Shown here: positions 1 to 64,000 of the stretch, in pieces
Layout of the letters: each line of letters opens with the position of its first letter
How positions within the stretch are numbered: position 1 is the stretch's first letter
The notes under the pieces: model-generated
What the model saw: only the letters and a program-made list of their open reading frames with translations
Database searches by the model: none
Told to the model about the DNA's origin: nothing
Assembly (NCBI GenBank): GCA_030704615.1
Contig: CM060732.1
Location: 62,000,001-62,064,000, forward strand
Source of the DNA: Takakia lepidozioides
Lineage: Eukaryota > Plantae > Bryophyta
Length of the DNA stretch: 64,000 nt
Reading direction: 5' to 3'
Position numbers and translations under genes: made by a program

Positions 1-2789
1 ATCATTCAATTTGTTTCTTCTTTTGAACTTTTGGTCACGGGGTGATTTCTCTATTGTTAGTCTCGTGGTAGGTCAATTGAGTGGTTTTTTTTTTAATTTT
101 TTTTAATTTTTTTAAAAATTATAAATAATTATTTATTTATTTTTATACATTTTTAGTAATTGGGTTCTGTCCCTTTTGTGGGAAATCTCATTGGCCCAAA
201 ATGGATTCAGCAAACAAAAGAACACTAGAGATATATACTTGAACATGTAAAATGTAAATCTATACATATGAACATGTTTCAGCAATACTATTCTTTCATG
301 TAGACATGTCACTTAGAGAGTCATGCATTTCATTTATGTTTTTCTCGCCTAGATGACGTCGTTTACCTCGTACTCCCCGACTATATAGGTACCGTCCTCC
401 ACTTGAGCTTCATCGGGCCGATAATCTAAACATCCGGGACGAGAACGATAGAAGGTTGTCATATTCAAGCATATGACCTTGAAAGATCTTGCTGTTTGTT
501 GTCTTCTGGACGAGGAACCCGTCCAAAGGAAACCACCTTGGAATAGAAAACTCTGGTGCACCTACATGATTACACTAGATGATCACATCAAGGATAATAC
601 TTGATTTCTCAATACACCAACCATCAAGTCTATCTAGAATTTGGACAAACCCTATCAGCTTTTGTAGAGAGTACAAGAACTGAAATTGAGTGTCATGTTG
701 CTTTCCTCAGTGAAGCCCTAGATCTCGTTTTCCTAAGACCCGAACAGTTTGTAAAAGCCCCGAGCCAGGAGTGTTTGCTTGCGGGTGGTGTAGAGTACAT
801 AATGTTGGGGCAATCCCTGGACCAGCAAGGGAATCTTGCTGTAAGGAGGGGAAACCAATAGTACAACCTTCATTTTGGGACAGATCAAAGGGTCATCCGG
901 CTGCAACGACGGCGACAGCGGGGCATGTCTCTTTTCTTTTCCGGATGGGAGCTTCATAGGGATGAATTTAGGGAACGATCGCACTCCAATTTCACTTGAA
1001 ACTACCCTAGGTACATTCGGGAGTCGAAGAGCACCCCGAAATCAAATCATCAACTCTGCATTTTTGAGGCTCCTAGCATTGAATTTACCCAAACAAGTCC
1101 CCCAAGTATTATGAGGCTTTAATATCATAGGGATGGAGACACCACTTGAAAGGCGAAGTCTCGGGAAGTTACTTTCACAATTGCCAGCAAATTGGGATGG
1201 ATGTCTAGAAGGAATTCAAGCCCTTCCAATTGAGCACTATAATATTTTCTCTTGTTCTTTTGTTAGTACAGTTTGGTTTTGTTTCCTGACAGTTTTGTGC
1301 AACGTAGAAACTACTAAACTATTCAATTCGTCGTCCACCTTTTAAACTTGAATAATTACAGAATATGACGGTCCTATGTGCTATGGGCTTCCTAAGGGTA
1401 TTGACATTATAATATATATGCAGAAAGGTCAGGTGCGTCAGATTCAACAACACCCATTGTCTTTCCTTTGTATTACATATATGAATTTTTTTTACTAACA
1501 GAAGGGAATAAGACATAAGTCACTTTGTTTGTAGCTTTATTCAAATGATCTCAAGAACGAGAGACAAAACGTATAAACACACGTGGACTCCTTTTGCGTA
1601 AAATGGGCCGACATCTTTTACTTTAGAAATGGTGGACATTGTAATCTCAAATTATGTGGTGGACTCTTTGGAACTTTATAACTTGCCCAACATCAATAGC
1701 AATAGACCAAGATATTAATCGGTGGCACTTGAAAGAATCGCAATTAGAAGACAAATGTTGATGTTGAATATCAAACCGACTCTTTGGTAGAGATGTTCAA
1801 GAACTGTTTTGCTCATCTTTCACAAGGTTCCAAATTGGTTGTTACTCTCAGTGGTTCTAATATCTTGATTATGGTCACTGAATTCCAAATCTGGCTTCAA
1901 TTGGAGTTGATCCAGTCACTCAAATCTTAAAAAATTGCCAAAAAATGCTATGATCAACTCTATTTTAATTATATGTGTACTGTTTGTTTTCCATGGACAA
2001 ACTTGCACCAAATGCAAGGACCCGACTTATGAGGAGATCTTCTGCCCCCTGCCACTCCATTTCGTGAGCCCAGCAAAAAATATTGCCTTCACAATTCACA
2101 TTGCTCAGTCCTTGACTAGTGATGCATAAACCGACTCAAGTATTTATTTGACAGCCTCCACATGATGAGAGCAGAGGAAGTGTATTCATGTTGATTGTTG
2201 TGGACTGACAAAGCTTGTAAATTAACAAACTTCAAGTTCAAGAGTAACGAAGGGGGGATTCTGTTTAGACAAACTAATAGGGCGGGAGACAAAAGCGCGA
2301 AAGACGCTGATTAGGTCTATGTTAGCAGAGTTGTACTTGCTCATCCTAAACCTAATGAATGTACCAACCCCCCCCCCCGGACCGAGGCCATTCTGTTGGG
2401 GGAGCCAGCTGCAGTCACCACCGCCTGTTAGAATTTAGTGAAAACTCTACAGCTAGGTCCTCCGACAGAATGGCCTCACTGCGCCGTTCCTAAGTGTAAA
2501 GGGACATGGCATGGGAATTCCTCCTTTATGACTCTAACATACAAAGGAATGTTTATATATATGACGCCTGACAGAGCTAGCGTAAATAAGAGCCTCTTCC
2601 CCTTGTGGGTACTACAAAGGAAAAATCAGCATCAACCTTTTAGGTCGGAGCTAGTTTAGCATAGATGACCATATAGTCCATTAGTCGTCATACTTTTTTT
2701 TTGCTACCGACAATACAATTACAAATATATATATATATATATATTATTAATGTTATTTAATAAAAAAAAACATTAAAACCGGTTGAAAC

Positions 2790-3613
2790 CAGTGTTGACC
2801 GGGTACCATGTTTTGAGCCCTCTTCCGGTCCCGGTTATAGCCTACTCTTTGAAAAAAATGGAGGGCGAGGGCAGGGTACGGTATACCAATAGGTTTAAAA
2901 AACATCTCGCTTACAGGTTCTCATTAAACACATGAATTTTTTTTTTGTCCGGTTCTCAATCTACCGGTTATGTCATCTTAAAAAATGTCGGTTCCATGGT
3001 ACCGGCCCTTATGGGATTCATCCATTTTTTTTTTTAAAAACTTTTTCTAGACTTTTTGTGTATGTATGTAAAACTACACAAAGAGGGCTGTGGCCTGGTG
3101 GTAAGCCACTCGTGTCTCGTGTGTTGGCCTGTGGATCTGATTTTCAAATGTTCAACCCCTGTCATCTATCTCTGGGGCCTCTGCCCTTGTAATACAATAA
3201 GCTTACAGCTTACAACTATTATTTTAGCCAAATGCCCAACTAATTAATTTCCTATCTACTTGGACATTCTCCCTAACCATTGTAAATGTATTGTAACTAG
3301 TAAGACATAACATTCCCCTCAGGATCTGTCCATCTGTAATGTTCTTAATTACCATCACCAACCCCCTACATGACTTGTATTATCTAGAACCGCCTCTACG
3401 ACATCCACATTTGTTCCAAATCTTGCTCCAGGTATAACATCCTTACAATCGCGATGCCGGTTCTCTAGCCGGTTAGGAAGCTCGATGGCTTTTGCCGGTT
3501 AGGAAGCATAGCCGGTTCCTACGGGGGGCTACACTTTCCGGTTGTGCATATGTGCATAACCGGCAAATAACCGCCGGATATGCATGTCCAGATGCCATAC
3601 CCGACCAACACTA
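2790..3613. mobile_element. Non-autonomous hAT-type DNA transposon (MITE)
   Basis: Imperfect terminal inverted repeats CAGTGTTGACCGGGTA / TACCCGACCAACACTA. Perfect 8-bp target-site duplication GTTGAAAC at 2782-2789 and 3614-3621 (8 bp is the hAT hallmark). ACCGG-rich subtermini. Related repeat units at ~4270 and ~4890 show the empty site. Confidence 0.8.
3084..3200 (+). mobile_element. Possible tRNA-derived SINE head nested in the hAT MITE
   Basis: Pol III A-box-like TGGCCTGGTGG (~3091) and B-box-like GTTCAACCCC (~3150). Boundaries uncertain. Confidence 0.35.
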
Positions 3614-5075
3614 GTTGAAACTTCGTTTTCTTCCTTTGACGTTTTTTCTTCTTTTGTTATTGGATTTATGTCTTGTCTTTCTTGCTTTCTTTCTTTCTTT
3701 CTTGCAGGGTTTATCGACTACTCTTTGTGAATTTTATTGACATAAAGGTCAAATTTGCATGAGTTCTATTTGAAAATCACCTCTATAGTGATTTAAGACG
3801 GTTTGTCAAAGTTGGATGGGGAATTACAGCGATGATCCAAAAACTTAAGGTTTGTAATTACAAGCCTTGTCAGTCCGCAACAATCAACATGAATGCACTT
3901 CCTCTGCTGTCATGTGGAGGCTCTCAAACAAATACTTGAGACGGTTTGTGCATCACTAGTCAAGGACTGATCAATGTGAATTGTGAAAGCAAGTATTTCT
4001 ACATGTCTTACTTTTCATTATTTGCTCAAGGTGGTTGTATAGTGTATTACAACAAGATAATGCCCACCCCTGAAAAAGGGCAGTAGCCGCAAGGCGAAGT
4101 GGCTCTTAGTTACACCGGCTTCGGCGGGAGTCTTCTTCTTATTACAACAAGCTACAACAAATGCAGTGTAACACATATACGCTCGAATCGTTCCCCCGTA
4201 AATTAATTTCCATTAGTTGAGCATTTGAGCTACCTTAATTTGCTAGTAATTAAAACTTTAAAACTTTAAAACTGGTTGAAATGTTTTCTTCCTTTGACGT
4301 TTCTTCTTCCTTTGTTATTGGATTTATGTCTTGTCTTTCTTGTTTCTTTGTTTGTTTCTTGCACTTGGAAAGAGGGTTTATCGACTCCACTTTGTGAATT
4401 TTATGGACATAAAGGTCAAATTTGCATGAGTTCTATTTGAAAATCACCTCTATAGTGATTTAAGACAGTTTGTCAAAGTCGGATGGGAAACTACAACAAG
4501 GCCTTGACCCTTAGACAATCCCTTGAGCAGTAGTTGCTTTTGGGCTGTTTTTTGGCTCTGGTTTTGTTTCCAGGTTAGTTAATTACAAGCCTTATCAGTC
4601 CGCAACAATCAACATGAATGCACTTCCTCTGTTGTCATGTGAAGGCTCTCAAATAAACACTTGAGACGGTTAGTGCATCGCTAGTAGTCAAGAACTGAGC
4701 AATGTGAATTGTGAAGAAGTCTTTCTACATGTCTTACTTTTCATTATTTGCTCAAGGTGGTTGTATTGTGTATTACAATAAGCTACAACAAATGCACATA
4801 TACATGCTCGGATGATTTCCCCGTAAATTAATTTCCATTAGTATGAGGGTATGAGCTACCTTAATTTGCTAGTAATTAAAACTTTAAAACCGCTTGAAAT
4901 GTTTTCTTCCTTCACGTTTCTTCTTCCTTTGTTACTGGATTTATGTCAAGTTGTCTTTCTTGCTTTCTTTGTTTCTTTCTTGCACTTGGAAAGAGGGTTT
5001 ATCGACTGCTCTTTGTGAATTGTATTGATATAAAGATCGAATTTGCACGAGTTGTATTTTGAAAATCACCTCTAC
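3614..5075 (+). repeat. Tandem duplication of a ~620-660 bp unit (~2.3 copies), with an inverted partial copy at ~2088-2230
   Basis: GTTGAAA..TTTTCTTCCTT..GACGTTT..GGATTTATGTC recurs at ~3614, ~4275 and ~4894. Segment 3850-3990 matches 4575-4715 and the reverse complement of 2088-2230. Confidence 0.85.
4057..4139 (+). mobile_element. 83-bp retroposed insert (truncated LINE/SINE 3' end) with 12-bp TSD
   Basis: Flanked by TATTACAACAAG at 4045-4056 and 4140-4151, and ends in (TCT)n. Absent from the paralogous unit at ~4771, which has a single TATTACAATAAG. Confidence 0.75.
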
Positions 5076-6136
5076 CATAGGTTCATAGCAGATTAGGCAC
5101 AAATTAATTTAAAAAAAAAATTGCCTAAGCAAATCTGTGATTTTTCAAGATTTATGCCTAAAAGGTTGGAAAAATAATGTGAAAGTGCCTAATTCAGTAA
5201 AAATTGTCTAGAAAAATCCTACTCTATATAATTTCTATTGAAAAAGAAAACCAAACAAATGCCTCCATAAATGTTCAAAAAGTATATGCCAACTCCCTAG
5301 GTCCATACAATCTCCAAAGGACCTTACAATGATAAGTACTAAGTACAGAATCAAGCATTACATAAGAGGATTTCCAAGTTAGCAAGATAAGTACTAAGGT
5401 ACGCAATTATTACTGCAGATTAAGGTGTGGGTATCAAGTTGTCACCGCCTTTTGTAGTTGGATTTCTCTCTCACTCTAAAAAGTCACTGCTTAATTCCAT
5501 CTCCTAGGCCAACCACTTGTCGGGGTCGTTCCAACGAGAGAGCAAAAAATTGAAGCACAATTTGAGCCCATTACCTTGTGATCTCGTGGTGAGTATGTTT
5601 GGGCCAGGATTTAGCCCGCGGGCTAAGAGTTGCGCTTGACCTAAGCTTGTCCCAGGCTGGGTTCCTCCATTGTTAGCCATGTCCACATTTGCGCCCGCAT
5701 CGTGTAGTGGGCTCTCGGACGCCATCTCCATGAGAAAAGTTTGTTTTTAAGGTTTGTCTTGGGGAAGTAGAGAGAGGGTATGCGTGACCTTTGGGGATGG
5801 AAGGAGAAGTTCTAAGTGATGAAAGGTGCCTAACACCAAATATTATGAATGAAAAGTGTCTAATTTCCATAAATCATTTTTTAAAGTGCCTAAAAAGAAT
5901 ATTCCAAATTTAATAATTATTGAATTTGGCGCCCAACTCCCAAGACATGGAGCTTTACAAGTATTTCCTTGTAGCTGTGGTCTGCCACTCTGCCTTCACT
6001 CTGCCTTGGTGGGTTCACATCTGCATTCTTTTCCAGTTCTCACGCTCTGGTCTTGTGTGGAGCTGAATCAGTATCATCAGTAGACGTCAGCTGAGTTCTG
6101 CTGCTTAGATTTAATCCGAAGTATCTCATCGTACAC

Positions 6137-6716
6137 ATGGACAATATCAGAGCCAAGCGCATCCGCCCTGGGACACTTGCGATGATGTCCAGGAGCTGAA
6201 GCGGATGCTGGCTGAGAAGGAGGAGGAGCTTGAGCAGGTGATCACTGAGAAGGATGACCAGCACGCCAGCTGCAGCAGCTACTGTCCAAGAAGCCAGTTA
6301 AGGCGACCCCTGCAGGGTCGACCGTTCACCAAGTTGGGACCACTCTGTCACCTAAACAGCTTGAGGGAACTGTCACGAAGCTGCGGAAGTCTATCCAGAA
6401 GCAAATCACCAGCCAGATGGTCTACAAGCCCGGCGTCAAGCATGGCTCAGCTCGACTTAAAGCGGAAGTTCCCAATGTGAGTGAGCAAGTAGTGAAAGCC
6501 ATCCTTGGTACTGACCTACTTGCAAAGGCCAAAGAGGGGCTAAAACAGTTGAAGGTGGATGCAACCAATGAAGAAGTGGAATGCCTGTTTCTCAATAGCT
6601 TCTCCAAGAGTCTGCGCTTTGGTGCAGACTTGCAGCTATCAAAGGGCCTCACTTTCGTGTTTGTCAAGCCGGACAACCACCTCAACGTGACTGGATCCTA
6701 TTTCATGCAGAAATAG
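6137..6716 (+). pseudogene. Intronless ~190-aa hypothetical protein (coiled-coil N-terminus plus compact C-terminal domain) broken by two frameshifts
   Basis: Frames join as MDNIRAKRIRP / DDVQELKRMLAEKEEELEQVITEKDDQ / RQLQQLLSKK...KQITSQMVYKPGVKHGSARL...TGSYFMQK*, with shifts near 6170 and 6262. Confidence 0.5.
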
Positions 6717-8127
6717 AGATTGCGTTGGCTTTTCACTTGCACCCCAAAACCTCGTGCTTCGGCTGCTCGATGGCTGGCCACTGGGGGCAATGTTTATATT
6801 TTGAGACTTTGTATAGGAAACCTGTACAGGATAGCCTTTGGCCAGATTTTGGTGTGAACTTCTTGATCCGAATGTCTAAGGCGTTTCCAATCTGTCAAAG
6901 TAGTTCATGAGAAGGACACAACAGACTTGTAGATGAGAACTCCTTGAATCTCTTTCTTTCAAACCAGTTTCTGGGTATGCAGAAGGGAATTGTGAGCATA
7001 ATATAACTTTTTGTTACTACATCTGCTGTGCTGTCCCCTGTGTCTTATCCTCAAGTTTCAGATGCAATATCCAAATCAAACTCGAAATGGCCAATTTATC
7101 AAAGCTACTTGACGTAGGCCAGATAGTCTGTGCATGATGTGTAAGCCTGTCAAGCAGTCGGAATTTTTTTTTTGTTTTAACCCTTTAACTCCAATGTGCT
7201 GAGGAAGAGCAAGTTAAGGGTCTAGTTTGTGACACTATACTAGTTTCACACAGCAGTTTAACCATCTCACAAATTGACAAGGCCACAACAGTTTCTGACC
7301 TGTTTGGCAGTCACATCCTCCCCATATCACAGTACAAAAAGCTTTGCCCCTTCCAGTTGCATCAATCATATTTTCTTTCCTTCACCCAGACTCCTTCCTG
7401 TCCTCTTTCTTATCACATGAAATTATTCCACATCTACCATATTACCCTTAGGATGTCTTATCCAATTCTTCTTAGTGAGGTTGCAAACCTTTTTGGATAC
7501 CTGATGCAATGGGTGACAGTTCAGACTGTAGCCTGTGAGGGACCTATGGCTTCCACATCCTTCCAGCTCAGTGGAATCAGGTCAACCTGACACAGAAGGC
7601 AGTTTGTGTTAGAAAGGCAATGGAGGGTGTAAACAGTGCGTTCCTATGCAAGAACGTCAGACTTGTGTGTAATGCATAGCTGAAACATTAGCACACCTGG
7701 ACATGATGTCCAGTGACTATCTATGATTGGCAAAGTTCAAAACCTTTGGACACATTCTGCACTACAAAAAAGCTCAATGGCTTCCATGAAAGCACAGCGG
7801 AGGAGAACGTCAAGAAGCTTTGCTAAGAGTGTCATTTCCAGGGGGATCCAGTGGATTAAGGCTCATCTGCCTTTTTGTACTTCGACTTCTGGATCCTTGC
7901 CCATTTGTAGCAAGGGACTACCAATGTTAATGATTGGCCCCACAAAATCTTTTCCCCATATTTGCCTCCCAATGATAAGGATCTGCCTTTGTTTTCCTCT
8001 TCCTCATCCACTTCATGAGCCATTCCTGGTTTGGAGACCGGTTGAGTGCCAGGATGTCTCAAGTCCAAAGCTTAACTAATAGTGCCTAACATGTGGGAGA
8101 CATTTCATCCCATCAAGTCAGCAAGAG

Positions 8128-11100
8128 TCAACAAGATTCATTTCTTCCCTTGTCTTGTTCATCATCTTGAGGAAGAGTTTCTGGTTCGGAAACCAGTGGA
8201 GAGCCAGGATATTCGAATTCATACACTTCATTAGCAGTCCCTACTGTGTTGGCAGGGGATAGATTTTCTTCCATGGAGCCATGCAAGGGGGCAACTGATT
8301 TCTTTTTTTCTTCCCTATCACAATCTACATCAAACCTGACTGGTTTGGAAACTGGCGGAAAGGATGGTTGTGAAGCTTCACTAACAGTCCCTAATGACTT
8401 GGAGCTAGACAGATCCTGGGCCACAGCACCCAGTGAGGGTGATGGAGCTCTGTCCCCTTCTTCCTCTCCGTTATCATCTTCAGAGAATGCCCCTTGTTTC
8501 AGTATCAGAGAGCCAGGCTCTGAAGCTTCTCCAACAGTGCCTGACGCATTGGCACAAGAATTCTGTTTTCCGGAGCCTTCCAAGGTTGGTGAATTTCCAT
8601 CTGTGTCTTCCTCTTCACCAACACCCTCATAAAATGTTCCCCGGTTGAAAATCAGTGGCGAACCCAGATCTTCCAAGTCCGAACTTTCACTAACAGTGCC
8701 AAGGGTGCTGGTGCGTGAGAGTGTCCTCCCCCCCCCAAAGAGTGACGCTGCATCATCATCGCCTTCATAAAATGTTCCTTGTTTGAAAATCAGTGGAGAG
8801 CCTGGATCTTCTAAGTCTGAAACCTCACTAACAGTACCTAGTGTGCTGGAGCGAGAGAGTCTCCTTTTCATGGACCCCCTCAACATTGATAGTGCTTCGT
8901 CATCGTCTTCATAAAATGTTCCTCGTTTGAAAATCAGTGGAGAGCCTGGATCTTCCAAGTCTGAAACTTCACTAGCAGTGCCTAGTGTGCTGGAGCGAGA
9001 GAAAATCCTTATCATAGAGCCCCTTGAGGGCGAAGGAGCTCCATTTCTATCTTTTCCATCACTGTCTTCATAAAACCTTCCCTGCTTGAAAATCAATGGA
9101 GAACCAGGATCTTCCAAATCTGAGATTTCGCTAGCGGTGTCGAGCATGCTCAAGCAAGAGTGATATCTTCGCAGGGAGCCCTTCATGGGTGATAGATATC
9201 CGATTTTCTCTTCATCTTGGTCATCTTGATAAAATGTTCCTCGATTGAAAATCAGCGGAGAGTCAACAGATTCTAAGTCTGAAGCTTCATCATGAGAGCC
9301 AAATGTGTCAGCACGAGAGAGGTTTCGTTCAACCGAGGCCAAGCATCCTGTGTCTTTGTCTGTATCTGAGCTATCTTGATAGAATCTTCCCTGCTTGAAA
9401 ATCAGGGGAGAACCATCTTCATCATTGTCATCATACTCGTCATCCTTCTCCAGGACATCATCTAAATCTATGTATTCTTCCTCTGCTGTACTTACCGGTA
9501 AGGTGTCCTCTCCTTTCTCGATGTCCGTGTCATTATCCTCTTCTTTTTCATCTGAGAAGTCAGGGTGCTTGTATGCGTTCCGGAGGAAGACCGCCAGATT
9601 CAAGTCTGGTTCTTTTTCTCTCTCAACCGTGTCTCTCTCCATGGCATCCTGGAAAGGACAACAAATATAGCAAATTATACTCCATATGAGACTGAAACAC
9701 TGCCAAGAAACCCATCTGCTTCTGCTTGCAGCACAGATATTAGAATCATAATCTAGTGAACTCCATTGAGACTGAAAGACTTCTAAGAGAAGGAATTTTT
9801 TGCAAACTCTGAATGTTTTATAGCCATTAAGAATAATCTAGCACTGTATGGATGCCAAACTGATGTATGATACCCTCCCTCCAACTGTCTGTTGGCTGGG
9901 TAGGGACACATACCAGTAACTCTAACATAAGAAAAAGAGTGGAACCCCACCCACAGTGTGGCAAGTGCTGTAACCACTGAACAGAAAACATTTTGGAATC
10001 TCAACAGAAAGACACATGCTGTCACAGACATTAGAAGAGATCCATGACCAACTAGCAGTAACTGGCAGAAAGACCAGAGGAACATTTAGATTACCCACCT
10101 CTAAAGGATAGTTTTTGAATGCAGGCTCAAACCGATTTTTGCAATAAGCATGGAAAAACAATGTCAAAATCGGCAGGGCAATCATGAATGGTGTGGAGCT
10201 GCAAGCCTCCTTTATATAGTTCAATATTCTACTCCTTACAGAGTTTCCTCCAGCTTTTTTCACAAATGATATAGGGCCTTGGATGAGGAACAAGCCAATA
10301 AGAATCAGGTGTTCAAGTATCATCGAAGCTATGATGCGACCATGGACATGTGGCCAGAACGCCCCTGCACTCTCGTAAGTGGGGTCATATACATTGATAA
10401 TCTGTTTGCACAGCCAATCCCAACAGCATGACTTAATAGAACAAGCAAGACAACTGTTGTAGTGTCTCCTGTTAGGAAGTGGGCCCTTAACTCAATAACA
10501 GCGACTTAAAGTGCATGCCGGTTCTTCCTTGCAGACCTGCAAACTTCTCAAATGAACGAGTTCATGCAAAAAGTATTTCTCCAAATCATTCATCTAAACA
10601 TTTATCATCAAACAGTATGAGAATAGAAAGGCAGTTCTAACAGCACCTTGGGCAATAACTACTGCAAACGAAAATACAGGGACAGACAGCCCACCTGATG
10701 GCGATAAACAATATAAGCAAAGCCAAAAAAGGCAATGATGAAAGGGATAATGATGGGTGTGATGATCGAATAAACCAGGCCCATCAAAAAGTAGAGCTGC
10801 AGCTGGGGAAGTGTATCATTCAGACTAATTGTGCCAGGGTCCGCTGCTTGAAGTCGGTCCCTCTCTGTTTTCACAAACAGAGTGTTCTTCACATGGTAAA
10901 TGACCAGGGGGAAGATCCGAATGATCTCCCCTGCGGGCCCAGACCACCCATCAACCATTATATATGTGATGAAGAAGGACGCCTTCATGGGGATGGAATA
11001 CGCAAGTGTCTTCAGAAATCTGAGGAAGAAATACCACATTTTGCAGTAAGATTACATCTCTTCAGTTTTCTCTTCTGCTCTCTCTGCCACTAGAGGAAAC

Positions 11101-14100
11101 AGTTGGGTGAGTATTTTATGCAACCTACTGCCCCTCAAGGCTACCTATAGATTACTAGGGCTTCAAGATATTTGCCTGTTGGCCTCTTCTATATGTATCA
11201 CTGTGGTGTGACAGTAGACCCTCCTTTGAGATTAGCAACACATCATTTGCATAGCCCATTAGATATAAAAAATAATCACACCCCAAGCTCCTCCCAGAGG
11301 TCAGTTTTAGAACAGTGGTTGATGTACAGTCAGTCTGACCCTTAGATTTTCACTTCAGGGAAACATTTTTTTCTACCAAATGGTGTTGATGGTCCAAGAA
11401 CGCAGCCACTTGGGGGGAGACCTTGGACCATGACCATGACTTCTTACAAGAAAAATGACTAATCTGGAGATCAAAGCCCAACCAACTTGACAGATAAGGG
11501 TTGAATGTACAGCTCACTGATTTACAAAAAAACTTAAAAAGCACAGAAATGAAAGTCTTCTTCAATCTCAGAGCACAGGGGCCAGACAGACAGTGATACA
11601 AAAAGCATCACGACTGAGTCAGAGCATACCCAACGAATGATGATGAACTAACAAAAGTTTTGAGCTGCCCAAAAGCAGACCCAGTAAGGATACTGCCCAA
11701 GAATACGTTGACCAGCACAAAGTAGTAGTACTTAGCCGCTGCCCTCCTTTCAAGCTTTGAGTGAGATAAATGGCCTTCCATCTTTGACAAAAGCATGCAT
11801 ATGGTGGGAACAAGCATGAGACATACTTTCAGTATAAGCCCCGGTAGGAAACCTTGAACGAATGATGCGAAAAAATGCCTGTATGCTCCAAGAACACCAG
11901 AGGGCCAGATGAAGTCTCACATGTCCAATATCAGGGAAATTGCACACTAGGGAAGCAAGAGGTTAACATGTAGGGAAAACTACTCTGGGCACACACACAG
12001 AGACTCATCTGCATGTCAGTTCTGGAGTCATGACATAACAAAGACAACGATGGTCTATGCAATCTGCATGTGCTCTGGCCAAGGACCGTCTTCTAGGACT
12101 TCAACTTCACAATCTTTGTATTTTTTTGTAATTTTTTTTGTAGTAAATAATCCTTTCACTGTGTAGTTGAAAAGCATGAAGAGCAATACTGATGTTCCTG
12201 ATCGGCTAGAGTGTTGACAGCTGAATGCCTGGGTTAGGTTGAGGTAACAGTCAGCATTCACGTAACAAACCTCACACAGTGGGAGGGCAGTGGAGAGGAA
12301 AACAAACACTTACTTCCGGAGAACACCTCTAAGCCATGGAAATGTTCTCTGAAGCCCCTGAAGGTTTGCCAATGACTGAACGGTCGCAACAGGAATCATG
12401 AAGAAGAAAACAAGCAAGAAAACCATGACACCCACTGCCAGCTTGCGGAACCCCAGCTGGATATATGGAATAGCCAAGTTTTTCCAGAACACATCTCGTG
12501 GTTCAGGTGCCCACTCAGTTAGCCAGAGAGTTGGGTCTTGGTTTTGTTGTGTCTGAGCACACACAGCAGCTCCCCACCGATTTTTGAATGAAACAAATGC
12601 TGCTGGCATTGTGGCCTTGGGGTCTTGTATAATTACCAAACGCTCAGTCTCTGCCTGGAAGTTGGAATAGCAGTCAAATTCACTGGTCACAAGGGAATTA
12701 GTTTAGCGTGTCTATCTTCAACTCCCATCTCTTGCATTTTAAAAAAGTGAACTGGCATTGACAGGCCTCGACCTTCATGTCATGAACCAACTTCTACGGA
12801 GACATGATGCACATTGAAGACCAAGATGACCAGCTGCAAGGTTGCGCACCATAGTACAGTGAGCACAATAGATTACAATTTGGCAAGTTGAGAAATTCAT
12901 TATCTGCTAATTAAATTCCTAGCATACCAACAAACCAAGGTTCATTTCTTGACCCCTATCTGCCAGATTGTTTGCAGCCACAAGTGAGGAGGTGTGAGGA
13001 GGTCGCTCATAGTGGTTCTGCCATTGTCCTCAAGGGCTATTTGTCAAGACAACATCAAATAAACGGAGAGGTGGGTACTTGATGTTTAAAAGAAAAATAG
13101 CACATGGTGGTTCTTACTTCTTGTGTCAGCTTTTCAATCTGAGCAGTATAATGATCAATGGCATCCACTTGGTCTCCGAAGAGTCCACAGAAACCTGTCT
13201 GCATATAGCTCCACACACTCCAATTCTGTGAGCACCATTAAACAATGGCATTTTCCTTTATCACACTATGTTACTGCTATAAAAGGAAACTTCAACATGA
13301 AGAGGCTTGTAATCAATTGGCACAACCAAAAGGTGCATCATCTATCCCCTTCAAGTATCATCACACTCTACTGTAGCTGTTTACACGCCATTGGAAGAGG
13401 TAAAGCTAGGGATGTAAACACAGAGGAGAAGCATGGGCCGTTAATGCACCTTGATGGTTGGCTTGGTGGATGGATCCCGCGAATACTTGAGTTGATTAAA
13501 AGTCAACCAATTTTGGGCTTTCTCTCTCTTCCTCACAATCTTGCTCAAATCGTTTGCATTGTAAACCATCTGTCATCCCCAAATGACCGTCTATTTAGTC
13601 TTAGCATTCCTCATCCTATTCGTACACTCATGCCACAATCGTGTCTTTGTATCTTCAACTCTGCCTATCTTACTATGTCTGTGGGAGGTTAAATGTTATG
13701 CCTTTTAACAAAATGATAGGTTAAGACCCTCAGACCACTTCTGGAAGAGTTGTGCGCTCAGGAGACCATGGCCTGAAGAGTATGTTGCCTCAAAAGTGCT
13801 CAGATGATGCTCCTCTCATCTCTATGAAATGTATCTGTATGAGGTCTTACAAGGAAAGTTACATACTACTACATCAATAAAAACAGAGAAGGCTGCTGCT
13901 TATACATATGTTCAGATGCACCCATGTGCCTCCCCTGGAAATACAGGGCTTGACTTTCTTGGTACGGATGTCACTCATTCTGAGGGGAAATGCTGAGCCT
14001 ATGCCCAACCTCTCCTCAACTTCAACTGCTCCTACACCCATGCTATGTAATAGAATGATGTTGGAAATTCGGGAAACAAACCTGATGGGTTAGGTAGTAA

Positions 14101-16644
14101 TCTGGATGATTTGTCTGGAAGTAAGATTCAACCTTGGTGTTGACAGATTCCTTGCCCTGATCCGGCACTTGCCGGACCAACACCTGCCAACCCCACAAGC
14201 ATGGATTCCAAAATTAATTTTTCATTGGAAAAGGAGAAAGGAACTATATAACGCCTACTGTAAGCGCAATGCTTGGTGCTGTTTGAAGTGGTTCTTTTTG
14301 CTCTAGTTTGTCTCATGGGCCCTTGGGAACCCCTTGTGGACGTTATAAAGTTTGTCTTTCTCTCTCTGCTCCACTTTGTGTTCTCCCCAACCTGGCGCAG
14401 GGGTCTATGGCCACAAGGCTATGGCATACAAGATCTTACATTCTCTGCTCTACTTTGTCCAATGGGCCCTCTGCCTCCATGGGATATAGTAGAGTTTCGT
14501 CCTGTGTTCTCTTCCGGTCCAGTTTACTAGTTCTTTCTTTTGTTATTCTGCATTTTTGTCCCATACCCTAAAATGAGGTGCCTCATGCAGAGAGAAAGGA
14601 GAAAACTATTAACACACTCATGGGACACAGAAAAGCGATGTCCATGGAAAGCTCACAGATAGGGGAAGACAGCAAAAATGCTCAGGAGCAAGTGAACAAA
14701 AGTAGCACTGTTGTTGTGTGGAAAGAAAACCCACAGTGAATTGGTCAGGGCGACGACGTTCACTGGCATGAAAACGAAGGCGCATTCTGGTGACAGTCCT
14801 GTACTCAACAAAAAGTATGTAGCAAGTCCAGGCCGTAAATACATACGCCATTACCAGATGTGCCCAGAGCCTGCAAAATCCAATCAGAGAGACATGTGAA
14901 AGTTGCAACAGGACTCTCTGCATGCCCGATTTCAGTGGGACATGCCCCTTGGCATTTACTTTGGCAATCTGATGTGCCAAATGCAGAAAGGTCTCCGGCC
15001 TTAAAATTGCAGTTCAGCAGGTTATGTACAGGTCTGGGAGGGAATAGCTAGCGATGCACAGGCCCATTGGTCCAGGGTCCAGCTTGAAGCTTTCAAATGG
15101 CAGATTGAGGTGAAAATAGGACCAGGCCGATGGATGGGCCTGATCAAGGTAGTGACCCTAGGGAACAGGCATGTGTCCTTTCCCAGGACTCCAAAAAGAC
15201 CTTGGAATGTTGTTACCCAAGGCCCTTGATCAGTCACATGTCCCTTCCAATTAGACCATGCTTGGAAGTCAGGTAGACGAACCTCATTGACCCAACTTTG
15301 ATATTTGAGATGGACAGCTTGTCAATGCTGCTGAACAACAGCTTGTTGCTCGATCCCGAAGTGTTGGTGTTCACTGCATTTGTGCCATTATCATTCAAGT
15401 TTCCAGCTCCCACATTGACAGGGATCAGAATCGCAATCCCCAGTACCATCATCGGCACAAATACCTTCAGCCTAGAGAATCCCACCCATCTCCCTGCTTA
15501 TTAGTTGTCTGCTCAATCTCCATCATCCTCAGTGACTCAAACTGTGTAGTTGTCCATCCATCTGTGAGCCTGTTCTTTCTATGTGTTTCTTTCTATGTAT
15601 TTGTTAGAGAGGTTAGGTAGTTGATCTAGAAGGCAAAATTGTTTGTAAGTTTGAAGACAACAGAGTTCATCTGTCATCAGAAGCCAAGGCTTCCAACCAG
15701 CATACATGACCTGTATACCCCCTACCATCCCCCACTGGCTATCCCTTTATTACAAACACTTTTCCCTCAAGCTCACTCTCTCTATCACCCCTCCTTTATC
15801 AAGAAAAGTTATTCATGTAACCATTTCATGCAAATAAACAGATTCATCAAAGCACTGTCGTAAGTATCAAGTAAGACAGCCTCAGAAAAATTCCCTGGTG
15901 CAGAAATGAAATGAAATGAAAAGGTACTTTAAAGAGAAAGATCATGGCATGTGTATCCGAGCCCTACAGTAGCAATGCTGTGATGGACATAGCCCAGCGA
16001 TAGGATCATTTCCATGCCTGCTCCATGGCATTTTTTTCGCTAGGTTTCCTATCCTAACAAACCCCATGATCAGCATTGTGTATGTTACTTTCCAGTGGGC
16101 ACTGTGTGAGTGCATCGTGGCCAAAATTTGTATTGAACGGGTCAACCTTTTTCCCTCCCTATTATAAATTTGCTTTTCTTCTTTCCTGCTCCATGGAAAT
16201 TTTGAAGTTAATTTTTTCTGACAGGACTAGATAAACCAGCCAGAAGGAGGGAAAGAGAGAGGTGTGCTCCGAAACGGACACATGATTTAGCCAAACATAA
16301 CGGATGGTGCACACTTACCCGACCAAAAAGATGCGAAGAAACACCGCTGAATCTAAGCCAGCATGCTCAATCAATTCCTGCTCGGACATCCGGAGCGCAG
16401 CTCTGACCCAAGATGATAATCTGAAATACTGGTGTAAGTCCGTATTGAAATATCTCTCTATCTGCTTGCGCTGGCGCGTGCTGGTGCGCGGTCTCCCCTT
16501 CCGAGAGCCTTTGATGTATAATTTAGAGTGGTAGACCCTGTCATTGACTGGCTGTACACTGAGGACTAAAAAACCTACCAAGAATGCCATTGTGATTCCA
16601 ACATTGAGGATGGCAGACACTCCTATGTCCCGAAGCGACGTCAT
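8128..16644 (-). CDS. OSCA: OSCA/ERD4 (CSC1-like) hyperosmolality-gated Ca2+-permeable mechanosensitive channel, OSCA1-like, ~11 exons, with a long C-terminal extension
   Basis: Recognisable OSCA1 segments: MTSLRDIGVSAILN..QPVNDRVY; GLDSAVFLRIF; IDKLSISNI; RLWAHLVMAYVFT; RRPDQFT; HPDYYLTHQ; AAFVSFKNRWGAAVCAQTQQ; WAPEPRDVFWKNL; IPMKASFFITYIMVDGW; YESAGAFWPHVH; DAMERDTVEREKEPDLNL..AYKHPDF. Approximate exons: 16644-16318, 15473-15281, 14869-14733, 14183-14082, 13570-13450, 13196-13118, 12655-12312, 11790-11630, 11005-10695, 10401-10099, 9648-8128. Confidence 0.93.
8180..9420 (-). repeat. Coding tandem repeats in the OSCA C-terminal tail (~40-55 aa unit, ~9 copies)
   Basis: Recurring core (S)DLEDPGSPLIFK[QR]G[TR]FY[EQ]D preceded by SRSSTLGT[AV]SE. 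Six clear and about three degenerate copies. Confidence 0.9.
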
Positions 16645-16947
16645 TTCTTAGGATGCTATTGGTGATTGCATGAAGAGGTCCAGCTGCCACTGAGGAGCTT
16701 GAATTATAATTCTTTTCTACTGCTAGTCTATACATTCAAACTCTTCAGACAGGTGCATTAAGAGATGATGCATTGATGACCTTCTGCGACGAGTGACATT
16801 TCGATTTGAAAGCTAAATTGATACTTTTAAGGCCTAAGCAAATCGTCACTTGAACCAAAATTTGCCCTGGTGCGTTTTCCATCTTTCATTCACTCACCTC
16901 ACTCAACAGTCTACAACTTAGAACTTCGAGTATCTCTGTTACTGTCG

Positions 16948-16973
16948 TCTCTCTCTCTCTCTCTCTCTCTCTC
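16948..16973. repeat. (CT)n microsatellite upstream of the OSCA start codon
   Basis: About 13 CT units read directly. Confidence 0.9.
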
Positions 16974-18799
16974 CCCCTCATTGGAAGGGACTCTCTTTGT
17001 GAGCCATCGTGGCCCTCTGTGGACGCTATGAAGTTTCTTTCTTCCTGTCCTTTCCAAACGTGTCCGGAGAGCTACAGTAAACTGAAAAAATATCGCTAAA
17101 CTATTGCGGCAGAGGAGGCATTGCGAGCTAAATTCACCAGCAAAAGCAAGTTCAAGAGGAAAACACTGGTCGGATGCTTGATCTGTACGCCTTTCCTCTC
17201 AAGACTCTCCAGTGACATGCTAAAGAGACTGAGCTCTTACACAAAAACGCACGGGAAGTGTTCGATCTTCCAAACAAGCTACACTCTAGGACACTGACGC
17301 GCCATCTGGAGAATGACGAATGCAATTCGAAACATTTCAGTGAGTGAATGGAAATTCCTCCAGATCAACATTACTTCGGAAAATGAAAATCTTCATCGTC
17401 TATCAAAGAAAAGAAGACCACAGCAACAAACTGCACGTCCCGCCTGCGAGCAGTGCAACGCCATCACGCCAGCTCCACCAAATCGACAAGCTCAAGAGAA
17501 GCTCAAGTGTCGTGCCTCCCTCGCACGACCAATTCTGCATTCTCCCCGCCGCCGCATCGGAACTTTGCCGGTTTCGCCACAGAATTACTACTCACCGAAA
17601 GCTAAAATTGGTTTCCCCGAAGTTGGAGTTCAAATCTCTTCAGTAGTGAAGCATGAGGGCACTTCGACACAAAACCTCAGGATTTGACGATTTGACCCCC
17701 ATTTCGGCATAAAGGAAGGCTCTGATATAAAAATATCAAAGACAAATCGGGATCAAAGGCGGTGCCCTTTTACACTGGCGTAAAAGTGTAGGAGTGGCGA
17801 AACTGCTCCCAAGACTGGTATAGCCGTTACTCCGTTCGCCGTGGCCGTTAAAAAGGGCGAGATCGCCGGCGAAAGTGCTGCCATGAACCACGAACGCATA
17901 CGTCGACGATTATTCCAGACGATAGTGCCAAATTCGTCTGGAAGCTGACGAATTTCAGATCGTTCGTGAGAATATCGTCACATCACGAAAACGTGTGGGC
18001 GATAGGGGGTAGAGTAGCCAGACTGGAACGGTACAGTTGGCGCCACCGGTGGGACCGGCGGCCGCCGTGCCGGTTTCGGCACCGTCTGGTTGGTGGGCCC
18101 AGCCTGAGGTCTTGGGATCAAATCCGGACGACCTCCTCCTCCGATGTGGCAAGCATCCCCTAGAGTAACGTTAAACTGACGGTACCGTCACCGTCAACGT
18201 CAGGCGCCGTCAGACTGACGGCTGCACAGAATGTGCAACTGCACAGTGGGACGGAAGTTGAATTTTGAATCGGACCGTCGGATGTGCACTTACGTGCATC
18301 GTAGCCGTAGTAGACGCGTGTGCGGATAAGCGAAGGCTGACACTGCATGTGCCAGTGCAGTGAGTTTGATTTACTTACACTCAAGAAGGGCATCAAAGAT
18401 AGAAGAGATGAAAGAGACGACATTGGGTGCAAACAAAAATTCCAAGCTCTGGTGTTGCTCCCTTCAAAGCGCAAGCGCGCTGGGAAGCTAAATTGAAGGA
18501 AAACAAATGTGGCTTTGATTACTTGGACAACACTAATTCTAGACTCATCAGATCAAGAACATATCACCTACACAAAGCCACAGGATTTTCAACTGTTTGA
18601 TTTCTCATTGCTTGTTGGGCGAGAAAGTTGTTCTCTCCCATCATCACCATCTCATCTTCACTGTCCCTAAGCTCTATAACTCATAATTTGCTCAAAAAGT
18701 AAGGAACACAGCCAATCATGGTTGAGTCTTGTTTGATCCATGTTACATTTGTGGGGACGTGTTGCAATTGCTTTTGAAATCCCCATTGGATATTGAACA

Positions 18800-21700
18800 T
18801 CAACCCTCGAGCATAGCTTTGGCAGCATCAATAAGCAAAGGTCGAAACTCCTCCGATGCCCGCCCGAGTACTGTGTATTCTTCTTTATCTTGAGCATCAA
18901 CATCCGCACCATATCGCACCAGCAGCAGCGCCACCTGCCCTTCCTATATCAGTTAGTATAGAACGTTTCCATCTCTAGTTGGACTGCTATCGTATGACAA
19001 AAAGAAGTTGAGTCAAAGCAATGTATCAGGCAGAATAGTGTATGCCCAGTCAGCACAGCAAGCTGTTGTATATGTAATGTTCCTTTCTTTCTCTCTGTCC
19101 TCCTGCATCCAGGCTATCACAAGCATAGCCTAATGATTACACACAGCACCTTATCAAAGGCTAAGTTGCAGAAGATGTGATCACAATCCTTCTACCTAAC
19201 ATGGATGCCTTACTGACTGGGTGGGAAGGTCTGGAATATCTTTTGACTGAGATTCAGATTTGGGATTTTCAGGTGGATCCACTGTTAGGTAGGGAAGGAG
19301 CTGAGACCACAATTCCTACTTGGCCCTTCCCTGATAGGGATTTGGCTGTGAATGGGGACTGGCTGAAGTCAGATGAGTTTGCAAATGCTCATCAAGACAG
19401 TGAAGAAGTTACATATACAGCTGGGGTTGATGATACTGCTCTTGAGTTGGGGAAGGAGCTAGAAGATGCAGCTAGTAAGAACAGTTTGGGACGCCCAAAT
19501 CAACTTCACTTCCACTGGTTATCACCCTCTACGGGATCCAGTATTTAGAAATTGCAATGGACCCTGCTTGCTGACTTTACTCTCCTCCCCTTCCCCCATT
19601 CTCTTCCTTCCCAAAGTGGTTGCAGGGTTGGCCACAAGTTACGACAAGCGACATCTATTGAGATCCATATATGATACTTGTTTCACACACTGATACACAG
19701 CTGGTTACTTAAGTCGCTTCACTGACGAGCAGCCTTCACAAGTTCTGATCAATTCATACACACACATTTCCTCAACAATCTTCTTAGAGAAAGAAGGCAG
19801 AGGGAAAGACAGAGCTATAGGTAAATGCAAGCAATGGAAGGAAAAACCTGACGGTTGTCACAGATCGTAGCATGCATGAGCGGGGTCTGCCCCATGGAGT
19901 CAGTAGCTTCAATATCTGCTCCCTCCTCTAGCAAGATCTCACACACCTCCGCTTTGTCTGCACTTGCGGCCCGATGAAGCGCCGTGCACCCCACCTAACA
20001 ACCCCTGACCCATGTCAATTTCTCTCTTACAATGAAACCACAAATGGAGCCACCTCACTCTTATTCTCCAGGTGCTATGCCTTCAGGAGTACGTCGTAGC
20101 CAACATTTGCAGGGAACAATCCCTGGTAGGCAACTCTCTCTACAGACCAGATTCATACTCTACTTCAAAACTACATAATGCCACAGCAAAGGCAAAGAAA
20201 GGCACAACAAGAGAGGCCAAAGGCTCTCAAAAGGCCCCAAACAAAAGCCCTTGCACCTCATTTGCACTGGCATTGCTATTGACAGCTCTCCCCTAACATT
20301 GTTATCCAACTGAAAGAGGTGACTTTCCGATCAGTGCATGACTAAGCATTGCACCTACGAGGACAATCTCCAGTCAATATCCATCATCGGAAATTCGTCA
20401 TGACCATAATTGTCAACCTGGCACTGCATATGTGGCTGTCAAAGATTGTAATAATCTCCTGCAAATTACAAATGTTTGCATACATTTGGTGAACAATTTA
20501 TTGACAAACATGGATCGGCCCATTATTACTACACAGTTTACCTAAACCACAATCAAGTCCATCCCAGACATCTAGGGTAAGCATCTCTTTTATGTGTCTG
20601 ATGAAGAAAAAGAGGTGCAGAAAGACAAATTGGCAACAAAACCTTGTCTTTCTTATTGAGTTTTGCACCATGCTTGATAAGGAGGTTGGTAATTTCAACA
20701 TGGCCTTTGCTGGCAGCATAATGAAGAGGTGTACGACCCCCTTTATTGATCACTGACACATCCGCACCTATCCACCCACCACCAATCATGCATCATTGTG
20801 CCTGCCATGCAACCTTTCAAGACAACCTGAGCTCTCCATTGCACCACTTGCGATAACCAAGTCCCACCCGACCTGAGCTTCCATCATCTCTTTTTCTTGG
20901 TTCCAACTAGAAGAGCTAGCCGTCAATTTATGTCATGTCATTACTGAATTCAGAACCAAAGAGATCCGGCATTCAGAACTTCAGAAAATCTCAGATACAA
21001 ACTGGGAACAAGATGGTGGATTCCTGCATGCGTGTCTACACTATATCAATGCAGTGGCAGTGCCCAAAATAAGGTCATACTTGTCAGCCCTTATATTAAT
21101 CCTCAATCCTCAGTATACATATGCATTCTTGGGGGAAAGCACTGGAAACATGGTTCATGCTACACTAGAGCCATGTAGTTACTGCAGGGCAAGGCATACC
21201 CAAATCGAGAAGTGCTTCAACAACAGCGTCACGGCCACCACTCACAGCTGAGTGAAGTGGCGTCCAACCTTCTTCATCACTTGCATTCACAATGCTGGTG
21301 GATTCCACCCCTTCAAGTAGTATCCTCACTACCTGTTCGTCAAACCCACCCATTACCCCCGTCATGGTTATCTTTTCATCATGATGCGAACCGTACTCAT
21401 CAACATACACAAAATCGTGTGTCTGCCTCCCTATCATTAGCAAGAGAATTTACATGAGGGCCAGCCCACTTATTACACCCGTCCTGGTTATGTTTTTGCG
21501 GCATAATGCCAACTGCACTCATCAACATACCCCAATGACCTGTCCATAGTGGACATCCCTATTATCTATTATAATCAGATCAAGTTAGCCAGTATAACTG
21601 CTTGAACACTACTGCCAATATATCAGTAGGTACTGGGCACACTCCGACAATATCCTACCTTCTACCCTGTATGTTACAAATGAACCTGCTGTAAGAAACA

Positions 21701-22478
21701 CAGCTCTGAAGAAGCTCTGAGCCATGGGAGCTTAACCCAAAAACCAACCGATAAATCAGCAAACGATTGTTGATGGGGGCATCCAGATTAGAATGTGGTT
21801 TAGCAAAATTGTGCCACAAAAATTGCCCCCGGAAGTGCACAGCATCCCGAAAATCTGGCTCAATTACCTGGATCGTGAAGACAGCTTCGCTAAATTTCCA
21901 ACACTTTAAGCATCATCTGAAAAATGTTCTTTGCCGGTCTTGGGGTTCTAACCTACCCGGAAATAAAACTCGGTCGCCCTTGTCGTTGCGTTAGAGCCAA
22001 GGCGAAACTCTTATTACAGGGATCTCCAGCAAATGGGATCATACCCCTCTACATAACACCAATCTGTCGAATTCGCCCGTTATGCTCTGCCATTCATACT
22101 GTAGAGGGAAAGCGAGGCGGATGGATTCCACCCTAAATTGTAAACCAGACCGCAAGACACATGAAACCCATAAACATTTCACAGAAAGGAAGTAATCTGT
22201 ATTCACAATTTGCACACCTGGGCATGGCCGGCAGCCCCGGCGACATGAAGTAGGGTGCGGTCATCGTCGTTGCGAAGGGAGTGAACCTTGATGAGCTGGT
22301 CCTTTGAGAGGTTCTTAAACACTGCAAGATCTCCGCTCTCCGCTGCACGGTACATGTCATCACTATCCAATTCCTTTGCGGGTGCCGGCATGCCCACCAT
22401 TGCATTCATCTTGCTCCTCGCTTCTTCTTTCTTCTTGTCGTCCTCTCCTAATTTGCCCTCCTGCCTAGCCGACGACAT
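18800..22478 (-). CDS. Ankyrin-repeat protein, gankyrin/PSMD10 (Nas6)-like, 5 exons
   Basis: Consecutive ankyrin repeats: DDRTLLHVAGAAGHAQ (22478-22218), EEGWTPLHSAVSGG (~21331-21199), GGRTPLHYAASKGH (~20766-20643), VGCTALHRAAS..GQTPLMHA (~19995-19849), VALLLVRYGADVDAQDKEEYTVLGRAS..AKAMLEG* (~18935-18800). GT/AG borders present. Confidence 0.88.
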
Positions 22479-22777
22479 GAAACTATGGATGGATGCCGTT
22501 TACACTTGATATATTCTGAGTTCGATTTCTTCCTTGCATGGTCGAGGGTTTAGAGTTTAGCACCAATTTATCACTCAAATCTGCCCGTGGAACTTACAAC
22601 TGTGGACAGAGTACATGCATACTTACTTCAACTGAAAATTTGCATTTGAAGAAATCTGCCTTTCATCTAGTAGAGTGCCGTATCTGGGCGTATCTCAAAT
22701 TCGCATCTGGGTTGTTGCTTGTAATGCGGCATCCCCCTTCGCCATTAGCTCTTCCCGCGTCTTCGCCTCAATCTGTC

Positions 22778-25405
22778 ATGGCTGCCATACAGGCAGTCCT
22801 TCGCCTTCGATCTTCTGTGGTATCGGAAGTGAGTAGCTGTAGAAGTACGAGAAGGATACAAGCACAAGCACACTGCAGTCAACTACACCTCTCGATCAAC
22901 TTCAAATTGCCGTATTGCTGCGTCCCCAATCCTGTCACTAGCGGGGGAAATCCCCTGTCTTTCTGCTCAGATGGATTTCCTGGGCAGTGTGCAGTGGCGA
23001 ATGGGTCCAGAGTGATAACCCCTGGATTGAGATGGAACATGAGAATCAAGCCACATGGGTCGAGAATTGACGGGAGAACCAACCGACGTGGTCTAGCTGT
23101 TTCTTATTCGCAAGTTTACTTGCATTTGTTTCATGGTATGTGTGGTGGCCACAATCAAATCAGTAGAAATGCAAGGGCAAGAGAAAGAAGTGCCGCGGTC
23201 GAGACAGGAGATTCAGAAGAGGTAGCTTGCCACCCAAATGTACTACACATATTCTTGAATGATGTGAAGCAATAGCTGGTTACTAGGTTTAGATCTTTGT
23301 AACTTTCTGTTTCGCTTGTCCGCAGCTCAGCCAACGTTCGCAGGGAACGGCATGAATACAGTCTCACACAGCCGTTTGGGTTTATAGACTCTTTTTTTGT
23401 TCCTTTTGTAGTTCGATTATGTCTCATAGGCCTCCTGGGATCCCCATGCACTTAATTAATTCTTTTTCTTCTTCCGTGTTAGGTCGTCACATCAATTGAA
23501 TCGAACTGTACTTTCTCTGGCGTGATATTCAGATGATCATTAAACCAACGATGCCTTTGACGGTAACGGAATGTACAATCCTGGTGGCAACACCATCAAA
23601 GTATCCTCTTGATTATACACCAGCGATGTGTTTCCCTGAGTCCTATGATATGGTTGAAGCTGCAATTCTTATAAGTTGATTGGGTCAGACCACTTCCTTG
23701 TCTATAATTGGATTTGGGAAGTGTGGAGGGCTTTGGCAATCTTGGGAACCTTTGACAGTAAGGAATTTTGAAATCCTTGTGGCAACACCATCAATGTATT
23801 CCACTAAATATTACACCAGCGGTGTGTTTGCATAGACCTAGAATATAGTTGACTCCACAACTCTTAGTTATGAGTTAATTGGGTCAGACTGCTCCTTGCT
23901 TGTCTCCCCTGTAATTCGTCATGGGCAGTGTGTGAGGGCAATGACAATAGTAATTTGGGCCGAGTTTCACAGCCTTTTAGAACCCCAGATTTTTCCCTTT
24001 TGAGGTATGTTGTACGATGAAGCAGTAAACCTCTTCCAAGAAAAACTCTGGTCAATGAAGTCTGGTCTCTGAAGAGATTCTCTTTGTGTGATCAGGTAAA
24101 GGTGAAAATAGCTGTGGGCCAGGTGGGCAGTTGCGTTGAGCATGTGTTCTATTTCCAGAAGATTATGGGACCTTCAAGCAACATGGTCGTTGTAAGCATA
24201 TCACCCTCCTTGAAGGAAGTAGAGAAAGATGCACCCATGAGGTATAAACTTTTGCTGTGGAGTCGGTGGGATGCGGCCCCTCCACATTGTCTTAGTGCCG
24301 AACTAACATAGACCTCTCACATCAAACATTCTTATGTTAGCTTTACCTTGACTTGTCCCAAAACACAAGTTTGATGTGAATGGTGTTCCTGGAGATTAAT
24401 AGAGATCTTTCATTCTACTCTTCTTGCTATAGCTTTGTGATCAGTGACTTTTCCAGGATCGAAAGTAGAGGTAGAGAGGCATGGGGGTTAAAGAGAGGGA
24501 AGAAGGGTAACGTAAAGATGGGATATATTGTTACATGAGGTTTGTTTCAGCCATTGTTGTGTAGAGAGGGGATTCAGCTGGTGAAACTGGAGAAGGTGAG
24601 AAAAGAGTACATTTTCTGATAATCTCACCTGTCACATGCTATCAGACATGCCTCACCCCTCCCATACACAGGCTTACAATCATCCTCGACTTAGGCTCTT
24701 CTTGTCTGATACCAGGAGATAAGAGGCCACACTCCAATAGAGAGGTGGTTCTTATCAAAGTAGTAATGCCAGCTTTGATGCTATTGCAGGTGGTACTGCC
24801 CAAGCCTCTTGGAATAGTATTTGAAGAGAGCCAATGGAAAGACTCCAAAGGCAGGGGCCGTGTTGTGGTGGCAGGGCTTGTCCCAGGTGGCAATGCTTAT
24901 CGGGCATCCAGGGTGGCCCAGCTCTTTGAGAGTGGAAGTGGGAAATCCCAGAACATTAATAGAGCTATTATTGGCGGAGCTGTGAAGCCTGGAGATGTTC
25001 TGCGTGCAACTACAACGGTAGAATCTTACCATAGGAAGATTGCAATCAAATCAGGTTGATATAATTTTTGTTCATCTGAATTTTGTGGAGGCAAACGTCT
25101 GGTCTGTCAAAGAGCCAACTGGTACCACCACCTTAAATTATTAGCTCTTCTTGAAATCATGGTGGCTTTGATCTCTATGTCCACCCTACCTTAAGGAGGC
25201 TTCCATTGGAGTGGTTTATGGCTTCAGCATGGCATATATGTTGCAGGTGAATGTGACTGTGGATTTTTTTGGTCTACATGCTCCTCAACGATTGGTCGAA
25301 CTCTATGAAGTCGATGGGAGGCCTTGGCACCTGACAATGAGAGCATTGAATGCCAGCTTTGTTGCTGACGGAGATGTATCTCTTGTTCTGGAACGACAAT
25401 ATTGA
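22778..25405 (+). CDS. Putative plastid-targeted PDZ-like domain protein (multi-exon; 5' exon structure uncertain)
   Basis: Ser/Arg-rich MAAIQAVLRLRSS N-terminus resembles a transit peptide. Exon ~24791-25017 has VVLPKPLGIVFEE..VVVAGLVPGGNA..VKPGDVLRA (PDZ pattern). Last exon ~25247-25405 ends VSLVLERQY*. Confidence 0.65.
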
Positions 25406-25880
25406 GGTGCATTCAGATTTCAACAGCTCCTCTGATGGACACTTCCTCCCAACAGCCTTTTTGGTAAGATAGACTCCTCCTCTTCATTCTCTGTGCCTTA
25501 TGTCATCCATGCTTCAATCATCTCCAATTGTCTTGTTCTCTCATGTTGGTCTTCATGCGGTATTTTACATGGGAGAGAGAGATGACACCGACCAAAGGCA
25601 GCATACTACATAAGAGTCTCTTCCCTGTGCTGATATAACATGAAACAGACTTCTTAAAAATAAATCTTCTACACCGGCAGTTTCTTTTGCTTTTGTTTTG
25701 ACAAAAAAGGGAACTCTGAAGAAGTGAGGGGAAACGCCTTTTATACGTTCTAGGCCATAAAGATTGCAAGCCCATGGCTACCACAGGAGGTGTTTATTTT
25801 GGGCATCTCTCTTGCTGTCTGGTTTTCTAGACTTTTGAGGGTGCCGGTTTTCCGAGTCTGTTTTCTAATTAGTAAGGAGG

Positions 25881-26356
25881 ATGGATCCCAAGAAGAACAG
25901 CGGGTGTAGGAGAATACCCCAAACTCTCGTCAGTTTCTGGGGTTGGTGACCCTTCTTGCACTCAGAGGAGTTCTATTGACTGGAGGGGGAGGGATCACAC
26001 ACAGAGGGACTGTCATCACCATTCTCCTGGTCACTCCGGTTCTCATTTTCTTTAGCCCAGTCCTGATTCCCTTGGGTACATTGGTGTTTCTGGGTATCTA
26101 TGGGTTGGTGTCAGCGAGCCCATTTGGATATGCCTGTCTTGCTGGAATCTCATTGCTCTACAACTACTTCAAGGGAGGCAACCCCCTTGGCTTGGATCAG
26201 GTTGAGTATGCCTATCATCGCCTTACTGATACCGCCCGGCAACTGAAGCACAGGGCTGCCCAGTATGGATCTAATTCACAGAACTTTCTGCAGGCTAAAA
26301 CTGACGCTGTAGCACCTAGTGTCTTAGTAGTGTGTCTGCTCTCAGTTGGAGAGTAA
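25881..26356 (+). pseudogene. Oleosin pseudogene
   Basis: Proline knot TPVLIFFSPVLIP (PX5SPX3P) within a hydrophobic hairpin, TPNSRQ N-terminal motif, and YNYFKG..DQVEYA C-terminal motif. In-frame TAG at 25907-25909, ATG at 25881 out of frame, and charged residues in the hairpin. Confidence 0.8.
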
Positions 26357-26454
26357 GTTTTCTTTCCAGTTCTTTCTAGTTCTTGATGTAGTGGACAGGG
26401 TAGAGTGGACTCGAGAACAGCATCCTGGCAAATCTCTTCGACGGTATATCCTTC

Positions 26455-26665
26455 TGCTTAGAGGGGTGGAGATTAAGCTGGCGTCAACGCCATCTTAATC
26501 CAGACCCAGACAGACAGAAAGACAGGGTTCTTGAGTGGTTTCTGCTTTTCTGTTTGTTAATTTCCTTGTGCTTAGACGGGTGGAGATTAAGCTGGCGTCA
26601 ACGCCATCTTAATCCAGACCCAGATAGACAGGTACACAAACAGACAGACAGACAGACAGACAGAT
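26455..26665 (+). repeat. Duplicated ~60-bp hairpin unit followed by (GACA)n
   Basis: GGAGATTAAGCTGGCGTCAACGCCATCTTAATCCAGACCCAGA occurs at ~26468 and ~26582. The unit contains an internal inverted repeat. Confidence 0.8.
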
Positions 26666-29600
26666 ACACTCAGTGCCACTCACGGGATTCTGGGTTCAAA
26701 TCCTGCTACCTTGTCGGGTGTGTGGTATGATCTTCTCCACCCTCCTCCCCTTCTCCCCCTGTGAACCTTGTGCTGATGGCGAGGTTACTTTGAAAGAGTT
26801 TATTTTCTCCTCTCACTATAGTTAAGGGGCCTGATTTTTGTGAGCGGTCGCTCCAAGGTGTTTCCCTTTGGAAAAAAAAAACCTCCACCAGTCACAGCTG
26901 AGTGCACAGTGTGACAACTTTTCATACTGAATGCCTCTAACACAAGGCCTCACTCCTCCAAAGACCCAAGAGCATCTGGCTTTCCAAATGTTCCACTAGG
27001 TATGTGCACGTAGTGTGGCCCACATATGACATGCACTCCAGACATTGTCACCATGGTAATTCAAGAGCAGAATAGGAGGGTGAAAAGAGAAATAGCATAG
27101 AATGTAAACAACAAACACAACAGACCAACAGTGTAGAATAGCAAACAATGCTTTATTGTCTCCGGAACCGCTCGAACAAGGAACGGGATTCTTCGAAATG
27201 AACATTTGACAACATTTGACTTCCAAAGGTGCCATTTCATTAACAAATCATACCTCATTAACCCTTAAGGGCCCACGATACGACGATACCCGGATTTTGT
27301 GGAAGTAGATTTTTCAATGTGTTTTTTGCAGATGTTAATATTTTTTAATGATTCCAACCAGTGTTTTATAAGTTTCTGGCGAAAAATCACCATATTCCTC
27401 AGTCAGCTACTTGTACAAAGGAATTATGGGGGGTAAAATCTGAGATTTTCGCCAGAAAGCACCAGGAGAGAAATTTCAGGAGCCTAATTTTGCCAACATG
27501 GCCCAATGATAACATGACACCTGGAATATAGCCACTTTTCTAACTTTGTCACCTCGATATTCTTGCCACATACCAATTAGTACAATGATATATAACATTT
27601 AGTACTACTTACTAAACATGTGTGGTGTTGAATGTCAATGTAAACAGGAAATATGAGATAAGATAAAGATAAAGATTCTTTAATGTCCAGTAAATTTCCA
27701 AAGCCTACTGCTCAACACACAGGCCATCAAGGGCCCAATGGATAGTCTGAAGGCACATGTTGAAGGATGAGAGAGAGACAACGGCCAACAAAGTTAACAT
27801 AAATAAGAACGTGTTTCCCTTGGGGATATCATTTGTAGTAGTAGGCTCTACTATGATACAATACAATCAACCAGAAAAATGGATTTAGGGTTCTTACATA
27901 CTACTCTGTTGTGTCCACTGAATATGATGTTCCAAAAACAGCTTTGATGTCCCCAAATGTTATCACTACTTTTACTGTCAATATCTAGACCCATAACTCT
28001 ACTTCATGTGATTTCCGATATTCTGAAACTAATTATGGAGTGAGCAAGACCATATATATATACATATATATATGATGACAGCTGAAGCCAGCATAAATAA
28101 AAGTGCCAACATATCATATGCTCATGTTCATTGCGGAAGTCCGACCACCTTCCATACATATTTATCCGCGAGTAAAGGGTTCATACAAAATGATGTATCC
28201 TTCATATGAGACCTAGATCATACTTGCCTGCATGGAACTGAACTGCCGCCTATGTAGGCAGATGTCTATGGTTGTTGTATATGTGAGAAAGAGAGATATC
28301 AAAAGTCTTTCATGGCCAGCCCTAATTACCTGTTTTTTTCCCTTTTTGGTCTTGCACAAAGGGGCACGCCCAAATCTACCTAGTATTTCTAGGGGTTCAA
28401 ACAAATTTTCCTGCAACAGGCTTTGCGCCCTCTTTCCTTGGCTTTTGCTTATGTAATGAAAGTAAACTGGTCCAAAAGGTAACTGAAAGTCAGGCAATGG
28501 CTGGCTTGAAAGGCCACAGTCAACATTATTGTATATGTATCTTCAGTCCCACTACACCCAAAATGGGATGGAAAATCTGTACAACCAACTTGGCCAATCC
28601 CACTGGATTTGGCAAGTGCAGGCTTTACTCCACCCAACAATTGAAAAGGAGCTTTTCAGTTTAGGGTCCTTTCTACCAAGTTTCTAGTTTTAGGATCCTT
28701 TCTACCAAGTTTGTGGTGGATGTGCATGTAGGCCATGTCTTCCTCCTCATTGAGGTCATGCATTGGAACAAACCATACTCCTAGTAATTCACTTCGCACC
28801 CTTTTGCCTACAATGCCCAAAGAATGGAATTGTTATTGTCTCTGTGAGGCTGAAGGTAATTGGATGTAGCCAGCTTAATTAAGCTAACTAGCCACACGTT
28901 TCTCCACCGTGTGTTTCGTAAGTGTCGTAGTGGGAGAGGAATCCGAAAGATACTCGGGGGTTTTGTATATGGAGGAAGGGAGTGTAAAGATGGGTCGGTG
29001 GGAGAAGGAAGCAGGACAATACTCCGGTTTTCATGTGTTCGGGGAAGGGAGTGTGAAGATGGATCGGGAAAAGAAACTGGCCATCTTCACTCTATGTTCC
29101 ATATATCTGATCCATCTTCATTTTGGGTTTCGGGTTTCGAAGAGTGAGGTCCACCAGCCTCAAATGCGGGAGGGTCCGGATCTCTTAGCGTAGTAGGTAG
29201 TCTTCGTTGGGCAAGGTGCAGGAGGTGGGTCTGCTCCACATGCGTGCATATACCTATTTCGCTTGCATGTGCCAACCAACATGATGTCGGTTGGGTTACG
29301 ATTTCTTTGACCTTCTATCTCTGTGATAGTGAAGGATCTGGAAGAGAGGTGGGTTTATTTCATTTGTGTTCACATTCCCTGCTCGTGAGGGTTGGGATCT
29401 GATCTGAGCGCAGTAGCATTTCGACGTTGTAGAAGGCGTTTCTTGAGGTGGCTTTGTTTCGACTGTGTTGAAATTCCTTCCTGGTATTTTGATTGCAGCA
29501 GAACGGCAGGTTGGGCTCTCTACAGGTTGGGGTCTACGACTTCCATCTTAGTGATAGTGAAGGCACTACTGGCATATTGATTGCACATGCCGATCACCAC

Positions 29601-31759
29601 TGGCGGGTTTGCGCTTTCTTGGGCTCTCCATCTTTGTGACAGTGAATGCTCTGGAAAAGGTGTCTCTTGAGGCATGTTGGTTTCAGTTGTATTGACATTC
29701 CTTGCTGGGCAACAAAATGAGGCTTTCCATTTTCTCCGGGACTTCCATGTCTGTGAATATGCTGGCACTCATTGTTGCGGTGGGTTCCTCTTCCTTCATA
29801 GGAAGATTGGAGTTCTTTGATTGTATCCTGATCGCATTTACCGATCCATGATATAGCAGGTTGCGTCCGTCTCAAGGTGCTGGAGGTGGGTTTGTTTCAT
29901 TTGTGATGATTCTTGCCCATATTTTGATCTGCCAGAGCTGATCAACACAATCAAGTCCACGGCAGAGGATACCGTGTTTTCTGCCTCATTTCTGGTGACA
30001 TCCGTTGAGCTATGCTACTCGATCAAACTTGTAAACTTGGAGGATTTGGAGAAGAGGACGAATATTAGCATTGTAGATGACCACACTTTGTCAGCAATCT
30101 TATGCCTAACTTCTGGTTGTCTTGATGCAGTGCAGATCTCCTGGACATGTGAGCAAAATTCCATCCTTGTCACTTTGTAAAACTGTGGCATCAAGAATCA
30201 TCACGTTTTCTCCTCATGCATGTGAAGCTGCCACTTACCATAGATAAAGATGTTTGAGTGAGGAGGTCTATATCACAGCGCACTTCATATCCTACATAGA
30301 CACGGGAAATGCAACTGATATTCCGAAAAGCATTGGGGAACAATCACAAGTTCCTCTCATCTCTTTCTTTTGTCCTTAGATGCTCGAAAGCTTGCCTTTC
30401 AGGATCTCCTGGAACAGAACAAGCAGTATTATAGGTTGTGCAGATTGTAAGCATGCTTCCATTGTTTGCTGCTGTGATCATCTTGGCGGGAGCTCTTTCT
30501 CCCCGTTTCTTTAGGATATGAATCACTCTATATTATCTCCCCTTACTCTCCTATTCCACAACATCTTCATGTATGGGAAGTGGTAGCTTTGGCAGTGGGG
30601 ACGTTTCTCATTATTTGGTGCTCACTGAACATAGTAGCTTGAAAATGTTATAGAGAAGGCATTCTTAGGCACCCACCAAAGCATGCCATCACACTCTGCT
30701 TGAGACATTGGGTAGACTTTGGGAGGCTAACAGAAATGCCTCCTGATTTGAAAGTAGTGCTATCGGATTCAGAAAATTTCACCTCTACAATTGCAAAATA
30801 CCCATAATTAGTAGCCTTTGTTATGGATGGAATCATGCTTAATAGGTGGCAATTTGACTAGTTCGTAGATTGATCTCCTTGCCGTGCATTCTTTAGTTGG
30901 CAGAGGAAGTTGGACTTTTGATTAGTGCTTAATGCATTGTACTTCTGCCTGATGCCCTATCTTTTTGTCTGTCATCTAAGTCGAAAAGGTGTGGTTTCGT
31001 GGAGTCTTTAGTAAAGATCCTTTTGTTTGTTATCTAAGTTTGACAGCTGTGCTAGCAAATGGATAGATTCTGGGATTTTCAGTGGCCTGTGGTTTCTTGT
31101 ATGCATCGAGCTAGAAATTCTCACATCTGTACCCACTGGATAGATTCTTTGATTTTGAAATGTAGATGAGTAGATTATGGGATTTTCAATGAAATGTGGT
31201 TTGTGTCTTATGCATCTCTTAAATGCAAGTTATCACTTATGCTTCACCTCTCTCTTATGTCATGACAGGCCGTGTTGGGGATCTTTCCTTGTGACAGTTC
31301 CGCCTCCAGAAGCCAAGCCTTATGTGGTTAAGTTCGCATTGTGCACTTGCATATGCTTTGAAACTCTTGTGGCTGAGGGCCAAGCTAAGGTCCAACAAGT
31401 TCTGGAAGCTCCCTTCTTCAAGGTGATGTCTGTCAAAAACTATGCACCAGCTCCTTATTTCTGGTAACACTTTACCCCACCCTCTTGCTACCGTTTGATG
31501 GGCAGACATTTTGACTTGAAACGATCAACTACTCTTCGTTAGAGACAAATCCTGGCTAAAAGGGTGGTAGAAAGAAGAACTTTTTTACTTCCACAGCAGT
31601 TTATAACACCCAGAGGAGTCCAGAGAGAACGAAAAAATAGAAAGGAGCTTCATGAGAAGAAACAGAGGAAAACACTAATCACGTCTACCAGAGCCCAAGG
31701 GGGGGGGTGCCGTGGTGGCCGGGGCTAAGGGCCCATGGGACATTGTAGAAAAAGTGTAT

Positions 31760-32800
31760 TCTTGTTTGCCATAGCCTTGTGGCAATAGACCCCGTGCCCA
31801 GTTTGGCTGGAACAGGCTACCTTTGTGAGCAGTGGGACTTCCTTGATATAAAGAATTATTTCTGGCTTTCCTAGAAGCCCTTCACACAAGCATCCATCTG
31901 CTGTTTGTGAGCTGCCCAGCAATTAGACAGGGTTTAGGGTTTAGGGTCAGCCTTGAGATTTTGAAAGTTGGTGAACAAAGGTGCAGTTTAAATTTCAGTC
32001 TAGTGTTGAGGATAGGCAGGCCCTTCAGATCATCCTTAAGGTCCTCACCCATGTCTCAAACTGGAGTTTCAGGGAAGTTCAGGGAAGTTTTATGCGTAAC
32101 TTCCGCATGCAATTAGTTTCCTACGATTGATCATATCAGCCACAGAAGTGAAGAAGCTCTTCCAAGAGTCCACAGCTCTTTCGACCTCGCCACTTGCATC
32201 AGCCAAACAAGAGGGGAGATCTTGGAGCAATTGGATGAGGGTGGAAGAGCCTAATTAAGTCCTGGACAGTCTATCACTACCTCTTCCCTCTGGAATACAC
32301 CTTTTTGATCTCAGTCCAAACAAGAAAGTGATCAGAAGCACCAATATCAGTCCTATTAACCAACACTTTGGCACACTGGGGAAACTACTCCTTATCCACT
32401 ATGATATATTCCAGAGTGGAAAGTTCCCCAGTTTGGGCTTTTTCATGAATCTTTTGACCTATTGTTCAAAAGCTGAAGCTCTTCCAGGCAATTGATAAGC
32501 CGCTTAATGATGTTGTCCTGTTGTAGACCCTTGCCCATTGGGCATTGACGTCTTCTAACAAGACCACGTGACCTCTGGCGAGGAACTTGGCAGTCAAGCT
32601 TAACTTCCTGGAGGGCTTTATCAATGTCAACATTGAGTGCTCCCTCTGTAGGCATGTAGACACATCCCACAAGGAGGTCCGTAGCCCTCAACCTGCCCTT
32701 CAGTTTCAGTCTCAGCCAAATACTGTGTTTGTAGTGAAGTTCCTTGTTGATAATTGTCACACAGGAAATCATGGACACACCCCTCAGATGGCCTGTGCAA
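31760..32800 (-). mobile_element. Degenerate, internally deleted LINE (same family as 40205-41580)
   Basis: APE-like fragment WLRLKL..LLVGCVYMPTEG (32443-32880 ORF). The 3' end TGTTTGCCATAGCCTTGTGGC and CCTTCACACAAGCATC match the 40205-41580 element. Confidence 0.65.
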
Positions 32801-33119
32801 AGTAGAAAAATAGAGAGAGAGAAAGAAAGATGCTTATCACAAGGGAGGCCCAGAGGGCCCAAGGAACACGAGAAGAACAAGAGAAATCACAGTGAAAGAA
32901 AAATGAAATGAAAGGAACGTTATGACATCCATGGAAAGCTCAAAAGAGCTTATGGGACAAAGGAAACATGATACAAGGAAAACAAGAGAGATGCAACTTG
33001 ACATTACAACATTCTAAATGACAAAAGGTTCTCCTCTAATATCTAGAGGGGTTGATAAGTTAAAATGTAGCAGGGTTGCAAGAATTAGAGTTAATCTTGC
33101 CACATGTTAAAAACCTGCT

Positions 33120-34765
33120 CTAGTCCCTACTGTCTGACAACTGAATTTGAGTTCGGCACTTGAATTGTTGCACACCATCCTTCAGGTGTGCAAGCAATTT
33201 CGGAAGTTCCTGTATCTGGAAGTCCTGTTGCAAATTCGCCACACTATTCACGTCATCTGGCACTCTTTTGCTGCCATCTCCTCTGTGAAAAATGTGGGCT
33301 AGCAATGTCAGGTTGGTGGTGTCCATGAGTTCGAACACACAGATGTCACCTTCTGTCAACTTGTGTGTTCTGCAGAACTGAACCCATCCTTTTGTTAATC
33401 CCATGTGGGTCTCATTTTCCCGGAGCCATACCATTGGCCATCGACGCCCGGCTGGATCTATCAATTCCATGTTTGTCGTCTTTGGTGGCATAAATCTTTT
33501 TCCAAATTTGATTTTAAACCTCTGCAATCCACCATTGCAGCCATGTTGAAAAACTGTTATTGAGGCTTTGTCAATGCATGAGCAGCCTGAAAAATCTAGT
33601 TAATAGAAATACAAGTCGAGAAAGACCAAAGTTCCAAAAGATTCACTTTGTCAAACCTTGTACAGTTTGTACCCTCTTTCTTTACTTCGTTTTCCTTTTT
33701 GTGGTGTTACAAATGACAATTGCACATTTAACTTCCCTTTGTTGAAATGATCTTGCTACTATTGAATTCAAACATTGTGTTGGATCCTCACCAGAAATTT
33801 ACGCATCACATGGAATGTTTGCAAAGCAACCAAGTGGCAAGGCCTCTTTGATTGGTTTACAACATGACTGGCCTGCTCAATGATGGAATTTGAGATGCTA
33901 GTCTCAGTCCTCTGTTTCCTTTGATCCATGTTAGAGTCCATGGCAAACTCCCGTGCTGTTGCAGTATGTTGGTGCACCCCAACCTCGACAGGTTTCTTCT
34001 TTTGGGCTTCCACCACTAGCCTCTTTTTCAAGGAGCGTTGAGTCGTGGGTCCTTCCACTGGACTTGTTGACTCGGGAGCAGTATCTCTCTCCTTCCGCTT
34101 TCCCCCTTGCAGCATTGGGGAAGCTTTACAATCAGAAACCCAAGTGAGGGTGCTCTCTTTTGGAACAGTGGTTTTGGTGTCAACCACCTTGACTGCAGAC
34201 TCTGAATTTCCCCCTTGTGGCATTGGGGGAGCTTGACAGCAAAAAGTCCGAGTGTTTTTGGCTGTGAGAGCCCTCACCTTCTGAACTGCGGTTTTGATGT
34301 CAAATACCTGGACTGAAAACTGGGACCTTCCAGTCAGCGTGAACACTAGAGTGTCTTCCATCTCCAAGTTGTTGTCTGCCACAAAACCCCTCCAGCCCTC
34401 TTTGAAGGCTACGCAGTCGGCAGTGCGTCCAATAACGACCTGCCACACTTGACCGCTCGGGCCCTGCAGATTTGCAGCCTGCCCAATGTCTTTGTTATGA
34501 GACTTGATGAATGCTGCAGGGATAACCTGCACAAGCAGCTCCCACCCATAACGGTTAGTGCTGCATGATGTTCACAACAAGCAGAAAAAAGAGAAGAGAA
34601 AAGGAAGCAGAAAAAGCAGAACTACAGCAAACAATTGAGAGCAGGAAAAAAAGCTCTGACAGTTAGGGGGTTGAGGAACCATACCATCCAGGAGCTGGCC
34701 ATCTCAGCCAGATTACTCTTGACCAAAGCCTTACAGAAAACAGGGGCCTGAGGCGCCTCTTCCAT
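33120..34765 (-). CDS. B3 DNA-binding domain protein (REM-like), two B3 domains
   Basis: B3 #1: FCKALV../VIPAAFIK..LQGPSGQVWQVVI..FKEGWRGFVADNNLEMEDTLVF..FSVQVFD. B3 #2: LIDPAGRRWPMVW..LTKGWVQFCRTHKLTEGDICVFEL..AHIF. Exons ~34765-34685, 34526-33792, 33521-33120. Confidence 0.88.
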
Positions 34766-34809
34766 TTCCAGATCGCTGTGATTCTGAAAACAGTTAGAAT
34801 ACATGCTTC

Positions 34810-35470
34810 AAACCATCTATTACAACCAGAGCATTGGAATTCAACTTTCACCGATTCTCTTAGGTGGGGAGCCTGGTGTGGAGAGATAGCTGTGAGTTAA
34901 ATATCAAAACTGCTTTGTCAAAACTGAATCGGTAAGATGGAGAGCCTCATGTGGAGGGATAGCTGTGAGTTAAATGTCAAAACTGCATTGTCAAAACTGA
35001 ATTGGTAAGATGGCATGTTCTGCCACACCAACAAGATGGACCAAGAAGTCACCCCATATAGACAGATGAAGTCAGAAGCTCCAAACCATCTATTACAACC
35101 AGAACATTGGAATTCAACTTAAAACAGATCTGTAAGGTGAAGAGTCTCCTGCAGAGAGCGCTGAGTTACTTGTACATGCATTGCCAAAACTATAGCAGTA
35201 GACAGTATGTGAGCACCTTCAATTCTGCTACACCAATGAGATCAAGGACCAAATGCAAAAGGCAGAATTCTCTTAGACCCCACAGAGACAAATGAAGCCA
35301 GAAGCTTCAAACTATGTGTGACAACCAGAGCATTGCAATTCAACTTCCACATGGAGAGCCTCCTGCAGAGCGAGTTTCATGTATGTACATTGCTGAAACT
35401 AAATCAGACATGTGAGCACCTGCAATTTTGCTACACTAAGACAAGATCAAGGTGCCTAAAGACAAGGATA
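34810..35470. repeat. Local diverged tandem duplications upstream of the B3 gene
   Basis: ACAACCAGA[AG]CATTG..ATTCAACTT at ~34822, ~35094 and ~35321. A ~73-bp unit is duplicated at ~34870 and ~34943. Confidence 0.7.
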
Positions 35471-35871
35471 CGTATTCTCATACCTTTCAGAGACAGATTA
35501 AGCCAGAAGCCGACAGAGCCGAGCGAGCAGAACAGAGCGAGAGAGAGAGAGAGGCTCCAACACACTTCACCACACTGCGTCAATGCCTCTGCCCGAACCT
35601 TCTCATCCTTCAAGTAATAGCGAAATGGATGGATGAAACAGTGGTACTGCCGTTCATTTACTTATTCACACAGTTTTGCCAGCTCTCCGTGGATGAGAGT
35701 GACCCCATTTATTCACTTTCTTTACCCCACCCCTGCACTGCTCACACACCTCACTCTGATTAGACCCACCCCATCCATCCATCCACACATCCCTACTTTT
35801 CACCTCTTTCATCCATTCCACTCTTACTTGCTCTCTTAAACTCATTTTTTAAATTTTCCGCTAAAATCATG

Positions 35872-35945
35872 TCGGCCTGTTATAGTGTGCCAAGTGGTAA
35901 TGGGCACATACCACTCGGAAGTGGTTGTGGGTTCAATCCACCGAT
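35872..35945 (+). mobile_element. Possible tRNA-derived SINE head
   Basis: A-box-like GTGCCAAGTGG (~35887) and B-box GGTTCAATCC (~35930) at tRNA-like spacing. Confidence 0.4.
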
Positions 35946-36254
35946 TGGTGTCGCAAAGGTGTCCACCTTCCTATCGGAAGGCAGTAACCCTTGGGTTACG
36001 CTTCCTTGGGGAGGGGGAGGCCTCATATATAATGCTATTTGATGAATGTGGGAATGGTCTGACAGCCCAAGGACCCACCATTGAAAAGGGACATGTCACA
36101 TCCAACGGCTTGGAGGTGGCCAGGTGTCGCGCAAGCTAGTAAATAAATATATAAATTCCGGGATATTTGTTATGAGCCAAATTTGGGTAGTAGTCACTAG
36201 TCACATCACAGTCGGTGGCTCAGTTGAGTGCCACCCTGCTGATTCTGCTAAGTA

Positions 36255-38360
36255 TCTCGTTGCCTGTTCTTATCTGCTCACTCACTTTATCTTCTCTCTC
36301 TAATTGCTATCAAGGGCCTACACCTCCAACTTCCTCCTGCTGCTTCAGAAAGAAAGAAAGAAAGAATGGCGGCCCACTGCTGTAGTGATGGCATTCAAAC
36401 ATTGGGTCACTCTGGTGTTTGTCAGCTGGTGTAAGCAGAAGGTACTGCAGGGTCCCGCTGAAACAAGTCTCCTCATCTTTGACCGAGACAGTGGGTTGAC
36501 ACTTGACACTTGACACCTGAATTGTTATCATTCTCACAGTATCACTACAATAACAGCAGCAATCTAACCGTGCAAGCCACAAACACCGTGCACTGCACAC
36601 AAAGAGCAGGGCTGAATGCTCTAAGTGAAAGGAGTTGGACCTTTTTGCGAGTTGGGTCCTTCCCTCAAGAGTGACAACATGAGCTGCTCCTCATCTGGGC
36701 CATGGATCACACCTTGCCAGGTTGCTAGCTTAAAAGTTATACCATGGAACATGAGCGATACACCCATTCATCACTGAGGTGATCCAGATCCAGGTTGCAC
36801 CCCCGGGAAATTCTTTGTTCAGCTCCAGGTTTGCAGCGGCATAGCATCTAATGAGGTACCGCCTCTCGCGGGGCTATATTTGCAAATGGCCCAGACAACC
36901 AATCTTGTAAGCGGCGATCGATGCCGGCAGTAGTGCCTATTTTTGGTTTCTACGATGGAGTTCAGCTTGGGATGGTAGCTAAAGCGAGACGAGGGAGCTG
37001 ATCGGATCATGTACATGCGAATGTACATGAACATTCAAAATCTATTACGCTTAGATTATTTCAACTTGTAATATATTTTTCATCAGGACACTTGATTCAG
37101 ACTATGAAGTCCCAGATGGTCAATTTGATTGCATGGATCCAAGAACAATCAAAGACAAGTTGGCCAGAATTCTAAGACAGTGGAGGTTTAATTGCTCGTT
37201 ATGGTGTACCGTTTGATATTCAAACTTTGCACACTCGGTACTGGATATGCTTTGGACCGGCAAGAAGGCCTGCATTGGCTCCGTATCTCATCAAGACAGG
37301 CCATGATTAAACGTGGGAGTGTAGGGCATCAGCAGTGTAAGAGTGCTCAAGTGAGAAAAGCCCTGGCGGTGGAAAACGACAACAGAAGGGTAGTAGGTAG
37401 TTCAGCTGGATATTGCACTGAGTCCCACCCAGGTGAGTCTCGGCTCAACTCCTGCTACCTCGTTGGGTGTTCTCATCTGCTCACTCAGTTTATGTTTTCT
37501 CTCTAAATGCTATCAAGGGGATACCTCCAAATTCCTCCTGCTAGTTCCCCCCGGAAAGAAAGAAAGAAAGAAAAGAATGCTGGTTCCCTTTCCTCCACAT
37601 GGAGTATTGCTTTGACCAAGGTGGGGTATGGTGGGGCATCAACAGATCGCCTGGATGACGGGCCACTGCTGTACTAATGGCATTCAAACATTGGGTCATT
37701 CTGGTGTTTGCCAGCTGGTGTAAGCAGAAGGTGCAGGTCCCGTTGGAAACAAGTCTCCTCATCTTTGACCCGAGACAGTGGGTTGACACTTGACACCTGA
37801 ATTGTTATCATTCTCACACTATCACTACAATAACAGCAGCAATCTGGCCCTTGCAACCACAAACGGCACTGCACAAACCAAAGAGCAGGGTTGAATGCTC
37901 TTTAAGTGAAGAGAGTTGGAGCTCTTCGCGAGTTGGGTTCTTCTTGTCCAGATGTCTGTAGTTAGTGACGTTGTTTACAGATCCTGACAATCAAAGACAT
38001 GTTGGCCAAAATTCAAGACAGTGGAGGTTTAATTGCTAGTTATGGTGTACCGTTTGCTATTCAAACTTTGCACACTTGGTACTGGATATGCTTTGACCTG
38101 GCAAGCAGGCCTGCATTGGCTCCGTACCTCATCAAGATTAAACGTGGGAGTGTTGGGCATCAGAAGAGTAATTTCCGAGGCTGTGTTGTACAGAGTATCC
38201 AAACGAAGGAAGAAGAAGAAGAAGAAAAGTAGGTTTGGGGATTGCTCAAGTGAGAAAAGCCCTGGCGGTGGAAAACCAGAACAAAATATTAGTATTGTAG
38301 GTAGTTTACTGGATAGTCCCACCCAGGTGAGTCTCGGTTCAAATCCTTGTTGGGTGCGGT
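36255..38360 (+). repeat. Overlapping segmental duplications containing tRNA-like SINE heads
   Basis: 36255-36665 matches 37455-37940, and 37145-37460 matches 37985-38360. A-box TAGTTCAGCTGG and B-box GG[CT]TCAA[CA]TCC occur at ~37398-37452 and ~38300-38346. Confidence 0.8.
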
Positions 38361-39403
38361 ATGATCTTCTTCCCTTGGCTGGTGTGGTGGTGGGGTGAAA
38401 GGGAAGAAGAGGCGCAAAGCAAACAAGAGTTCAAATCCCTGTAAACCATCTCTCTCCGCGTTCAGGGCTGGAGCTCTTGTGAAGCCTCATTTTGTGCTTG
38501 AGAGATATCCTCATTTCTTCTCTGAGCTGTCACAGTTGTCAAGGGGACATAGACATGAACAACGGGCTTGGCCTACCGTTGTTGAATACCTCCCGAGAAG
38601 CCCTTCCTGAGCTGCTGCGCAACAATGAGAAGCCAGCAAGAGCGTTGAATATTCTGGAGATGTAAACTCGAAGATGCTGCCAATCCGGTCCGAAATACCA
38701 CATAGGAATCATCTGTCAATCCCTGACAAGTTGATGGCGTTGCGTTAGTCCACTCCATGGGTCGATGAACTGCAGGCTAGCTCGTCTCATTTAGGTCTTT
38801 GTCCTACAGCTTGCGCTAACAAGACAGTGCTGGAGAGTGAAAGAATAGTTCTTCTCCCTACGAATTTAAAAATCCAGGGCCGCTAGTTTCGCCTAAAATT
38901 AAAGACAGCCAGAGATCATGTGTTCCGTTATGAGGATCTCATGAGATGTCTTGCGGCATATGTACCTCGCCTGGGCTCTACAAGTTATACAATCTCTTGA
39001 AGTTGCATCCAGCTAATTTCCTTCTTTGCGCAGTTCAGATTTTTGGTGGCCACATAAATTCTTATTTTCTGTATCCCTTGTCTCCTAACTTTCTCTTTGA
39101 GCTTCCCGTGGATGTTGCAAAGTACAATCTTTCTTTTTCTGCACATGTTCTGATCTGCAAAGGTTTCGTCTGGATCGTACCTCCATCTTTCTCTCCCTCT
39201 GCATCTGATCAGTCGACTAAAACTCCTCAGGTGTGCACCAGTGCCAATTGATCTCTTTCAAATCAATGCTTAATCGGTATAACTAACTAGTGCTTTTTGG
39301 ATCTGTGCAGGACAGATTTAATAATGTGAGGAATCTCTGATCAGAAAGTGTACACAGGAAGAAATAAAGCACTTGGACTATGAACTAATCATATAATCAT
39401 GCA

Positions 39404-42400
39404 GACGGGTAGCTTATTGGCTGGCTCAGTTTCTAGTACCACCACCCGCTCCAAATTATGAGAAACTCATCTTCGAGTTCAACTCGATGACTCAACATGC
39501 CTGGGAGGTGCAAGAAAGTGTGCTTAAAACCATTCTGCGGCGCAATGCCCACACAGAGTACTTGGGACGGTTCAAGCAAGGGCCAGACAGACTCAATGTC
39601 TACTGACTGGTTCAAAGAGTGCGTGCCCCTCCTAACGCATGCGGACATAGAGCAGGATATCCAGCGAGTTGCTGATGGTGATATGTCGCCCATTCTTTGT
39701 GCTGATCCTATCATCAGGTTCGGATCAAGTTGCCCAAAACATTATCCTACAATTGCACGTACTAAATTATCAAATTTCACTGCCAGCAGCTAAGTTACAT
39801 GTCGGATTATTTGGTTGGCGGCTGGCTGCAGCTCAGGAACTTCTGGTGGCAAGCCAAAGCTGATTCCATCGACCAGCACGACCGCTCAACTTGCAATTGA
39901 CTCTACCTGGTTCAGTGCTGCGTTCAGAAACCAGTACATTCTACTAAAACCTCCATGTTTGAATACAGACTTCCCCAGTACGACGAAAGAGAACCTTGAC
40001 TATCGAGTTTAAAATTTTCTGAAGATTCATCTGCACTAGACTCGCGTTGCCTCCGCGCAGACTTTAATAGCTGTTGCATGCGCTTTCTTGCCCATCTCTG
40101 GGTCCCCCCTACCACTACCTGCACCCCACCCGACCTATCCGCTCACTCTGCACCAGCTGCTCTCACACTTTGTGTTACCTGGACCCTGCACCCATAGATT
40201 GTACTCATGAGACGTTGTTTGCCGTAGCCTTGTGGCCATTGACCCCGCGCCCAGTTTGAGCGGGAACAAAAGGGACAGAACCTACCTCTGTCGGGGGCTG
40301 ACGTTGGTAGTAAGACTTACCTCCATATATAGAATTCTCTAGAAATCCCTTCACACAAGCATCAATCTGCTGTGTGTGATTTGCCCAAAAACTAGGCCTC
40401 AGGAGGGCCTGGGCTTTTGGCTCAGCCTCGAGACTTTCAAAGTTGGTAAACAGGGGTACAGGCACAATTCCCTTAATAGATTTGAAGAGAGCGTCTCTTT
40501 GGCGAGAGAACCCCGGACAGTGTATCAGAAAATGAATACTGTCTTCAGATTGCCCACACAACGGGCAATTGCACTCTCCCTTTCCTCTCTGCTTCTGTTT
40601 GCTGTTCAAAGGTAGACTTCCTGCCCTGAGTTTAAATTTCAGTCTAGTGCCGAGAGTGGGTAGACCCTAGAGGTCATCCAAGATGTCCTCCCCCACGTCA
40701 CAGACTGGAAACAAGTTCTTCTGCCTAACTTCATTTTCATCAGACAATCTCATGGCAACAGACATGGCTGAGGACCCTACAGCCTCTAAGTCAGATTTAT
40801 CCAGCAGGGTCAAGACTTGCGGATCCAGGTCCAGGTCCTTGAGGATCTCTTCTACTCTCTTCTGCCAGGACTTAGCCTGTTTGACAGGGCGGTCCTGTTT
40901 CCAAGATATAGAGTCGATTAACTTAGGATATCTGGTGTTGGGCATATGTTGCAGCTGACCCCACCATCTGACCTTGAATTCATCTCGTCGGGAGCTTAAG
41001 GACGGAATGCCAAACTCACCCCGAACAGCCACATTAGCTGTTTTGGAGCAAAGTGTAGGAAGGGAGGACGGGGATCTCTTGGCTACCCCACTGCCACTTA
41101 AGATCACTTTCTCCCTCTCCTCTGTCGTTGAATGCTACCACTGCACATTTGCTGACATTAGCCTCTAGCCCCCAAAGATCAAAGTATCTCTTCGCGCAAT
41201 CAATCAACTCCTGGAGATTGGTTGGAGTCTCCCCTATGCCTGCGAAGTCATCCGCAAACATAAGGGCTGGTATGGTGGTATCACCCACCCTTAACCCAAA
41301 TCCCTCACTTTCCACATCCTCGAGGAGTTGATTGATGAGAACATTGAAGAGCATAGGGGAGAGAGTACATCCTTGAGCTACACCTTGGTCTATGTCAAAG
41401 AAGTTGGACTTCTGTCCGTTAACAGTGACACAGCTTTTGGTGCGAGCATACAAGTTGTGGACAACTCTCCACATCTTTCCCTTGATCCCACAAGACCAGA
41501 GGCGGAACCATAGGCCATCTCTCCACACTGTGTCATAAGCCTTTTTGACATCCAGGAAAAAGACATAAGTGGGTAAACCCTAGAGAACTTAGATGGGGAA
41601 TGGTCAGAAATAGAGAGGAGCCAATGGCGGTCTCGCTTATTTAGTAATTACTTCAGTGGGCTCTACAATACGCGAACATTTTAAGGAGGTTAGGATGTAT
41701 ACGATACATATTTGTTCGTACATGAAATCCGGGAGTGAACAGTAGGGATGAGTTCTGTGGTGTAAGTTATAAGGATCCATACTAAGTGTATGGAGGGCTA
41801 TGGGATTAGCGAGTGGGAAGGACTAGATCGACTGTGCCTGCAGCTTTCCGATGCGATCCAATGGAAAGAGCTTGGCTTTTGTGCACACTGGAAAGGTATA
41901 TGAGACCAAAAGTGGTGTGAAGGCGGCTTGCACAACTGCCAACTACTTCTGGAGCGATGCCTTTCGACATCGGAAGCAGGCCAGACTGCCGCCAGCGAAT
42001 TTCGTGAGTCCCGATGAAATCATTTTCGGGACTGACTCTGTCCAATCCATGTATTGTCATTTGCTTTGTGCGTTGCTACGATCAGACGAAGTGGACTTCC
42101 TCACTTCCCTATTCCCGTTCAGTATAATTGAAGGCTTCAAGATGCTTGAACAAAGATGGGAGGAGATCTGTCAAGACATTCAGAGTGGAACTCTGAGCTC
42201 ATGGATCACTGAGCCGGCGATGAGAACTGCTGTCGCACTCCTTGACAGGGTAAGTGAAATAAGGACAACCTTATTGGGTCTTGAATCCAACTAGCATATG
42301 AGACCTGTGCGTGAATATTTTCTCTAGTACTCGAGCAAAGATGAAGTTTTGCATGTTTGTAAGGAGAGTGAATAATGTACCATAGTCAAGCATGTCTACA

Positions 42401-43856
42401 GTCTTAGAATTCAGTCATACGAATCAAAATCTAGTTACAAATTCTTTTGCAATTCATATTTGTCTCTTTATAAGCACGGACCCTCTCCCGACTCTATAAG
42501 TCAGATCACTGCTGCATATGATGATGTCAATGGTTATCTTTGCAGCCCGATCCAAAGACAGCTGAGGATCTGCGGAAGAAATGTGCAAACAAGTCATGGG
42601 GTGGGATTGTGGAACGCCTTTGGCCAAATGTGCAATACATAGTGTGTTACAACAGGTCCTATGGCAGCCTATGTGCCTCACCTAAAACAGTACGCCGGAA
42701 ATGTGCCCCTTGTTTGTGGAGAGTATGGAGCTTCGGAGTGCGCTTGGTTAGGAATCAACTTAAACCCCCATGCTCCATCGAAGGACGTGTCGTTTACAAT
42801 CCTGCCAAATCTTGCATTCTTTGAATTCATTCCACATGGTACGCATAACCATAGAGTCGAGGGTCGCAAGTCAACTTCAATTTCTGAATGGAAGCAGCAA
42901 CCTGCTGTCCAGACTGTGGGGCTCTCAGAGCTACAAGTTGGTCAAGAATACGAAATAGTCCTAACAAACTCTGCAGGTATGGACATGGATTGCTCAATCT
43001 CACCAGTGCTCAGCTGTGCGACACTGCTGAAATCAGTTTGTGTAGGCTTGGTTTTCGTACTTGCTTATAGTGAGAACTGTCTATGTACTTTGATTGGAAG
43101 AGAAATTTTTGGCTCTATCTCTAAAGTCTATCTCTAGAAAAAAGATCAAGTTTCGTTTATATATGTGATGATGGGGTAGAACAGCTTGTTCGTTGATCAC
43201 ATCGGTACCGTATCATGAACTTCACGAGTTTATTTCGTTCAGGACTTTCTCGATATCGACTAGGAGATGTTGTCAAGATCACAGGCTTCTACAACACATC
43301 TCCGCAATTTGCCTACGTTTCACGAAAAAATGGACTGCTCTGTCTTTGCAACGATAGCACCGATGAGAAAGAGCTTCTCTTTGTTGTTAAAAAGGCTGCT
43401 CAATTACTCGAGGAGGCTGCGCCGAGCCTGGAACTTGAGGAATTCACAAGCTATGCTGACCACTCCTCAGTTCCTGGGGGACAATATGATCTTTCTAGGA
43501 TGTTGCAGAGGTGCAGTTCACTGATGGACACCTCCTTTGGATACTACTACATGCAAGGCAGAGTTAGTGGGTTGATTGGAAATGTAGAGCTGTGTGTTGT
43601 GAAGAGCGGTACATTTCGCAGGATGGCTGACCATGCTATGAGCTTTGGAGCATCGGCGCTTCAGTACAAGACTCCTGCAATCATCAACTCTCCCAAACTA
43701 CTTGGTATTCTTAGAGAGGGCGTTATTCAAACATTGCACAGCTCCGAATATCCAGAGACTAAATGGTCGTCTTGGACATTCAAGGATCCCTCATGGGTGA
43801 GTCCACTCTTCATACCTATAGTGCTGTCATCACCTAATTACAAATACCCCTGTTAA
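39404..43856 (+). pseudogene. GH3: GH3 acyl-acid amido synthetase, probable pseudogene (or mis-assembled gene)
   Basis: GH3 motifs: VQESVLKTILRRNAHTEYL, FKECVPL..DIQRVADGDMSPIL, SGTSGGKPKLIP, SPDEIIF..QSMYCHLLCAL, YGASE, GLSRYRLGDVV, QYKTP. Lesions: frameshifts near 39595 and 42645, a damaged donor near 39729, loss of the HYVxFWE segment after SVPG, and a LINE in one intron. Confidence 0.85.
40205..41580 (-). mobile_element. 5'-truncated non-LTR retrotransposon (RTE/RTEX-like RT plus C-terminal CCHC) in a GH3 intron
   Basis: FLDVKKAYDTVWRDGL, QGVAQGCTLSPMLFN, LMFADD, ANVSKC, then CPLCGQSEDSIHFLIHCP. Frameshifted. Confidence 0.88.
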
Positions 43857-44900
43857 AGGATAAGTAGAAAAGGAGGGGAAGGACAGGCAGATGAGAGGGA
43901 AAAGTGGGGCTTGATGAGTTGGACAGGTGGGCCTGGGCTGGGGGGACAGGGGGGACACCTGAAAGAGGGGGGAGACAATGTTCAATTTATGAAAGGTAAA
44001 AAATAGGCATACCATTGGAACAGCCAATGGTGGGCTCAGATTAGAGTTTTTTTGGGGGGTGCAATTACTAGACACGTGTCAAATAGTGGGGGCGTTTATG
44101 GAGGGTAAGACACCTGGGGAATCTTCTGGAAGACTCCACCACCGCCTACTACTTATACAATATATTATATATATATATAAGTAAGTCGTTTCATGATTTT
44201 AACACCTGTATATATATATTTTCTCAAAATTATAAAAGACCCTAATGTAAATATATAAAATTACGTTACAAAATAAATTAATCCTTTTTGTATACAGTAT
44301 ATGATTTATATTTTTGAATTATTAAAAATACCGTTATATATGTATATTGTGATTAGAATAGGGCAGGGATGGAGATGGGACGAGGGCAAAATCTATAGCG
44401 GAAGAAAAAAGATAAGTTAGTAGGAGACGAGATTGATGGCGAGGGTCATGAGAGATTTTTATTTTGCAAAAGATTTTTCAATCAAAGCCACAACGTGGAG
44501 CTTGTTAATCAGAATCCTTATTATTATACTTCCCATTCAAGGTGGACCAAGAGTGGCAGTCATTGACCTAACAAATTTTTAAAAATAATCCTCGAAAATA
44601 GAGAAACAAAGTCTCACAATGCATTTTTCATGTGAATGAATGTGGAATATCTCCGCAGAAATAGGTGTATAACTGCGGTATTTGGCCCTTCATCTTCCAC
44701 GGTTGCATCCTGGGCTGGGCTAGCAAGCTCACGCATGCAGGCTCACACACTCAGGGCAGGCTCACCCTCTAGCATTCCAAGTGAGTTTATGGTGTATTTT
44801 GGTATGTACAGTCTTGCTTTCATCTTGCTCAGAATAGCCTACTATTGAAACAACCATGTTCTAGGTACCACATGCTGGAGCTGATGCAGTTTCAAATAAG

Positions 44901-46205
44901 AGCTGAGGTACTCACGGACCAAGGGAGAGAGTTATTGGGGGAGTTTCAGGCTTTGTGTGATAAAGCCTTGATAGACCACCGCACCACTTCTCGGGATCAT
45001 CCTGAGGCCGATGGCTTGGCAGAGAGAGTTGTTCAGACGGTGAAGAGGGGTTTGCGCAAGTATGGCTTGTAGAAGGGACACCTAGGAGATTGGGATCTTC
45101 AGGTTCCTTGGTTAGCCATGGGCTACAGGTTCAGCAAACAAGCATCACTTGCCTCCTTCTCACCATATTCCTTCTCTTTGGCCGAGAGCTGGATTTGTCT
45201 GCAGCCATTCGTATGGACACTGCTCAAGTCCTTAACCTTGACTATCAGGACATGTGGGTACGTGTATGTGATCAGCGTGCAGAGATGTTCAAGAAAGTCA
45301 TGCCCATGGCTTTTGAGAACATTGTCATTGCACCGTGATACGTTGAGGTATGCCACTATACGTGGTGGAGGATATCTTCCTGGGGTTCGGAGGTTTAGCC
45401 CCGGTAACTATGTTTATTTGCAGCAGACTGCTCCTACGACTCTGGATGTTACTGCAGGGCGTGTTATTCTGAGGGTTCGAGAGGTGTTGCCCTCAGGGGT
45501 CCTGATCTTGGAGGGTCGGGATGGCATGACTTGGAAGGACCATGTGCGTAATTGTGCGCCATGTCACCTTCCCAATGTCAATGGCAGAGTTGACCCAAAC
45601 TTGGCAGTGGTACCTGCAGGTTTGAGGTGCATGCTCTGTGGGTCTGCCAAAGGGGCAGCCACCATGCTAGTGTGTGATCGATGCTCAAGGGGTTGGCATA
45701 TGGGATGCTTGAAACCACCTCTTGATAAGGTTCCTGACGGAGATTGGTTGTGTCCACACTGCTTGGGATAGTGGCAGTGGACATGACTGGAGGCAGCTAA
45801 CAAGACATGGGAGGCCAAGCTCATAGAAGTCAATACATGAGATCCCAAGCTCAAGTTCACAGGTTGCAAGACGGCGACTAACGATGGGGCAACTCTTGCA
45901 CCCGGCCTCTTGATCTATCGAGTTTGAGTGTAATAGGGATAGTGGTGGAGGACTTAGTGAGGCTATGGTCACTATCACATCTTGTGGCTACCTGGATTTA
46001 GAGGGACCTAAGCACGCTAGGGGGGCGATTGTGTGGACTAGTGACTGCCATAGTGGGCAGCATAGTGGCAGCCTAGTGACTGACTAGTTGTAGCCTAGTG
46101 GTTGGACTAGTTGTGGACTAGTGGTGGACTAGTGTGTGGTGTGCACATGTGTTGTGTGGTTTTGGACAGCGATGTAATTGTGTAGCGATATGTATGCGCA
46201 CGACA
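44901..46205 (+). mobile_element. 5'-truncated copy of the DNMT-Gypsy element (integrase C-terminal half, PHD, PPT, 3' LTR)
   Basis: High identity to 57100-58412. Premature TAG at ~45070 and indels. PHD CMLC..CDRC..WHMGC..WLCPHC, PPT AGGGGGGCGA at 46019-46028, LTR at 46030-46205. Confidence 0.95.
46030..46205 (+). repeat. LTR (176 bp, TG...CA)
   Basis: Follows the PPT. Ends match 58236-58412 and 58743-58919 exactly, with different flanks. Confidence 0.9.
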
Positions 46206-46209
46206 AATA

Positions 46210-46490
46210 TCTGCGACTACCAGCATGAGGGTGGTCGCAGCAGTTTTTTTAAAAAAATAACATGCGACTTCCTCGCACCCAATTTTTTTTTTTTTTAAAT
46301 GTGCGACCACCCTCTGCTTGTGGTCGCACCTATTAAAAAAATTGAAAATGCTACGACCACCACCTGCTGGTGGTCGCACCCATTTAAAAAATAAGAAAAA
46401 AATGTGCGACCGCCCCCATCTGGTGGTCGCACCTATTTTTTATTTTTATTTTTAAATTGTCCGACCAACCGTTGCTGACGGTCGCATGAT
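46210..46490. repeat. Array of direct and inverted TGCGACCAC/GTGGTCGCA motifs (CACTA-like subterminal repeats)
   Basis: About 10 motif copies in both orientations separated by A/T tracts. No terminal CACTA seen. Confidence 0.55.
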
Positions 46491-49400
46491 TGACAATATA
46501 AATCATAATATATGAATTTTACAAATAAATAATGAAATCCACGTAATGAGGCCACTTCGGTTGCCACGTCGATTTTTATAGTAAATAGTCAATAGTAAAG
46601 TTAAAAAAAATAAACATATTTATGTACAGTAACGTCCATTTAGGACGTGACGTGACGCACGTCCAAATTTGCAACTAGGGAAGGGAGTGACCCTTTAGAA
46701 CACGATTGTTATCAAAAAATAGAAATCATAAGTTATGTGAAAGATGTGTTTCTCTATCAAGAAATAGATGTCCGCTTTGTTTTATCTTCTTTATGGTCAT
46801 CTTCTTTTGAGTCTTTCACAAGAGTTTATTTAAGATGTTTATTAGTTAGTGATGTACCGGTCATCTCTACAAGTGAATTCTGAAATGTTATCTCTTACGC
46901 TTTGGCTCAGAAATCTCTTCATAAAGATATAGGTTATAATATAGTAGTGACATGTATAATTATTAAATGATCTATTGGTGCAGTTGGGTTAATCAGAAAA
47001 CTAACCGAACGATATAGAGATTTGTGTAGTATAAGTAATGCTTTTAAAGATGGCAAATGTGTTCTTCCATATTGGTTACATATTGAGGCAAAAGATACGC
47101 GTAAGGGCTATAGCAAATCTGCATGGAGTTTCCAGACACATGCCAGCAAGATCCCCGGCTGTTACGGCAATGACTCACCGACATGCAATTCCAGGGGCTA
47201 TGAATAAACACATCATAGACAAGCCAAGCCTTGTTATTATGACACCAGGGCGGGTAGGTGTACTCAGGAGATTAATGAACCGCAAAATCAGGCTAATCAT
47301 AAACTGTTAACTCAAGAAAGACGGCGGGAAATTGTAAGAAATAGAAAATCAAGAAAAGATAATGAAGACGGGGATGAAGAAGAGCAAGAACTCGTTACAT
47401 TACCAAGAAAATACTATTGGTATTGTGATTGTGCAGAATAATCCCGGATATGAGTAGCTTATTCCGCCAGTTGTGCAGAATGTGCTTCCAGCCGGAAGTT
47501 ATATTTTCACAGTTGGAGGACGCCCACAATTGTGCAAGAGAATTTCTCCGCCATGAAATCTTTTCTGAACCCTAAGCTTTTTAGTCTTTTACGATATGAT
47601 ACTTAATGTTGTACAGAGCAATGTTCGTGTAGCCACCAGCAATTCACACAAAACACCGGCCAATTCCTCTCCTCCAATCGTAAGTCCGATCTGCTTCAGA
47701 ACTTCTGGCTTCAACTCTACTATATACATGAATAATATGCACAGCAGAACCTAAACCTATTCAAAACACTCCTTGTAACGACGTCGTGCTGCAATAGCTA
47801 ATTACTAATACTGGCATTCTAACTTCAGCCATTGACACAGCAATCGGAATTCATCACGAAATTGAACGAATGAGTACAGCTCCCAGGCATTCCACTCCGT
47901 AGCTAAGAGCACATCACAAAACTTACACAACTCTTCGATTCCTAAATCATGAACGAACCAGGACCGATCATCACACACTCCAACAAACAAACCTTATAGC
48001 AAAGAGAAAGAACACGAAAACGAACTTAGTGAACCGAAGAAGATTTATACACAGATCCAAAACATTTTTCTCGTCGCGATATGTACTCGTCTGCGCAAAA
48101 CAAAAAAAACATCAAACTCTCCAACTCATCCAAATTCCAAAAGCAATTATCAACAACTCCCTGCCATCAACCAAACTCTGCAAAACAAAACTCCACAAAA
48201 CTTCTACTCACAGGCAACGCCAAGTAAAATGCGAGAATGACTTGCATCAGCATCAGACTAAATGAATATCAAGTTCAGAATCTATGAACCTATGCGGAAC
48301 AGCAACGACACCCTAGCTTCACCAAACAGAAACGAAAACCTTGTTAAACTTAACAATAATATAAACCAAGCGAAAGTAGAAGAAAGAAGCGGTGCAAAGA
48401 TCAAATCATTGCAATTATAAGAAACTCCAAAAAAACGGGAACTGGAGTACAAAATAACAAGTGAAAGAGAGAGAGAAACATGCCTTAAAGCGTATAAGCC
48501 CGAGAGTGCGCAACCTGCATAGAAACTAAAACACAATCAGGAAAATAATCTCACACTTGGGACAATTTTATTTCAAAGCACATTAACACAGAAAATGTAT
48601 TGCAACAAAGCAAACTAGAACTCGCCGAATTATACTAGGACCACACACTCGCAGCCAGAAGAAGTACCACAATTGCAAGAAGCAGGAGTATGAGTGAGCG
48701 AAGATTGAGAGAGCAGGAGTATGAGAGATCAAGAGCGAGAGAAGAAAGATGGTGTGCAGAAGAAGATCGAGAGGGGTGGAAGAAGAGGGGCGGGCGAGGA
48801 AATGAGCCTGCCGGAGGGGGTTATATGCTTCGACCTCCGGGGTTATCTTAGTTGTGGCTTTTAGCTAGCAGCTCTTAGTTTCTGCTGTTTCCTGCCTCCA
48901 GGCTTCTTCCTGCTCATGTTAGTCTTCTTGTCTTTTGGTTCCCATTGCTTAGCAAAAGCTTCCCTTGGCGGGCCCTTGTCTGCTTCGGCCCTGTCTTCTT
49001 GGTTTTGAAGCATTGTTTTCCTCTATCAACCTTCATGGCACTAGTTTTGAGGTTATTTTTTCCTCACGTATTTTCCGGACTTCTCGTCATACAGTTTCAA
49101 GGCGTGTAAGATGGAGTATTCCACCTGTTGCAGATGCTCTTCTGTTCGTTGGTTGGATGAAAAGCAAGGTGGTTGGTGAAGCTAATTAAATGTGTCTAAT
49201 GTTAGCCTAGGCCCTTGTCTCATTCCAATAGTAACCTAATCAAACAGGGTGGCTACTAATGTGTGGAAGAAACTTAAAGAAATCCTAGCAGCCAATAAGA
49301 GGCCACCATTTGCCATTCTAGATTAGCTCTTTTTTTAATATAAAAAGCGGATGGCTTATGCCAAACGTAGGATGTTTTGGGTGATCAGCACTGTGTACTT

Positions 49401-50254
49401 GGATGTGCCGGGCATTTGGATGATTTGCACTTGATACCCCTGCATGTGATTAGATTGGCCCACCTGTGAGACTCCTCTAGCGAGAGATCCTTCCCATCTA
49501 GCTTGGCGTGCTTTACTGGCTATTTCCCCACTTGAGCGCCCAAACACACAGAGGAAAAGGGAATATTCCCCGAGTAGAGAAGTTTGGTGGAGATGGGGGG
49601 CATTTTAATCTGACGGCTCGGGTGTGCTAGGAATGATAACCTAGGTTGGGTCTGGCTATGGTGCAACGACGGCTGGCGGCCCAATTTACCCTGCACAATC
49701 ATTTGCTCCACCCTGTGTATGTTGTTGCTGCTAGTGTTAACCCTATTTTAACTAATTCTGGACTTTTGGCTTAAATCCAGACCAAACTTAATATGTATTT
49801 GAATTAAAATTAATTCAAATGTTAATAATATCTTGGATAGTAATGTGTGATTGAACTTTGTGAGATTACAAATGATGTCATACTTGCTTCAAAATGTAAC
49901 ATATAAGATGTCCATTTGACATTGAAGTGCTTGTGAAGTTGCAGTGTAACTGAACAATTCATTGAACGTCGACTGGGAAGTCGAATGATGTAATATTACA
50001 TTATGTTACAATCACGATAAACAAATGTGTCGAATCGAACATGGGATAGACTCATAGTACTCTACCATATTTGATATAAGTTGATAGTAATTTTGATTGA
50101 ATGTTCATGCAGACAAGCACAATATTCATAGACAATGCCATTGGAATGATGTTTTGGGTGTGAGAAGGGCAGTAAAATATTAAAATAGCTTGAAACATTA
50201 GGAAGATGACCTACTAGGACAGTAAAATAAGGTTTGGGGTGTAACTAGATATAT

Positions 50255-50490
50255 TGTGCCTGAGGCCTTTGGGGCTGTGACGGGCTGTGAGGGGCTGTGA
50301 CAGGCTGTGCCTGAGGCCTTTGAGGCTGTGACGAGCTGTGAGGGGCTGTGACAGGCTGTGCCCAGTGGCCTGTGGGACTGTGACGGCTGTGACCAGTGAG
50401 CTGTGTGGGCCTGTGCTGGTCTGTGGTGGCCCGTGTTGACCTGTGGATGGCCTGTGCTGACTCGTGGAGGCACTGGTGGACTAAGGACTG
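50255..50490 (+). repeat. Minisatellite upstream of gag (10-bp GGGCTGTGAC-like units with a 51-bp higher-order duplication)
   Basis: 51-bp unit at 50255-50305 and 50306-50356, followed by degenerate CTGTG-containing units. Confidence 0.85.
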
Positions 50491-50682
50491 GCATGTGGTC
50501 TGGAAGGCCGAATTTTGAAGCTCGTGGAGGGCGGTTTGAGGAGTATCTTCATGATATTCCCATGGTCATGCAAGTTCAGGTGTAGGCTATGTTAGGAACT
50601 TAGTATTCCAAACCATAAGCCGCAACAGGTTCTCTACCCGGTTACCTTGTGGAGAGGGGGTTAGGGGCATGTTCATGACCGG

Positions 50683-53600
50683 TTGAGTGTCAACACGGAG
50701 GTGCCACTAGTTGCTGGGGACAGTGCCGGTTCGAGCACTAGCGATACTAGTGGGTACACGAGACGAGGTGTGCGGTTTAGGCCACCTTCACCTCCTGTGT
50801 CTTCCACGGAAGGTTCTGATTCGGATTGTGAATCAGGAGGGCTCATACCGGCGGTGCAAGTTGTTTCTTTGCCATTGTTGTGGGACACAATGGAGGAGAT
50901 GTATGGAGCTACCAAGGGGCCACGAAGGTACTCTGGGGCGGTGGGCACCATTGAGTTGGATGATTTTATCCAAGAGTTTGATAGTTGGTGTGATCTGCAG
51001 CAAATGCGCAATCCACAACTATTTACGCCGTTCATGGCATGGAAAGGGCTGTTTCAGCACCTTGAGGGGCCGCCTATGGATGATTACCATGAGTTCAGGC
51101 GGGGGCATGAGGTTGAGATCGAGGAGTGGAGGATGTACTGGTCACCCGACTATGTCTCCATCACTAGGGGCACTAGAGCCACGAGGGCAGTGGCTACACC
51201 TGCCGCTGCACCGGCAGCTTTAGCAAGTAGCAGTGGGACTGGTGGTACAGTAGCTACGACATCCACCCAAGCCACTACCGCACCAGCACTAGCACCCGTG
51301 CCTGCCTTCAACCCTGTTGTGGAGTTCTTCGAAGAGTTGAGAGGGAACTACCAAGGGGTGAGGACAGAGAAGTTGCGGAGCTTGCAAGAGTTCCAACGGA
51401 AGCCGACCGAGAGCTTGAGGGAGGCTTTCACTCACATGAGGCGCTTGATAAATGTAACCCAAGGGGTTACGGAAGCTCAGGCAGTCCAATTCTGGTATGG
51501 GATATTGGACAAGGAGCTGAGGAGAAGGGTGCGGGATGCAATTCTCCTACAAGCGGCCCAACCCACCTTAGCAAATGTGTTTGTGCTGGCAGAGCGGATA
51601 GAGCTCAACATGGTGGAGGAACGAGTGGTCATGGTGGGATTTGCTAAGGAGACACCACGGGGTAGTGGTGCTCCTAGCCAACCACTACCTCAACGTGCTC
51701 AAGGCAACAAGGGGGCTCAGGTGAAGCTCAGGGAAGGGCAGAGAGGACCTCAGATGCAGGGGTCTCTCCCTTCATTTGCTGGCCAACAACGGGCGGATGT
51801 GGTGTGTTGGACATGTGGAGGACCCCATGTCAAGAAGGATTGCCCAGAGGGAGGCAAAGGGTCGGCACATGCACAGCCTGCACAGTTGCAGTGTGGGCAT
51901 TGTGGCAAGCACGGGCATGGAGAGGCCCAGTGTTATAGTTTGCATCCTGAGTTGCGCCCAGGCCAGTTCCAAGGGAACAATGGTGGCCGGGGGCGAGGTG
52001 GAGCAGCCCAGAGAGGACGAGGTGGCCAGCCACGAGGTGCAGGCCAAGGGCAAGCTCAACGTGGCCAAGGACGCGGAGGTCAGGGTGTTGACCAAGGCAT
52101 GGCCAACCGGCTTCAGCAGCTAGAGCAGAGGCTCGCTACCATGGCTACAGCTCAGGTGGTACCGGCTCTAAGGCCGGATGGTCCACCTCCTGCTCCTGAG
52201 GGAGGAGATATGGGAGGCATGGGATTCATGTGTGGAGCAGCACTACCACTAGTGCAGGTGGAGTCTGCTGCAGCCGTGACTCGAGGAGCAGCACGAGTTC
52301 CTGAGCCACGAGGTGCAGAGGTGGAGTTGGATCCACAGCGTGGGGAGGCAAGCCGTCAGGCTAGGCTTCCTCAGTCATTCACATTGGCGGAGACAGTGTC
52401 GACGCCATCCATGGCACCTAGTTCTCGCCCGACTATTACTATGCCATTGGGGAGAGCTACACGGGCAGCACCACTACCTAGTGTTGCCAAGGCTACGGCA
52501 GCTAGTGTGCTGTTAGGAGCGGCCACATCTGTGTGCCAGGCTCCATTGTTCTCGGCTACCATGATTGCGATGCCGGGGATAAGACCAGCTGAGGTGTTCA
52601 GGCTGGCAGCTACACTCTGTGAGAGTGGGGAGGTTACTTCATCTTCTGCGGAGATAGTGGGAGGTGTAGTGCCGGAGGGATCCTCGGATTTGAGGGCCAA
52701 GACTGCCACGGCGGCGCCATGGCAAGCTGCAGCTGCCAGGTTGATGGAGCTGCCAGCTAGGCCAGCCATTGAGCACGCCATGGTGACACCCGGAGTTGTC
52801 ATGTTAGACAACCAGGATGGCATTTTCTGTTTGAGTGGACCGGCAGGCAAGAGGTACCGGCCACTGCGAGTCTTGTTGGACTCGGGAGCTCAGCCACTGA
52901 TGCTGGGCAGAGCTGCTATTGCAGGTTTGGGCCTCACGGAGGCGGATATGGAGCCTTGTCCTTTCCAGATACAGACGTCTCTGGGAAGATCGGAGCAGGC
53001 TCGGGGCATGACACGGCATGAGTTGGCTATCAGACTACGGCCGGATCACCCTACAGATGGCTCAGTGATGCGAGCCAAGGCCATTGTGACAGACGCAGTC
53101 TCATACGATGTCCTGGTTGGTGGGGCAGTGTTGTACCCCATGGGCTTCACCCTGGATTTTTGGGAGGAGTCAGCTTCCTATAGGCCTGCATGGCAGTCAG
53201 GGGAGGGCCGGCGTGTGCAGCTCCCTGTGACGTTCATAGGAGGAGTTGCGGTTGCCCAGCGAGGCAAGATGCCGACACTAGCAGCATTCACAGCGGCAGT
53301 GAGTTGGCCTAGAGAGTTGCTTGAGGGCAATGCTCATTCAGAGGATGTACCACCTCCGGGAGAGCAGGATGACATGTATGGTATGGCGGAGTTGCCTACC
53401 ATGGTTGCTCAGACTCCATTGTGGGGCACGAGCAAGGATTTGCAGCGGGATGCTGATCGACGGGTGCGACAAGCCTGGGTGGAGGCTTTTGTACCGTCAG
53501 GAGAGGAGGAGAGTGTGGGGATTGCACCAGGACCACCTCAATTGTCTCCATTGGACACCACACCTATTGTGTGGCAGTCTCCGGATGAAGGCATTTGTCT

Positions 53601-54840
53601 TCTGGACTTGTTTGGCGGGATCAGCACCGGATTGGCTGCTGTGTTACAGGCAGGTGTACGAGTTTGGCGTTACCTGTATGTGGAGAGGGATGAGACTGCA
53701 CAACGCGTTTCACTTCGCCATGTTGCTCAGTTGGTGCAGCGGTACCCTGAGTTGTTGTCGGTGTCTGCAATTCGTGGATATCAGCAAGCCTTGCCAGCAG
53801 ACATTTCGTTGCTGGGGGCGCAGGATTTGGAGCGGGTTGGCTCCATTGATCTGGTAGTGGCAGGTTGGCCCTGCCAAGGGCATTCATCAGCCGGGCATGG
53901 CAATGGATTGCGAGACTCGAGGTCGGGTCTGTTTTGGGAGATGGTGCGGGTTTTGCGCCACTTGCAGCTTCATCAAGCTGTATCTCCAGCATACATCTTG
54001 GAGAATGTGCCACTGATGGGCGATTCTCAGGCCAGGGTGATGGCCAGTGTGCATCAAGTCCGGTCGTGGCTTGGGTCAGTAGTGTTGCTAGATGCAGCTA
54101 CAGTGGGGTCACGGGCTCATCGTCCACGGCTATGGTGGACTAACATGATGCCACCCGCACTGCTCAAGCGTGCATTTGATGGGGTGCAGCGGCCAGCACA
54201 GCTCACAGTGGATAACATTCTGGACACAGGGAGGCAGTCTCAACGTGTGAGACACGATGACCGTTCGCCTTTGGCAGTGGTCAACAAGGTGGGTCAACCA
54301 CGAGCAGCATTACCTACACTGCTCAGCTTCCCAGGATCGCATGCTTTACGGGATAGTGGACCTGGCCTCCTGTGGGATGCTCAGTTGCAGCAGTTAGTGG
54401 AGCCTAATGCTGACGAGCGTGAGCGGGCAATGGGTTTTACCACTGGTACCACGGCGGTGTCGTCTCTTTCTGAGGCATCACGTCGTCAATTGTTGGGGCA
54501 AGCAATGGATCTCAATTGCTTGACCTGGATTATCAGCTTGGCTCTAGCTGAGCAACGCAGAGTGCGGAATACACTTCCCTCAATGGTCTCTCTGCCTACC
54601 GAGACGGTACAGGCAGTGAGTGGGGGCGAGCATATGAGGACCACGGGGTGCATGCATCCATGGCACATGTGGGAGGTGCTCGAGGTTCAGAGGGAGTTGG
54701 CAGCCAAGGCGGCTGTGATGGATGAGGTTGGGGATTCTTCTCGAGTTGAGGAGGTCCTCAAGGATGAGATGATGGGGCAGGATGATGCCTTGTCATTGAC
54801 TGAGCAGGTAGGGAGTACTGCTCAAGAGGTTGCAGCATAG
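50683..54840 (+). CDS. gag-pro: ORF1: Gag (capsid, two zinc knuckles, RGG region) - aspartic protease - DNMT3-like cytosine-5 methyltransferase
   Basis: QRKPTESLREAFTHMRRL (Gag homology region), CWTCGGPHVKKDC and CGHCGKHGHGEAQC (51805-51935), VLLDSGA (52879) with YDVLVG (protease), MTase motifs at 53593-54510. First AUG is at 50890. Confidence 0.93.
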   Translation: MSVNTEVPLVAGDSAGSSTSDTSGYTRRGVRFRPPSPPVSSTEGSDSDCESGGLIPAVQVVSLPLLWDTMEEMYGATKGPRRYSGAVGTIELDDFIQEFDSWCDLQQMRNPQLFTPFMAWKGLFQHLEGPPMDDYHEFRRGHEVEIEEWRMYWSPDYVSITRGTRATRAVATPAAAPAALASSSGTGGTVATTSTQATTAPALAPVPAFNPVVEFFEELRGNYQGVRTEKLRSLQEFQRKPTESLREAFTHMRRLINVTQGVTEAQAVQFWYGILDKELRRRVRDAILLQAAQPTLANVFVLAERIELNMVEERVVMVGFAKETPRGSGAPSQPLPQRAQGNKGAQVKLREGQRGPQMQGSLPSFAGQQRADVVCWTCGGPHVKKDCPEGGKGSAHAQPAQLQCGHCGKHGHGEAQCYSLHPELRPGQFQGNNGGRGRGGAAQRGRGGQPRGAGQGQAQRGQGRGGQGVDQGMANRLQQLEQRLATMATAQVVPALRPDGPPPAPEGGDMGGMGFMCGAALPLVQVESAAAVTRGAARVPEPRGAEVELDPQRGEASRQARLPQSFTLAETVSTPSMAPSSRPTITMPLGRATRAAPLPSVAKATAASVLLGAATSVCQAPLFSATMIAMPGIRPAEVFRLAATLCESGEVTSSSAEIVGGVVPEGSSDLRAKTATAAPWQAAAARLMELPARPAIEHAMVTPGVVMLDNQDGIFCLSGPAGKRYRPLRVLLDSGAQPLMLGRAAIAGLGLTEADMEPCPFQIQTSLGRSEQARGMTRHELAIRLRPDHPTDGSVMRAKAIVTDAVSYDVLVGGAVLYPMGFTLDFWEESASYRPAWQSGEGRRVQLPVTFIGGVAVAQRGKMPTLAAFTAAVSWPRELLEGNAHSEDVPPPGEQDDMYGMAELPTMVAQTPLWGTSKDLQRDADRRVRQAWVEAFVPSGEEESVGIAPGPPQLSPLDTTPIVWQSPDEGICLLDLFGGISTGLAAVLQAGVRVWRYLYVERDETAQRVSLRHVAQLVQRYPELLSVSAIRGYQQALPADISLLGAQDLERVGSIDLVVAGWPCQGHSSAGHGNGLRDSRSGLFWEMVRVLRHLQLHQAVSPAYILENVPLMGDSQARVMASVHQVRSWLGSVVLLDAATVGSRAHRPRLWWTNMMPPALLKRAFDGVQRPAQLTVDNILDTGRQSQRVRHDDRSPLAVVNKVGQPRAALPTLLSFPGSHALRDSGPGLLWDAQLQQLVEPNADERERAMGFTTGTTAVSSLSEASRRQLLGQAMDLNCLTWIISLALAEQRRVRNTLPSMVSLPTETVQAVSGGEHMRTTGCMHPWHMWEVLEVQRELAAKAAVMDEVGDSSRVEEVLKDEMMGQDDALSLTEQVGSTAQEVAA
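53593..54510 (+). other. C5 cytosine DNA methyltransferase domain within ORF1
   Basis: Motif I LLDLFGGISTG; II YLYVERD; III PADI; IV DLVVAGWPCQGHS (catalytic PC at 53869-53874); V DSRSGLFWE; VI YILENV (54001); VIII DAATVGSRAHRPRLWWTN; IX ERERAMGF..GTT; X RRQLLGQAM. Confidence 0.93.
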
Positions 54841-54846
54841 CAACCA
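54838..54846 (+). promoter_or_regulatory. Candidate stop-codon readthrough signal UAG-CAA-CCA (CARYYA)
   Basis: Single stop between ORF1 and an in-frame open pol. Same context in copy 2 at 63716-63724. Confidence 0.8.
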
Positions 54847-57800
54847 CGGGACGCGTCCTCTACCTCTAAGCCCACTGGACTTAAGGTTGTAGTTACGGAG
54901 GACAATTGGGAGCCTGACATTGGACCCATTGTCACCGGAGGAGAGAAACGACGTATACGGCGGTTCCTAAGGGCTTACAGGAATTGCTTTGCCTTCAGTT
55001 TGAAGGACTTGGGAGCATTGAAGGGTCAAGAGATCCGTATTGAGTTGGCCACTGACACGCCAATCTTTCGGAGACCCTATAGATACAGTGACATGGAGAG
55101 GTCTTTGATTCAGATGAGGACTCAAGATCTCTGGGAGGCAGGTTTGGTGGAGCTCTCTGGTGGAGAGTATGCTTCAGCCACAGTGATGCCAGCCAAGAAG
55201 GATGTCTATGGCAATTGGACGGAGAGACGTATGTGCGGTGATTACTGGCCTGTAAATCGTCAGACCAAGTCCGATAAGTATGCCATGCCAACACCAGAGG
55301 AGATCTTTGATGCCATCGGGCATGCTAAGGCCTTTAGCACTTTGGATTTACGATCCGGATATCACCAGTTGCCAATCAAGGAGGCGGACAAGCAGAAGAC
55401 GGCATTCTGGGGGATCAATGAGCACGGCAAGGATTGCCTATATCAGTGGCGGTTCTTACCATTTGGGCTTAAGAATGCTCCTGCAGAGTTTCAGAGAGTC
55501 ATGGATAGGATTCTAGCAGGGGTGGACTTTGCTCGGTGCTACATAGATGACATCATCATCTTTAGTGTTACAATGGAGGAGCATGAGAGACACCTTCAGG
55601 TGGTATTGGAGCGCTTGAGAGCGCACGGATTGAAGTTGCATCCGGGGAAGTGCAAGTTTTTCCACAACCAGATTGAGTATCTGGGTCACATGATATATTC
55701 TGGAGGATTGGGGGTACAGCAGACTAAGGTAGAGGCCATTGCACAAATTCCACGCCCCACGGATGTGAGCCGAGTTCGAGCTTTCATGGGGTTGGCAAAC
55801 TATTATAGACGGTTTGTCAAGGGATTTAGTACCATTGCAAAGGCTCTAACCAAGCTGACCAAGGTGGACCAGGAGTGGCAATGGGAAGATGAGCAGGAAC
55901 GAGCTTTTCAAGAGCTCAAGGCGAGGTTGACCTCGGCGCCTATCTTGAGACGACCTATCAGGGGGCGTCCCTTTCAGCTGCATACGGATTGGAGCATGCT
56001 GGGGCTTGGAGCGGTGCTCACACAGGTGGATGATGAGGGAAGAGAGTTCGTAGTGGCTTACGCTAGCCGCTCGAACAACGCTGCAGAGGCTAAGTACAGC
56101 TCATATGAGGGAGAGTGCTTAGCTGCAGTGTGGGCCATGGCACACTTCAGGTGCTATCTATACGGCAATCTTTTCACCCTTGTCACGGATCACCAGCCAC
56201 TCAAGTGGTTGATGGAGTCAGACAAGCTTACGGGGAAGCTTGCACGGTGGGCACTTATACTCCAGGAGTATGACTTTCAGGTTGTGCATCGACCGGGTTT
56301 GGTCAATCGGGATGCGGATGGATTGAGTCGCAATCCATGCATGAGCCAGCAGGATGACACTGGAGCTCGGTGGCATGGTGAGACGGACGAGGAGATGGTG
56401 CCGGGATGGCACGCATCTGCATTTTTGTGTATCTTGGCATCGGGAGGTCAGATTGGACCTACAACAGGGATGACTGTAGACGGAGTGTCTGAGGACCCTG
56501 AGGCTAGTGATGAGCTAGGTGGTGCCAGAGATATACATGAGGATTCGGCTGTGTTGGACTACCTCCGCACGGGAGACACGGCAGCCATTGTGACTGCCAG
56601 GGAGAGGGATCGGATCCTACAACGAGCCAAGAGGTTCAAGTGGGAGGGGATACACCTACTTCGAGTGTGGGAGGGTGGTCGGGTGAGGATTGTGCCTCAC
56701 CCCACACAGCGTGCACGGTTAGTGCGGCATGCCCATGAGGAGTTGGGGCATTTTGGAGTGCGACGCACTCACAGTTTACTGCAGGGGCAGTATTGGTGGC
56801 GTGGTATGCATACAGAGGTGCAACAGTTTGTGGCTAGGTGCATGGTGTGTGACAGGGTGCGTGCTTCGTTTAACGCCCCTACACCACAGTTGCATCCTTT
56901 ACCTATCATGGGATTGGGCTACAGATGGAGTCTTGACTTCGCAGGACCGTTGCCACTGACTATGCGCCACCACAGATATGTGTTGGTGATGGTGGAGCAC
57001 TTCTCCAAGTGGATTGAGTTGGTTCCATTGCCTGACAAGGCTAGTGAGGGGGCTGCGTATGCATTCTTGGATCGTGTGCTTAGCCGATTTGGTGCTCCAG
57101 CTGAGGTACTCACGGACCAAGGGAGAGAGTTCTTGGGGGAGTTTCAGGTTTTGTGTGATAAAGCCTTGATAGACCACCGCACCACTTCTCGGGATCATCC
57201 TGAGGCCGATGGCTTAGCAGAGAGAGTTGTTCAAACGGTGAAGAGGGGTTTGCGCAAGTATGGCTTGCAGAAGGGACACCTAGGAGATTGGGATCTTCAG
57301 GTTCCTTGGTTAGCCATGGGCTACAGGTTCAGCAAACAAGCATCACTTGCCTCCTTCTCACCATATTTCCTTCTCTTTGGCCGAGAGCCGGATTTGCCTA
57401 CAGCCATTCGTAGGGACACTGCTCAAGTCCTTAACCTTGACGATCCGGACGTGTGGGTACGTGCATGTGATCAGCGTGCAGAGTTGTTCAAGAAAGTCAT
57501 GCCCATGGCTTTCGAGAACCTTGCCATTGCACAGCACCGTGATACGTTGAGGTATGCCACTATACGTGGTGGAGGATATCGTCCTGGGGTTCGGAGGTTT
57601 AGCCCTGGTGACTATGTTTATTTGCAGCAGACTGCTCCTACGACTCTGGATGTTACTGCAGGGCGTGTTATTCTGAGGGTTCGAGAGGTGTTGCCCTCAG
57701 GGGTCCTGATCTTAGAGGGTCGGGATGGCATGACTTGGAAAGACCATGTGCGTAATTGTGCGCCATGTCACCTTCCCAATGTCGATGGCAGAGTTGACCC

Positions 57801-57975
57801 AAACTTGGCAGTGGTACCTGCAGGTTTGAGGTGCATGCTCTGTGGGTCTGCCAAAGGGGCAGCCACCATGCTGGTGTGTGATTGGTGCTCAAGGGGTTGG
57901 CATATGGGATGCTTGACACCACCTCTTGAGAAGGTTCCTGACGGAGATTGGTTGTGTCCACACTGCTTGGGATAG
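54841..57975 (+). CDS. pol: ORF2 (Pol): reverse transcriptase - RNase H - integrase - PHD finger, in frame with ORF1
   Basis: No stop in 54841-54999. RT: LDLRSGYHQ, LPFGLKNAP, YIDD (55540). RNase H: TDWS, EGECLA, TDHQPL, DADGLSR. Integrase: HEELGH..CMVC, WSLDF, TDQG, GLAER. PHD C4HC3 at 57832-57966. Confidence 0.95.
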   Translation, partial: QPRDASSTSKPTGLKVVVTEDNWEPDIGPIVTGGEKRRIRRFLRAYRNCFAFSLKDLGALKGQEIRIELATDTPIFRRPYRYSDMERSLIQMRTQDLWEAGLVELSGGEYASATVMPAKKDVYGNWTERRMCGDYWPVNRQTKSDKYAMPTPEEIFDAIGHAKAFSTLDLRSGYHQLPIKEADKQKTAFWGINEHGKDCLYQWRFLPFGLKNAPAEFQRVMDRILAGVDFARCYIDDIIIFSVTMEEHERHLQVVLERLRAHGLKLHPGKCKFFHNQIEYLGHMIYSGGLGVQQTKVEAIAQIPRPTDVSRVRAFMGLANYYRRFVKGFSTIAKALTKLTKVDQEWQWEDEQERAFQELKARLTSAPILRRPIRGRPFQLHTDWSMLGLGAVLTQVDDEGREFVVAYASRSNNAAEAKYSSYEGECLAAVWAMAHFRCYLYGNLFTLVTDHQPLKWLMESDKLTGKLARWALILQEYDFQVVHRPGLVNRDADGLSRNPCMSQQDDTGARWHGETDEEMVPGWHASAFLCILASGGQIGPTTGMTVDGVSEDPEASDELGGARDIHEDSAVLDYLRTGDTAAIVTARERDRILQRAKRFKWEGIHLLRVWEGGRVRIVPHPTQRARLVRHAHEELGHFGVRRTHSLLQGQYWWRGMHTEVQQFVARCMVCDRVRASFNAPTPQLHPLPIMGLGYRWSLDFAGPLPLTMRHHRYVLVMVEHFSKWIELVPLPDKASEGAAYAFLDRVLSRFGAPAEVLTDQGREFLGEFQVLCDKALIDHRTTSRDHPEADGLAERVVQTVKRGLRKYGLQKGHLGDWDLQVPWLAMGYRFSKQASLASFSPYFLLFGREPDLPTAIRRDTAQVLNLDDPDVWVRACDQRAELFKKVMPMAFENLAIAQHRDTLRYATIRGGGYRPGVRRFSPGDYVYLQQTAPTTLDVTAGRVILRVREVLPSGVLILEGRDGMTWKDHVRNCAPCHLPNVDGRVDPNLAVVPAGLRCMLCGSAKGAATMLVCDWCSRGWHMGCLTPPLEKVPDGDWLCPHCLG

Positions 57976-58224
57976 TGGCAGTGGACATGACTGGAGGCAG
58001 CTAACAAGACATGGGAGGCCAAGCTCATAGGAGTCAATACATGAGATCCCAAGCTCAAGTTCACAGGTTGCAAGACGGCGACTAACGATGGGGCAACTCT
58101 TGCACCCGGCCTCTTGATCTATCGAGTTTGAGTGTAGTAGGGATAGTGGTGGAGGACTTAGTGAGGCTATGGTCACTATCACATCTTGTGGCTACCTGGA
58201 CTTAGAGGGACCTAAGCACCAGCT

Positions 58225-58234
58225 AGGGGGGCGA
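58225..58234 (+). promoter_or_regulatory. Polypurine tract
   Basis: AGGGGGGCGA just before the TG of the 3' LTR. Same sequence at 46019-46028. Confidence 0.8.
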
Positions 58235-58235
58235 T

Positions 58236-58412
58236 TGTGTGGACTAGTGACTGCCATAGTGGGCAGCATAGTGGCAGCCTAGTGACTGACTAGTTGTAGC
58301 CTAGTGGTTGGACTAGTGGTGGACTAGTGGTATACTAATGTGTGGTGTGCACATGTGTTGTGTGGTTTTTGGACAGCGATGTAGTTGTGTAGCGATATGT
58401 ATGCGCACGACA
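58236..58412 (+). repeat. 3' LTR (177 bp, TGT...ACA)
   Basis: Follows the PPT. Built of GGACTAGTGG-like units. Three copies in the window share the same ends. Confidence 0.9.
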
Positions 58413-58742
58413 GCTGTCAAGTTATTTTACCACTAGTGTGAAACTAGCTAGGAAATAGCTAGCTTTCACATATTGACATTTGGGATTGGCCCAAGTGTCA
58501 ATCCAGGGGTCAAGGCAGATTTAGGCCCTGGAGTGGTTAGCTTCACGGCAAGCGCGGAAGGCTCATCTTTCTCGAGTTGAGCCTCACCGCGCCTAGCTAT
58601 GGCGCCGTAGTGTGGATTCCCCATGGCGTGGGGTGCACTTGGCTTGACTTGTATTTGAGTGATGAGGTTATATATGCATGAGTTTATGCTTCAGCTTTGT
58701 GAGCTCGCATGAGCTTGTGCTTGTATTCTTCTTCTTTATCAT

Positions 58743-58919
58743 TGTGTGGACTAGTGACTGCCATAGTGGGCAGCATAGTGGCAGCCCAGTGACTGACTAG
58801 TTGTAGCCTAGTGGTTGGACTAGTGGTGGACTAGTGGTATACTAGTGTGTGGTGTGCACATGTGTTGTGTGGTTTTTGGACAGCGATGTAGTTGTGTAGC
58901 GATATGTATGCGCACGACA
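58743..58919 (+). repeat. Additional LTR copy (solo LTR, or 5' LTR of copy 2)
   Basis: Two mismatches to 58236-58412. No PPT before it and no matching flanking TSD. Confidence 0.88.
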
Positions 58920-59475
58920 TACTTCTGCACAGGCGAGCAGGGGAGGAAATGCGAAGACTCATAGCAGGAGAAGCAATGCTGACGGATGAGGCCAGCGGGG
59001 CTCCAAGGGTTGATGGAGAGGCGGCGGAAGGAGGCTGCAGATTGAGTTCCACTTTACTGAGGCAATCGCAAATTTCTGTAGAGACTTGATAACTGTATGA
59101 TTGTCTCTCTTATACTGGAGCTGATGTAGATGGACCCAGGCCTTGGGTCTGCATGTTGAGCATGGTTCACTTTCTTTTTCCTGGCAGTGAAGTTGTCTGT
59201 GCCTTGTGGGGGTGGTGACGGGGCAATCTGGTGCCTGTTGTCGCCGATCCCTGACCTGTAAATTGCACACTGAAGAAACACGAGCAGTAACAGGAAGACG
59301 GAAACCATTGTAAGCCAACAATAATCGCTGGCGAGAGATGCGAATTAAACCAAGTTGATGGAACTTCAAGCTGGTCTTGGCCTTGGATTCCATGCAAAGA
59401 CGGCCACATTACAGCAGGCCGCCTGTCCATAAGCCATGAAGGTGCTGCGCAGTGCATCTGCTCTTGAAATCGCCC

Positions 59476-59586
59476 CAATTCCTGGTTTGTAGTCTCTAGG
59501 TCGAATAAGGCCTGGGCTACAGCCTCTTCAAACTCATCAGGCTCGAGCCCCTTCTCCTTCTGAATCTTCCTGCGTGCTGTAAACAT
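59476..59586 (-). pseudogene. RPS7: Processed fragment of 40S ribosomal protein S7 (eS7), N-terminal 37 codons
   Basis: [37 protein letters not shown] matches the plant eS7 N-terminus, continuous across the AQ/ALF junction. Similarity ends after NQEL. Confidence 0.8.
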
Positions 59587-61333
59587 GGCTGCTGCCTTGC
59601 CGTCCTGAAAGCTCGAGGAGGCAGGCCCACGCGCAGAGAAAAGCAAATCGCCTCCAGGGTGTGATACCCCACCCAACTGAGGTCGAGTTTTGGAGTTAAT
59701 GAGCTCTTGGTGCCTGGAGAAGCCTGGAAAAGAACGGCCTCGGGAACCCGTAGATAACCTGGGAACAGGTTGTAATTGCAAAAACGTTTTGGTGTTAAAA
59801 AAAAAAAGGGCCTTTTTGATCTAATTTAAATGCTTAAAGAGCCCGGTTGGTCATATCTTTGTCAAATGAGCTCCGTTTGACTTGGTTTTTGAGGGGATAG
59901 CTGCAGAAAGGGGAAATCTACCTATCTAGGTTTCTGTTTTTGGGACTCTGCTAAAAATCTATGGAATTTTTAGAGTGTGAGTGTGTCGTGAAAGATCCAC
60001 AATTCTGTTTCTAGAACCAATTCTGGTCTATTTGAGAGACAAATATGTGGATGTCCTCCTTGTATGGCTGAGGGAAATGAGGACGTAATTGAAGGGCAGG
60101 TCTCTTCTCTTAGCTTGTGCACACAAGGGGACAGGATTTATGTTTCCCAAGGAACTCAGACTGATTTGAGTGGAGAACAGTTGGACGAGTTGATTGCATA
60201 CTGGGAGTCAGGCATTAGCAGTAGACAACAGACTGCTGTAGTTGGCGTTGAGGGCCTTAATATCGCTTTGGGCAGTCAGAACTCTGTTGGAGCCAGCAGT
60301 TCTGCAGCTGTAAGTGAAATACCAAAGTGGGTGAAAAAGCTAGGCTTGGAACACAGCCAAAGACAGCCCCGGGGACCAAGGTGTTCAGCCACAAGGCTGT
60401 GGTGTACTGGAGCAGAGGAGCAGGAGCTACACAAGTTTGTGCAATCAGACAGCGTTGCAGCTGGACACGCTCTGCACAAGGCAACCAGGAGCGGGGGTTC
60501 ATTAGCGAGGACAAGTTTGTTCTGTTTGAAGGAGATGCAGTCATTCGCAATGAGGACACCCGCAACCGTCTCAAAGCTTTCGAGTTGAGAGACTATCAGA
60601 CCCTACCTTTGTTTTCTTTAGTGTTCAGTGAGCGGGAGATAGCAGAGTGTTGCTTTGTCTCTACCTGGCAGAAAGAGGAGGAGGGTTGGTTAGAGCGAGC
60701 TACTGTAGCTTGGGACAAGCTTAGTGGCAGGTTTCTGGACATAGATATACACCTTACCATCATGCAGAGCGAGGCACTTTCAGAGAAGTCTGGAAGTTGA
60801 TAGCATAGATCAGGATTAGATCTTGCTTGGGCGGGCTTCTATTCTTCCCCTCCATCTCTGTACTATTTTCATTACCTTGTACTTGTAGTTGCCAAAGCCT
60901 CTCTTGGTGGAGGCCAGTCAGTCCGGGGTTTTGGGCTGGGATATTCTGCAGGATCAGCATTGCAGCTGGATTTTGGTGTGGGGGTGTTGATGTTTTGATT
61001 TCTTGTGTTTGGATCCCCCCCCCCCCAACACCTGCATGCTTGACTGTGCGCCATGTTGGTTTTGTGTGGGCGCTTGCTTTCATAGGGATTAGACCGGATT
61101 TGATCACCGGTCAATCCTAGAGTATGCTATCGGTGGTGAGGCTGGAGTGATGACCAGCAAGACCACCAGTGTTTCTTCTATGGTGAGGCTGGGTTGATGA
61201 CCAGCCAACCATAGGAGTTCTTGCGGTGGATGCAGGTGCAGGTGCCCTGAGCCATTGGGATATGACCCTTAAACTGCAACAGGTGCCCACCCGTGTCACT
61301 ATTAGAATTAGTACTAGAGCCCTCTAGTGTCAC

Positions 61334-64000
61334 GTGGGGGAGGTGCACATTGTGAGTGTCATCACGGAGTTACCCAAGGGTTTTGAGGGGAGTACGGCTA
61401 CAGGCAGTAACAGTGAGAGTGGGTTCACAAGACGAGGTATTCGGTTCAGACCACCTTCACCGCCACCCTCAACTAGTGCAGAGTCAGACACAGACTCGGA
61501 GGCTTTATCAACAGGTGTGCAATTTCATTCGCCATTGTTGTGGGACGACATGGAGGAGATGTATGGAGCTACCAAGGGGCCTCGTAGGTACTCTGGAGCT
61601 GTGGACACAATCGAGTTGGATGACTTTATCCAGGAGTTCGACAGCTGGTGTGATTTGCAGCAGATGCGCAATCCACAGCTATTCACCCCATTCATGGCGT
61701 GGAAGGGACTGTTCCAGCATTTGGAAGGCCCGCCTATGGACGATTACCACGAGTTCAGGCGAGGACATGAAGCAGAGATTGAGGAGTGGAGGATGTATTG
61801 GTCACCTGACTACGTCTCCATTACTCGAGGCATGACGCGACCAGTAGCTGCATCAGTACCGATATCTCCCACTACCAGCACTAGTAGTGGAACAAGTAGT
61901 GCCAGTACTTCTGCAGGTGGTACCAGTTCAAAAGGTGCTACTACTCCTCCTGCCACGACTACAACACATGTGCCTAGATTCAACCCGGTGGTGGAGTTCT
62001 TCCAGGAGTTGCGGAGGAACTACCAAGGTGTACGGACAGAGAAGCTGCGAAGTTTGTAAGACTTCCAGCGCAAAACCCAGTGAGAGCTTGCGAGAGGCCT
62101 ACACTCATATGAGGCGCTTGATAAGTGTGACCCAGGGGTTACTGAAGCTCAGGCAATCCAGTTCTGGTATGGAATTTTGGACAAGGAGCTCAGGAGAAGG
62201 GTGCGGGATGCAACCTGTTACAAGCAGCCCAACCCACATTAGCAGATGTGTTTCTGCTGGCTGAGCGGATTGAGCTCAACATGGTGGAGGAGCGAGTTGT
62301 TACCATTGGGTTTGGCAAGACATGCCTGCACGAGGCGCAGCTGCCAGCCCACAGGCACAAGGGACTGCCCAACAGCGTGGTCAGGGGGGCCAGGTTTCCC
62401 AACCCAAGTTCCATGGAGCTTACAGGGGACCTCAGGTGCAGAGGCCCGTGGCATCTTTTGCAGGCCAACAGCAACCAGGGGTGATATGTTGGACATGTGG
62501 AGGACCCCATGTCAAGAGAGATTGCCCAGAGAGTGGCAAAAGGCCGGCACAAACACAGCCTGCACAGTTGCAGTGTGGGCATTGTGGCAAGTATGGGCAT
62601 GGAGCTGCCCAGTGTTATGACTTGCATCCTGAGTTGCGCCCATGCCAGTTCCAAGGGAACAATGGTGGACGGGGGCGAGGTGGACCAGCCCAGAGAGGCG
62701 CCAGATTTGGAGTAGGTTGGCTCCATTGATCTGGTAGTGGCAGGTTGGCCTTGCCAAGGGCATTCATCAGCCGGGCATGGCAATGGATTGCGAGACTCGA
62801 AGACAAGTCTGTTTTGGGAGATGGTGCGGATTTTGCGCCACTTGCAGCTTCATCAAGCTGTATCACCAGCATACATCTTGGAGAATGTGCCACTGATGGG
62901 CGATTCGTCGCCAGGGTGATGGCCAGTGTGCATCAAGTCCGGTCGTGGCTTGGGTCAGCAGTGCTGCTAGATGCAGCTGCAGTGGGATCACGGGCTCATC
63001 GTCCACGGCTATGGTGGATTAATTTGATGCCACCCGCACTGCTCAAGCGTGCATTTGATGGGGTGCAGCGGCCAATACACCTCATAGTGGACAGCATTTT
63101 GGACACAGGGAGGCAGTCTCAACGTGTGAGACACGATGACCGTTCGCCTTTGGCAGTGGTCAACAGGGTGGGTCAACCACGAGCAGCATTACCTACACTG
63201 CTCAGCTTCCCAGGATCCCATGCTTTCGGGATGGTGGACCTGGCCTTTTGTGGGATGCTCAGATGCAACAGTTAGTGGAGCCTAATGCCGACGAGCGAGA
63301 GCGGGCTATGGGGTTTTCCACTGGGACCGCGGCGGTGCCTTCTTTTTCTGAGGCATCACGTCGTCAGGTGTTGGGGCAAGCAATGGATCTCAATTGCTTG
63401 ACCTGGATTATCAGCTTGGCTATGGCTGAGCAACGTAGAGTGCGGAGTGCATTTCCCTTGACGGTCTCTCTGCCTACCGAGACGGTACAGGCAGCGAGTG
63501 TGGGCGAGCATATGAGGACCACGGGGTGTAGACATCCATGGCACACGTGGGAGGTACTCGAGGTTCAGAGGGAGTTGGCAGCCAAGGCAGCTGTGATGGA
63601 TGAGGTTGGGGATTCTTCTCGGGATGAGGAGGTTCTCAATGATGAGATGATGGGGTTAGGATGAGGCCTTGTCATTGACTGAGCAGGAAGGAGTACTGCT
63701 CAAGAGGTTGCAGCATAGCAACCACGAGACGCGTCCTCTACCTCTAAGCCCACTGGACTTAAGGTTGCAGTTACGGAGGACAATTGGGAGCCTGACATTG
63801 GACCCATTGTCACCGGAGGAGAGAGACAACGTATATGGCGGTTCCTGAGGGCTTATAGGAATTGCTTTGCCTTCAGTTTGAAAGACTTGGGAGCACTAAA
63901 GGGTCAAGAGATTCGCATTGAATTGGCCACTGACACGCCAATCTTTCGGAGACCCTATAGATATAGTGACATGGAGAGGTCCTTGATTCAGATGAGAACT
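61334..64000 (+). mobile_element. Second, degenerate DNMT-Gypsy copy (internally deleted; runs off the window end)
   Basis: gag homologous to 50683-52016 with TAA at 62057 and frameshifts. Joined at ~62698 to sequence matching 53819 onward. MTase motifs IV-X retained, UAG-CAA-CCA at 63716, then the start of RT. Confidence 0.93.

Follow-up and report, generated by a model that had tools for sequence, protein, structure and literature searches.

A stretch of 64,000 nucleotides from contig CM060732.1 of the bryophyte Takakia lepidozioides (hereafter the window) contains a Ty3/Gypsy retrotransposon that is very highly repeated in its host and that encodes a cytosine methyltransferase domain which, by both sequence and fold rank, is nearer to DNMT3 than to the DRM, DNMT1/CMT or bacterial enzymes. 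The domain is likely an active enzyme. The reading that we favor, with roughly balanced confidence, is that this high-copy family packages it in its particles, where it would methylate newly made double-stranded cDNA, with Pol probably expressed by UAG readthrough and the element inserted as a permuted circle.

Copy 1 of the element (50255..58919; all features given here lie on the forward strand, apart from one palindrome that has no strand) is delimited by self-comparison of the window and by the positions 50255 and 58920, where depth changes in a step and pieces have their boundaries. Its ORFs are intact, yet the 5' terminal A repeat is absent along with the primer site, and the surviving leader contains tandem repeats (50255..50468). 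ORF1 (50890..54840) encodes Gag with two zinc knuckles (51805-51843 and 51892-51933), a protease and the DNMT3-type methyltransferase; its initial Met at 50890, within an open frame spanning 50665..54840, aligns with residue 1 of the Marchantia proteins. The aspartic protease (52780..53184) has LLDSGA at 52873 and matches PF13650 weakly (E 0.034). Pol (54841..57975) comprises RT (YIDD at 55540), RNase H and an HHCC-DDE integrase with a C-terminal PHD finger. The sequence-only reading had placed the methyltransferase between protease and RT in an uninterrupted Gag ORF: a single open frame does run on after the protease, but it ends with the TAG at 54838-54840, and Pol follows in the same frame. 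The motifs IV-X that it had seen in a second copy (62737-63400) are likewise present, but they are scattered across three frames, and a deletion at about 62697 has removed the protease together with motifs I-III. Copy 2 (61418..64000), frameshifted and internally deleted, with 76% identity to copy 1 in the gag part and 93% in the MT-RT part, is thus a broken copy. Copy 3 (44901..46205), also delimited by self-comparison, is 5'-truncated to the integrase end, the PHD and a single B repeat and is 96.6% identical. Summed contig depth is 59.8 on the unique flank and rises to 0.59-1.29 million within the element, a depth sum that is not to be equated with copy number. The conserved stop, PHD finger, split repeats and self-priming site described below were not part of the sequence-only reading.

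The methyltransferase domain (53593..54560) displays motifs I-X in unrearranged order, with LFGGISTG at 53608, YVERD at 53677, GWPCQ at 53863, LENV at 53998, RAHRPRLWWTN at 54112, ERERAMGF at 54415 and RRQLLGQAM at 54481, all in one open frame downstream of the protease, as had been proposed from the letters. The PF00145 profile matches it (E 2.9e-13; 50.4 bits, the cut-off being 22). A sequence search of the PDB ranks DNMT3A best (E 6e-12), followed by DRM (4e-5) and M.HhaI (6e-4); the AlphaFold model of the domain (pLDDT 92.8) has a TM score of 0.72 to DNMT3A, and every match listed by Foldseek for this model is a DNMT3. Pfam, sequence ranking and fold ranking thus agree on the DNMT3 type originally suggested. 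In homologues whose domain is nearly full length, the catalytic Cys is retained in 54/54 loci and 170 of 174 proteins (the other four being gaps), the Glu of ENV in 53/54 loci and all 174 proteins, and each of the two Arg of motif VIII in 172 of the 174, in sequences down to about 33% identity. Glu takes the place of the Pro preceding the catalytic Cys in 30 of the 54 loci and 69 of the 174 proteins, so that parts of the lineage depart from the canonical motif. The domain dN/dS is 0.10-0.14 among loci L015, L017 and L027, and 0.07-0.08 between the window and L001 or L013, where dS is 2.5-3 and near saturation. Both motif retention and dN/dS were computed on relatives rather than on the host's own genomic copies; across these diverged relatives, ratios of 0.07-0.14 and conserved catalytic residues are in keeping with the functional domain first proposed.

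The stop at the end of ORF1 lies in the context TAG CAA CCA (54838..54846), a predicted readthrough signal that is the same in copy 2 and conserved in related families. We examined 58 MT-RT spacers in loci, 43 of which are in frame. The Sphagnum-type spacers have a stop followed by CAA or CAG at the homologous place in 18/18 cases (12 TAG, 6 TAA), some of these 18 representing one insertion assembled twice, and a second group does so in 4/4. The four spacers of this second group and both window copies fit CARYYA, which is a signal for stop-codon readthrough. The Marchantia ORF1 proteins likewise end shortly past the domain. These patterns point to readthrough of the conserved UAG as the probable route to Pol, in which case the enzyme, being encoded before the stop, would be made at Gag levels. 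Such expression is not universal, since a third family has no conserved stop and 10 of its 21 in-frame spacers contain no stop whatever. One related family joins methyltransferase and RT in a single ORF.

The order PR-RT-RH-IN, the Ty3-like RT and the DDE integrase with D-X34-E spacing place the element in Ty3/Gypsy (Metaviridae), and the best PDB match of Pol is Ty3 Gag-Pol (E 1.8e-94). The PHD finger (57832..57966; PF00628, E 1.7e-9), whose best PDB matches are the PHDs of CHD4, KDM5B, PHF12 and KDM5A, stands in the place of a chromodomain, for which Pfam gave no match in Pol at E 0.1. An assignment to the chromoviruses (Tcn1, Chlamyvir) is ruled out by this integrase C-terminus, and one to DIRS/Ngaro by the DDE integrase, with no tyrosine recombinase, together with 4-bp target duplications. 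Troyka, an animal-only group with CG..CG ends and a 3-bp duplication, does not share these features and is unrelated.

The end repeats are unusual for this class: a full direct LTR pair is absent, and the family shows the split arrangement A-coding-B-A-B. In copy 1 a polypurine tract (58225..58234) immediately precedes repeat B1 (58235..58412), which ends in CACGACA; repeat A2 (58415..58741) starts with TGTCA, other host copies bearing A at the 5' end as well, as one record and loose ends before 58415 and behind 58741 show; and repeat B2 (58742..58919), the right end of the element, has 2/179 differences from B1. B1 and A2 meet in a palindromic B|A junction (58409..58418; GACA-GC-TGTC) equivalent to the joined form of both integration ends. 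Relatives have the ends TGTCA..CGACA, and hence the TG..CA termini, the window copy being truncated. A script gave matching 4-bp target duplications in 5 of 8 loci, and reading L019 at the homologous end adds a sixth; L046 has none, and L024 matches at three of four bases. The empty site's left flank was sought within the window and not found. Within A lies a predicted self-primer (58563..58576), complementary to sequence behind the 5' A of other host copies. The best complement of the primer site falls at nt 161-179 of A in 10/10 loci, its complementarity is equalled in 0-12 of 500 shuffles, the pairing sequences differ among three families, and the RNA fold of the region has a z of -3.3, together pointing to Tf1-like self-priming on the element's own A repeat. 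In all three families the A2|B2 junction joins the end of A, ahead of the primer site, to the start of B, after the polypurine tract.

The split repeats suggest that the element integrates in circular form, opened within one of the repeats. Transcription would begin about 150 nt into A, and the 5' end of the RNA would fold onto the site behind A and prime reverse transcription without a tRNA. Plus-strand priming at the polypurine tract before B would then give a predicted ordinary cDNA, BA-coding-BA, and joining of its two ends would create exactly the A|B junction observed. In the left repeat, the palindromic B|A junction would be opened by the integrase, which the PHD finger probably tethers to nucleosomes, and the element would be inserted in circularly permuted form, giving a 4-bp duplication. 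The strongest competitor, which we regard as somewhat unlikely, is that B2 is copied by template from an RNA running through A2-B2, by a circle-free, DIRS/Ngaro-like route whose product is a linear DNA ending in A and B. It accounts for the A-coding-B-A-B layout (10 loci), for A-coding-B or B-only ends (7 loci) and for the lack of the mirror form A-B-A-coding-B, as none of 24 distinct 5' A repeats has B upstream. A plain circle predicts the mirror form equally often and so needs an asymmetry that is so far unexplained. Against templated copying, the self-primer site is located behind A and the polypurine tract before B1, so that both primers are internal and cleavage at B|A junctions is still required to make the ends; the A|B joint, moreover, coincides exactly with the two primer-defined ends.

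Within the circular cycle, our best guess for the enzyme is cDNA self-methylation: in the particle it would methylate cytosines of the new double-stranded cDNA, so that the inserted copy would arrive premethylated. A footprint sought as CpG depletion of the element relative to its host flanks was not seen, CpG observed/expected being 0.49-0.61 in the element and 0.42-0.45 in the flanks. CG and CHG transitions are elevated among the substitutions between the window copies, a spectrum that fits self or host methylation alike. Alternatively, though in our view this is unlikely, the main target of the enzyme might be chromatin, in flanks or other copies, at integration or afterwards, rather than particle cDNA, with the integrase PHD helping to guide it as ADD guides animal DNMT3. 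The closest solved relatives of the PHD are those of CHD4, KDM5 (PHD1), PHF21A, BAZ2, ATXR5 and AIRE, which are readers of unmethylated H3K4, and the methyltransferase is accompanied by a PHD in either gene order. However, such reading requires an acidic residue before the first PHD cysteine, which is absent here, and in the Takakia element the two domains flank the stop and are probably parted by the protease. Less probable again is that the domain is kept for something other than DNA methylation, such as binding nucleic acid inside the particle, methylating RNA or interfering with the host DNMT3. The missing CpG footprint and the EC in place of PC in many relatives would fit this, as would the failure of the KnitGypsy-Dnmt3 domain of Klebsormidium nitens to methylate yeast DNA, a result that its authors call inconclusive in a text reporting that human DNMT3B failed in the same assay (PMC5890265). 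The near invariance of the catalytic Cys, the ENV Glu and both motif VIII Arg argues against it.

Close relatives are found in Marchantia and Sphagnum and more distant ones in Closterium; those of Scenedesmus have the domain between RNase H and integrase. The MT and RT trees both split the two gene orders and group the window with Marchantia and Sphagnum. The former, built quickly, comprises 98 of 164 rows, the omitted ones being 66 of the 106 rows of RH-MT-INT order; the latter has 46 rows and a single long-branched outgroup that was placed among the PR-MT-RT rows. In Marchantia polymorpha the domain is present in several full-length ORF1 proteins (e.g., Mp4g09160, Mp5g06330, MpVg00370), and a protein search limited to 3108-5000 aa added two more relatives. 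Viral contigs gave only phage-type methyltransferases, with 29-45% identity over part of the domain, and the relatives found by sequence search included no Klebsormidium-named sequence. An OSCA/CSC1 exon of the host matches Sphagnum at 73%, Ceratodon at 69% and angiosperms at about 58-72%, no Marchantia appearing among the 120 matches listed of 1963, which supports a land-plant host and makes a non-seed plant likely. Recent horizontal transfer from mosses is rejected by the saturation of synonymous sites in the comparison with mosses. The spread over Marchantia, Sphagnum, Closterium and Scenedesmus indicates an old green-plant lineage and, with the purifying selection, supports the earlier view that the domain belongs to the family rather than to a one-off insertion. 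The same distribution, the concurrence of the two trees on the gene-order split and strong purifying selection between lineages largely refute the notion of a functionless passenger captured once in this host, which a dN/dS of 0.25-0.47 in decayed copies inside one family might favor and which we rate as extremely improbable.

The nearest described system is KnitGypsy-Dnmt3 (de Mendoza et al. 2018, PMC5890265), which likewise combines Gypsy domains with an unrearranged, intronless DNMT3-type domain under purifying selection and which, by its figure legends (including Fig. 4c), a comparison by description rather than by sequence, also has the DIRS-like A-coding-B-A-B layout. Its domain is described as lying "in the Pol ORF", whereas that of Takakia ends the Gag-protease ORF before the conserved stop; the Takakia element differs in its land-plant host and very high copy level. 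We saw no mention of PHD, self-priming, readthrough or target duplications in the description of KnitGypsy-Dnmt3, and "PHD" has no occurrence in the main text (PMC5890265). The novelty claimed for a land-plant methyltransferase retrotransposon is smaller than implied, as domain and repeat layout match the KnitGypsy-Dnmt3 legend (PMC5890265) and the relatives in Marchantia, Sphagnum and Closterium are already there, unannotated. Our literature search found no report of such an element in land plants. SymbioDIRS-Dnmt3 also has a DNMT3-type domain in an A-coding-B-A-B retrotransposon, with a tyrosine recombinase instead of a DDE integrase and a dinoflagellate host, and its enzymes were shown to confer de novo CG methylation in yeast (PMC5890265), a point in favor of an active enzyme here. 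The Tcn1 and Tf1-Sushi chromoviruses of mosses and club-mosses are Ty3/gypsy elements also predicted to self-prime, but they carry a chromodomain in contrast to the PHD finger, methyltransferase and split repeats of Takakia; neither "PHD" nor "methyltransferase" occurs in the main text of that study (Neumann et al. 2019, PMC6317226). The Gypsy polyproteins of Chlamydomonas Gypsy-7a_cRei, and of REM1 as cited there, include a PHD as here, but we saw no methyltransferase or split repeats in the account of these elements, and Gypsy-7a_cRei has near-complete paired LTRs (PMC9940879).

The question of why cytosine methyltransferases are carried by retrotransposons was raised in algae lacking good genetics and has yet to be answered. 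Marchantia polymorpha is a tractable model plant, and the presence of the same domain in its ORF1 proteins makes the question testable. A more sweeping interpretation, which we hold only tentatively and think rather unlikely as a whole, is of a lineage of self-priming Gypsy elements with a PHD, spread across green plants, older than land plants and missed by paired-LTR finders, whose permuted two-LTR circle would be opened at an internal palindromic att junction and whose active DNMT3, made at Gag stoichiometry, would leave every new copy born methylated, with thousands of copies in this host. If a DDE-integrase element is indeed inserted in a form permuted from the standard two-LTR cDNA, nature would here provide an example of integration at an internal att junction, and such elements would probably be overlooked by tools needing paired LTRs. 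More generally, these findings would mean that bryophyte-type genomes hold many unrecognized de novo methyltransferase genes beyond the host set.

The methyltransferase domain borne by the element at 50255..58919 (plus strand; copy 1) is a genuine DNMT3-type domain under selection, in an abundant Gypsy family of a land-plant host, as shown by the flanking genes for an OSCA/CSC1 channel (8128-15013, minus strand), an oleosin (25910-26356), a protein with two B3 domains (33120-34571), and GH3 (41827-43856). Within land plants, the host is probably a non-seed plant. Both ORFs of this copy are intact and share one reading frame: Pfam matches and motif positions place Gag, two zinc knuckles, a protease motif (PR), and the C5 methyltransferase (MT) in the first (50665-54840), and reverse transcriptase (RT), RNase H (RH), integrase (INT), and a C-terminal PHD finger in the second (54841-57975), with RT, RNase H, and integrase retaining the full set of catalytic motifs. 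The methyltransferase motifs and coordinates of the sequence-only reading were correct, all lying in the first ORF, and the PF00145 search that it proposed returned 50.4 bits, above the cut-off of 22. By sequence, the top solved relatives are DNMT3A/B/C, with DRM and bacterial enzymes next; with the AlphaFold model (pLDDT 92.8; input alignment of 26 sequences), the matches listed by Foldseek are all DNMT3 structures.

The family is clearly very abundant in the host, its summed contig depth in sequencing run X2 lying about four orders of magnitude above that of unique flank, a figure that is not a copy number. Copy 1 begins at about 50255, within the tandem repeats of the leader; it lacks the 5' repeat present in other host copies and is probably unable to start its own cycle. 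The B repeats at its right end (B1 and B2) differ at 2/179 sites, which suggests a young insertion. The second copy (61418..64000, plus strand), from which the sequence-only reading had argued that the domain belongs to the family, does contain part of the methyltransferase (motifs IV-X), but frameshifts interrupt it, and the protease and motifs I-III are gone. A third, 5'-truncated copy (44901..46205, plus strand) is a 3' fragment.

Other repeats adjoin these copies. At its truncated 5' end, copy 1 borders a separate lower-copy repeat (49835-50254), and a contig of run X5 follows the window over 50010-50255 and diverges afterwards. Upstream of copy 2, a high-depth repeat (59930-61400) differs from the copy 1 leader, and its short ORFs (59992-60588, 60318-60800) have no Pfam match; it may belong to a different element or be a second subfamily's leader. 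Between copies 1 and 2 lies a 40S ribosomal protein S7-like fragment (59167-59820, minus strand; PF01251 E 1e-4, below cut-off), probably a pseudogene piece. Short inverted and direct repeats with a TGCGACC core directly follow copy 3 (46283-46437), possibly a DNA transposon end, and a decayed LINE-type RT occupies 40205-41579. The last exon of the OSCA/CSC1 gene encodes a long acidic tail in which a 46-53 aa repeat (GSPLIF core) occurs 6-7 times, without a Pfam match.

The element has no paired LTRs; its ends are split repeats, A and B, and complete relatives (loci L031, L046, L047, L048, L055) are laid out as A-coding-polypurine tract-B-A-B, with A also seen at a 5' end in contigs containing the window element. 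Elements start with TGTCA and finish with CGACA, and a 4-bp target duplication was detected by script at 5/8 loci and by inspection at a sixth, with one near match and one miss. A tRNA-type primer site is absent; the 14 nt directly after A are complementary to a site at nt 148-179 of A, and in three families these sequences differ yet pair within each. Self-priming of the Tf1 type, described for Tcn1 in the accessible text of PMC6317226, is likewise predicted here from this complementarity. With the self-primer site and polypurine tract as primers, the RT product would be BA-coding-BA, and the integrated form corresponds to this product circularly permuted. We favor a route in which the cDNA ends would be joined and integrase would then cut the left B/A junction, because the A2/B2 joint coincides exactly with both primer-defined ends and the actual integration ends each correspond to one half of the palindromic B/A junction. 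A serious rival is a route templated by an RNA containing B2: the mirror form is seen in 0/24 distinct 5' A repeats, which also counts against a simple circle, and B-only right ends are common (7 versus 10 B-A), yet this route has to contend with the exact position of the A2/B2 joint.

A profile-free search recovered 257 cluster representatives at E <1e-30. Identity of the domain reaches 74% with Marchantia polymorpha proteins; it is 49% with a Sphagnum fallax protein that is partly deleted and 31% with one from Closterium. The order PR-MT-RT is shared by the window, Marchantia, Sphagnum, and Closterium, and RT-RH-MT-INT-PHD characterizes a large sister group (47/218 proteins examined, including P0033-P0064 and P0089) in which a Scenedesmus protein is the single named member found. 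The two orders form separate groups in quick trees of the domain as well as of RT, and the window sequence falls with those of Marchantia and Sphagnum (SH-aLRT 100 and 96); either the methyltransferase has changed its place in the polyprotein, or it was gained on two occasions. The methyltransferase has a dN/dS of 0.07-0.14 between diverged lineages, with catalytic residues conserved, and synonymous sites are saturated when the window is compared with the Sphagnum-type family. These results point to a domain that has long been kept under selection and speak against recent capture.

The methyltransferase-bearing ORF ends in a TAG at 54838. Among 58 MT-RT spacers from fetched loci, 43 of them in frame, a stop followed by CAA/CAG occupies the homologous position in 18/18 Sphagnum-type and 4/4 second-group spacers, which rules out decay; a third family has no conserved stop, 10 of its 21 in-frame spacers lacking one altogether. 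In a more distant family (loci L042-L080, ~40% identity), the split repeats and the self-priming site recur, but the conserved stop is absent. The tobacco mosaic virus readthrough signal is UAG-CARYYA, which the TAG CAA CCA of copies 1 and 2 matches. With readthrough, each Gag synthesized would carry a methyltransferase, and the methyltransferase would outnumber RT and integrase, as one expects of a particle component.

The kind of element is already known, since KnitGypsy-Dnmt3 of Klebsormidium nitens, compared by description only, carries a domain of this type and, judging from its figure legend, shares the repeat layout (accessible text of PMC5890265). The accessible part of a 2025 re-survey (PMC12344493) cites only streptophytes and dinoflagellates, via PMC5890265. 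In the openly searchable literature, subscription journals and Repbase being outside its reach, and in the accessible portions of PMC11982613, PMC8557442, PMC2774666, PMC9940879, and bioRxiv 10.1101/2021.11.30.470311, we found no account of this family in land plants and no mention of permuted ends, self-priming, or readthrough for it. New from the window are the intact coding copy, the conserved stop with its predicted readthrough, and ends whose layout implies integration by an unusual route.

By sequence matches to solved structures, the PHD finger resembles PHDs that read unmethylated H3K4; as a putative H3K4 reader, it would be a counterpart of the ADD domain found in animal DNMT3. Against methylation of the element's own cDNA count the EC in place of PC at motif IV in many relatives (30/54 loci overall), a CpG depletion no greater than that of host DNA, and the inactivity of the Klebsormidium domain in the yeast assay, reported in the accessible text of PMC5890265, in which the dinoflagellate SymbioDIRS-Dnmt3 showed CG activity. 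Nevertheless, given that activity, the location of the domain in the Gag polyprotein, and its conserved catalytic residues, the substrate of the methyltransferase would most likely be the element's own new double-stranded cDNA.

Follow-up and report, generated by a model that had tools for sequence, protein, structure and literature searches.

The window analyzed here, a stretch of 64,000 nt from Takakia lepidozioides, contains an intact Ty3/Gypsy element with the order Gag-PR-DNMT, TAG, and then RT-RNaseH-integrase-PHD. A DNA methyltransferase is separated by a single stop codon from the reverse transcriptase, and this raises the question of how the stop codon is bypassed and what its position means for the amount of methyltransferase that is produced.

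Organization of the element and its copies

The first open reading frame, ORF1 (50665..54840, plus strand), comprises 1391 codons from stop to stop and encodes Gag, an aspartic protease, a DNMT3-like C5 methyltransferase, and a linker. Its first ATG is at 50890. Gag has two Cys/His knuckles, and the motif scan placed a CCHC zinc knuckle at 51892..51933 (plus strand, residues 410-423) and the protease active-site motif LDSGAQ at 52876..52893 (plus strand, residue 738). A Pfam scan of the ORF1 protein yielded no match for the protease, and the proteases of the relatives P0030 and P0033 matched PF13975/PF13650. The methyltransferase domain (53575..54555, plus strand; PF00145, E 1.7e-12) is unrearranged, and its nearest solved relative is DNMT3A (E 5.5e-12). 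Motifs I, IV (PCQ), VI (ENV), VIII, IX, and X were all found in the motif scan, showing that the catalytic motifs are kept.

ORF1 ends with TAG (54838..54840, plus strand), followed by CAA CCA (54841..54846, plus strand), as had been noticed in the first-pass annotation. The hexamer matches CAR-YYA, the consensus for type I readthrough in the available text of PMC2754532 and PMC11166343. The frame that is open after the TAG had been described as 53 codons in frame with pol; the frame was correct, and its extent turned out to be 1044 codons. This ORF2 (54841..57975, plus strand) is in frame with ORF1 and encodes RT (55255-55695), RNase H (55966-56271), integrase (56701-57201), and a PHD finger (57832-57966), all on the plus strand. 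Its first ATG is codon 85 (55093), and the general Pfam scan of the element gave no match to an archaeal-type RNase H. The TAG is the sole internal stop in 2437 codons, and apart from the terminator of ORF2 no other in-frame TAG is present. A palindrome of 10 nt that follows the hexamer, GGACGCGTCC (54849..54858), had also been noted in the first-pass annotation. Its occurrence is at the chance level, as the window has 89 perfect palindromes of this length, 6 of them in the element, and it was not counted as part of the signal. Its first base differs in the second copy, and none of the other families has it.

The 3′ end of the element (58234..58919, plus strand) holds a direct repeat of 179 nt, the two units of which (58234-58412 and 58741-58919) are 98.9% identical. 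The pair resembles the B..B part of an A-coding-B-A-B layout; a 5′ copy of the A repeat was not found within the 64-kb window, nor were any tRNA genes. The window contains two further copies. Copy 2 (61337..64000, plus strand) is decayed, continues past the end of the window, and has an internal deletion that joins Gag to the middle of the DNMT at about 62697. It is 76% identical to the element in the Gag part and 93% in the junction part. The same nine bases, TAG CAA CCA, are indeed present at 63716-63724, but the argument that a shared stop is unlikely to be accidental could not be upheld. Across 1308 nt, the identity of the two sequences is 93.1%, 58% of all 9-nt windows are identical, and copy 2 is decayed, with two more in-frame stops at most 18 codons 5′ of the junction stop; copy 2 therefore proves little and was rejected as independent evidence. 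The third copy is a fragment (44881..46214, plus strand; 96.6% identical) with the integrase C-terminus, the PHD finger, and the 3′ region, and it does not include the junction.

At the other end of ORF1, a candidate non-AUG start codon was noticed, an ACG at 50695..50697 (plus strand) with A at -3 and G at +4, 65 codons 5′ of the first ATG. Its context is identical in copy 2 and in eight listed rows of a peat-moss-type family (family S, see below), and the Marchantia models P0012 and P0031 have SVITEE at this position. The clade with the stop codon may initiate ORF1 at a non-AUG codon.

Conservation of the stop codon and the hexamer

Only 1 of the 223 stop triplets of the window element, counted in any frame, precedes CAR-YYA, and this is the junction stop. 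The background frequency in 80 metagenome loci was 50/26,469, i.e., 0.19%. The junction was also the sole stop with CAR-YYA in two relatives, L043 (1/347) and L045 (1/301). The hexamer at the junction exceeds chance, which the match in copy 2 alone and the palindrome do not.

Genomic copies were read via contigs of sequencing runs. In run X2 (DNA, organism A), no variant of at least 1% was found at 54836-54846 among 1639 contigs, and none was listed for a contig of organism C that is less than 90% identical. The invariance of these 11 nt is not exceptional, as 54815-24 and 54860-70 were likewise free of listed variants. One X2 contig lacks 54811-54847, with a depth of 57 versus about a million; this is a genomic deletion, not splicing. 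In run X12, which is RNA only by guess, a single contig of 2173 nt covers 54750-54930 unbroken and without a joint, and no change is listed at the stop. It fits unspliced RNA as well as DNA and hence was not counted.

Of 327 relatives, 80 were retained, drawn from 41 of the 64 parts of the metagenome collection. In a distant clade, TAG occupies this junction in all four elements (L043, L045, L046, and L081); the next six bases are CAG TTA in L043 and L046 and CAA TCA in L045 and L081. Together with CAA CCA in the window, CAR-YYA is thus spelled in three ways, encoding QL, QS, and QP, respectively. L043 and L081 are both intact, have the TAG as the sole internal stop in 2418 and 2211 codons, and are 32-34% identical to the window element in ORF1 and 68% in ORF2. 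When aligned at the stop, the flanks of L043, L045, and L046 share 16-20 of 60 bases upstream and 15-19 of 51 bases downstream with the window, equal to background identity. L043, L045, and L046 are related to L081 (73-79% DNA identity over long stretches), so the full consensus represents two lineages and not five. The distance from the stop to a conserved Trp is 17, 23, or 24 codons, and every spacing keeps the frame. The first AUG of ORF2 is codon 117 in L043 and L081, codon 14 in L045, and codon 5 in L046. Codons 1-84 of ORF2 are under coding constraint, with pS/pN values of 0.62/0.11 for L043-L081 and 0.85/0.32 for window-L081.

The Sphagnum fallax model P0029 nests within family S in the DNMT tree. 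For the count in this family, 50 of 67 loci with an aligned junction were used, which gave 42 distinct copies at 98.5%. The stop is at the homologous codon in 41 of the 42, while the next commonest stop column had 8/40; together with run X2, this contradicts the refuting condition set in the first-pass annotation, a sense codon in most copies. The hexamer is CAA CCC in 36/42, with the sixth base off the consensus, and an in-frame ATG GC follows two codons past the stop in 40/42. Therefore, CAR-YYA is not universal in the clade. All of the family S copies examined are decayed.

Among proteins, for which only the protein or its model was available, 7 Marchantia models (P0003, P0004, P0008, P0052, P0053, P0059, and P0060) and 13 metagenome proteins (P0005, P0015, P0017-P0026, and P0028) end soon after the DNMT. 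Five Marchantia/Sphagnum gene models join both ORFs (P0006, P0010, P0011, P0014, and P0029), dropping conserved residues, and are presumably prediction artefacts rather than transcripts. The viral contigs that were scanned contained no relative.

A quick RT tree was calculated with 19 chosen loci, from which matches of less than 170 residues, L044 among them, had been dropped. All 12 stop-bearing rows were on one side of a branch with an SH-aLRT of 98. The DNMT tree contained 73 of 105 sequences, and its careful search was incomplete. No stop interrupts the stretch from DNMT to RT in the outgroups P0032, P0033, and P0104 or in 6 of 10 loci belonging to another family. When longer fused forms were searched for, four proteins were retrieved, in each of which the DNMT lies between RNase H and integrase; a blank in that search is weak evidence. 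No named K. nitens sequence was among the protein relatives returned. The stop site was apparently acquired a single time, by a lineage with sense codons at this position in its outgroups. Taken together, the comparison with relatives supported the proposed conserved UAG-CAR-YYA after the methyltransferase.

Ways past the stop codon

The conservation of the stop, the hexamer, and the frame, and the coding constraint 5′ of the first AUG of ORF2, indicate that the junction is probably a site of programmed type I readthrough with Gag-PR-DNMT as the major product. The junction has the features of this type, i.e., a UAG, a 3′-adjacent CAR-YYA, and an in-frame ORF that is constrained before its first AUG. 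No shared downstream RNA fold was found in 7 elements for bases +10..+69 (z -1.5 to +1.3), and with a longer window only L043 reached a z of -3.0. Counted against readthrough were CAA CCC together with the ATG in family S, the early AUGs in L045 and L046, and pyrimidine runs in front of the stop. In addition, the available text of PMC2194720 shows with Tca2 that conservation of a gag-stop-pol junction does not guarantee activity in a reporter.

The pyrimidine runs would fit partial splicing as in Ogre, by which an intron removes the stop from some transcripts, the AG of the stop perhaps being the 3′ splice site, while the unspliced RNA still yields Gag-PR-DNMT. Ogre splices at the GAG-PROT/RT boundary (PMC6317226), all intact elements use TAG as the stop, and the 15 bases before it contain 67-80% pyrimidine in L003, L054, L043, L046, L045, and L081, resembling a splice acceptor in 5 of 6 relatives scored. 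Five Marchantia ORF1 models end with E/Q-V-S-stop and could, judged from the proteins, spell a donor-like AG|GT, and TTGCAG is present at 54887-54892 in the majority of the family (T>C at 54890). However, the window has no pyrimidine run before its TAG (0.40) and a competing CAG three bases upstream, an acceptor at 54892 would have to pair with a donor in phase 1, for which the best candidates in the vicinity score 4-5 of 9, and no strong donor is found at a shared position. No shared intron-like segment of the Ogre type was detected between the ORFs, which abut in frame without a spacer in all intact elements, versus a mean of 274 bp in Ogre. In-frame intron candidates around the junction have 43-54% AU, compared with 59-63% in two host GH3-gene gaps, and splicing does not predict CAR-YYA. 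The TAA copies in family S (10/42) were considered as a test against splicing and rejected, as their share is in line with the rate at which TAG sites elsewhere decay (0.23). Splicing is disfavored as the means of bypassing the stop, and we regard it as improbable.

Separate translation of ORF2, by termination-reinitiation, by internal or non-AUG initiation, or from a subgenomic RNA, would make the stop a genuine terminator and result in RT-integrase being packaged unfused to Gag, and we judge it about equally improbable. The ATG GC and the off-consensus hexamer of family S would fit, as would the AUGs at codons 14 and 5 in L045 and L046, the possible non-AUG start of ORF1 in the clade, and the weak junction promoter of Tca2 in the text available (PMC2194720). 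But a start at the first AUG would lose 84-116 codons in the window element, L043, and L081, and most of these codons are conserved in fused relatives. Furthermore, separate initiation would not require ORF2 to stay in frame with ORF1 across three different spacer lengths, and it leaves CAR-YYA unexplained. It may apply to family S alone. The idea that the TAG arose as a nonsense mutation and was passed on among dead copies, or that it is a sense codon in the host due to a reassigned code or RNA editing, draws on the decay of copy 2 and of the family S copies examined and on the existence of fused relatives. It is very improbable: lineages with an ORF1 identity of 32-34% share the position of the stop, elements without any other lesion carry it there, it is fixed in a high-copy family, and in-frame TAG is never spread through the coding sequence in the way expected of a sense codon.

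With programmed readthrough, most ribosomes would release Gag-PR-DNMT at the TAG and the smaller part would go on into Pol, the UAG being decoded by a near-cognate tRNA in perhaps a few percent to some tens of percent of cases. In a plant dual reporter, contexts of the TMV type led to 11-32% readthrough; CAA CCA is not among the contexts in the available part of that report (PMC2754532). The protease of the element would then cleave the polyproteins. With Gag-PR-DNMT as the major product, the methyltransferase would be made 1:1 with Gag and would enter particles at capsid-like numbers, with new cDNA as its likely substrate. A separate Gag-only mRNA would dilute this ratio.

Known systems and the dose of the methyltransferase

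The SIRE1 and RIRE2 stop codons use CARYYA, and that of RIRE2 is located between gag and pol. The SIRE1 stop is between pol and env, and in neither case do a protease and an accessory enzyme precede the stop. Like these plant LTR retrotransposons, the window element has ORFs divided by a single stop; excerpts of PMC2829016 and PMC2754532 describe stop suppression for SIRE1, a Ty1/copia Sirevirus, and candidate readthrough for RIRE2, a rice Gypsy element. UAG, a 3′-adjacent hexamer, an in-frame polymerase ORF, and no conserved downstream structure are common to the junction and to type I readthrough of tobamoviruses, as far as the accessible text goes (PMC2754532, PMC11166343, PMC13517186). In contrast to tobamoviruses, the site lies in a retrotransposon polyprotein and is spelled CAA CCA.

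Avian alpharetroviruses have the protease at the Gag level. The retroviral cases differ from the window element in that alpharetroviruses frameshift, and gammaretroviruses require a pseudoknot and have the stop before the protease. In gammaretroviral gag-UAG-pol, the ratio of Gag to Pol depends on readthrough of the UAG (PMC13517186, in the portion available), as is probable for the window element. The first-pass view that recoding in Gypsy elements normally lies between gag and protease had to be corrected, as plant Gypsy elements with ORFs divided downstream of the protease have been described before, namely Ogre, with RT-RH-INT as the minor product (PMC6317226). In Ogre a spacer of about 274 bp is spliced out, whereas here there is no spacer and the methyltransferase is 5′ of the boundary.

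The closest system described is KnitGypsy-Dnmt3 of Klebsormidium nitens (PMC5890265), which corresponds to the "Gypsy-DNMT3" of streptophytes named in bioRxiv 10.64898/2026.05.21.726589. The window element shares with KnitGypsy-Dnmt3 the Ty3/Gypsy order Gag-PR-RT-RH-INT and the unrearranged DNMT3-like domain, and the DIRS-like split repeats of the latter were seen as A-coding-B-A-B in the relatives L054 and L076. In contrast, KnitGypsy-Dnmt3 is described with DNMT and RT in one ORF, whereas TAG CAR-YYA divides them here and leaves the DNMT with Gag and protease, and the host is a land plant. Because the TAG at 54838 separates DNMT from RT, the element was filed as a variant of Gypsy-DNMT3. No report of a stop between DNMT and RT in such elements was found in the literature. 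De Mendoza et al. did not settle what DNMTs do in retrotransposons and assigned the Gypsy enzyme to Pol, which is made in small amounts; in the available text, the K. nitens enzyme had no activity in yeast, a result termed inconclusive (PMC5890265).

If true, the junction would be a nuclear-encoded plant case of type I readthrough; in the part of PMC2754532 available, from 2009, the verified plant cases are viral only and the Gypsy cases are candidates. More tentatively, the leaky stop might have been gained to make a captured DNMT3 a structural-level component of the particle, which would act as a methylation chamber that pre-methylates cDNA before PHD-guided integration; ORF1 would be bracketed by an ACG start and UAG readthrough, and one family would have drifted towards reinitiation. 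A conserved stop after the enzyme suggests that the DNMT is wanted at Gag-like levels in this clade, however the stop is bypassed. The single-codon junction, sister lineages with and without the stop, and copies in the tractable model Marchantia provide a handle for testing how the amount of enzyme affects cDNA methylation, silencing, and transposition.

Element anatomy and neighborhood

In ORF1 of the window element (50665-54840), a Gag bearing Cys/His knuckles is followed by an aspartic protease motif and then by a C5 methyltransferase, which contains the catalytic motifs and has DNMT3A as its closest solved relative. The ORF ends at the TAG at 54838-54840, which is followed by CAA CCA. The first-pass annotation had reported that the frame stays open beyond this stop, and indeed 1044 open codons follow in the unchanged frame (ORF2), encoding RT, RNase H, integrase and a PHD finger. 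The TAG is the sole internal stop in a frame of 2437 codons. The PHD finger at the integrase C-terminus (57832-57966) is found in stop-bearing and fused relatives alike, and it may guide integration according to histone state. The nearest named relatives are gene models from Marchantia polymorpha and Sphagnum fallax.

The only repeat pair shown by the window copy is B..B (58234-58919). In two related metagenome loci, A..B-A-B split repeats replace two ordinary LTRs (L054, 1865-2201/10499-11068; L076, 1624-1915/10295-10948), a layout like that described for KnitGypsy-Dnmt3 of Klebsormidium nitens. The second window copy (61337-64000, +) appears chimeric: identity to copy 1 is 76% in the Gag part and 93% in the DNMT-RT part, and a deletion at about 62697 marks where the two parts meet. 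Between the copies there is a weak match to ribosomal S7e (59167-59820, -). The window also contains a GH3-family gene (41827-43856, +), a B3-domain gene (33120-34571, -), an OSCA/RSN1 channel exon (9922-10491, -), a separate RT fragment (41034-41579, -) and an unannotated repetitive 569-codon ORF (8128-9837, -). The GH3, B3 and OSCA-type genes identify the source of the window as a land plant.

Conservation of the stop and hexamer

Two observations of the first-pass annotation turned out to carry no weight. The nine bases at the junction are indeed identical in copy 2, but this copy is decayed and 93.1% identical over 1308 nt, and 58% of all 9-nt windows are identical between the copies. The palindrome noted after the stop has 88 others like it in the window and is not kept in other elements. 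The proposed conservation itself is supported by a comparison of related elements that covered 80 loci of 327 found plus one from a further search. In all four elements of a distant clade (L043, L045, L046 and L081) TAG is followed by CAG TTA or CAA TCA. The ORF1 sequences of L043 and L081 share 32-34% identity with that of the window, and when L043, L045 and L046 are anchored on the stop, their flanks match at a near-background level. Despite these diverged flanks the hexamer still fits CAR-YYA, a sequence found after 0.19% of the stop triplets across the loci. L043 (2418 codons) and L081 (2211 codons) have no other internal stop; ORF1 of L045 contains one frameshift, and L046 is partial and damaged. 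The intact L081 element (1-9188) comes from a contig that was binned with a cyanobacterial genome and probably represents eukaryotic contamination; the first 30 bases of the stretch recur at its end and ORF1 wraps round, as in a circular or collapsed assembly.

Family S, within which the Sphagnum fallax model nests in the DNMT tree, comprises 67 of the listed loci, 50 with an aligned junction and 42 of these distinct. The junction codon is a stop in 41 of 42 copies (31 TAG, 10 TAA) and TAC in the remaining one; the following hexamer is CAA CCC in 36. Every family-S copy examined is decayed, and the TAA share is in line with the rate at which TAG decays elsewhere. Across 600 nt spanning the junction, G-to-A changes are frequent at TAG (0.23), CAG (0.30) and CG (0.15-0.26) and rare at TGG and ATG (0.03), a pattern that would be expected from CG, CHG and CWA methylation.

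A sense codon in most copies was ruled out by 1639 contigs from X2, a DNA sequencing run of organism A: variants occur at many sites in 54750-54930, and none reaches 1% at 54836-54846. No variant is listed there in contigs of organisms B and C, the latter less than 90% identical and differing at 54847. A special constraint on the hexamer does not follow, because two other stretches of 10-11 nt are also variant-free.

In a third family of 10 loci, six have no stop between DNMT and RT, two are damaged there and two end too early; the proteins P0032, P0033 and P0104 are fused as well. All 12 stop-bearing rows fall on one side of a branch in the RT tree (SH-aLRT 98; quick method, midpoint root, K. 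nitens element absent), and the DNMT tree points the same way with lower support (90). With this rooting, the pattern is most simply explained by the stop having arisen once. Protein sequences alone are known for seven Marchantia models and 13 metagenome proteins, all of which end soon after DNMT. In a more distant Gypsy-PHD group, the same kind of DNMT occupies a second position, between RNase H and integrase (P0034-P0038, P0040, P0041, P0043-P0046, P0048-P0051). In P0047 it lies upstream of RT, and in P0042 Gag-PR-DNMT is followed by about 480 residues without an RT match.

Access to ORF2

The stop is probably bypassed by readthrough. UAG CAR YYA is described as the defined type I signal, functioning across eukaryotes without a downstream structure (PMC2754532, PMC11166343, PMC13517186), and a search after the stop found no RNA structure common to the elements. 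The stop-to-RT spacer has three lengths, each in frame. As a warning, such junctions can fail in reporters, as reported for Tca2 (PMC2194720). Removal of the stop by splicing has a precedent in Ogre (PMC6317226), and six relatives have a pyrimidine run upstream of the TAG; it is nevertheless unlikely, as the window lacks this run, and the candidate introns show neither AU enrichment nor a common donor. Separate initiation of ORF2 would suit family S, L045 and L046; it does not fit the window, L043 and L081, and is improbable as a general explanation. The first AUG of ORF2 is codon 85 in the window and codon 117 in L043 and L081, in each case within a coding-constrained stretch that is also conserved in fused relatives. 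The evidence contradicts decay or code reassignment, and either is very improbable.

In 40 of 42 family-S copies an in-frame ATG GC lies two codons downstream of the stop (e.g. L003, 3243-3260). Together with the off-consensus hexamer, this points to a possible shift from readthrough to reinitiation in that family.

The ORF1 frame is open and conserved for about 60-65 codons upstream of its first ATG (window 50686-50700; copy 2 near 61369; family-S loci). GTC A(A/T)C ACG GAG occurs there in both window copies and eight listed family-S rows, and Marchantia models have SVITEE at this position. A TR.G.R..PSP motif after the ACG corresponds to the N-terminus of the L043-clade proteins, which start at an AUG, and the ACG is a candidate start of ORF1.

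Implications for the methyltransferase

Among plant LTR retrotransposons, stop suppression is already known for SIRE1, and RIRE2 offers a candidate case (PMC2829016, PMC2754532). Gypsy elements with DNMT3 have been published for K. nitens; there the enzyme lies in the RT ORF (PMC5890265), whereas in the window element the TAG separates DNMT and RT. The literature covered, which excluded most subscription papers, contains no description of a stop or readthrough signal following DNMT. None appears in the text and three supplementary files of PMC5890265 that were covered, although its figures and main supplement might depict the junction. One preprint from 2026 names 'streptophytes (Gypsy-DNMT3)'; 'readthrough' and 'stop codon' are absent from its accessible part. 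Judged from sequence comparison, the stop and signal after DNMT are a real, conserved feature, the parts of which are individually known.

Under readthrough, splicing and separate initiation alike, full-length RNA yields mainly Gag-PR-DNMT; therefore, if there is no separate Gag-only RNA, Gag and the methyltransferase would be produced together. When expressed in yeast, the K. nitens domain had no activity, but the authors of that study regard the outcome as inconclusive (PMC5890265). From general Gypsy biology and the proposal in the same paper, we infer that the protease would release the methyltransferase, and that packaging and cDNA methylation would follow.
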